Positions 1 through 32,000 of a DNA stretch of 32,000 bases are shown in pieces; positions within the stretch are counted from its first letter, which is position 1, and every line of letters starts with the position of its first letter. The notes under the pieces are model-generated. The model saw nothing but the letters and a program-made list of their open reading frames with translations. It was not told the DNA's origin and searched no databases. Source of the DNA: Pseudoalteromonas translucida KMM 520 (GTDB taxonomy: Bacteria; Pseudomonadota; Gammaproteobacteria; Enterobacterales; Alteromonadaceae); assembly GCF_001465295.1 (NCBI RefSeq), contig NZ_CP011035.1, positions 180,001-212,000 on the forward strand, written 5' to 3'. The position numbers and the translations under genes were made by a program.

Positions 1-52
1 AAAATTTGCGAAAAACGTATCTCAACGAATTGAACATACAAAATTTTTACTT

Positions 53-280
53 ATGGAATCATCAAAAATGATGGAGTTACTAGATGTATGGTTAAAAAAT
101 AACAATTATATTGAATTGGATGTAAGTAGCTTGGTTAAATCCATGATTGCAGAAAATGAGAAAACTTACTTAGCGCTTACATCCATTGACTTAGGAGTTG
201 TTAATCAGTCTTTCAACACATTTATTTATAATAGAATTAACTATTTAAAGTCTGATGAAAGTACTGAGCTAGCTTGTTAG
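53..280 (+). CDS. hypothetical small protein (75 aa)
   Basis: ORF only, with no recognisable motif. An 8-bp hairpin (339-346 / 353-360) lies downstream but has no T-run. Confidence 0.3.
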   Translation: MESSKMMELLDVWLKNNNYIELDVSSLVKSMIAENEKTYLALTSIDLGVVNQSFNTFIYNRINYLKSDESTELAC

Positions 281-402
281 TATTTCGTTCCTCAGAATAA
301 ATGCCTTTTAGGGATCATTAAGCTGCATTCTAGGCCTTAAAGTGACTTATTGGTCACTTTAACTACCGTCGGTTATATCAAAAAAGTTAAGTGTTTTTTT
401 AC

Positions 403-489
403 TTAATCTACTTTCTTAGCTTGTTTAATAAGTTTAATTAGAATTATCGTCAACACAGCAGCTGGTAATAGCCATATAAAATCACTCAT
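403..489 (-). CDS. 28-aa hydrophobic peptide (MSDFIWLLPAAVLTIILIKLIKQAKKVD), a possible type I toxin-like membrane peptide
   Basis: Hand-translated; it is below the ORF-track size cutoff. The ATG at 489 has a GAGGG Shine-Dalgarno about 8 nt upstream on the minus strand. The peptide has one hydrophobic helix and a Lys-rich C-terminus. Confidence 0.3.
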   Translation of the reverse strand: MSDFIWLLPAAVLTIILIKLIKQAKKVD

Positions 490-633
490 TTCTAACCCTC
501 AATATTTGGAATAATACTCCAACCTTAATGTTTTTGGTGTGTTTTGCAAATTTAAGTCGTTTATCTATTACCTTTCAATTTTTCTCCTGACTTATGCCTA
601 GTTAGCTTTAGGACAAATTAACTAGGAAAAATC

Positions 634-1026
634 ATGAAAGATCAAAAATCACCGTTTATACGCCAATATGTACGCGCTAGTAAATCCCCCTGGGAGGATG
701 CTTCCACCATTTTGCTATTAGCTGATGTTGTTGATAAGCAAGAACTTGAACTGGGCTTCACCAATTACATTTATTTACACCGAGATAGCGTGGGGTGTGT
801 GCTGGGTATTAGTATTTCTCAACAGTTACTAGCTGCTAATCCTGAGTTCTCAGAGCGGTATTTGGAGGGTATTGAGATGTATGCCTTTTTACTCATACAC
901 ATTGAAGGCATAACAAACTTCTGCAGTTTATTTACTGCAGAATTTGAGCAACTATTTATGCTAAAACCAAATGAGTATTTTGCAGCTGCAGAACGCCATT
1001 GGTTAGATATACTAGAGAATACCTAA
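634..1026 (+). CDS. hypothetical protein (130 aa)
   Basis: ORF followed immediately by a strong intrinsic terminator. No family motif recognised. Confidence 0.5.
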   Translation: MKDQKSPFIRQYVRASKSPWEDASTILLLADVVDKQELELGFTNYIYLHRDSVGCVLGISISQQLLAANPEFSERYLEGIEMYAFLLIHIEGITNFCSLFTAEFEQLFMLKPNEYFAAAERHWLDILENT

Positions 1027-1034
1027 AAACCTTT

Positions 1035-1060
1035 AGCGAACCACGTGGTTCGCTTTTTTA
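1035..1060 (+). terminator. rho-independent terminator
   Basis: Palindrome AGCGAACCAC/GTGGTTCGCT followed by TTTTTT, 9 nt after the stop codon of the 634-1026 ORF. Confidence 0.7.
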
Positions 1061-1320
1061 TTTCCCTGCGACGCTACTAGTTATATGTATAGAGCCAAAA
1101 ATAAGTTACACACTGCATGTTCATTACTCCAAAAAATTGCACCGAGCCTGGCGCTAAACAGGCTTACCTACCTGAAGAGCCTTTGTGGTGATTCACTGCA
1201 TTTAAATGAATATTCATACTCTGTATGACGTACAGGGTTATGTAGGGAGAAAACAATATAGCGATTGTTTTGGCGGCAGGGCCCGAATGCGCGGTCTTAG
1301 TTACCTAATGTAGACAGGTT

Positions 1321-1359
1321 AAAAATAAAAAGGAGTGAATAATATTCACTCCTTTTTTA
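1321..1359. terminator. bidirectional intrinsic terminator-like hairpin
   Basis: AGGAGTGAAT-aat-ATTCACTCCT 10-bp stem, flanked by an A-run upstream and a T-run downstream. Confidence 0.55.
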
Positions 1360-1673
1360 CATTCAAATTTTATCGTTTTGATATTCTATGCGAAATATCA
1401 ACAATGCCTCTTAGTTGTGCATACCTAATTAAAATAGGTCACATACATAAGAGATATTATGAAAATAAACGAGTAAAATGGCAGTTCGGGGTGATAGTTC
1501 GAACACTCTCAGATGCGTGCTCCATAAGCGGCTACACATTTGCGTTATCGGGTTGGCTTCATTACAAAAAGGTCTGTGATATACCATTAATTACAGATAT
1601 GGCAGCTAACTCGTATGTGCTATTGATTTTAGCGTGTTACGCAAGCCATTTGACACTGGATATTATTGCGTAG
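1335..1673 (+). CDS. doubtful ORF (112 aa, GTG start inside the terminator hairpin)
   Basis: The start codon is embedded in the 1331-1353 hairpin and has no spaced RBS. The only support is a good plus-strand terminator at 1697-1722. Confidence 0.2.
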   Translation: MNNIHSFFTFKFYRFDILCEISTMPLSCAYLIKIGHIHKRYYENKRVKWQFGVIVRTLSDACSISGYTFALSGWLHYKKVCDIPLITDMAANSYVLLILACYASHLTLDIIA

Positions 1674-1696
1674 TGGTCTAATCGCCATTAACTTCT

Positions 1697-1722
1697 AGAG
1701 CATCATTTTGATGCTCTTTTTT
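1697..1722 (+). terminator. rho-independent terminator
   Basis: AGAGCATC-atttt-GATGCTCT stem followed by TTTTTT. Confidence 0.6.
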
Positions 1723-2575
1723 ATGAATAGAATAGGGCGGTAATTTCATCGCAAAATTTTGTGCGATACACAATCGCAGATTGTAATAACGCAGCATCTT
1801 TGTGAGTCATGAATGGTTGTTGGGTTCTCTTATTTATGCGCTCTGGGAGCTCTGTCAGTAACTGGGTGTGTAATCTTTTTATATCATCAAATATTTGCGT
1901 AGATTGTGAAAATATAAATACCTGTTGGTAATGGCCCGCTTTAAGTGAGGCGAGGTATTTGAGCAGGATAGTCTGACGCGTCGATTTATTTTTAAATGAG
2001 TTTTCAATTTCGATAGCAACGACGGTCCTATCTGGTAATACGGCGATACCGTCTACAATTCGCGCATTACTTTGATTATATAAACGCTTAAACTCTGGCT
2101 CAGATAAAAATCCTGTCCATAGCGGCCTGTAAACGCCATCTGAGGTATGGTTATGTAATCCGCGCAGAGCAATAAATGTATTCATTAAATCGTGCATTAT
2201 GTGGTTGTGGTTAACCTGCAGTGCGGGGTTTGATTTTGAGCGAAAGTAAGTATCAATACTGGTTTGCTCCTGTGCATATTTAGCTCCTGTGTAAGTTGGA
2301 ATATAGACGCGTCCATCTGGACTGCGATGGGTGTGGACCATCGTTAATAATTTATCATCAACCAACTTATTTAAGTGGTTCAGCGCTTGAGGTTGACTAA
2401 TATTGTAGAGCCAGCGAATAATCACGGGCGCAGTAACTGAAAACCGTACTGCAATAATGACTGTCAATGCTGCACGGTTAATGCCAGTTAAGTAGTTGTT
2501 TGCGCCTTTTTGGTAACGCATGTTGATGTTGAAGTATCGCTGATATTGATGTGTGTAGGTGTTATCGTTTTCCAT
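1721..2575 (-). CDS. replication-relaxation-like protein (N-terminal winged helix + C-terminal PD-(D/E)xK-type nuclease fold)
   Basis: wHTH-like segment (...APVIIRWLYNISQPQALNHLNKLVDDKLL...). Nuclease-like motif HDL...IVDGIAVL...VAIEIENSFKNK, matching the D...ExE..K pattern. The family name is recalled from the Pfam Replic_Relax architecture and was not searched. Confidence 0.45.
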   Translation of the reverse strand: MENDNTYTHQYQRYFNINMRYQKGANNYLTGINRAALTVIIAVRFSVTAPVIIRWLYNISQPQALNHLNKLVDDKLLTMVHTHRSPDGRVYIPTYTGAKYAQEQTSIDTYFRSKSNPALQVNHNHIMHDLMNTFIALRGLHNHTSDGVYRPLWTGFLSEPEFKRLYNQSNARIVDGIAVLPDRTVVAIEIENSFKNKSTRQTILLKYLASLKAGHYQQVFIFSQSTQIFDDIKRLHTQLLTELPERINKRTQQPFMTHKDAALLQSAIVYRTKFCDEITALFYS

Positions 2576-2638
2576 TTATCATTCGCATGTTTAAGTAAGG
2601 CATGCTTTAACTACCTCCCACATAGACAAATTAACTGG

Positions 2639-3472
2639 TTATTTAGAGCGGAACATTAAAAATCGCCCGTCTTTGTTTATATCACCGAAGGAAACGCTCA
2701 TGAGCTTTTCACTACTGGCGCCGTTACGTGATTTAGACTGTGCTATATCAACCACGGTCACTGCATTGGTGCTGGCTTTCAAATCTTTTGCTGCGATGAG
2801 CACGTTATCAACAGCACGCGCAATTTCAGTATGGCCGCGATAGTTTTTGCCTGTTTTATCTGTATGGTGCAGTATCAAAATCGCTTTTCCTTCGTTTCGC
2901 AATGCGTCAATGCATTTGTTGTAGTAGTTCCAGTCGTTTTGATTGAGCTCCTCTGCGGATGTATACAGTGCGGATAGGTTATCGAAAATCACTACATCGG
3001 CCCATTCAATATCACTGGCGAGTGCATCAAAACCGTCAGATGTTGCAAGGTCCGGAATACCTCCTTGAAAGCTTTTTTTATGAATGATTTTTAAATAATT
3101 ACCATCGGGTCCAGCGCCTATTGCGTTAAAGATATTAGCAAAACGTTGTTTTATCTGATGCAAACCTAGTTCAGCATCGATATACAATACTTTTTTAGCT
3201 TCACAGGGTGCGCTATCAAAACAAGGAATCCCTGCGGCCACGCTAGCAGCAACGTGTTGAGATATGAATGTTTTTCCTGAGCCAGCTCCGGCAGCAAGTA
3301 GGGTAGCTTCTCCGGCGGTTAATATCGCGGGTACAATGATGCATGGTTGAGGAATGTCAGCTTGAACAATACTAAGTACGCTATCGGCTTTTCTTAATTG
3401 GTGTAATGGATTAGGTGTGTTTGTTGATTCACTGTTTGGTGAAAATTGTTGGGTATGTTCTTGGTCATTCAT
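2639..3472 (-). CDS. RecA-fold P-loop ATPase, RepA / AAA_25-like
   Basis: Walker A AGAGSGKT and Walker B-like VVIFDNLSALY. The pattern ILILHHTDKTGKNYRGH is typical of RepA/KaiC/DnaB-type RecA-fold proteins. Confidence 0.6.
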   Translation of the reverse strand: MNDQEHTQQFSPNSESTNTPNPLHQLRKADSVLSIVQADIPQPCIIVPAILTAGEATLLAAGAGSGKTFISQHVAASVAAGIPCFDSAPCEAKKVLYIDAELGLHQIKQRFANIFNAIGAGPDGNYLKIIHKKSFQGGIPDLATSDGFDALASDIEWADVVIFDNLSALYTSAEELNQNDWNYYNKCIDALRNEGKAILILHHTDKTGKNYRGHTEIARAVDNVLIAAKDLKASTNAVTVVDIAQSKSRNGASSEKLMSVSFGDINKDGRFLMFRSK

Positions 3473-3621
3473 ATTTATAAACTCCTATCGGATTGTAATA
3501 TTTCGGAATTTCTAAATAGGATGTCGAAAAACGAACTAATTGCGTTTTATGTAAAATTATCCAATTTATTTTTTTATTTTTATTAAGCTTGTTTTTAAAC
3601 GTAGAAAATTTGTATGAATTA

Positions 3622-3672
3622 AACTTATAAAGTAAGGCCTCCTCTTAAAGAGGAGGCCTTACTTTATAAGTT
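3622..3672. terminator. perfect 24-bp stem hairpin with a 3-nt loop; bidirectional terminator or insulator
   Basis: aaCTTATAAAGTAAGGCCTCCTCT-taa-AGAGGAGGCCTTACTTTATAAGtt with T-rich flanks. It sits between the minus-strand ATPase gene and the G+C-rich block. Confidence 0.55.
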
Positions 3673-3767
3673 ATTCTTTATTTCAATTAGGCAAAAATAT
3701 TACGGTATTCATTGCAAGACGTTGTGTATTTGCTCTTTTAATGAAACGAGGGATGAAACCATTTAGA

Positions 3768-4174
3768 GAAGCCGCTTTCAGCGGATGGCTTCGTCGCTGC
3801 GCTACTCAACCATAGGGTCTAAAACGCCCGTCAGCTCTGGTGTTGCTCCGCAACGAGCTGACTCGACGCGCTATCGCGCTAGCGTTGTAGGCCCAGCGCG
3901 AATGCACCTCGCTACGCTCTGTACTACCCGCCATACCGCCGCGCCTGACAATGCAATGGGTGCCCCATAATTTGCATTTTTCATCTGCTGTTATTTTCTA
4001 CGAAAATAGATGGTTCGATATCAATTTGTGCCAAATTTTAATCGAATTTCGCTGATGCGAAACACTATCGCGGGTAGTACAGACCAGCTGTACATTCGCG
4101 CTGTCTCCATGTGTCTGCGGCTTCGCCTACAACACATTACGCGCTTGTTGGCCTCATTCTGAGGCGCTTTTTTT
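3768..4174 (+). ncRNA. candidate structured non-coding RNA or cis-element (G+C-rich block in AT-rich DNA), class unknown
   Basis: Local hairpins at 3768-3792 and 3830-3862. Nested long-range inverted repeats: A 3884-3892 / A' 4125-4133, B 3894-3904 / B' 4093-4103, C 3919-3931 / C' 4070-4082. Intrinsic terminator GCCTCA-ttc-TGAGGC + GC + T7 at 4151-4174. The only ORF here (3785-3970) is an Ala/Arg-rich composition artefact. Confidence 0.35.
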
Positions 4175-4427
4175 CAGTTTTCGTGCCGAAAAATGCGAGC
4201 TTAAAACCTGTCTTGCAGACAAAAACCGCCTTCAAATTAAACTTACTAATAGATTTTTTAGATAAAGAGGAAAGGATTTTTGCTTAAAAGATTAAGTGAA
4301 AATAGAAGAAAAGTTAATGCCTTATTCAAACTTTTTGTTGCTGAGCTGCGCAGTCAAACAAGTTTGGTTTTTATCACGAAATCATTAAATTGTGAAGTTG
4401 TAATTAATGATTAATAAGGTTTAAAAA

Positions 4428-4634
4428 ATGAAAAACGACGCTAATGATATTACTATTAATCCTTCTACAGGATTACCTATCACAAATGCGAGCGCTAATA
4501 TCGTAGATGTTGGCGGCAATGTGGTGGGCCAATCTGATAGGGTCATGACTGTTTATGAGATTGAAGAATCGATAGCGGACTCTATAGGAGATGATTGTTT
4601 TGATGCATTTGAACCGTTCGATGATGGTTTTTAA
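4428..4634 (+). CDS. small acidic protein (68 aa), unknown function
   Basis: ORF with AAGG about 9 nt upstream. It has an acidic C-terminus (DDCFDAFEPFDDGF). Its stop overlaps the next start (TAATG). Confidence 0.5.
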   Translation: MKNDANDITINPSTGLPITNASANIVDVGGNVVGQSDRVMTVYEIEESIADSIGDDCFDAFEPFDDGF

Positions 4635-4879
4635 TGCCCAAAATTTTGAAAGCTATTAGTCGATATCGAATAGAAATCATCTATTCGACCATTGTATTTG
4701 GTGGCTCAGCGGTACTTTCTTTCCTGTACCAATCAACTCAAAATTTTGCCTGGTTTATCGCTCTAAGTCTTTTTTGCACTAAAATGATAACAGGTATCTA
4801 TAACTACGAATATTATCGAAAAAGTAACACCCCAAGCATGAAGGTCATGCTTAAGCATCTCCTTATTAAATTTATATAG
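4634..4879 (+). CDS. small two-TM membrane protein (81 aa), unknown function
   Basis: Two hydrophobic segments (IIYSTIVFGGSAVLSFLY and FAWFIALSLFCTKMITGIY). It is translationally coupled to the 68-aa ORF and followed by a terminator. Confidence 0.5.
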   Translation: MPKILKAISRYRIEIIYSTIVFGGSAVLSFLYQSTQNFAWFIALSLFCTKMITGIYNYEYYRKSNTPSMKVMLKHLLIKFI

Positions 4880-4902
4880 CCTTGTTTATTTGTCCTAAAT
4901 GC

Positions 4903-4935
4903 AAAGCGCCCTAGTTTTATCAAGGCGCTTTTTTA
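4903..4935 (+). terminator. rho-independent terminator
   Basis: AAAGCGCC...GGCGCTTT stem followed by a T-run. Confidence 0.6.
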
Positions 4936-5104
4936 GTTTTATGGTTCAGAAAAAGTGTGACTCTAATACTCAAGTCTATTTCTATGCTAATACTTGGTAA
5001 TATTAATAAAAAATATTGTAAACTCGACACTTAAAAAATAATTGTCCGATCTCTCTTATTTATATTTTCAAAAGTTGGGTATTGGTTAACAAGGAAGTAA
5101 ATTA

Positions 5105-6175
5105 ATGTATTACAGCGAAGTCAAAGAACAGTACCTTGCTCATTTAAAGCAATCAAAAAATAGCATTACCGCTTATAAAGCCATAGTAAATTATAGTAAT
5201 AAAACACCTACTGAGATCTCTGATGAGTCTTTTGAGTATTTAGAACATGAGTTTGAGGGAGTGTTTTTTGCTCAGGGAAACAATAAGAGGCAAATATTAA
5301 AATCTGCAGGTAAATATTTAATTGGTTTTTTATCATTAGGTGGTACTTATCACCTAGCACTTCAAAATAAACATTACGAAGACTTACACAACAGCTTGTA
5401 TAAGGCAGTATTTGAAAGCTTAAAACTGATTAATGGTGAGACTAATAAAGCCTTAAATTCTATCGGTTTTACATTAGAGAAAACAAATAAGCTTTTAAAA
5501 AAAGTTGGAAAGGTTTTACAAACTAAATCTAATGTTACAAGCGACAGAAAGGCAGTTGATCAAAAAGTAACTTTAATTCAGTTAAAGCAGTTCTCCGATG
5601 GTTTCAAAACTTCACTTAAAGCAGGGTTTGGCGGTTTGGTGGGTGGTACTTCAGCTGTTGGTGCCTGGGGCGTCGTTACCATTATAGGTAGTGCATCTAC
5701 AGGTACTGCTATTACCTCACTCTCTGGTATAGCTGCAACAAACGCAACACTAGCTTGGTTTGGTGGTGGTTCTATCGCTGCAGGAGGGGCTGGTATGGCT
5801 GGAGGGTTTATGGTTTTAGGTGGCATAATAGCAGCTCCCGCAATGTACTTTGCAGTAACAGGTTCATATAAAAAAGTCGAAAAAATAAAGATGAAAAAAG
5901 TTGAATTGTTGGCAGAGATAGAAAAGTTAACATCCCTTGAATCTGAAGCAAAGGCTCACCTTAAAACCGTCCAGCAGCATCATTACCACATTACCGAGTA
6001 TGCCAATCACTTTGGTAAGTTGCTTGAAGATAACTTGAGAGTGTTTAAAAAACATAGCTCGCTTAAGTATAAAATTTTTGGTGGGAAGATGAACATTAAA
6101 CAGGAAGAAGTTTTTCATAATCTAAGTCAATATAGTAATGAGTTATTATTTCAGCTAGGTTATAGCAATAATTAG
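5105..6175 (+). CDS. glycine-zipper membrane protein (356 aa): helical N-domain, about 80-aa Gly/Ala-rich hydrophobic core, C-terminal coiled coil
   Basis: Strong RBS AAGGAAG. Residues about 173-253 (nt 5621-5863) read GFGGLVGGTSAVGAWGVV...LAWFGGGSIAAGGAGMAGGFMVLGGIIAAP. This core is followed by a Lys-rich helix (KKVEKIKMKKVELLAEIEKL). Confidence 0.6.
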   Translation: MYYSEVKEQYLAHLKQSKNSITAYKAIVNYSNKTPTEISDESFEYLEHEFEGVFFAQGNNKRQILKSAGKYLIGFLSLGGTYHLALQNKHYEDLHNSLYKAVFESLKLINGETNKALNSIGFTLEKTNKLLKKVGKVLQTKSNVTSDRKAVDQKVTLIQLKQFSDGFKTSLKAGFGGLVGGTSAVGAWGVVTIIGSASTGTAITSLSGIAATNATLAWFGGGSIAAGGAGMAGGFMVLGGIIAAPAMYFAVTGSYKKVEKIKMKKVELLAEIEKLTSLESEAKAHLKTVQQHHYHITEYANHFGKLLEDNLRVFKKHSSLKYKIFGGKMNIKQEEVFHNLSQYSNELLFQLGYSNN

Positions 6176-6329
6176 CTTAATACTTTTACTAACTCTACTA
6201 GTTAACTTTTACTATCTTTTATTTTTGCTTATTAACCTTATTTTATATAGCATCACTAAATAGCATGAAACACGTTGAATCAACGAGTTGTGCGCACTCA
6301 TAGCGCAGTATTTAGGGATGGTTTAAGTT

Positions 6330-8789
6330 ATGGATAAAAGAAAGCTCAGCGAAACCGATATAATCAGCAAGTTTATCCTACCCGCAGTTAAAACCGCAGG
6401 CTGGGACGATATAACCCAAATACGCCAAGAGGTTAAATTACGTGCCGGTAAAGTAATCGTCCGTGGGCAACTTGGTGTACGTAAAACGGTTAAGTCGGCT
6501 GACATAGTGCTTTACCATAAACCTAGTATGCCGCTTGCTGTAATCGAGGCTAAAGCCAATAAGCACGAAGTAGGCAAAGGCCTTCAACAAGGCTTAGATT
6601 ACGCTAGGCTGCTCGATGTGCCGTTTATATTCGCCTCTAATGGCGATGGCTTTATATTTCACGATAAAACCAAGCTAGGCACGCCTGATGCGCACAACCT
6701 TGAATCAGAAATACGCTTAGAAGACTTCCCATCACCTCAAGAGCTTTGGGCTAAGTATTGCGCTTACAAGGGCTATACCGAATCTCAATTACCTATAATC
6801 AACCAAGCCTATTACGATGATGGCAGTGGCAAGCATCCCCGTTACTATCAGCTCCAAGCGATTAATAAAACAGTAGAGGCTATATCGTCTGGTAAAGACC
6901 GCGTACTCCTCGTTATGGCAACAGGAACCGGTAAAACTTATACCGCGTTTCAGATCATTTGGCGCTTATGGAAATCACGCGCTAAAAAACGCATATTGTT
7001 TTTAGCCGACCGCAACATATTGGTCGATCAAACCCGCATTAATGATTTTCAGCCGTTTGGTACTTCAATGACCAAAATTACCGGTAGAACAATCGACCCC
7101 GCTTACGAAATACACCTAGCACTATACCAAGCACTAACAGGGCCAGAAGAATCTCAAAAAGCGTTCAAGCAAGTAGACCCAGACTTTTTCGACCTCATTA
7201 TTATTGACGAATGCCACCGTGGTAGCGCAAGTGAAGATAGCGCATGGCGCGAAATACTCACCTACTTCAAAGGGGCTGCTCAAGTAGGTTTAACCGCAAC
7301 ACCAAAAGAAACAGAGGAAGTATCAAACTCTGACTACTTTGGCGACCCCGCTTATACCTATTCCCTTAAAGAAGGCATAGAAGATGGTTTTTTAGCACCA
7401 TACAAAGTAGTACGAGTCGATCTTGATGTGGACCTACAAGGCTGGCGACCAACAAAAGGACAGGTTGATAACAACGGTGAAGTAATACAAGACCGGATAT
7501 ACAACCAAAAAGACTTTGACCGCACAATGGTAATTGACGAGCGAACACAGCTGGTGGCAGAAACCATTACCAACTATTTAAAACGTACAGACCCTATGGC
7601 TAAAACCATCGTGTTTTGTAACGATATAGATCACGCCGAGCGTATGCGCCGAGCCATTGCCAACTTAAACCCAGAGCAAATGGCTAAAAACGATAAATAC
7701 GTGATGAAGATCACCGGCGATGACGAACTAGGCAAAGGTCAGCTAGATAACTTTATAAACCCTAAACGCCCATACCCAGTTATTGCTACCACCTCTGAGC
7801 TTATGACCACAGGGGTAGACGCTAAAACCTGTAAGCTAGTGGTGCTCGATCAGAACATTCAATCAATGACCAAGTTTAAACAAATTATTGGTCGTGGTAC
7901 CCGTATTGACGACCGTTACGGTAAGCTGTGGTTTACTATCCTCGACTTTAAAAAAGCCACCGAGTTGTTTGCCGATGAACGCTTTGATGGCACACCAGAA
8001 AAAATAATAAAAGTAACGCCCACCGACATTGAAGACGAAGACGTTGATATTGAATCACAAGACGATACAACTGCCGAAGAGCAGCCTGATAGTGTATTCG
8101 ATGATCAATCAACCGCTGACGATACAACAGATACCATAAATAACCCTAAAGGCGATGGGACCTTTTCTGATGGAGAGTATGGCGAATGGGACGATGAAAC
8201 CAATAAAATGGTTAAGTACCGCGTATCAGGTGTTACCGTTAATAAAGTCGCAGAGCGAGTACAGTATTACGATACCGACGGTAAACTCGTTACCGAATCA
8301 TTTATAGATTACACCCGTAAAACCATGAGCAAACAGTTCAGCTCACTCGACGACTTTGTAAAGCGTTGGAACGAGTCAGATCGCAAACAAGCCGTAATAG
8401 ACGAACTTTCCGAAGAAGGTATTATTTGGTCAGCACTTGAGGAAGAAGTAGGCAAAGATATGGACCCATTCGATATGATCTGCCATGTAGTTTACGACCA
8501 ACCACCTCTTACTCGTAAAGAGCGCGCAGATAACGTACAAAAGCGTAACTATTTCACTAAATATTCGGGTACCGCACACACCGTACTAGAGAACCTTCTG
8601 TTAAAATACGCAGATGTAGGCGTACAAGAAATAGAATCTATGCAAGCACTTAAAGTGGCGCCATTTAACCAAATTGGCAGCCTAAGTGAAATAGTAAAAA
8701 AAGGCTTTGGTGGCAAACCACAATACGAGCAAGCGCTTAAAGAGCTCGAAGCCGAAATTTACCAAATGCCAACGCCTAAAACAGCTTAA
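6330..8789 (+). CDS. hsdR: type I restriction enzyme R subunit
   Basis: N-terminal PD-(D/E)xK (ADIVLY...VIEAKANK). SF2 helicase motifs MATGTGKT and DECHRG, plus later helicase motifs. C-terminal region resembles the EcoEI-type R C-terminal domain. hsdM and hsdS lie downstream. Confidence 0.93.
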
Positions 8790-8795
8790 TTATAT

Positions 8796-8829
8796 GCTTG
8801 CTGTCGCTATGTATTAGCGACAGCAAAGC
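8796..8829 (+). other. intercistronic stem-loop between hsdR and hsdM
   Basis: GCTGTCGCT-atgtatt-AGCGACAGC 9-bp stem, extendable past one bulge. There is no T-run, so it is probably not a full terminator. Confidence 0.3.
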
Positions 8830-8907
8830 ATTAAACCAATCAGAATAAACAGCTTTCATATTTGCCTTTAGTCGCTGTTTATAAAAATAATCAAACAAGA
8901 GAATACT

Positions 8908-10398
8908 ATGTCTATCAGTTCAGCTATTAAATCTATTCAAGATATTATGCGTAAAGACGCCGGTGTCGATGGCGACGCACAACGCCTTGGTCAAATGTCG
9001 TGGTTACTATTTTTAAAAGTATTTGACGCACAAGAAGAAGAGCTAGAACTAGAATTAGACGACTACCGCGAGCCAATTCCAGAGCAATTTTTATGGCGCA
9101 ATTGGGCGGCCGATAACGAAGGCATAACGGGCGATGAGCTTTTAGAGTTTGTAAACGATAAGCTGTTTATTGAACTTAAAAACCTAACCGCACCTATAGA
9201 TAAAAATCCACGCGGCTATGTAGTAAAAGAGGCATTCTCTGATGCCTTTAATTACATGAAAAACGGCACGCTACTGCGCCAGGTTATTAATAAGCTAAAC
9301 GAAATAGACTTTACCGACTCAAAAGAGCGCCACTTATTTGGCGACCTGTACGAGCAAATACTAAAAGACTTACAAAGCGCAGGTAACGCGGGCGAATTTT
9401 ATACCCCGCGCGCAATCACTAAATTTATAGTGGCAGTAACCGACCCAAAACTAGGCGAGTCAATCATGGACCCTGCGTGTGGTACCGGTGGCTTTTTAGC
9501 GTGTGCATTCGACCATGTAAAAGCAAACTATGTTAAATCGGGCGACGACCACCAAATATTGCAAAAGCAAATACACGGCGTAGAAAAAAAACAACTTCCG
9601 CACTTACTGTGTACTACCAACATGATGCTTCACGGCATTGAGGTACCGGTACAAGTTAAACACGGCAATACATTAAATAAACCGCTTTCAAGCTGGGACG
9701 ACCAAGTAGATGTAATCATCACCAACCCTCCGTTTGGCGGCACCGAAGAAGACGGCATAGAAAAAAACTTTCCAAGCGACATGCAAACCCGCGAAACAGC
9801 CGACTTGTTCTTACAGCTCATTATTGAAGTGCTTAATGAGCCTTCAGCCGGTAAAGAAGGTGGTCGCGCGGCGGTTGTATTGCCAGATGGCACCCTATTT
9901 GGTGAAGGCGTTAAAACCAAAATTAAAAAGCTGTTAGTTGAGGAATGTAACTTACACACCATAGTACGCTTACCTAATGGCGTATTTGCCCCGTACACAA
10001 GTATTAAAACTAACATATTGTTTTTTACTAAAGGCACGCCAACCAAAGACGTGTGGTTTTACGAGCACCCATACCCAGCTGGGGTTAAAAATTACAACAA
10101 AACCAAACCTATGAAGTTTGAAGAGTTTAAAACCGAACTTGAATGGTGGGGCAGCGAGGCAGACGGTTTTGCCAGCCGTACTGAGACAGAGCAAGCGTGG
10201 AAAGTATCAATCGACGATATCATTGCCCGTAACTACAACCTCGACATTAAAAACCCGCATGTAGGTGAGGTAATCAGCCACGATCCGCAAGAGCTATTAG
10301 CCGATTACTCAAAGCAGCAAGCAGACATACAAGCATTACGCGATCAGCTTAAAGGCATATTGTCAGCAGCCCTTTCAAAAGATACTGAGGGCAAGTAA
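8908..10398 (+). CDS. hsdM: type I R-M N6-adenine DNA methyltransferase subunit
   Basis: AdoMet motif DPACGTGGFL, catalytic motif NPPFGG, and an HsdM N-terminal-like region. Confidence 0.95.
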   Translation: MSISSAIKSIQDIMRKDAGVDGDAQRLGQMSWLLFLKVFDAQEEELELELDDYREPIPEQFLWRNWAADNEGITGDELLEFVNDKLFIELKNLTAPIDKNPRGYVVKEAFSDAFNYMKNGTLLRQVINKLNEIDFTDSKERHLFGDLYEQILKDLQSAGNAGEFYTPRAITKFIVAVTDPKLGESIMDPACGTGGFLACAFDHVKANYVKSGDDHQILQKQIHGVEKKQLPHLLCTTNMMLHGIEVPVQVKHGNTLNKPLSSWDDQVDVIITNPPFGGTEEDGIEKNFPSDMQTRETADLFLQLIIEVLNEPSAGKEGGRAAVVLPDGTLFGEGVKTKIKKLLVEECNLHTIVRLPNGVFAPYTSIKTNILFFTKGTPTKDVWFYEHPYPAGVKNYNKTKPMKFEEFKTELEWWGSEADGFASRTETEQAWKVSIDDIIARNYNLDIKNPHVGEVISHDPQELLADYSKQQADIQALRDQLKGILSAALSKDTEGK

Positions 10399-12212
10399 TG
10401 GCTGAGTCAAAAATACCAAACCAAAACGCAGAGCAGCTAATCACCGAGCATCTTGATATTTGGACCACTGCCATAGAGCAAAAGTCGTCATCAGGGCGCG
10501 GCTCATCTAAAAAGTTTTCACTTCATGGCATTAAAAAACTCCGCGAACTTATTTTAGAGCTCGCAGTGCGTGGCAAATTAGTGCCACAAGACCCAAACGA
10601 CGAACCCGCCGCCAAACTTTTAGAGCGTATAGCAGCTGAAAAAGCGCAATTGGTAAAAGATAAAAAAATTAAAAAGCCAAAAGCACTACCGGAAATCAGT
10701 GAGGAAGAAAAGCCGTTTGAATTGCCACAAGGGTGGGAGTTTTCTAGATTAGGAGTCACTCTTACCAAAATTACTGATGGTACTCATCATTCACCACCTA
10801 ATAGTGATACAGGTGATTACCTCTATATTTCTGCTAAAAATATTAAGAATAATGGTGTTCAACTTAGTAATGCGTCTTATATTACTAAGGAGCATCATGA
10901 TGAGATATATGCACGCTGTGATCCGGAATTTGGTGACCTTTTATATATCAAGGATGGTGCAACTACTGGAATAGTAACAATTAACCAGCTTGAAAAACCA
11001 TTTTCAATGCTTTCAAGTGTTGCACTTTTAAAATGTTCAAATTATATCTTGAATAAGTATTTATTAATTGCACTTCGCTCTCCATTTTTCTATCAAGAAA
11101 TGAGAGCTGGTATGACAGGTGTTGCGATCACAAGGGTGACACTGAAAAAATTGGATAATGCATTTATCCCAATTCCGGCACTCGAAGAGCAACACCGTAT
11201 CGTTGCTAAAGTCGATGAGTTAATGAGCTTGTGTGATGCGCTTGAGGCACAAACTGAAAATAGTATTTCGGCACATCAAACATTAGTTGAAGTACTGTTA
11301 GAGGCCTTGCTAAAAGCACCAGAGCAAACCGCAACACCCGAACAAACCACTGCGCAGTTTCAACAAAACTGGCAACGCTTAAGCGAGCACTTCGACACGC
11401 TATTCACCACCACAGCCAGCATCGACACGTTAAAGCAAACCATTTTACAACTAGCTGTAATGGGCAAACTCGTCCCACAAAACCCAAACGACGAACCCGC
11501 AGCCAAACTCCTAGAGCGCATAGCAGCAGAAAAAGCTCAACTGATTGAAGACAAAAAAATCAAAAAGCAAAAACCACTGCCAGAAATCACCGACGAAGAA
11601 AAACCGTTAGTGTTACCACAGAGTTGGTCGATATGTCGATTGGCAGAACTATTACCTCAGTTTCAAAATGGTGCTTCAAGTAGAGGTGACAAAAGTGGTC
11701 GTGAAATTATTGTATTAAGATTGGCAGATATTAAAAATTGGGAAGTTTGTCTAAAAGAAACTCGTTTGATTCAAATAGAAGAAAACTCAATCAATAGATA
11801 CCAGCTTAATAAAGATGATATTTTGATCATTCGAGTAAATGGTAGTGCTGATATAGTGGGACGTTTGATCGCTTGTAGGGATGATTTTGATGCAATTTAT
11901 TGTGATCACTTTATTAGAATGCGCTTTCCATTCAAAATTTTCACTACGGAATTTATTTCACTACTTGGGTCCACAGATCTAATTCGTAAAAGAATAGCTG
12001 AGTTATTTGTTAGCACCGCTGGTCAAAAAACGGTTAATCAAACTCATATAGGTTCATTAATAGTTACAGTTCCTCCTTTAGAAGAGCAGCAACGCATCGT
12101 GACTAAAGTCGATGAGCTAATCTCACTATGCGACCAACTCAAAGCTCGTTTGACTGACGCACAAACCACTAAGCTTCACTTAACCGACGCCATAGTCGAA
12201 CAGGCGTTGTAA
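10398..12212 (+). CDS. hsdS: type I R-M specificity subunit (two target-recognition domains)
   Basis: The start overlaps the hsdM stop (TAATG). It has duplicated conserved spacer regions and duplicated EEQ(H/Q)RIV(A/T)KVDEL(M/I)SLCD helices flanking two divergent TRDs. Confidence 0.92.
   Translation: MAESKIPNQNAEQLITEHLDIWTTAIEQKSSSGRGSSKKFSLHGIKKLRELILELAVRGKLVPQDPNDEPAAKLLERIAAEKAQLVKDKKIKKPKALPEISEEEKPFELPQGWEFSRLGVTLTKITDGTHHSPPNSDTGDYLYISAKNIKNNGVQLSNASYITKEHHDEIYARCDPEFGDLLYIKDGATTGIVTINQLEKPFSMLSSVALLKCSNYILNKYLLIALRSPFFYQEMRAGMTGVAITRVTLKKLDNAFIPIPALEEQHRIVAKVDELMSLCDALEAQTENSISAHQTLVEVLLEALLKAPEQTATPEQTTAQFQQNWQRLSEHFDTLFTTTASIDTLKQTILQLAVMGKLVPQNPNDEPAAKLLERIAAEKAQLIEDKKIKKQKPLPEITDEEKPLVLPQSWSICRLAELLPQFQNGASSRGDKSGREIIVLRLADIKNWEVCLKETRLIQIEENSINRYQLNKDDILIIRVNGSADIVGRLIACRDDFDAIYCDHFIRMRFPFKIFTTEFISLLGSTDLIRKRIAELFVSTAGQKTVNQTHIGSLIVTVPPLEEQQRIVTKVDELISLCDQLKARLTDAQTTKLHLTDAIVEQAL
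10551..10736 (+). repeat. hsdS internal direct repeat, copy 1 (conserved region)
   Basis: Encodes ILELAVRGKLVPQDPNDEPAAKLLERIAAEKAQLVKDKKIKKPKALPEISEEEKPFELPQGW. Its near-identical partner is at 11442-11627. Confidence 0.85.
11442..11627 (+). repeat. hsdS internal direct repeat, copy 2 (conserved region)
   Basis: Encodes ILQLAVMGKLVPQNPNDEPAAKLLERIAAEKAQLIEDKKIKKQKPLPEITDEEKPLVLPQSW. Confidence 0.85.
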
Positions 12213-12214
12213 CT

Positions 12215-13561
12215 ATGGCAATTATTTTCGAACAGCCACAAACTATTGCGCAGTTGTTAGCGCAACAACTCACGATTCCTGAGTACCAAAGGCCCTACAA
12301 ATGGCAGGCCAAGCACGTTAATCAGTTAATTGATGATATTTTTAATCACCGCACTAAGCCGTGTTATCGGCTCGGTACTGTTGTATTGCATCAAGATAAA
12401 GAATCAGTGAATGAGAATAAAAAACAGACACTGAACATCGTTGATGGCCAGCAGCGGCTGCTCACTTTAACGCTGCTTTGCACCATTCTTGATGGGGCTG
12501 AGAAAGCTATTTCATCCTCTTTGCTTGAACATAAGTTTGAATCATCAGTCAGTATCGACAACCTCAAAAATAATGCTCAGATCATTTCTGAACGAGCAGC
12601 AAGTTTGACTGCCCCCGAAAAGCAGGAATTGCTTAATTTTGTGCTTAACAAGTGCGAGCTTATTCAAGTTACGTTAGATGACTTGAGTGAAGCGTTTCAG
12701 TTTTTTGATTCTCAGAATGCCCGTGGTAAAGCCCTTGCGCCGCACGATTTGCTCAAAGCATATCACCTGCGTGAAATGATGGACGCCACGACACAAACAG
12801 AACGCTTGCACCATGTAAGCCTGTGGGAGCAAGGCGTTAACCCTGATGATGATTCAGCCAATTTGCACACCATCATGGGGGAGTTTTTGTTTCGTATGCG
12901 CCGATGGATTGACGGTGATTACGGCATTGCGTTTAGTCGTCATAACATTGATGTATTCAAGGGTATTAACTTGGATAACGCACAATATGCTTATGTGGAT
13001 GCAATGCTGGCGCTCGATTACGCGATTGAAACCTTTAATGGCGATCCTATGCGAAAATGGGACAAGCAAACTAAGAGTTACCCTTTCCAAGTAGAACAGG
13101 TGATGATCAACGGTAAGCGCTTTTTTGAGTACATTCAGCATTATATGACCATTCACACAAGCTTGTTTGTTGGCAACGAGGCAAAGCTCTCTTTATTTGT
13201 TGATAAATACGCTAGGTACAGTGGCAGTCACCGTAAAGGGGATAGCTATGTGCGTAATTTATTTTTGTGTACCGTGATGTATTACTACGACAAATTTGGT
13301 GATGTGGAGTTAGAAAAAGCGGCGCAGATTTGTTATCGCTGGGCATATTATTTACGCCTTGAATTGCAACGTATTGGCATGGAATCAGTTGATAACCACG
13401 CTAAAAGCCGTAGTGGGTTATTTAGAGCAATTCGCAAAGCTGTTCACCCTCAACAGGTGTTGAACTTTCAGCCGCTTTACATAAAAGTGCCTAAGTTTAA
13501 TAATGCTGAGGAAGTACAAGGGTTTATTGAAGCAATGAAATCGGGAAGTATCAATGAGTGA
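12215..13561 (+). CDS. DUF262 (ParB-like / GmrS-type) domain protein with no obvious His-Me finger nuclease domain
   Basis: Motifs [21 protein letters not shown] and [18 protein letters not shown]. The ATG lies 2 nt after the hsdS stop. Confidence 0.75.
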
Positions 13562-15488
13562 TGTGAACCAAGTAGAACAGTTATCCGTTAGAGCGCTTTT
13601 TAATAAGAAAACTGAATATATTATCCCTATTTATCAGCGGAATTACGCTTGGGGTGCACCTGAGATTGAGCAGCTTATTCAAGATATTAGTGATGCCGCA
13701 GGGCTTATTACTCAGCCAGGTGAAACTGTTAGCGTAAAACAAGTAAAATATTACCTGGGTAGTCTTGTTGTGTATCAGCGCACAACTCATTCACAGCAAT
13801 CAAATGTGGTGTACGAGACTATTGATGGGCAGCAAAGGCATACCACGCTCTCTATTTTATTGGCGTATCTAAAACATCGAAAAGTATTGGATGAGAGTGA
13901 CCTAGCAGGGTTAGACATTAACCTAACTTTTGATAGTCGCCCAAAATCTTCCAGAGCGTTAGATGATATTTATAAAGGTAAGTCAAGTGGCGAGGCTGAA
14001 GAGCCTAACATTCATGCTGCGTTGAACATTATTCAGCGTTACTTCAAAACCAAAGGGCTAGATACAGAGGCTAAAATTAAGCAGTTTTGCGAATACCTGT
14101 TAGATAACGTCACTATATTGAAAGTCGTTGTGCCACCGCAAACCGATCTTAATCACTACTTTGAGATCATGAATAATCGTGGTGAGCAGCTAGAAAAACA
14201 CGAAGTATTGAAAGCGAAATTCATGGCTACACTGAGCAATGATGAGGGAAGAAACTGTTTTTCGACCATTTGGGATGCTTGCTCAAATATGACGCGTTAC
14301 ACACAGATGGGTTTTCAATCTGATTTGCGTAAAGAAGTATTTGGTGACAATTGGCAAACAATGCCAAAAAGCTTTGATGTAATTCAAGCAAAGCATACGA
14401 GTAAACAGCAAAAACAAGATGCAATGACACTACGCGAAATTATCGACAACAAAACACCCAGTGAAAATACCGATGATGAAGAGCGCGAGAAAGAAGAGCG
14501 CTTTGGTACGGTTATCGACTTTTCAAACTTCTTACTCCATGTACTAAAGTTGATGCCTGAGATTAAGGGTGTATCGCTTGATGATAAAAAATTACTTAAT
14601 GCGTTTATCAGTAAAGATAATGGCTTGAAGGTAGAAGCCAAAACCTTTGTATATGAGTTGCTTAAGTACCGAATTCTATTTGATAGCTACATCATCAAGC
14701 CTGACCAACACAATGAAAAGCGTAAGTGGAGCCTACAAACACTCATAGCTAATACGAGCGGTACTAGCACAAGTTCTAGCTATAATAACTCTTTTGGTAA
14801 AGACCAAGACACATTAAATGAAAAATTGCGCATGATATTAGCAATGTTCCATGTATCAAACCCAGCCTTAGTTTATAAGCGCTGGTTAAATGATGCGCTA
14901 AGTATTTTGAATAGGAATGTTACACAGGATGCGGATTTAAGCATTGATGGAGAGGTGTACTTAACTGAGCTTGAACGCTTAAGCGATCGCTATTTTGAAG
15001 AAATCACTGTCGGCCAATGTTTAACATTTAGTGATGAGAATCAAGGCGTATTACACCAAGGAACGGGAGTTCAAAACTTCGTGTTTAATCGGTTGGATTA
15101 CCTTTTGTGGAAGCGTTTATCAGATGGTGAAACATTTGATGGTAAAGGTAAAAAAGAGCTTGGAAAGCACTTTGATGATTTTCAGTTTAATTTTAGAACT
15201 TCTGTTGAGCATTACTTCCCGCAAACTGATCCATCAGGTGCAAGCAAAATGGAGGATGTCGATCGCTTTGGAAATTTATGTTTAATTTCGCCAAGTAGTA
15301 ACTCGAGGCTCAGCAATTACTCCCCGCAGGATAAAAAGTCCTTCTATCGTGAGAACAATCGTGCCGAGAGTTTAAAGCAAGCGATTATGATGAGTTACGA
15401 TGACTGGGGCCCCGTGGGACTAGGTCGAACAAATTTAAAAAACCATGAATCGGCCATGTTAAAGGTTTTATCCGCAATAAAAATATGA
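13554..15488 (+). CDS. GmrSD-family type IV restriction-like protein (DUF262 + DUF1524 His-Me finger)
   Basis: Motifs [21 protein letters not shown] and [18 protein letters not shown]-terminal VEHYFPQ...[17 protein letters not shown]. It overlaps the upstream gene by 8 nt. Confidence 0.8.
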
Positions 15489-15626
15489 GCTGCAGCGATA
15501 AGTCGAGTTACTTAATAACACGGCTGATAATTAATGGCCAATATTGGCTTAACAGTAAAGGTTACTGAATTTAAGCTTAAAGCTTGGTTGTATAACCTGC
15601 TTTTTTAGTTGTTTATCATTATTTTT

Positions 15627-15655
15627 TTGCTTATCACAGTTGATTTATATACTAT
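15627..15655 (+). promoter_or_regulatory. possible sigma70 promoter for the Zorya operon
   Basis: TTGCTT - 17 nt - TACTAT about 210 nt upstream of zorA, followed by an imperfect long hairpin (about 15657-15705). Identified by sequence pattern only. Confidence 0.25.
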
Positions 15656-15868
15656 CTCGCCACGACTAAAGTATTGCTTTATTTTAGTTGTGGATGGCGA
15701 AAGGGAACGTAAAGATTTTATGGATAAAAGCCGAGCAGTACTACCAGATCCCCACTGTTAATTTTATACCTCTTTATAATTTTTTTCCTCGCTATTAATG
15801 CGTGTTTTCTGCTTTGAGGTTTCAAAGTAGTTGTCTATTTAATTACGAGAGTACAAAAGATAAATCAT

Positions 15869-17635
15869 ATGGATATACTAGAAAGTTTACTACGCAGTTT
15901 TGATACAAATGTTGTTAGCGGTGCTGTATTAATTTTAATGTTTTTTGTTTTTGGTTCAGGTTTGTTTTACACCAAAAAGGCTAGGCAAGTTGAGTTTGTT
16001 CAGTTTGTTCCAACACTATTAACTACTATGGGTATATTTGGTACTTTTTTAGGTATAGTTCTTGGTTTATTAGAATTTAACCAAAATGATATAGAAGCCA
16101 GTATTCCGTTGTTGCTAGCGGGCTTAAAAACTGCATTTATTACAAGTTTAGCGGGTATATTTTTATCTTTAGTGTTTAAAACACTGTCTACGTTCTCATT
16201 TTTAAAACCTAAGCAACCAGAAGATAGCATTTCTCATGCAACACCTGAGGCGATATTAGGTGCTATGCAAGCGCAGGTTGCAGAAACAAAAGTTTTAAAA
16301 GAAGCGATTGTTGGTAATGAAGAGTCAACACTGTTTGGTCAATTAAAAATATTACGTGGTGATATAAATGACAATGCAAAAACATCGATAAATATTGCCC
16401 AAGAACAAGCTGTAAAACAACAAGAGAGCTTTGAGGCGTTTAGTGAAAAGCTATGGCTTAAACTACAAGACTTTGCAGATACTTTATCAAAGTCAGCTAC
16501 AGAGCAAGTTATTGAAGCATTAAAGCAGGTGATTAGTGATTTTAATAACAACTTAACAGAGCAGTTTGGTGATAACTTTAAACAATTAAATGAAGCGGTA
16601 ATTAAATTAGTTGAATGGCAAGAAAACTATAAAATTCAGCTTAAAGAAATGAGTGACCAATACGCTCATGGTGTTGCTTCTATTTCTGCTACTGAATCAT
16701 CTGTTGCTCATATTAGTGAGCAAAGCCAAATAATTCCTCAATCAATGGGTGAACTAAAAGGTGTTATGGAAGTTAATCAGCATCAATTAGCTGAGCTTGA
16801 ACGCCATCTAGAGGCCTTTAAAGATATGCGCGACAAAGCTGTTGAAGCCGTCCCGCAAATTCAAAAGCAAGTCGAAGCTACAGTAAACGATATATCGGCT
16901 GCTGTAACAACAGCGAGTGACCATTATAAAACCCTTCTTACACAATCAGACGATTACATAAAAACTCACGTTCAGACATCTAATGATTTATTAGACAAGT
17001 TTGCTCATGAAACAGAGAAAGGCATTAATAGTGTTGGTGAGCGTTTGATTGAAAGCTCAGACAAGATTGCTACAGAAGTAGATAATGCTGGCACTGATTT
17101 CATAAATCGTACAAGCAGAACAAATGAAAGTTTACAAGTTAGCTCTGATGCTTTATCAAAAAATAGTAAAGAGATACAGTATCACTTAGAGGGTACCGTT
17201 AGCGACCTAAACAATCATATGCGTGACATGATTGAAAAACTAGTAGATGACGCTAAAGATATTACTTCAACTATGAAGCAAGCTAATCAAAACCTTGTGA
17301 CCGATACAGAGCAGGTGCGTGACACTGTGGTTAAGTCTGCAGAAAAACTTCAGCAACGCCTTAACGAAGTTATTGACGATGCAGCTACACAGCAAATTAA
17401 TCAAGCTAAACGTACCTTTGACGCAATGGAAGATGAGGTTAAAAAGCAGGTTGGTATGACTGGGGAAGCTGTAGACTCGCAACTAAAACTTATTGATACT
17501 GCGATGCAGCAAGAAATAAACCGTGTAATGAACGAAATGGGTAAGGCACTTGCACAGGTAAGCGGTAAATTTGTTGATGATTATATTAAGCTAACTAAAG
17601 CGATGAATGAAGTTGTAAGTCAGCGAGTAATGTAA
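15869..17635 (+). CDS. zorA: Zorya ZorA (MotA/ExbB-like membrane domain + long coiled-coil tail)
   Basis: N-terminal TM helices with MotA/ExbB-type motifs (TTMGIFGTFLGIVLGL and LLAGLKTAFITSLAGIFLSL), then about 470 aa of coiled-coil-like sequence. zorB and zorE lie downstream. Confidence 0.85.
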   Translation: MDILESLLRSFDTNVVSGAVLILMFFVFGSGLFYTKKARQVEFVQFVPTLLTTMGIFGTFLGIVLGLLEFNQNDIEASIPLLLAGLKTAFITSLAGIFLSLVFKTLSTFSFLKPKQPEDSISHATPEAILGAMQAQVAETKVLKEAIVGNEESTLFGQLKILRGDINDNAKTSINIAQEQAVKQQESFEAFSEKLWLKLQDFADTLSKSATEQVIEALKQVISDFNNNLTEQFGDNFKQLNEAVIKLVEWQENYKIQLKEMSDQYAHGVASISATESSVAHISEQSQIIPQSMGELKGVMEVNQHQLAELERHLEAFKDMRDKAVEAVPQIQKQVEATVNDISAAVTTASDHYKTLLTQSDDYIKTHVQTSNDLLDKFAHETEKGINSVGERLIESSDKIATEVDNAGTDFINRTSRTNESLQVSSDALSKNSKEIQYHLEGTVSDLNNHMRDMIEKLVDDAKDITSTMKQANQNLVTDTEQVRDTVVKSAEKLQQRLNEVIDDAATQQINQAKRTFDAMEDEVKKQVGMTGEAVDSQLKLIDTAMQQEINRVMNEMGKALAQVSGKFVDDYIKLTKAMNEVVSQRVM

Positions 17636-18333
17636 TGGAAAAGATATTTGGCTCTCAAAACACCTCACAAGATAGTGGTGACCATTGGTTAACTGTATCA
17701 GATTTGATGGCTGGTCTAATGGTTGTATTCTTGTTTATAGCTATTGTTTTTATGATGATAACTCAAAAAGAAAACGACAAGATTAAAGATGTTGCTGTTG
17801 CTTACCAACAAAACCAAGTTGCTATATATGAAGCTCTAGAAAGCGAGTTTGAAAAAGACCTTGATAAGTGGGGAGCAACAATAGACAAAGAAACGTTAGC
17901 GTTTAACTTTCAATCTCCAGATGTGTTATTTGCTAATAATGAAACTAGATTAAGCGACGCATACAAAGAAATATTAAACGACTTTTTCCCCCGTTATATC
18001 AACGTGCTTGCCCCGTTTAGGGACTCTTTAGATGAAATTCGTATTGAGGGTCATACCTCAAGTGTTGGTTTAAGAGGCTCTACAGAGGCGCAAGCATACT
18101 TTTATAATATGCGATTATCTCAGGGGCGAACACGTTCTGTATTAGAGTATGGCTATGCACTTATGCCTAATGAGTCTGATTGGATTAAAGCTAATATTGC
18201 TGCAGTTGGTTTTTCATCTTCACGCTTGATTAAAGAGAATGGAGTGGAAGATGCTGCAAGGTCAAGGCGTGTATCCTTTAGGGCTATTACTAATGCTGAT
18301 ATTCAAATAAAACGGATACTGGAGGCGCAGTAA
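17635..18333 (+). CDS. zorB: Zorya ZorB (MotB-like TM with conserved Asp + OmpA-like peptidoglycan-binding domain)
   Basis: DHWLTVSDLMAGLMVVFLFIAIVF and IRIEGHTSSVG...NMRLSQGRTRSV. The start overlaps the zorA stop. Confidence 0.85.
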   Translation: MEKIFGSQNTSQDSGDHWLTVSDLMAGLMVVFLFIAIVFMMITQKENDKIKDVAVAYQQNQVAIYEALESEFEKDLDKWGATIDKETLAFNFQSPDVLFANNETRLSDAYKEILNDFFPRYINVLAPFRDSLDEIRIEGHTSSVGLRGSTEAQAYFYNMRLSQGRTRSVLEYGYALMPNESDWIKANIAAVGFSSSRLIKENGVEDAARSRRVSFRAITNADIQIKRILEAQ

Positions 18334-19469
18334 TGAAGCTAACAGTTGATTTTAGTGCGTTACATAGAGCGGTAGCACCCTTAGGGCAAGTTGTTACAGA
18401 CTTTTCTATTACCAGTGATGCTTCTGAACTTGAGAGCATTGGCAGTCATCTTAATCAAGGGATGATTTTAGGTAAAGATGTACAGTTAGATGAAATTGAT
18501 GGGTCAAACGGTGTACTAAACTATGATGGTCATCAGGTTATGCTATATATACCAGATCAAGGAGATGACATTGAAGCAGTGTTGTCTAATGGTAAATTGG
18601 GACGACGTATCCATGTGGCAGAGTGTTCTACTCTTGAGTTGATGCGAGAAACAGGCCGGTTTAAACGCTATGATGTAATTAATCGCGTTGATGGTTTTTT
18701 TCCTGTATTTGGCTCTAGCTACAGAGGAGGGCCTAATACAGAGGGGGAGGCTGATTTAGGTGTATGCAAAAACTGCTTAAAAATTCTTAATTACAAGGGT
18801 TATTCTACTCAAAGTTCTCAAGTTAAAAACCAAGTATTTAATAGTTTTTCATTTGAACAATTTTTCGAAGTTTATAGCTCCTACTTTAAAAGTTTACCTG
18901 TTAACAGTAAAAAAAGCACAAGCGGTTATACGTCAGATTGGCCATCAATTTCGGCTAAGTTAAGAAGCGATTTAAATTACTCATGTGAGCAATGCGGCAT
19001 TGATCTTAAATCTGAAAAAAGGCTCTTACATACTCATCATATCAATGGGAATAAAGCAGATAATGAACGAGATAATTTGAGAGTACTTTGTGCAGATTGC
19101 CATAAAAAGCAACCACATCATGACCATATATATGTAAGTAACTCAGATATTCTCAAAATTAACCAGCTTAGACGAGAACAACATAAGTTTGACGTGTTTA
19201 ATTACGATAATCTGCGAGAGTGTGCAGATACAGCATTAGATGGCCTTTTACAAAAATGTGAGTCGACTAGATTACCAGGTGCTGAGCTAGGGATTGTTAT
19301 TCAAGATAAAGAAACATTTGTTTCAATCGATCTTTGCTGGCCAAGGCGTAAAGTAGCGGTGCTTATTAATATGAGTAATTCTAATATATTAAGAAAACAC
19401 GGCTGGACTGTATTTACTGCATTCGACGCCTTGAATAACTTTGAGAATTTTCAGCGCCAAATTAGATAA
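18333..19469 (+). CDS. zorE: Zorya type II ZorE (HNH endonuclease)
   Basis: HNH motif CEQCG...HTHHINGNKADNERDNLRVLCADCHKK. It is translationally coupled to zorB. The ZorA-ZorB-ZorE gene order defines type II Zorya. Confidence 0.8.
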   Translation: MKLTVDFSALHRAVAPLGQVVTDFSITSDASELESIGSHLNQGMILGKDVQLDEIDGSNGVLNYDGHQVMLYIPDQGDDIEAVLSNGKLGRRIHVAECSTLELMRETGRFKRYDVINRVDGFFPVFGSSYRGGPNTEGEADLGVCKNCLKILNYKGYSTQSSQVKNQVFNSFSFEQFFEVYSSYFKSLPVNSKKSTSGYTSDWPSISAKLRSDLNYSCEQCGIDLKSEKRLLHTHHINGNKADNERDNLRVLCADCHKKQPHHDHIYVSNSDILKINQLRREQHKFDVFNYDNLRECADTALDGLLQKCESTRLPGAELGIVIQDKETFVSIDLCWPRRKVAVLINMSNSNILRKHGWTVFTAFDALNNFENFQRQIR

Positions 19470-19662
19470 GAAATTTTAATTTTAAAGGATTAATTTATAT
19501 GCACTCTAAAGCAAGCTTTGATGCTGAAACACTCAATAGAAAAAATTAAACGTGTTTTACAATGTTTATCAAGTCAGTATCAAACAAAAACTGACTACAG
19601 CAGCCAATCTATAACAGTAAAGATTAAGCTGTCTGAATATGGTTTTAGACAGAGTGGATGTA

Positions 19663-19700
19663 GAGCTCGATTTTTAAATCGAGCTCAAATTTAGACTTTT
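19663..19700 (+). terminator. palindromic hairpin and T-run downstream of zorE
   Basis: 24-nt near-perfect palindrome GAGCTCGATTTT/TAAATCGAGCTC (19663-19686), with TTTTTT at 19695-19700. Confidence 0.35.
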
Positions 19701-19927
19701 TTAAGTATTAATTTTCGATTCCTAAAAAGCAGTCTTTAGTTTCTCTTTGATAAGTTCAATGTGTTGTTAAGGCACTCGACAATTATCAAGAAGGGTTTGA
19801 GCTCGAGTTGGAGCCTCACAAGCCCTATTCAGTTGGTTAAAGGAGGCGAAGTAATTGAGTGTTCTGGTTTAATTCCTTTGGACACTTAATTTTAAGTAGT
19901 TAAAGTATTTATTAATAAGGGAAAAAC

Positions 19928-20491
19928 ATGGAGCAAGCATTACAGTTTAATAGGTTATACAAGGATATTTCAGAAAGTCTGAAAAGTACTCAAGGAGATC
20001 TTTCCTCTCTAACGTTAGATAACCAAGAAGGTAAAGAAAAACTCAGTGGTATTGTTGCTCAACTAGCATCAATCAAAAGTCACTTTGATAGTGAGCTAGG
20101 GCTATTGCAAGAAAATGCCGAATGGGAAAACTTTGTTATTGCATTTTTTGGTGAAACTAATGCTGGCAAAAGTACAATTATTGAGTCTCTTCGCATACTG
20201 TTTAATGAAGAATCTCGTCAAAACTTAATTAATTCAAACATTAATGATTTAAATGAAGCAAAGCAAACATTAGAAGAACATGTGAGGATTGTGAAAAGCT
20301 ATATTGAACAGGTTGCACTAACACACGCTACACAATACCAATCTTTGCAAAATGAAGTTATTAAAATAACCGATATCATTCGACTAGAATCTTCCCAAAG
20401 AGTTAAGAAAAAAAATATTATTAGCCTTTTTATGGGAGCTTTTTTAGGAACTGGGTTAACTAGTTTGTGTTGGATTATGTTTAGAGGCTAA
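19928..20491 (+). CDS. leoC: LeoC-like protein: N-terminal part (G1 P-loop) of a split dynamin-like GTPase, with a C-terminal TM segment
   Basis: P-loop FFGETNAGKSTIIESL (nt 20150-20176), a coiled coil, then the hydrophobic tail IISLFMGAFLGTGLTSLCWIMF. The next gene starts 1 nt after the stop. Confidence 0.7.
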   Translation: MEQALQFNRLYKDISESLKSTQGDLSSLTLDNQEGKEKLSGIVAQLASIKSHFDSELGLLQENAEWENFVIAFFGETNAGKSTIIESLRILFNEESRQNLINSNINDLNEAKQTLEEHVRIVKSYIEQVALTHATQYQSLQNEVIKITDIIRLESSQRVKKKNIISLFMGAFLGTGLTSLCWIMFRG

Positions 20492-20492
20492 T

Positions 20493-22176
20493 ATGAATTT
20501 CGATACAGATGTTTCAATGGTCACGCCTTCTGGTACCCCAAAGATTAGTGGTGATGCAAAAAAATTAAATAAAAAAGATTTGGTAAATGAAACCTTTACG
20601 AAAATTGATTTGCTTGTTGACTCCTTCAAGGATGTTATTGATTCACATAGCATGATGTTTCGCACAGATGGAACTATCATTGGCACAGGTAAAGCTGACT
20701 TTACTCAGGGCAATACAACTTATGTGTTAAGTAATTCAGGTAAAAAATTTCATTTGATTGACGTTCCAGGAATTGAAGGTAACGAATCAAAATATGAAAC
20801 GATGGTAAAACAAGCTGTAGCTAAAGCCCATTTGGTTTTTTATGTCAACGGAACTAATAAAAAGCCCGAAAAAGTTACAGCAGAAAAGATTAAAAGCTAC
20901 TTAAACCGTGGCACACAGGTTTGCCCTTTATTAAACGTGAGGGGGAATGCTGACTCTTATGAATTTGAGGAAGATAGAATATCTCTGAGTAATGAGCATA
21001 ACAATACAGGCCTATTGCAAACCACCGAGGTGTTAGAGCAATGTATTGGAAAAAAAAGGCTTTTACCAGCTTATTGTGTTCAAGGTTTATTAGCATTTTC
21101 TTCATTGGCTAAAACAGAGCAAAATATATCAACAATTCATTCCTCTAGACAAAATGACCTTATAATCCAACAACGAAACTTTCTTAAGCACTTTCATAAA
21201 CATGAAGCCATGCAAGAATTTAGTGGCATTAAAAATATTGCTAATGTTTTAGAGAGTAAGGCTGCAACTTTTCGTGAAGACATCGTTGAAAGTAATAAAG
21301 AGAAAGTAAAAGAATTACTCAACGAAAAATCATCGATATTGAATAGCTTATTGTTTGATTACCGGTCTTTCTTTGAAAAAATTAAACCCGAATTCTCTGC
21401 TTGTGAAGCCTCTATCAATGATAAGTTCTACTTGTTTAAACAAAGTTTATGCAATGGGCGGCGAAACTTACTTGAGCAATTTTTTTCTAATCTTGCAAAC
21501 AAGGCTGATGATATTGTTGAAGATAACTTTGGGGATGAAGACTCAATATCTAGGCAGTTAAAGCTAGCGAGCAATGAGGGGCAAGAAAACTTAGTAAAGG
21601 AGTTCTCCGAGCACTTTAAAAAATGCGTTGATGTTTTGTTAGAGGACTTAAAAACTGCAATGTTGCGACTTATCGAAGATATTCAAAGAGTTGAATTTCA
21701 AACTGATTTAGAAAAAATCAAATCTCTAGATAAAGTTAACTTTCAAACTTCTGAAATAGAAATGGGTTTTGATTTAAAAGACTTTGGTAAGTTTGCTTTT
21801 AATATTGCATCTTATGCTCTATCAGGTTTTGCTATTGGTACTGCATTTCCGGGGATTGGAAATATTGTGGGTGCTATTGCTGGAGCAGTTGTTGGGATAC
21901 TTTCTAGTTTGTTATCAGTTTTCACAAGTAAAGCTAAGAGAATTAGAAAAGCCCAATCTAAGGTTCAAAGTAGAATTGACGATGCTCGCGATTCAGCCCT
22001 AAATAAGGTGACAGAGGATCTTGAGCAAGTTGTTAATGATGTCAGTGACAACATAATATCTCCAATTAAAGAACAGGTTGATCTTCTTCAAAAAAGTGTT
22101 AATGACCCTATTGAAATTATTAATCAACAAATAAAAATAATGGCTAATTTATCAGAAAAAGTGGAAGCAATGCCTT

Positions 22177-22199
<23 letters not shown>
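20493..22199 (+). CDS. leoB: LeoB-like dynamin-like protein (G2-G4 part of the GTPase, stalk, Gly-rich membrane paddle)
   Basis: It has no P-loop of its own. G3 is HLIDVPGIEG and a G4-like NGTNKK follows. The hydrophobic Gly-zipper is SGFAIGTAFPGIGNIVGAIAGAVVGILSSLLSVF. Confidence 0.7.
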
Positions 22200-25072
<2,873 letters not shown>

Positions 25073-25149
25073 TTTTTCACCCAAATTTGTATGCTTATTA
25101 GCATAACATTTCTTTCTTAATGGGTGGCCAAAATCACTGTACCACTACA

Positions 25150-25197
25150 GTAAACAACACTATCGAAGCTGGATTAGAACTCGAATCAACACTTTAG
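25150..25197 (+). pseudogene. leoA: orphaned native 3' end of leoA displaced by the IS insertion
   Basis: Removing the IS and one GTA copy restores an in-frame continuation, ...NSNV-NNTIEAGLELESTL-stop (TAG at 25195-25197). Confidence 0.75.
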
Positions 25198-25468
25198 AAA
25201 AGAGAATTTTAGAGTATTCATTCAGTTTTTAGGGGACAGAATTTATATGGATTATTCATTATTAAAAAGCAAGCAACGAGAAGTTAGAGATGGCTTTCGG
25301 CAAAGTCCCATGAGCAGACATAGGTAACGCTTTGCTCGAGTAATTTTACCGTGTGCAGCAACTTGTTAAGTGCTTACGTTACCAGATTTCGTCTTGGCTA
25401 GTTTTTTGGGAGCTATGGACTTCCCATTGTTTACTAGACACCTAATGAGGCTGTAATTTGAGAAAAGT

Positions 25469-25498
25469 GTTTAGCTAATTTATATAAATTAGCTAAAC
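25469..25498. repeat. perfect 30-bp palindrome
   Basis: GTTTAGCTAATTTAT|ATAAATTAGCTAAAC, about 100 nt beyond the 3' end of the minus-strand 134-aa gene. Confidence 0.8.
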
Positions 25499-25598
25499 AA
25501 GTAAGTAAAGATTGGTTTATGAGTATTAATGAGAAACGGTAATGCAAGGTTCTTAATCAATCATAATTTCGAGCGATGTCTATAATGCCAAGCGATAA

Positions 25599-26003
25599 CT
25601 ATTCAAAACCATGTGTTGATAGAGTGATAGTTACTGTAGCTTCAAATTTATCATTAACACTGGGCAAAACTTCTTTCGCTTTAAAAAATTTCGAATCGCT
25701 GTTTAAATTCCATGAATCTTCATTTGAAACCTTTTGAGTTTTAATAGAGCCATCTTGAAATTTATCTAGAGCTTTTGAAAAGCCTGCACTTACACCAAGA
25801 TTAAATGCTTCAAGAATAAGATTATCGATTTCAGGGGATGCCTCATTAAGTTTGCCGAGTTTTGCTTTCAACTCAGCAATGGCGTTATCCACGCCTTTAC
25901 ATTCAGAATCGAGGACTCCTGCTTCTCTTAATCTTTTAATTACGTAGTTTTGACCAATTTTATTATACATACCACCGTCTTTACTTTTTTTTCTTGTTTC
26001 CAT
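25599..26003 (-). CDS. hypothetical protein (134 aa)
   Basis: Strong RBS AGAGGAAA. It lies 12 nt downstream of the 214-aa gene. No motif recognised. Confidence 0.6.
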   Translation of the reverse strand: METRKKSKDGGMYNKIGQNYVIKRLREAGVLDSECKGVDNAIAELKAKLGKLNEASPEIDNLILEAFNLGVSAGFSKALDKFQDGSIKTQKVSNEDSWNLNSDSKFFKAKEVLPSVNDKFEATVTITLSTHGFE

Positions 26004-26015
26004 AAGGTTTCCTCT

Positions 26016-26660
26016 TTAATTATTAATCCAAATATTAGTTAAATTTTTTGTATCCATCATTTCGTTAATTTCAATTAGCTTTAAATATGCTTTATTCTTA
26101 CTAGCCTTTTGTTCTGGTTTAGCAAGCTTTGAATTTGCCATTGTGACGGGAGTTACGTTTATGTAGTGAAAGCTATCTAAGCGGGTAAGAACTTTATTCA
26201 AAATATCGGTAGAAACTGAAGTTTTAAATAACTTATGTAGGTGCTTTGTAAGCGGAGTGGGGTCTATTTCTCTTTCAAATCCATCGCTAAAAACAATATC
26301 TATCCCAAATTCACCATAATTTTCGAGGTCTAGCTCTTTTGAGGTACATAGGTAAACTATGCCTTCCCCGTTGTGACGCCATTCAAGTATTTCAAATAAG
26401 GCTAAGGCTATTTTAATATCCAGCGGTTGTAAGTTAGGGTTGGAGATAACATTTAAAACAAAATGCTCATATCCTTCAGGTGCTTTATCAAATGCAAATA
26501 CATCGCCATTGTTATTTTTAGTAGATATTTGTAACAGTGGGCGATGAATGTATGTCTCACCAAGAGCCATATATTCTTTCGATAATTTTGAGTTTTGGTG
26601 TTTATTTTTAATAACAATAGGATTATCGAATGAGCCCGGGTTTTTATTTATTATTTCCAT
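26016..26660 (-). CDS. hypothetical protein (214 aa)
   Basis: RBS AGGA. It is the first gene of a two-gene operon and is divergent from the AAA+ gene. No motif recognised. Confidence 0.6.
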   Translation of the reverse strand: MEIINKNPGSFDNPIVIKNKHQNSKLSKEYMALGETYIHRPLLQISTKNNNGDVFAFDKAPEGYEHFVLNVISNPNLQPLDIKIALALFEILEWRHNGEGIVYLCTSKELDLENYGEFGIDIVFSDGFEREIDPTPLTKHLHKLFKTSVSTDILNKVLTRLDSFHYINVTPVTMANSKLAKPEQKASKNKAYLKLIEINEMMDTKNLTNIWINN

Positions 26661-26899
26661 ATAAATCCTAATAAAGTTTAAATTATCGTTATTACCTAAT
26701 TTATTTAATTTTTTGTTTTTTTAAACAATACCTTACAAGATATTGCAAATTCCCAATGAAAAAACCAGAAAGAAAAAGCACTTAAATCATTTAAATTCAA
26801 TGTGTTGTGGTTTTTTTATTTGCTTTTTTTTACGTTGTAAAATACTACTTTATACCGGTTACTATGTACTTATTGATTACAAACAACTAGGTACACAGC

Positions 26900-28921
26900 A
26901 TGAGCACAACCTCTCAATTAAAACGTATTGTGGCACACTTTTCCACTGAATTATTAGAAGAGTTTAACATAGAAGGGCTTTCGCAAGATAAGCTATTTAA
27001 AAAGGCTTTATGTAACATTTCTGGCTTTAGTTATGCTAATTCACAAGGCTTAGATGTTGATGATTTGATAGCCCGATTAGAGCATTTAGCAATAAATACA
27101 ATGCCTAAAATGCTGCAAAAAAATGTGCATATATTTTGTAAAGCGTTTGGTCTGCCCAAAACGCTTACTCCTTTAGTTATTTTTTCGTGTTGTATGACGC
27201 TCAGTAAACCATTACGCGAACTTGTAGAGTACTTACGTGACGATTACGCGAGCGTTATTTTAGAAAAAATAGCTTACGTTCTTGGTTTTGATGAAGCACT
27301 ACTTAATAAGCAAATTAGTTTGGTTATTGAATCTGGTATGTATTCAATGGATATGGAGATATTTGCAGGGGAAGATGAGTTTTTAATTTTACCAAACTCA
27401 ATTGCTAAAAGCCTGCTCGAGGGTAAGTTAAATAGTGAAAGTGATATTTTATCTAACTTGGTTACCCCTTGTGAAGCTTCTGAACTTAGCGCTGCTGATT
27501 TATCTCACTTAGATTTAAATACTTTGCTTAAAGCTACGCAAAACGCAACAAAGAGCGGCGGGCAATCATTGAGTATTTTATTTTATGGCGTGCCAGGTTC
27601 GGGCAAAACTTCATTGGCGAAATATATAGCGCAAGCGTGTGGTTCGCAGTTGCTTAAGGTGCAAGCTAAAGGTAGTAATTTAATAAACCCAACAAACGAG
27701 CTCGATAGCCGAAGCGCAAGTTCTGAGCTGCGCTTAGAGCACTTTAATGTGGTAAGTAAGTTGGTAGGTAAGCGTAAAAAAACTATGCTGTTACTGGATG
27801 AATGTGAAAACATTTTTGAGCGTGATTTATTTTCAAAAAGCTTTTCAAAAGAGTTACTTCATACCTATATTGAAAATCATCCTGTAGTGAGTATTTGGAT
27901 CACTAATCATCTAGAAGAGTTACCACAGAGCGTTATTAGGCGATTTAATATTGTTTACGAAATTCCTGAGCTAAACAAAGCAACTAAAGAAAAAATGATT
28001 GGCAAATATGTTAAAGGTTTGAGTGTTGGTAACAGTTTTATAAGTAAATTAGCTACTCAACAAAACTTACTGCCAGCTCATATCGCTAAAGCGGTACATG
28101 TAGCAAGGTTATGTGGATTTAAAGCACAGACTGCGCGTGAATGCATAGAAGAGAATATTCAAGATACTTTAACTGCATGCGGCTTTTCGGCTCACGAATT
28201 AACTTATCAAGCAGCGCAAAAGTTTAATCCTGGAATGGTGAATATAGAGTCTGAGTATGCATCACTCGAACAGGTTGAAGAGGCTGTAATTGAATATTCG
28301 AGTTCACGAACTCTACTAACGGGCCCGCCAGGCACCGGTAAAACAGCTTTTGTAAATTACTTATGCGAAAAAGCTGATTTTAAACTTATATCTGTTAAAG
28401 CATCTGACTTATTAAGCAAGTGGGTTGGCGAAAGTGAGCAAAATATTGCTCAACTATTTAAGCAAGCTACACAAGAAGGAAGTGCAATATTTATTGATGA
28501 GGCAGATAGCTTGCTATGTAGCCGTGAACAAGCGAAGGCTAATTGGGAAGTGCAAACAGTTAATGAATTACTATGCCATATGGAGCAATTTCAACTCCCA
28601 CTTTTTGCAGCAACTAACTTTGCTAAAAATTTAGATAAAGCGGTAATGAGGCGATTTGATTTTAATTTAAATTTAACCTATTTAACCTCGGTTCAGGCTA
28701 AGCAATTATTTAAAGATACATTAGGCCCAGGAGTGTTAAATAAGCACTTAATGCATGAGTTATTCCAGCTTACAAAGCTCACACCTGGTGACTTCGCGAT
28801 TGTAAAAAGGCAAATGAAGTTTTCAAAAAAGCGAATGACTCAAGAGCGAATGTTATCGGTTTTACAAGAGCAAAACGCTCTAAAAGAAGACGGAAAGCAG
28901 AAGATTGGGTTTGTTATTTAG
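26900..28921 (+). CDS. tandem AAA+ ATPase (degenerate D1 + classical-clade D2, Cdc48/Vps4-like) with a unique about 210-aa N-domain
   Basis: D1 has Walker A GVPGSGKT and Walker B LLLDECE. D2 has Walker A GPPGTGKT, the SKWVGESEQNIAQLF motif, Walker B IFIDEADS, sensor-1 AATN and MRRFD arginines. Confidence 0.8.
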   Translation: MSTTSQLKRIVAHFSTELLEEFNIEGLSQDKLFKKALCNISGFSYANSQGLDVDDLIARLEHLAINTMPKMLQKNVHIFCKAFGLPKTLTPLVIFSCCMTLSKPLRELVEYLRDDYASVILEKIAYVLGFDEALLNKQISLVIESGMYSMDMEIFAGEDEFLILPNSIAKSLLEGKLNSESDILSNLVTPCEASELSAADLSHLDLNTLLKATQNATKSGGQSLSILFYGVPGSGKTSLAKYIAQACGSQLLKVQAKGSNLINPTNELDSRSASSELRLEHFNVVSKLVGKRKKTMLLLDECENIFERDLFSKSFSKELLHTYIENHPVVSIWITNHLEELPQSVIRRFNIVYEIPELNKATKEKMIGKYVKGLSVGNSFISKLATQQNLLPAHIAKAVHVARLCGFKAQTARECIEENIQDTLTACGFSAHELTYQAAQKFNPGMVNIESEYASLEQVEEAVIEYSSSRTLLTGPPGTGKTAFVNYLCEKADFKLISVKASDLLSKWVGESEQNIAQLFKQATQEGSAIFIDEADSLLCSREQAKANWEVQTVNELLCHMEQFQLPLFAATNFAKNLDKAVMRRFDFNLNLTYLTSVQAKQLFKDTLGPGVLNKHLMHELFQLTKLTPGDFAIVKRQMKFSKKRMTQERMLSVLQEQNALKEDGKQKIGFVI

Positions 28922-29023
28922 TTTTTAGAATTAGTTACACCTAATTTTCGATACAGAATAGTGGACTTCTCACAGCTTATAACTTAAAAACAGTTAAAAG
29001 CTTTAATTCTTAAAAGGATATCT

Positions 29024-29791
29024 ATGAAAGTTAATGAACAGTATGTCTATATATACAGAGACCCAAAGACTTCCAAAATTAAATATGCGGGGAGGGGAAA
29101 GTCTGCTACACGAGCCTCATCGCACCAAAAAAAGACACATAACAGTGAACTTGAGAATTGGCTGAAAGATGCAAGCTATAAGCTCGAAATAGCAGGCCCG
29201 TATGAAAATGAACAAACAGCAATTGCTGTTGAAGAAGCATTAATTTCTACTCACCAGCCTGAATTTAATATGCGAAAAGAGTCTTCTAAGTACAGTTTTC
29301 GCCCTTTGGGTGTGCCAGAAAAATACGTTACTAGGCTTGAGCAACAACCTTTAGGATATGGCGATTTGTTTAAAGGGAATACAGAGTCAATTATATTAGT
29401 TAAGGTCACAGATAAAACGTTAGGTGATAGAGTTGGGTATAATTTAGTAGAGCCACCTAGTGATGCTGCAATCGTTGAAAGAGTAGAAAAATACTGGCAA
29501 TTAGGAAATGATAAATATCTAGGTACTTGGATTAAAGATAAAAAACTGTCTCCGACGTTAATACTTGGTATTACGGGGAGTCCTGGAAACCAAGTAATAA
29601 TAGCCTCTCTTGAAGTTGATATTTCTGCATGGGATGCGGTTGAAGTTATGAAAAAAAAGCTCATAACAGTCCCTTTAAAAGATCGATCAAAGTTAGATAA
29701 ACATTATTTACGAGGGTACCGCATCGCTTTATCTGCTGACATAAAATTTGGACGAAGTATCCAAGAGCACTTTAGAGTAATTCAAAAATGA
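29024..29791 (+). CDS. GIY-YIG nuclease domain protein with an unknown about 160-aa C-terminal domain
   Basis: YVYIYRDPKTSKIKYAGRGK matches GIY...YIG. It is followed by R..SH, AVEEALI (the catalytic Glu position) and EFN (the Asn position). The alignment to I-TevI/UvrC-type motifs was done by eye. Confidence 0.6.
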   Translation: MKVNEQYVYIYRDPKTSKIKYAGRGKSATRASSHQKKTHNSELENWLKDASYKLEIAGPYENEQTAIAVEEALISTHQPEFNMRKESSKYSFRPLGVPEKYVTRLEQQPLGYGDLFKGNTESIILVKVTDKTLGDRVGYNLVEPPSDAAIVERVEKYWQLGNDKYLGTWIKDKKLSPTLILGITGSPGNQVIIASLEVDISAWDAVEVMKKKLITVPLKDRSKLDKHYLRGYRIALSADIKFGRSIQEHFRVIQK

Positions 29792-29810
29792 CTCCACACC
29801 ACTTAATATA

Positions 29811-30785
29811 ATGATCTCACACCGCCATTTATCAATTTTAGAGCTTGTGCCAATAGCGCCTAGCTCTATCTCGATCCTTCAACTTCAGCAAAAGCTGGTT
29901 GATCGCGGTATTGTTTTATCAACCCGCATGCTTCAACGAGATCTTCAATCACTATACGAGCAAGGCTGCTTCGGTCTTGAAAAAGACACGCGCAGTAAAC
30001 CCTATGGCTGGTCTATCAATGCGCAGTGGAGAGGTGGTAACTCAAAAGTAATGAGCAGCGAAGTGGCAGAGCATTATTTGTTGTTGGAGCAATTACTACC
30101 GCAATCTGTACCCAGTGATGTTAAACAGTCGGTACATATTAAAGCAGAGCAGGCGCTTAAACGTTATAATGGCCATATGCCTGAGTGGCTTTCAACCCTG
30201 CCAAAACCGTCGTTAAAAGTGAATGTTGATACTCAGTTAGTTGAGCAAATTGAGCATGCGATTATGCATAAGCGTGCAGTGAGCGCTGAGCTTTATAGAG
30301 TACTTTATGATGAGGCTCATTGGCTAAAATTTGCGGAGTTAAGTTTTTACAACTTAGTTGAGCAAGGCGGTGTGTTAATGGCTCAGTTTATGGTGGGAGA
30401 GCTTCATGACAAGTGTTATCAAATGCCGGTTTACCGCATTCGCAATGTACACATTTTGCAAAAAACACGACGAGAGCCAAGCACTGAGCAATTAAAGTCG
30501 TTACGTAGTGCGATTAACAAAGGCATGTCGCAAGAAGCGATCGAGTTAGTTGTAAAAGTACCTATTCATTCGGCGGTTAATCAAGGCTTTATTGAACTTG
30601 GTGAGCTGATTAATAAACAACAGATTGATGATAAAAACGTATTACTTACCTATCAAACTATTGATACTGAACAACTAGTCGATGAGCTATTTAAATGTGC
30701 CCATTGGCTTGAGGTTATAAAACCTGAAAAGTTGCGGCAAAGAATCACTACAAAGCTTAAAGCGGCCGCTAACATTTATAAATAA
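29811..30785 (+). CDS. wHTH-WYL-WCX transcriptional regulator (BrxR/CapW-like)
   Basis: N-terminal HTH (ISILQLQQKLVDRGIVLSTRMLQRDLQSL). Central WYL-like beta region (...QMPVYRIRNVHIL). C-terminal WLEVIKPEKLRQRI, typical of the WCX end of this family. Confidence 0.65.
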   Translation: MISHRHLSILELVPIAPSSISILQLQQKLVDRGIVLSTRMLQRDLQSLYEQGCFGLEKDTRSKPYGWSINAQWRGGNSKVMSSEVAEHYLLLEQLLPQSVPSDVKQSVHIKAEQALKRYNGHMPEWLSTLPKPSLKVNVDTQLVEQIEHAIMHKRAVSAELYRVLYDEAHWLKFAELSFYNLVEQGGVLMAQFMVGELHDKCYQMPVYRIRNVHILQKTRREPSTEQLKSLRSAINKGMSQEAIELVVKVPIHSAVNQGFIELGELINKQQIDDKNVLLTYQTIDTEQLVDELFKCAHWLEVIKPEKLRQRITTKLKAAANIYK

Positions 30786-30799
30786 CTTTAACTAGTTTA

Positions 30800-30829
30800 G
30801 GTGCGTCAAAAATTGACGCACCTGTTTGC
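30800..30829 (+). terminator. hairpin terminator, attenuator or operator between the WYL regulator and the FtsZ-like gene
   Basis: GGTGCGTCAA-aaa-TTGACGCACC 10-bp stem followed by TGTTTGCT, a weak T-tract. Confidence 0.5.
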
Positions 30830-30858
30830 TATGCTCCTTTTAAAGTTAAGGAGTAGTT

Positions 30859-31947
30859 ATGTTTCAATTAATTCAGCAAAATGATGGTTTATCGATTGGT
30901 GTATTTGGTATTGGTGGGTGTGGCTGTAATACTTTTAACAGTATTTTTGAACAACGCGAGTCTGAGCAGGCGCACTTGTTCAGCGTTAATACCGACAAAG
31001 TGGTACTTGAGCATACGCAAAGTGATGAAGCAGTACTTATAGGTGCAGAGCTAACTCATGGATATGGTGCGGGTGCCGACCCTAAAGTTGGGCTGCAAGC
31101 GGCAGAAGAGAGTAAAGATCAGCTTTTAACGCTTATTAATGGCTGCGATATAATACTGTGTGCAACAGGGTTGGGTGGTGGAACTGGGACTGGCGCTAGC
31201 CCGTATATTGCGCAACTTGCTATTGAGCAAGCCAAACCCATTATATTTGTTGCTACATTGCCATTTAGTAGTGAAGGGCAGTTTAGAAGCAATATAGCGC
31301 AAGCAGGTTTAAATGAGCTTAAAGAGCATGCTAATGCTGTTATTACTCTCCCAAATGATCAACTGATAGAAGTCCTTGGTAACGATATCGGCTTATTTGA
31401 TGCCTTCAAACATAGTAACCAAATACTCCATTCACTGATAAAGTCACTCATCGATATGCTTTGCTATCAAGGCTTAATAAACGTTGATTTAAATGACTTT
31501 GCTAAAATTATGGACTGCCAAGGTGATGCTGTACTTGGGGTAGGCAAATGTAATGAAGAAAGCGAGTTAACTGCTGCGCTTGATAGTGCACTTAATAATC
31601 CGCTGGTTAATCAAGTTGATATGTCATCAAGTACCGGCGTGATAATACAAGTGAACTGTAAAGATGAAATTTCACTAGGTAGTTATAACCTTATTACAGA
31701 TACAGTGCGCCAGCAGGTAAGCCCTAATGCGTTAGTTATTTGTGGTGTTTCAAAAATTGAAAACTTAGTAACCAATTATGAGCTACTGGTTATTGCTACG
31801 GGCGCGAGTTCAAAAATGATACTTGATGACACTAAAATTGAGTCAAGCTCTAAAGTAGTCGCCACTAAACCAAAAGCATCTGATATTTTTGATATTCCTG
31901 CTTTTATAAGAAATCAATCTGCACCACCTAGTAAAAGCTCTTTATAG
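30859..31947 (+). CDS. FtsZ paralogue (tubulin/FtsZ GTPase) in a non-dcw context
   Basis: Strong RBS AAGGAG. T1 loop GIGGCGCN, where canonical FtsZ has GGGGGN. Tubulin signature GLGGGTGTGASP. T7 loop NVDLNDFAKIM. C-terminal peptide DIFDIPAFIRNQ (nt 31882-31917), compared with E. coli DYLDIPAFLRKQ. The upstream gene is a WYL regulator rather than ftsA. Confidence 0.85.
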   Translation: MFQLIQQNDGLSIGVFGIGGCGCNTFNSIFEQRESEQAHLFSVNTDKVVLEHTQSDEAVLIGAELTHGYGAGADPKVGLQAAEESKDQLLTLINGCDIILCATGLGGGTGTGASPYIAQLAIEQAKPIIFVATLPFSSEGQFRSNIAQAGLNELKEHANAVITLPNDQLIEVLGNDIGLFDAFKHSNQILHSLIKSLIDMLCYQGLINVDLNDFAKIMDCQGDAVLGVGKCNEESELTAALDSALNNPLVNQVDMSSSTGVIIQVNCKDEISLGSYNLITDTVRQQVSPNALVICGVSKIENLVTNYELLVIATGASSKMILDDTKIESSSKVVATKPKASDIFDIPAFIRNQSAPPSKSSL

Positions 31948-32000
31948 GTTTTGTAAGCAAAGAAAAAGTTGTATTGCAATATGTAAGCGCTACTCTAATA

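Follow-up and report, generated by a model that had tools for sequence, protein, structure and literature searches.

Does the AAA+ ATPase gene that stands directly 5' of a GIY-YIG nuclease gene in Pseudoalteromonas translucida KMM 520 form a dedicated defence pair with it, or is the nuclease one of several possible occupants of a larger operon? A sequence-only reading had proposed an ATPase–nuclease pair belonging to no named system. The window analyzed here is a stretch of 32,000 nt (NZ_CP011035.1:180001-212000), and all positions are counted from its first letter. The four plus-strand genes between 26900 and 31947 are real, each with an ORF at exactly the coordinates listed below, and the nuclease ORF starts 102 nt 3' of the AAA+ ORF, in agreement with that reading. 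The features are as follows:

26016..26660, minus strand: divergent gene of unknown function, 214 aa, conserved beside the AAA+ gene
26900..28921, plus strand: tandem classical-clade AAA+ ATPase, 673 aa (two Pfam AAA matches)
28918..29809, no strand: exchangeable cassette segment (blastn of the window against locus L011)
29024..29791, plus strand: CMoRE/PD-T4-3-like nuclease, 255 aa (AF2 model and Foldseek, family profile, family HMM)
29811..30785, plus strand: WYL/WCX-type protein, 324 aa (PADLOC WYL, Pfam WCX)
30798..30824, no strand: perfect palindrome between the WYL and FtsZ-like genes (terminator scan)
30859..31947, plus strand: FtsZ paralogue, 362 aa (Pfam Tubulin, FtsZ_C)

The explanation preferred here, to which a probability of about 0.5 is given, is that an autonomous nuclease forms one exchangeable cassette in an uncharacterized AAA+-X-WYL operon. 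The setting is a defence island, as had been supposed, and the DNA upstream of the block is a variable island across Pseudoalteromonas, carrying Type I RM, NERD-helicase or Zorya/Eleos genes. The description of the neighbouring Eleos system as disrupted by an IS overstated what had been lost: each of LeoC, LeoB and LeoA aligns with its PADLOC profile from one end to the other, and since the IS3 inverted repeat starts at 23884, leoA loses only its last four codons and stop codon to IS3. The gene at 26016..26660 accompanies the AAA+ gene in both Pseudoalteromonas and Alteromonas; homologues with 40–59% identity lie directly 5' of the AAA+ gene in L011, L013, L014, L096-L099, L101, L102, L104 and L108, and in Alteromonas (L016) the homologue is on the same strand as the AAA+ gene. 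Its product has no match in Pfam, NCBIfam, PHROG or PADLOC.

The 255-aa nuclease and its relatives

The assignment of the 255-aa protein to the GIY-YIG nucleases is confirmed by family invariants, profile evidence and a structure model. Direct Pfam evidence for GIY-YIG is sub-threshold (E 0.039) and NCBIfam UvrC matches at 7e-4, while in an alignment of 64 family sequences Y9, Y21, G23, R30, E70 and N82 are invariant and position 7 is aromatic (F or Y), not invariant. The tyrosine spacing, previously given as YIY-x10-YAG, is YIY-x9-YAG. The protein consists of an N-terminal GIY-YIG domain (about aa 1–95, nt 29024–29308) and a predicted C-terminal sensor domain (about aa 110–255, nt 29351–29788). 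Its AF2 model (pLDDT 94.3) reaches target-normalized TM-scores of 0.63–0.72 against UvrC GIY-YIG domains and also superposes on CMoRE. In a Foldseek search of the PDB with this model, the top four matches are CMoRE crystals (E 4e-8 to 1e-6), followed by UvrC GIY-YIG domains and then by weak YTH/EVE matches. Because the alignments to 9u7u/9u75 span 260–296 columns (probability 1.0), both domains are covered; the global TM-score to CMoRE is just about 0.3, as expected if a flexible linker changes the domain orientation.

Profile comparisons point to the same relatives. The profile of the 64-sequence family finds 9u75 as its best PDB sequence match (E 2e-5, over residues 7–102), and the family HMM finds bona fide PD-T4-3 cassettes (5e-13 and 6e-11). 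The PADLOC PD-T4-3 profile matches three of the nine close and 11 of the 64 wider family members (best 2.8e-7), and PD-T4-3 is the only PADLOC family matched by more than one of the 64; the 255-aa protein itself gives no match to that profile even at E 10. At sequence level, the C-terminal domain shares just an LDxxxLRGR motif with bona fide PD-T4-3, and sequence homology to CMoRE is demonstrated for the nuclease domain only.

It has been reported that CMoRE/PD-T4-3 is a single-gene type IV restriction endonuclease for 5hmC and glucosyl-5hmC (PDB 9U75, 9U7U), that it defends as one cloned gene, that 274 of 274 surveyed systems are single-component, and that most, not all, CMoREs have an autoinhibitory loop (PMC12923530). 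CMoRE (about 247 aa) and the window nuclease are alike in having an N-terminal GIY-YIG domain, a flexible linker and a C-terminal domain, predicted to be a sensor in the window nuclease, as well as the catalytic Arg and Glu. The tyrosine triad is Y17/Y19/Y31 in CMoRE and Y7/Y9/Y21 in the window, with the same 2- and 12-residue spacing, and in the HMM alignment the CMoRE Y-V-Y falls on window residues 7–9. Although identity is only about 14%, CMoRE is both the best structural and the best profile match in the PDB. However, CMoRE carries an acidic loop (DDDD) over its active site, whereas at this site the window reads HQKKTHNSELEN, with H39 and N40 invariant in the family and no counterpart of the CMoRE 'EVAAADDDD' insertion. 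Lacking the acidic autoinhibitory loop, the window nuclease may need outside control. In addition, the CMoRE gene is single, while that of the window nuclease is embedded in an AAA+/WYL operon, though its homologues stand alone elsewhere.

As judged from sequence and model, the 255-aa protein is nearest to CMoRE/PD-T4-3, of which it is a distant relative, and is a putative modification-dependent restriction enzyme. An earlier guess that the C-terminal 160 aa might be a nucleic-acid reader fits the modelled match to CMoRE/PD-T4-3 over both domains and the weak YTH/EVE likeness. The C-terminal domain would read a modified base in incoming phage DNA, and the N-terminal GIY-YIG domain would cut that DNA. 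The family comprises 257 representatives at 50% identity, mostly of 250–285 aa.

Contents of the slot between the AAA+ and WYL genes

Comparison of the window with the Pseudoalteromonas sp. JB197 locus (L011) by blastn gives homology over 26381–28917 and 29810–31993, and 28918..29809 is the only stretch within 26381–31993 that has no DNA homology to L011. The homology breaks off 4 nt short of the AAA+ stop codon and returns 1 nt ahead of the WYL start codon; 892 bp in the window replace 991 bp carrying an HNH_2 gene in L011. Slot contents were surveyed in 14 related loci. HNH_2 proteins of about 300 aa are the occupants in most Pseudoalteromonas relatives, bona fide PD-T4-3 is found in L097 and L105 (1.5e-31 and 7e-27), and a CMoRE-like GIY-YIG gene is found in the window and L101; the other occupant is a 205-aa protein with D...EVK, a PD-(D/E)xK-like motif. 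In the Pseudoalteromonas-type loci examined, the slot is never empty: a gene for a nuclease or nuclease-like protein always follows the AAA+ gene on its strand, at a distance of 46–124 nt. The WYL gene starts 19 nt after the nuclease stop codon, and the gap between cassette and WYL gene is 6–19 nt in eight of nine loci and 62 nt in L109. In P. pernae, the AAA+ and HNH_2 genes are adjacent, and neither WYL nor FtsZ is present.

The C-terminal HNH half of the HNH_2 cassette proteins matches VcaM4I (E 2.7e-26), which has been reported to be an EVE-HNH modification-dependent endonuclease that acts alone in experiments (PDB 6YEX, PMC7897488). VcaM4I and the HNH_2 proteins follow the same logic, with a sensor and a nuclease domain in a single chain, but the HNH nuclease fold differs from the GIY-YIG fold of the 255-aa protein. 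The Pseudoalteromonas HNH_2 proteins showed no similarity to EVE in their N-terminal domain, and full-length homologues of these cassettes were found at this locus type only. The three cassette classes (GIY-YIG type, HNH_2 and 205-aa) have no common domain, and the two GIY-YIG types (CMoRE-like and PD-T4-3) have the nuclease domain alone in common. Since the very same slot is filled by other restriction-type nucleases in close relatives, it appears to diversify restriction specificity, the window nuclease gene being one cassette allele between a Cdc48-like AAA+ and a WYL-type regulator in a conserved operon.

Free-standing homing endonucleases also occupy such places: seg and mob genes invade intergenic gaps in T-even phages. 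That the GIY-YIG and HNH genes are selfish genes of this kind would agree with their alternation at one intergenic position and with the sharp homology breaks, but is very improbable, because the best relatives are the restriction enzymes CMoRE and VcaM4I, not I-TevI or Seg/Mob types, tblastn of the 255-aa protein against 50,697 phage records gave no match, and the divergence of the HNH_2 cassettes has followed that of their hosts (36–95% identity), which suggests long residence. Furthermore, the modelled C-terminal domain resembles modified-base readers, unlike the DNA-binding modules of homing enzymes.

The proposed ATPase–nuclease pair, taken as obligate and unnamed, is not supported. Homologues of the nuclease (37–62% identity) stand alone in five unrelated contigs with no AAA+ neighbour, beside HigBA, integrase, GmrSD or PIN-Ank genes, and the superfamily to which the nuclease belongs includes a named, single-gene system (PMC12923530). 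Moreover, AAA+ genes that are 93–95% identical carry unrelated nuclease folds, AAA+ identity to the window being 93.5–94.3% whichever cassette follows, and distant AAA+ relatives carry no such nuclease. A lack of co-occurrence in other genomes, which the sequence-only reading had itself named as grounds for giving up the pair, is seen from the nuclease side; from the AAA+ side, a nuclease always follows in Pseudoalteromonas-type loci.

The AAA+ ATPase and its WYL partner

The call of a tandem AAA+ ATPase stands, and SKWVGESE, IFIDEAD, AATN and MRRFD are all present in the translation. The 673-aa protein has a family-specific N-domain (about aa 1–220), D1 (about 221–400) and D2 (about 460–640), followed by a conserved LTPGDFA motif and an IGF tail. 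Pfam AAA matches two stretches, D2 (472–592) with E 6e-45; residues 1–220 match no Pfam family; and phrog_10401 matches over the full length (2.5e-67). In an alignment of ten family members with mutual identity of only 26–84%, GxxGxGK, DE, RR(F) and the sensor residues are invariant in both rings, as are L627-A633 and I669-F671 at the C-terminus. D1 had been called partly degenerate, which is wrong for its ATPase motifs, invariant across the ten members (Walker A G230..K236, Walker B D300/E301, N336, R347/R348). D1 does lack an aromatic-hydrophobic-Gly pore loop, present in D2 as K-W-V-G.

The closest solved chains in a PDB sequence search are VAT, Cdc48, p97 and NVL, matching D2 only. Like the unfoldases Cdc48/p97/VAT, the protein has two classical-clade modules with intact Walker A/B motifs and second region of homology; however, these unfoldases have pore loops in both rings, and their double-psi barrel N-domain finds no Pfam counterpart in residues 1–220, nor do PDB matches extend beyond D2. 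TIGR01243 (CDC48) scores 79 bits against a cut-off of 803. The likeliest role, as far as motifs can tell, is ATP-driven protein remodelling through the D2 pore.

Two named systems with AAA+ components were considered and rejected. McrBC combines a McrB-clade GTP-specific AAA+ with a McrC nuclease partner; searches of Pfam, NCBIfam and PADLOC gave no McrB or McrC match, the ATPase is of the classical clade, and the 255-aa nuclease has its own predicted sensor domain. IetAS, reportedly described by Gao et al. in 2020, is said to consist of the AAA+ ATPase IetA and the protease IetS. IetA is the best PADLOC and NCBIfam match of the 673-aa protein (2e-40 and 9e-36), and both are classical-clade AAA proteins found in defence islands. 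However, NCBIfam IteA scores 123.8 bits against a cut-off of 510, the match is limited to D2 (residues 454–629, and 456–627 with the NCBIfam model), as is that of TRIP13, and no protease gene lies nearby, whereas IetA has a single AAA module and a serine protease partner.

The product of 29811..30785 matches PADLOC WYL (6e-12, residues 134–320), a second PADLOC WYL profile (8.6e-6, residues 4–307) and Pfam WCX just under its cut-off (6.8e-5; 23.6 against 23.9 bits), with no match to the Pfam WYL model, and is presumed to be a ligand-sensing transcription regulator. The WYL protein is the recurrent partner of the AAA+ gene across genera, a point that the sequence-only reading had overlooked. 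Of about 30 loci outside Pseudoalteromonas, 15 have a WYL homologue near the AAA+ relative, 11 of them within one gene; the homologues in Rhodoferax, Diaphorobacter, Pantoea and Fuscovulum are named 'WYL domain-containing protein' in RefSeq. The order is AAA+, DUF2779, WYL in Rhodoferax and Diaphorobacter (Betaproteobacteria) and WYL, AAA+, SIR2 in Sphaerotilus (AAA+ and SIR2 overlapping by 4 nt) and Haemophilus, and in Pantoea, Fuscovulum, L025 and L036 no nuclease lies between AAA+ and WYL. The AAA+/WYL combination is found in Beta- and Gammaproteobacteria, where plasmids and defence islands carry it, and on a single plasmid from the Alphaproteobacteria (Fuscovulum). Outside Pseudoalteromonas, relatives of the AAA+ gene lie on plasmids and near BrxD, SIR2, HEPN, PLD, SNF2 and dynamin-like genes, and many have neither WYL nor a recognizable effector nearby.

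It has been reported that BrxR and CapW are wHTH-WYL-WCX regulators of defence loci (PMC9122601, PMC9122588), and that 17.6% of the defence associations of BrxR-family regulators are with type IV enzymes (PMC9122601). As in those loci, a WYL/WCX gene in the window stands in an apparent operon with a type IV-like gene in a defence island. In contrast, WYL lies upstream of the regulated system there and downstream of the nuclease here, and its conserved partner here is an AAA+ ATPase, with no mention of 'AAA' in the BrxR paper (PMC9122601). By analogy with BrxR and CapW, the WYL protein is the probable transcription regulator of the operon, whose genes may be co-transcribed; the AAA+ would be the conserved partner of the WYL protein and not dedicated to the 255-aa nuclease.

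In other genera, the AAA+ gene is followed by SIR2 or DUF2779. SIR2-only proteins normally need a partner, and this suggests coupling between AAA+ and effector for at least some of the family. It speaks against the cassette explanation, as do the missing autoinhibitory loop, the lack of a PD-T4-3 profile match for the 255-aa protein, the restriction of sequence homology with CMoRE to the nuclease domain and the finding of full-length HNH_2 cassette homologues at this locus type only. The constant presence of a nuclease after the Pseudoalteromonas AAA+ can likewise be explained by a required effector no less than by a hotspot.

It is possible, though doubtful, that AAA+, variable gene and WYL make up one modular defence system in which the Cdc48-like hexamer, as its constant engine or sensor, licenses or activates the slot effector; the ATPase–nuclease pair would then be one instance of it. 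The order AAA+, X, WYL shared by Gammaproteobacteria (Pseudoalteromonas) and Betaproteobacteria (X being DUF2779), the WYL, AAA+, SIR2 order, the never-empty slot, intergenic gaps short enough for an operon, the persistence of AAA+/HNH_2 in P. pernae and the missing autoinhibitory loop are consistent with this, but the cassette classes offer no common adaptor domain, near-identical AAA+ genes lie beside unrelated folds, the nuclease family is standalone in five of five other contexts seen, experiments show CMoRE and VcaM4I to be active on their own (PMC12923530, PMC7897488), and AAA+/WYL also occur with no gene between them or, for many AAA+ relatives, with neither WYL nor effector. In its widest and likewise tentative form, AAA+-X-WYL would be an undescribed modular anti-phage system of Proteobacteria with an unfoldase and WYL sensor core, a swappable effector that the ATPase would license or potentiate and, in Pseudoalteromonas, additional control of the FtsZ paralogue by the module. 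Its effectors would be CMoRE-like, PD-T4-3, VcaM4I-like HNH and PD-(D/E)xK-like proteins in Pseudoalteromonas and DUF2779 or SIR2 elsewhere. SIR2-HerA and DUF4297-HerA, in which a hexameric ATPase combines with an alternative SIR2 or nuclease effector (PMC11472057), resemble the wider AAA+ family in placing a ring ATPase gene before an interchangeable SIR2/nuclease gene. However, their ATPase is of the HerA/FtsK type and not a classical-clade Cdc48-like tandem AAA+, and the slot nucleases here are of kinds that act alone.

The FtsZ paralogue and the meaning of the locus

The product of 30859..31947 matches Pfam Tubulin (2e-39) and FtsZ_C (3e-14), scores 276 bits against TIGR00065, under the cut-off of 295, and keeps the canonical C-terminal peptide, DIPAFIRNQ. 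The FtsZ paralogue follows WYL in L011, L013, L096-L099, L101-L103 and L109 and is absent from this position in P. pernae (L014) and all other genera examined; its link to the AAA+ locus is specific to one lineage, Pseudoalteromonas. The earlier, more speculative idea that the AAA+ acts on this tubulin homologue and that the four plus-strand genes form one system is neither strengthened nor contradicted by these findings. Between the WYL and FtsZ-like genes lies the palindrome AGGTGCGTCAA-N3-TTGACGCACCT. In nine loci its arms hardly vary, whereas the DNA on either side does; there are no compensatory changes, and the window has no second copy. The palindrome is a candidate operator or weak terminator.

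An improbable alternative is that AAA+ and WYL, with or without the FtsZ-like gene, form a module for the response to stress or DNA damage and not for defence, and that restriction genes collect where a defence island ends, in a gap permissive for recombination. The WYL regulators DriD and PafBC are reported to control DNA-damage responses including cell-division inhibition, and the canonical FtsZ peptide, the near-invariant palindrome and the conservation of the block in many Pseudoalteromonas species beside variable upstream DNA are in keeping with such a module. However, AAA+ relatives elsewhere lie on plasmids among defence-type genes, the FtsZ paralogue is absent outside Pseudoalteromonas, and nothing ties the AAA+ to DNA damage.

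The 255-aa nuclease marks out a divergent branch within the recently described CMoRE family, of about 257 clusters at 50% identity, which current defence-finder profiles mostly miss. Since it escapes most of these profiles and has no autoinhibitory loop, this branch may recognize another DNA modification, which, if true, would help in understanding marine phage–host conflicts and would offer a reagent to map modified bases. In addition, the locus shows that restriction specificities are exchanged as precise cassettes within an operon, and it reveals a conserved, unstudied partnership between a Cdc48-like AAA+ and a WYL protein. If this AAA+/WYL pair serves as sensor or engine for interchangeable effectors, it would represent a new unfoldase-based defence architecture.

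The 255-aa nuclease and its CMoRE relatives

An ORF list reproduced the coordinates of the sequence-only reading for the four genes considered here:

26900-28921, + strand: AAA+ ATPase ORF, 673 aa
29024-29791, + strand: GIY-YIG nuclease ORF, 255 aa, 102 nt after the AAA+ ORF
29811-30785, + strand: WYL ORF, 324 aa
30859-31947, + strand: FtsZ paralogue ORF, 362 aa

Direct scans of the 255-aa protein gave Pfam GIY-YIG at E 0.039 and the UvrC N-terminus at 7e-4, and no match in Pfam, NCBIfam, PHROGs or PADLOC rose above threshold. A word-indexed search found nine relatives, and a PDB profile search built on nine sequences returned no match. An exhaustive profile search recovered 257 cluster representatives, mostly of 250-285 aa and matched over their whole length, a real two-domain family; Y9, Y21, G23, R30, E70, N82, W158, G185 and G231 are invariant in 64 aligned members. 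The AlphaFold model computed from this 64-sequence alignment reached a pLDDT of 94.3 and a pTM of 0.81; an earlier AF2 model from nine sequences had a pLDDT of 56, and its Foldseek result served as no more than a lead, which the 64-sequence model later confirmed. The top four Foldseek matches in the PDB are crystal chains of CMoRE/PD-T4-3 (E 4e-8 to 1e-6, probability 1.0, 260-296 aligned columns), followed by UvrC GIY-YIG domains and then by weak C-domain matches to the YTH and EVE (THYN1) modified-base readers. In addition, CMoRE is the best PDB sequence match of the family profile (2e-5, nuclease domain), and PD-T4-3 is the sole PADLOC family matched by more than one family member (11/64), although its profile misses the window's own protein.

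CMoRE has been reported to be a type IV enzyme encoded by one gene: its C-domain binds 5hmC, its GIY-YIG domain cuts, and its hallmarks are a GIYxY-YIG triad together with an acidic autoinhibitory loop that most members carry (PMC12923530). The window protein shares the tyrosine triad at the same spacing (Y7, Y9, Y21), whereas the acidic loop is absent. Within this known single-gene system, the 255-aa nuclease represents a new and divergent form. An antisense ORF of 137 aa inside the nuclease gene (29251-29664, - strand) is most likely spurious; it has a counterpart in L101, a comparison locus.

Homologues of the nuclease with 37-62% identity were found in five unrelated contigs, where their neighbours are HigBA/HTH genes, an integrase, a GmrSD-like gene, or a PIN-ankyrin/radical-SAM cluster; none of the five has an AAA+ neighbour. 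The sequence-only reading had proposed a co-occurring ATPase-nuclease pair: the GIY-YIG nuclease is borne out by fold and profile matches, but the pairing fails when viewed from the nuclease side.

The AAA+ ATPase and its association with WYL genes

Pfam AAA matches the 673-aa protein twice, and a PDB sequence search identified VAT, Cdc48, p97 and NVL as its closest solved relatives, with the match confined to D2. D1 had been described as partly degenerate, but the Walker A, Walker B, sensor and arginine residues are invariant in both modules across ten family members (26-84% identity), so that D1 is predicted to be catalytically intact. The aromatic-hydrophobic-Gly pore loop is present in D2 (KWVG) and lacking in D1. 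The N-domain, without a match in any library scanned, is family-specific, as are two invariant motifs with a possible role in docking or oligomerisation, the first of which served as one search pattern in the locus scan for AAA+ relatives:

28778-28798, + strand: LTPGDFA motif, residues 627-633, invariant in the ten-member alignment
28904-28912, + strand: IGF near the C-terminus, residues 669-671

Identity with IetA was ruled out: the match covers D2 alone and scores 124 bits, where the cut-off is 510, and a protease partner is absent. PF20030 in distant relatives was rejected as an N-terminal effector domain, being another AAA-type match (bpMoxR). A phage origin was dropped despite a phrog_10401 match: a scan of viral contigs gave one true member of the AAA+ family and no more, and the nuclease gave no tblastn match in phage records.

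Among the matches listed, AAA+ relatives with 25-36% identity occur in Alteromonas, Colwellia, Haemophilus, Pseudomonas, Polaromonas, other genera and plasmids, none of them with an HNH_2 or CMoRE-like neighbour; of about 30 non-Pseudoalteromonas loci, 15 have a WYL homologue in the flank and 11 have it within one gene.

Gene orders at AAA+ loci of other genera
Rhodoferax, Diaphorobacter: AAA+ → DUF2779 → WYL
Sphaerotilus: WYL → AAA+ → SIR2, 4-nt overlap
Haemophilus: WYL → one gene → AAA+ → SIR2
Pantoea, Fuscovulum and loci L025 and L036: AAA+ → WYL directly
Several other AAA+ loci: no WYL in the flank

From these gene orders, the recurrent link across genera is that between AAA+ and WYL, the gene between or beside them being optional and variable. 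No description of an AAA+/WYL/effector module was found in the literature searched. A DUF6641 protein (about 145 aa) is a further recurrent small partner; its gene comes next after AAA+, 22-35 nt downstream, in Alteromonas sp. A079 (L016, 8823-9257) and in two metagenome contigs (L106, 4648-5088; L107, 7820-8260). In L016 a tyrosine-recombinase gene (Phage_integrase family) abuts the AAA+ start.

Flanking genes of the island

LeoC, LeoB and LeoA of an Eleos system (19928-23898, + strand) align with their PADLOC profiles over the full length. This system had been read as IS-disrupted; an IS3-family element does sit at the leoA end and supplies the last four codons and stop codon of leoA, but with full-length profile matches Eleos is trimmed, not disrupted.

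23884-25149: IS3-family element, 1266 bp, bounded by imperfect inverted repeats of 36 nt (23884-23919 and 25114-25149)

Upstream, a co-directional trio of ORFs (588, 232 and 378 aa; 15869-19469, + strand) is probably a Zorya-like system; the 588-aa ORF matches the MotA/TolQ/ExbB-type chain 8vvi (1e-39) and ZorA chains. In L101 a same-sized trio lies upstream of the AAA+ block with no Eleos genes or IS in between. Six large co-directional ORFs (356, 819, 496, 604, 448 and 644 aa) occupy 5105-15488 (+ strand), and contig L097 has, immediately before its AAA+ block, ORFs of 448 and 657 aa that may correspond to genes of this stretch. Two genes without annotatable match (134 and 214 aa) lie at 25599-26660 (- strand). 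The 214-aa gene is a divergent companion of AAA+ in all Pseudoalteromonas loci seen, with a same-strand homologue in Alteromonas L016; homologues of the 134-aa gene lie in loci L013, L098, L099 and L102.

The FtsZ paralogue keeps the tubulin signature GGGTGTG and a canonical C-terminal peptide of the kind that binds FtsA/ZipA (DIPAFIRNQ), with a short additional tail behind it, and scores 276 bits against TIGR00065, below the cut-off of 295. In the loci examined its synteny with AAA+ is confined to Pseudoalteromonas and missing in P. pernae, and none of the analyses run links the two proteins. Between the WYL and FtsZ-like genes lies a perfect palindrome (AGGTGCGTCAA-N3-TTGACGCACCT, arms of 11 bp, 30798-30824), without a second copy in the window, including upstream of the AAA+ gene. 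Nine loci with diverging flanks keep it nearly unchanged and without compensatory changes, a pattern more like that of a candidate protein operator than of an RNA hairpin.

The exchangeable slot in Pseudoalteromonas

Pseudoalteromonas loci were collected by a metagenome scan and contig look-ups, and AAA+ orthologues with 84-95% identity are found in many species. In Pseudoalteromonas sp. JB197, P. lipolytica and P. pernae the gene after AAA+ encodes an HNH_2 protein of 283-321 aa instead of the 255-aa protein. In blastn between the window and JB197, homology ends 4 nt short of the AAA+ stop codon and returns 1 nt ahead of the WYL start codon: the cassette has been cleanly replaced.

Contents of the slot between the AAA+ and WYL genes
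HNH_2 proteins, several divergent types: HNH half matches the EVE-HNH restriction enzyme VcaM4I (2.7e-26)
Bona fide PD-T4-3: L097 (1.5e-31), L105 (7e-27)
The window's CMoRE-like gene: L101 (97% identity)
205-aa protein with a D...EVK motif: L098, L099, L102
Multi-gene insert: L104

The 205-aa protein, for which Pfam, PADLOC and PDB sequence searches were empty, is on that single motif a candidate PD-(D/E)xK-like protein. AAA+ identity to the window is 93.5-94.3% regardless of cassette type. The cassette starts 46-124 nt past the AAA+ gene and WYL 6-19 nt past the cassette in 8 of the 9 loci measured (62 nt in L109), and because these gaps are short, one operon is likely; promoter and terminator scans in the AT-rich window were uninformative, promoter-like sites being fewer than in shuffled sequence. 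Meanwhile, locus L174 (GCA_001604385.1, 5596-9444) holds three HNH_2 genes in a defence island with AbiEii, DUF3800, RloB/AAA_21, FRG and JetD; restriction-like HNH_2 genes therefore accumulate elsewhere too, without this AAA+ gene.

The main rival, which we regard as rather unlikely, holds that the AAA+ ring functionally drives whichever effector fills the slot. In its favour, the slot is filled in every Pseudoalteromonas locus examined, in other genera SIR2-only and DUF2779 genes sit in tight linkage with AAA+, and the window nuclease has no autoinhibitory loop. BLAST and unfiltered HMM searches for an adaptor domain common to the cassette proteins found none besides GIY-YIG: three cassette classes have no common domain, and the two GIY-YIG types have the nuclease domain alone in common. 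In the reading with the best support, at roughly even odds (about 0.5), the 255-aa protein would be a restriction enzyme dependent on DNA modification and acting autonomously, its gene filling a diversifying cassette slot within an AAA+-X-WYL operon. That the slot nucleases are homing endonucleases, or that the block is a pure stress module, is less likely. The WYL protein may plausibly regulate this operon by analogy with BrxR, a family whose associations with defence systems involve type IV enzymes in 17.6% of cases (PMC9122601). Of the whole locus, the uncharacterised AAA+/WYL backbone and its exchangeable slot most deserve experiment.

Follow-up and report, generated by a model that had tools for sequence, protein, structure and literature searches.

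A conserved WYL-ftsZ gene pair at the border of a Pseudoalteromonas defence hotspot, and a possible role of its FtsZ paralogue in inducible control of division

What is an ftsZ-like gene doing at the edge of a dense defence island, directly after a gene for a WYL regulator? This arrangement is seen in the window, a stretch of 32,000 nucleotides from Pseudoalteromonas translucida KMM 520, and had been pointed out in a preliminary description of the same DNA, as had the gene's location outside a dcw cluster, which holds for the window as a whole: ftsA, ftsQ and lpxC are all absent from it. The question is therefore whether the gene is a displaced housekeeping ftsZ, a component of a defence system or something else, and the features from which an answer can be drawn are collected in Table 1.

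Table 1. Positions in the window of the WYL-ftsZ pair and of the elements discussed in the text.
Feature	Position	Strand	Details
Variable 5′ end of WYL gene	29811..29919	+	right-hand border of exchangeable cargo
WYL regulator gene, predicted wHTH-WYL-WCX, DriD/PafBC-like	29811..30785	+	324 aa
Perfect palindrome TGCGTCAA-AAA-TTGACGCA, putative WYL operator	30802..30820	.	at -57 to -39
TGcTATGCT, possible extended -10 element of the ftsZ-like gene	30827..30835	+	read by eye, weak assignment
Predicted hairpin, CUCCUU paired with AAGGAG ribosome-binding site	30832..30855	+	dG -10 kcal/mol, z -2.8
AAGGAG ribosome-binding site	30848-30853		5 nt before the ATG of the ftsZ-like gene
FtsZ paralogue, GGCGCN clade	30859..31947	+	362 aa, ATG start
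T1 phosphate loop GIGGCGCN	30907..30930	+	residues 17-24
GAGADPKVG segment			residues 70-78
Tubulin signature GGGTGTG (T4 loop)	31174..31194	+	residues 106-112
T7 loop NVDLND	31480..31497	+	residues 208-213; aligns with E. coli NVDFAD
C-terminal peptide DIFDIPAFIRNQ, FtsA/ZipA-type	31882..31917	+	residues 342-353

The product of the ftsZ-like gene belongs to the FtsZ family over its whole globular domain, in agreement with the preliminary description. It matches the Pfam families Tubulin (PF00091; residues 13-173, E 2.4e-39) and FtsZ_C (PF12327; residues 222-315, E 3e-14, 53.5 bits where the cutoff is 27), and its closest solved relatives are FtsZ proteins, those of the Klebsiella/E. coli type (214 bits) and of M. 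jannaschii (213 bits). Because the match to solved FtsZ reaches E 3e-62, the fold can be regarded as settled. The motifs that had been named beforehand, including the GGCGCN version of the T1 loop, were all located, together with the short linker of ~25 aa, which runs from about residue 317 to 341; the linker of E. coli FtsZ is longer, at about 50 aa.

An alignment of 117 full-length sequences indicates which of these elements are held constant in the clade. The two T1 cysteines are nearly invariant (C21 in 117/117, C23 in 116/117), and a third cysteine, C267, is invariant as well. The positions that match C21 and C23 are occupied by Ala and Asn in M. jannaschii, Gly and Asn in B. subtilis, and Gly and Gly in E. 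coli; since they already vary among bona fide FtsZ proteins, the cysteines give no argument for lost GTP binding. The catalytic T7 pattern N-x-D-x-x-D is kept, with N208, D210 and D213 present in all 117 sequences. At the other end of the protein, HMMER pairs DIFDIPAFIRNQ with DYLDIPAFLRKQ of E. coli-type FtsZ, and the clade keeps the peptide core D-I-P-x-x-x-R (I in 116, P in 117 and R in 116 of the 117). The presence of an FtsA/ZipA-type peptide is thus borne out, but not the claim that the protein ends with it, as a 9-aa tail, SAPPSKSSL, follows ...IRNQ. Judging by this motif conservation, GTP binding, GTPase activity and polymerization can be expected of the paralogue. Both polymer interfaces are likewise conserved, which suits a working filament former at least as well as a pure poison.

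One explanation for such a protein, that the housekeeping ftsZ has been displaced from its dcw cluster, would be in keeping with the NCBI label for such genes, "cell division protein FtsZ". The TIGR00065 equivalog score, however, is 276.3 bits, below the curated cutoff of 295.2, and identity to FtsZ of E. coli (~33%), Legionella, Leptospira and Paenibacillus is about equal at 30-35%, so that the protein is no closer to E. coli FtsZ than to those of Firmicutes and spirochaetes. In six complete Pseudoalteromonas records, the gene resides on chromosome-II-type replicons of 0.68-0.90 Mb, and each of these chromosome-II/chromid replicons yields a single FtsZ match. Furthermore, Shewanella violacea is reported to have a dcw ftsZ (PMC11362102, citing Ishii 2002), and a Shewanella violacea-type locus also has the WYL-ftsZ pair. 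Displacement of the housekeeping gene is consequently given next to no probability, and the earlier view of a second FtsZ is upheld.

Comparison of the sequences places the gene in a clade that is distinct from housekeeping FtsZ and whose members probably coexist with a dcw ftsZ in marine Gammaproteobacteria. Among the best 120 homologues, every listed one that covers the N-terminus has the GGCGCN loop, bar one with GGCGGN; the taxa are Pseudoalteromonas, Shewanella, Colwellia, Thalassotalea, Moritella and relatives. With the housekeeping proteins of E. coli, B. subtilis and M. jannaschii, the paralogue shares the Tubulin and FtsZ_C domains, GGGTGTG, N-x-D-x-x-D and a C-terminal peptide of the D-I-P-x-F-x-R type; it differs from them in its non-dcw location, in its GGCGCN loop with two clade-conserved cysteines plus C267, and in its WYL regulator. 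No ftsA, ftsQ or lpxC neighbours occur at any annotated related locus examined, and no other divisome gene is linked to the paralogue at any locus examined. Purifying selection on the gene is strong, with dN/dS at 0.05-0.15 against its relatives. This GGCGCN clade is apparently undescribed: in the literature searched, neither the paralogue nor any link between WYL regulators and FtsZ was found.

The manner in which the gene is inherited is also informative. Homologue identity drops in step with taxonomy; the phage collection contained no close homologue, its matches being canonical FtsZ sequences of at most 35% identity that are probably host contamination; and no phage, true plasmid or mobilisable plasmid was found to carry the paralogue. 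This combination looks like mostly vertical inheritance, unlike the transfer expected of a defence gene. Because Pseudoalteromonas carries the gene on chromosome II or chromid-type replicons, one might think of a TubZ-like filament that partitions this chromosome. Yet the main, multi-megabase chromosome carries the gene in Moritella sp. 24 and Shewanella sp. DAU334, the surroundings of the gene showed neither a TubR-like partner nor a centromere-like array of repeats, and the protein itself is FtsZ-like rather than TubZ-like. The plasmid and phage tubulins TubZ and PhuZ, as well as FtsZl-1 and FtsZl-2, do share with it membership of the tubulin/FtsZ superfamily and a coding position outside dcw clusters, but unlike TubZ and PhuZ the paralogue scores as a true FtsZ, with FtsZ_C and an FtsA/ZipA-type peptide, and the FtsZl families carry Tubulin_2 where the paralogue matches Tubulin (PF00091) and FtsZ_C. 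A partition role is accordingly very improbable.

The regulator encoded upstream is 100% identical to P0154 (PTRA_b0202 of P. translucida KMM 520) and matches Pfam WCX as well as a PADLOC WYL model (E 6e-12), the PADLOC WYL models being generic only. A profile built from 15 members of its family, in which WCX was found in all 15 and wHTH in 6, retrieved only Caulobacter DriD chains from the PDB. When an AF2 model of the regulator (pLDDT 82) was compared by Foldseek, all 32 matches at E<=1e-3 were WYL regulators, led by the full-length matches to PafBC (2e-11) and DriD (3e-11), with weaker matches to CapW and BrxR (3e-6 to 2e-5). The regulator accordingly has the wHTH-WYL-WCX architecture, and in structure it resembles DriD and PafBC, which are activators in the DNA-damage response, more than CapW and BrxR.

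Linkage of the ftsZ-like gene to WYL, AAA+ and GIY-YIG genes had been put forward as a point to check in the clade. Only the first of these holds up: across 78 clade loci, a WYL gene adjoins the ftsZ-like gene at 49, down to 37% FtsZ identity, as opposed to an AAA gene at 6 and a GIY-YIG-like gene at 5. The WYL family comprises 326 members, all of them in taxa of the paralogue, and the hosts of the pair include Pseudoalteromonas, Shewanella, Thalassotalea and some Colwellia. By these comparisons, WYL-ftsZ is a conserved two-gene module across many marine bacteria. What the preliminary description had missed is that the WYL gene is the conserved and dedicated partner of the ftsZ-like gene and has a predicted operator at that gene's promoter. 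The paralogue is accompanied by neither an adjacent WYL gene nor the palindrome described below in most Colwellia, Moritella and P. piratica; thus, WYL control is not universal, and the paralogue must have a WYL-independent function.

The putative operator is a perfect palindrome with no second copy in the window, and it is present once per Pseudoalteromonas locus, always just before the ftsZ-like gene. When it is relaxed to a 17-bp motif (GCGWCA-N5-TGWCGC, with up to two mismatches allowed), a site is found 55-72 bp before the ftsZ-like start at 41 of 42 WYL-linked loci versus 2 of 24 loci without WYL, and in 6 of 1480 shuffles used as a control. Four of these WYL-linked loci have their WYL gene downstream and convergent, and an extra copy of the motif precedes the WYL gene at 20 of the 22 evaluable loci outside Pseudoalteromonas. 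As RNA, the palindrome would form a terminator-like hairpin (dG -18.3, z -8.6), and some of its conservation could stem from a role in terminating the WYL transcript. That it serves solely as a WYL terminator was rejected because it is present where the WYL gene is convergent, is repeated before the WYL gene and is absent without WYL. Control of the AAA and GIY-YIG-like genes by the WYL regulator was likewise discarded, the palindrome being unique in the window and those genes missing at most loci. The pattern suggests that the regulator binds the palindrome.

Between the palindrome and the start codon lie two further elements. The -10-like sequence is kept as TGTTATGCT or TGCTATGCT across Pseudoalteromonas loci, and a simple promoter scan did not call it in the window. 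The ribosome-binding site is predicted to be masked by a hairpin, and equivalent hairpins with other flanks are predicted in Shewanella (L108, with dG -22 and z -6.2, L090 and L035) and in other Pseudoalteromonas; none is evident in the Colwellia loci that lack WYL, and Rfam returned nothing significant for the leader region. With an operator predicted at its promoter and a masked ribosome-binding site, the gene would normally be silent.

The relation of this pair to the adjacent island can be judged from the boundaries of similarity between strains. The island in the window consists of a type I RM system, a GmrSD-like pair, Zorya II, an Eleos-like dynamin set, a PDC-M09A protein and the AAA and GIY-YIG-like pair. 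In many other strains of Pseudoalteromonas, megablast similarity to the window sets in at 29881-29919, whereas in some it does so at 29804-29811, and the WYL protein is 62% identical to that of locus L003 over its first ~58 aa but 88% identical over the remainder. Since between-strain similarity starts in the first part of the WYL gene, this zone marks where the island's exchangeable cargo ends on the right. At least seven Pseudoalteromonas loci have different cargo ahead of the pair, and one has none, whereas the WYL-ftsZ pair is constant. On the other side, the gene 3′ of the ftsZ-like gene is a convergent tyrosine recombinase according to the relatives L046 and L134, the first of which is identical to the window over the first 53 nt past the ftsZ-like stop codon. 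In Pseudoalteromonas, then, the chromosome II module is the fixed right-hand border of a hotspot in which defence systems are swapped by recombination, and the ftsZ-like gene is not cargo of the adjoining island. Being island-borne, or forming a defence system built on FtsZ, accordingly falls away as a family trait, and a recurrent location in defence islands is confined to Pseudoalteromonas, the neighbours in Shewanella, Moritella and Colwellia being housekeeping genes.

A dedicated anti-phage function, the idea of the preliminary description, has to be weighed as well. Under such a function, the WYL protein would sense infection and release the paralogue, which would then poison division in the manner of abortive infection, serve as decoy or guard for phage FtsZ inhibitors, or counteract phage tubulins. 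In its favour, every Pseudoalteromonas locus for which upstream sequence is available, L003 excepted, has defence or mobile genes abutting the pair, integrases are frequent immediately downstream, and a cREC_REC gene, sometimes with SIR2, follows the ftsZ-like gene at 12 Pseudoalteromonas loci; at the Shewanella violacea-type locus, the flanking genes are bpMoxR-VWA-HEPN and AlpA-RadC-DUF2787. In addition, CapW/BrxR-type WYL regulators control defence systems and sense ssDNA, and the present regulator resembles these repressors of CBASS and BREX in its architecture, its palindromic (here predicted) operator and its defence-island location. CapW and BrxR, however, head the systems they control, whereas the present regulator follows variable defence genes and has its predicted operator only before the ftsZ-like gene, and structurally it is closer to the DNA-damage activators. 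PADLOC (PADLOC-DB 2.0) has no model that matches the FtsZ-like protein and returned nothing for the small neighbours cREC, SIR2, C24, C29, C48, C49, C67 and C68. Of these, the 221-aa protein C67 had seemed HEPN-like by eye, but this gained no support from Pfam, PADLOC or the PDB and was dropped. At 21 loci of Shewanella, Moritella and related hosts, where the Pfam content is of the housekeeping kind, the 81 neighbours gave PADLOC matches only from five generic UvrD-type helicases, and the Colwellia loci adjoin the biotin operon. Taken with the mostly vertical inheritance and the absence from phages and true plasmids, this makes a dedicated anti-phage module quite unlikely.

A role in productive division deserves consideration as well. 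The paralogue might be a working second Z-ring protein that co-assembles with housekeeping FtsZ for specialised or conditional division or shaping, for example in the cold or under high pressure. The motifs for GTP binding, the T7 loop and the C-terminal peptide are all intact in it and show strong conservation, its host genera are largely marine and cold- and pressure-adapted, and pressure is reported to disrupt FtsZ filaments. The persistence of the paralogue without WYL in Colwellia and Moritella fits such a role, as does the membrane SPOR-domain protein encoded upstream of it in P. piratica. It is harder to reconcile with a gene that the predicted operator and masked ribosome-binding site would keep silent, with a partner of the DNA-damage type, which fits a constitutive structural role poorly, with the short linker, and with the lack of linked divisome genes. 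We regard this role as unlikely.

The reading that we favour, at somewhat better than even confidence, is that of a WYL-controlled two-gene module in which an inducible, tightly gated FtsZ paralogue modulates, and probably arrests, division. We infer the effect of the paralogue on division and, by analogy with characterized WYL regulators, the nature of the inducing signal. The regulator would bind the 17-bp palindrome that overlaps the ftsZ-like promoter region and, outside Pseudoalteromonas, also the copy before its own gene. Operator and hairpin together would hold the paralogue off or at a low level until the WYL ligand arrives. By analogy with DriD, PafBC, CapW and BrxR, this ligand may be ssDNA (conceivably another nucleic acid) that arises when DNA is damaged or phages replicate. 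After being synthesized, the paralogue would be able to bind GTP and polymerize because its T1-T7 motifs are intact, and its C-terminal peptide would dock on FtsA and ZipA; with both capacities, it would enter or compete with the Z-ring and thereby change division. The most likely outcome would be a transient division arrest, making the paralogue a functional analogue of SulA, DidA or AciT, and the regulated division brake put forward in the preliminary description is in this respect plausible.

The closest precedents for this arrangement are DriD-DidA of Caulobacter and DdaA-AciT of Acinetobacter, in which a WYL protein activates a division inhibitor. The resemblance extends from the regulator, of wHTH-WYL-WCX type and with DriD among its closest solved relatives, to the target, a cell-division factor, and to the position of the site, which for DriD is -57 to -38 from the didA start and here is -57 to -39 from the ftsZ-like start. 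DriD binds its own promoter in addition to that of didA, and autoregulation is predicted here from the palindrome before the WYL gene outside Pseudoalteromonas. Unlike in those systems, the effector is a full FtsZ-family GTPase rather than a small membrane protein, and regulator and target are adjacent and co-inherited. With SulA, the SOS-induced FtsZ inhibitor, the module would share a damage-induced arrest of division at the Z-ring, but there is no kinship in sequence or fold, control would lie with WYL instead of LexA, and any inhibition would operate via co-assembly or competition for FtsA and ZipA, where SulA caps the T7 surface. More tentatively, WYL-ftsZ could be a self-contained division checkpoint triggered by ssDNA from damage, phage or both, whose effector is a polymerization-competent FtsZ paralogue plugging into FtsA/ZipA rather than a small inhibitor; the invariant Cys-Gly-Cys of the phosphate loop may add a redox switch to such a checkpoint.

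Work on extra copies of FtsZ has focused on Alphaproteobacteria, plastids and archaea, where they are mostly truncated and of unclear purpose. The alphaproteobacterial examples (Agrobacterium FtsZ1 and FtsZ3, rhizobial FtsZ2 and Magnetospirillum FtsZm) are, like the present protein, additional FtsZ copies; they are non-essential and kept beside an essential FtsZ, and Agrobacterium FtsZ1, when overexpressed, perturbs the synthesis of the septal wall. Typically, though, they are truncated and without the C-terminal peptide that the gammaproteobacterial paralogue retains, and the literature searched describes neither a WYL partner nor an operator for them. Here, by comparison, well-known marine Gammaproteobacteria have a full-length, strongly conserved second FtsZ that comes with a dedicated putative sensor-regulator, a predicted operator and a predicted translational lock, which makes its function directly testable. 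For the study of defence islands, the locus carries a caution, in that a conserved gene bordering a hotspot can mimic its cargo. If the paralogue is indeed an inducible brake on, or modulator of, division, a tubulin-family protein would constitute a new class of effector in the WYL-run checkpoints that respond to DNA damage or phage.

The ftsZ-like ORF encodes a protein of 362 aa behind a good ribosome-binding site. As the preliminary description proposed, this is an FtsZ-family protein along its whole globular domain: it matches the Pfam families Tubulin (E 2.4e-39) and FtsZ_C (E 3e-14) and aligns end to end with solved FtsZ of the Klebsiella/E. coli type (214 bits) and of M. jannaschii (213 bits). 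The motifs GIGGCGCN (T1), GAGADPKVG, GGGTGTG, and NVDLND (T7) all occur at the places described. The C-terminal peptide DIFDIPAFIRNQ, which HMMER aligns to DYLDIPAFLRKQ in the solved FtsZ comparison, is also present, but it was wrongly taken for the end of the protein, since nine residues (SAPPSKSSL) come after it. The T1 loop reads GCGGAGNN in M. jannaschii, GVGGGGNN in B. subtilis, and GVGGGGGN in E. coli; the two T1 cysteines of the paralogue thus occupy positions that are variable in bona fide FtsZ, so they characterise the clade and do not suggest that GTP binding has been lost. All 117 aligned clade sequences have C21 and C267, and 116 have C23; one might speculate about a redox role for these residues.

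The housekeeping-FtsZ equivalog model scores the protein at 276 bits, under its cutoff of 295, and identity to E. coli FtsZ is approximately 33%, with FtsZ of Legionella, Leptospira, and Paenibacillus no worse as matches. A GGCGCN-type T1 loop appears in every listed homologue that covers the N-terminus, except for one with GGCGGN, and a D-I-P-x-x-x-R peptide near the C-terminus is kept in all homologues listed. Scanning the genome collection with a DNA pattern for V-x-G-[IV]-GGCGCNT matched at least 120 stretches. Among the matches listed, full-length clade members occur in Pseudoalteromonas (66-97% identity), a Psychromonadaceae MAG (50%), Colwellia, Thalassotalea, and Cognaticolwellia (42-47%), Shewanella (37-45%), and Paraferrimonas (41%); a protein search added Moritella (47%). 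Identity drops in step with taxonomy, and dN/dS values of 0.05-0.15 against relatives indicate that the gene is functional. It belongs to a distinct paralogue clade that is apparently undescribed. The same T1 loop is found in archaeal tubulin-family ORFs of roughly 280-340 aa from Thermoplasmata, Bathyarchaeia, and Thermoprotei, some in tandem arrays (L024, L036, L039, L044, L045, and about 35 other loci among the matches listed), as well as in a tandem FtsZ-like gene pair of a Succinivibrionaceae MAG (L017, 2257-4897) and in rumen bacteria. These proteins are 25-39% identical and fall outside the clade.

Several observations bear on whether the paralogue coexists with a housekeeping ftsZ. Its placement outside a dcw cluster is borne out by the related loci examined, in which no ftsA, ftsQ, or lpxC was found. 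In Pseudoalteromonas the gene resides on chromosome II, for instance on chromosome 2 of P. apostichopi, the 1.6-Mb second replicon of P. piratica, and six replicons of 0.68-0.90 Mb that are filed as plasmids; each of these six has a single FtsZ match. The HL-AS1 replicon (L134) also contains der, bamB, hisS, and ispG. A 381-aa FtsZ-like gene follows a WYL protein named for Shewanella violacea, a species whose dcw cluster and ftsZ are cited as published (Ishii 2002, as cited in PMC11362102). This evidence, albeit indirect, suggests that the paralogue is present in addition to housekeeping ftsZ. The window probably comes from chromosome II of P. translucida KMM 520, since the WYL protein it encodes shows 100% identity to PTRA_b0202 of this strain.

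Features of the window
Feature	Coordinates	Remarks
Stretch of 130 nt	297-427	matches small-island relative L134
PDC-M09A-like protein	5105-6175	
Type I restriction-modification, HsdR/M/S	6330-12212	
GmrSD-like pair (GmrSD/DUF7834)	12215-15488	
Zorya type II, ZorA/B/E (ZorA2/B2/E2)	15869-19469	
Dynamin-like Eleos-type set	19928-23898	LeoB E 4e-196 + DLP_helical protein
IS3 transposase	23892-25084	
Two small genes, minus strand	25599-26660	uncharacterised; near AAA/GIY-YIG-like pair
AAA protein, 673 aa, two AAA domains	26900-28921	IetA-like ATPase matches
GIY-YIG-like protein, 255 aa	29024-29791	weak UvrC-N/GIY-YIG-like match
WYL gene	29811-30785 (+)	
Perfect palindrome TGCGTCAA-AAA-TTGACGCA	30802-30820	between WYL and ftsZ-like genes
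ftsZ-like gene	30859-31947 (+)	

The dense defence island reported around the gene is indeed there, with restriction-modification, GmrSD-like, Zorya II, and Eleos-type genes; its left end lies outside the window, since on that side only the 130 nt at 297-427 match L134. The 673-aa AAA protein falls far under the IteA equivalog cutoff, and its gene is accompanied by other second genes (248 aa, 368 aa) in other Pseudoalteromonas strains; together with the GIY-YIG-like gene (26900-29791) it resembles a defence pair, as yet uncharacterised, whose effector can be swapped.

ORFs were called and clustered in the 78 clade loci, and annotated loci were also read. Across them, the pair formed by the WYL and ftsZ-like genes is constant in Pseudoalteromonas and the content upstream varies by locus. 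The window and L047 share the window's island, ending in the AAA and GIY-YIG-like pair, which in L001 follows DarT and a type I restriction-modification system. Elsewhere this position is occupied by HsdR and three large genes, one of them for a SNF2-like helicase (L011), by two GmrSD genes (L008), by a ring nuclease, McrBC, and an 838-aa protein (L135), by Zorya II (L084), or by HipBA and one hypothetical gene only (L134), and L003 has no defence genes there and a WYL gene split by a frameshift. A recurrent linkage to AAA and GIY-YIG-like genes is not supported, at 6 and 5 of 78 loci, respectively. Similarity between Pseudoalteromonas strains starts at the 5′ end of the WYL gene or 70-110 nt inside it, and no more than 15-80 nt separate this gene from the cargo gene before it; the pair is thus a fixed border for cargo exchange. 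In the closest relatives the ftsZ-like gene is followed by one or two tyrosine recombinase genes in convergent orientation, and the window's 53 nt beyond the stop codon are identical to those of one such locus. In other genera, the surroundings include prmA-dusB-fis upstream (some Shewanella loci), a solitary HicB-like gene and the biotin operon (Colwellia), and metabolic genes (Moritella). Among the 81 neighbours in 21 non-Pseudoalteromonas loci, the families recognised by Pfam are housekeeping ones and the PADLOC matches come solely from five UvrD-type helicases, and no close homologue was found on a phage or mobilisable plasmid in the collections searched. The defence-island reading is only partly supported: an island adjoins the pair in Pseudoalteromonas, but the cargo varies and the settings elsewhere are ordinary. 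The defence genes are neighbours of the ftsZ-like gene, not partners.

Other features of these loci can be noted. Pseudoalteromonas sp. APC 3691 has a full pair on another contig (L070) plus a remnant (L041, 5891-6546) comprising the last 143 WYL codons, the palindrome, and the first 50 ftsZ-like codons, with approximately 92% of nucleotides identical to the window; an exchange of islands at the pair border probably left this scar. Synonymous divergence between the window and L047 (Pseudoalteromonas sp. Z1A8) is 0.08 for the WYL gene versus 0.39 for the ftsZ-like gene, which indicates a recent recombination breakpoint between them. In 12 Pseudoalteromonas loci, among them L001 (11209-12307) and L011 (11172-11465), the first gene 3′ of the ftsZ-like gene is a cREC_REC gene of about 100-110 aa, and a SIR2-family gene comes next in L001, L002, and L112; PADLOC models match neither. 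The window stops before this position, where its closest relatives have integrases. The same 142-aa protein, with a GIY...YIG-like motif by eye and without Pfam or PADLOC match, is encoded 3′ of the gene in two genera (L006, 11118-11546, Moritella sp. 24; L048, 7462-7890, Shewanella sp. Isolate11). In the Shewanella loci L053, L035, L108, L129, and L090, the pair adjoins the gene for a UvrD-type helicase that is about 1000 aa long and carries topoisomerase-type zinc ribbons, and UvrB_inter-domain proteins lie near it in two loci, faintly hinting at a DNA-repair neighbourhood.

The true partner of the ftsZ-like gene is the 324-aa WYL regulator, which adjoins it in 49 of 78 loci and whose small family (326 proteins in a large database) comes entirely from the same genera as the paralogue. 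In all Shewanella loci, in the Psychromonadaceae MAG, and in every Pseudoalteromonas locus whose fetched stretch includes the upstream region, except P. piratica, the WYL gene immediately precedes the ftsZ-like gene on the same strand; Thalassotalea, Cognaticolwellia, and C. hornerae have it downstream in convergent orientation. Against solved structures the family profile matches Caulobacter DriD only, and all members tested contain WCX. The AlphaFold model (pLDDT 82) retrieves exclusively WYL regulators, with the DNA-damage activators PafBC (2e-11) and DriD (3e-11) ahead of CapW (3e-6) and BrxR (2e-5). In Colwellia without WYL, a 140-aa HicB-like antitoxin-family gene is divergent upstream of the ftsZ-like gene, beside the bioBFCD operon (L007, 9030-9452, and 20 other loci), and may serve as an alternative regulator. 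In P. piratica (L004, 9366-9917), the upstream position is taken by a gene for a membrane protein that contains a SPOR domain (E 2e-4), a type of domain that binds septal peptidoglycan and is characteristic of division proteins.

The palindrome between the two genes has no other copy in the window, and each Pseudoalteromonas locus contains it once. In 41 of 42 distinct WYL-linked loci, including the four with a downstream WYL gene, a relaxed form (GCGWCA-N5-TGWCGC, at most 2 mismatches) precedes the ftsZ-like start codon by 55-72 nt. Where no WYL gene is adjacent, just 2 of 24 loci have it; one of them is Paraferrimonas, for which a WYL homologue is reported in the same strain on a contig of equal length. 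Shuffled sequences reached such a match in 6 of 1480 trials. In 20 of 22 evaluable non-Pseudoalteromonas loci, the WYL gene is itself preceded, at 20-70 nt, by a second copy, which is absent in Pseudoalteromonas, where cargo abuts the WYL start. From this distribution we infer an operator linking the two genes. DriD has the same layout: the 20-bp palindrome that it recognises is present both in the promoter of its own gene and at -57 to -38 relative to the start codon of didA, which encodes a division inhibitor. As RNA the palindrome forms a strong hairpin (dG -18.3, z -8.6) and may double as a terminator, although its distribution argues for a protein-binding site primarily. A TGnTATGCT element 3′ of it may be an extended -10 box. 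Additionally, a predicted CUCCUU...AAGGAG hairpin (dG -10, z -2.8) masks the ftsZ-like ribosome-binding site; Shewanella loci have equivalent, stronger hairpins with other flanking sequence, and none is evident in Colwellia loci without WYL. An Rfam search of the leader region matched no family. In P. phenolica-type loci, extra palindrome copies flank two small genes (221 aa, 131 aa) downstream of the ftsZ-like gene (L059, 4261-5426; L049, 1904-3220); their products have no Pfam, PADLOC, or PDB matches, and they may be further WYL regulon members.

Probably, the ftsZ-like gene is held silent at two levels and turned on by the WYL regulator, and activation or de-repression would have the same outcome. 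The signal for the characterised relatives DriD, PafBC, CapW, and BrxR is single-stranded DNA from DNA damage or phage replication. The ftsZ-like protein retains its two polymer interfaces and the T7 catalytic residues, and it still has an FtsA/ZipA-type peptide on a short linker, so it should reach the membrane-anchored Z-ring, where it would co-assemble with, or compete against, housekeeping FtsZ. Given that WYL regulators drive the division inhibitors DidA in Caulobacter and AciT in Acinetobacter, transient division arrest is the most economical prediction. Alternatively, the protein may be a productive, condition-specific ring protein or have an anti-phage role. The retention of the paralogue without WYL or palindrome in most Colwellia, Moritella, and P. 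piratica counts against a purely WYL-dependent role.

A literature search turned up neither a gammaproteobacterial paralogue of this type nor any FtsZ-WYL linkage. The few known bacterial FtsZ duplicates are mostly truncated proteins without the C-terminal peptide, whereas the ftsZ-like protein keeps it. The ftsZ-like gene extends two known kinds, the FtsZ paralogue and, presumably, the WYL-controlled division factor, and this conserved module of regulator, operator, and paralogue is a more interesting finding than its placement at a defence island.
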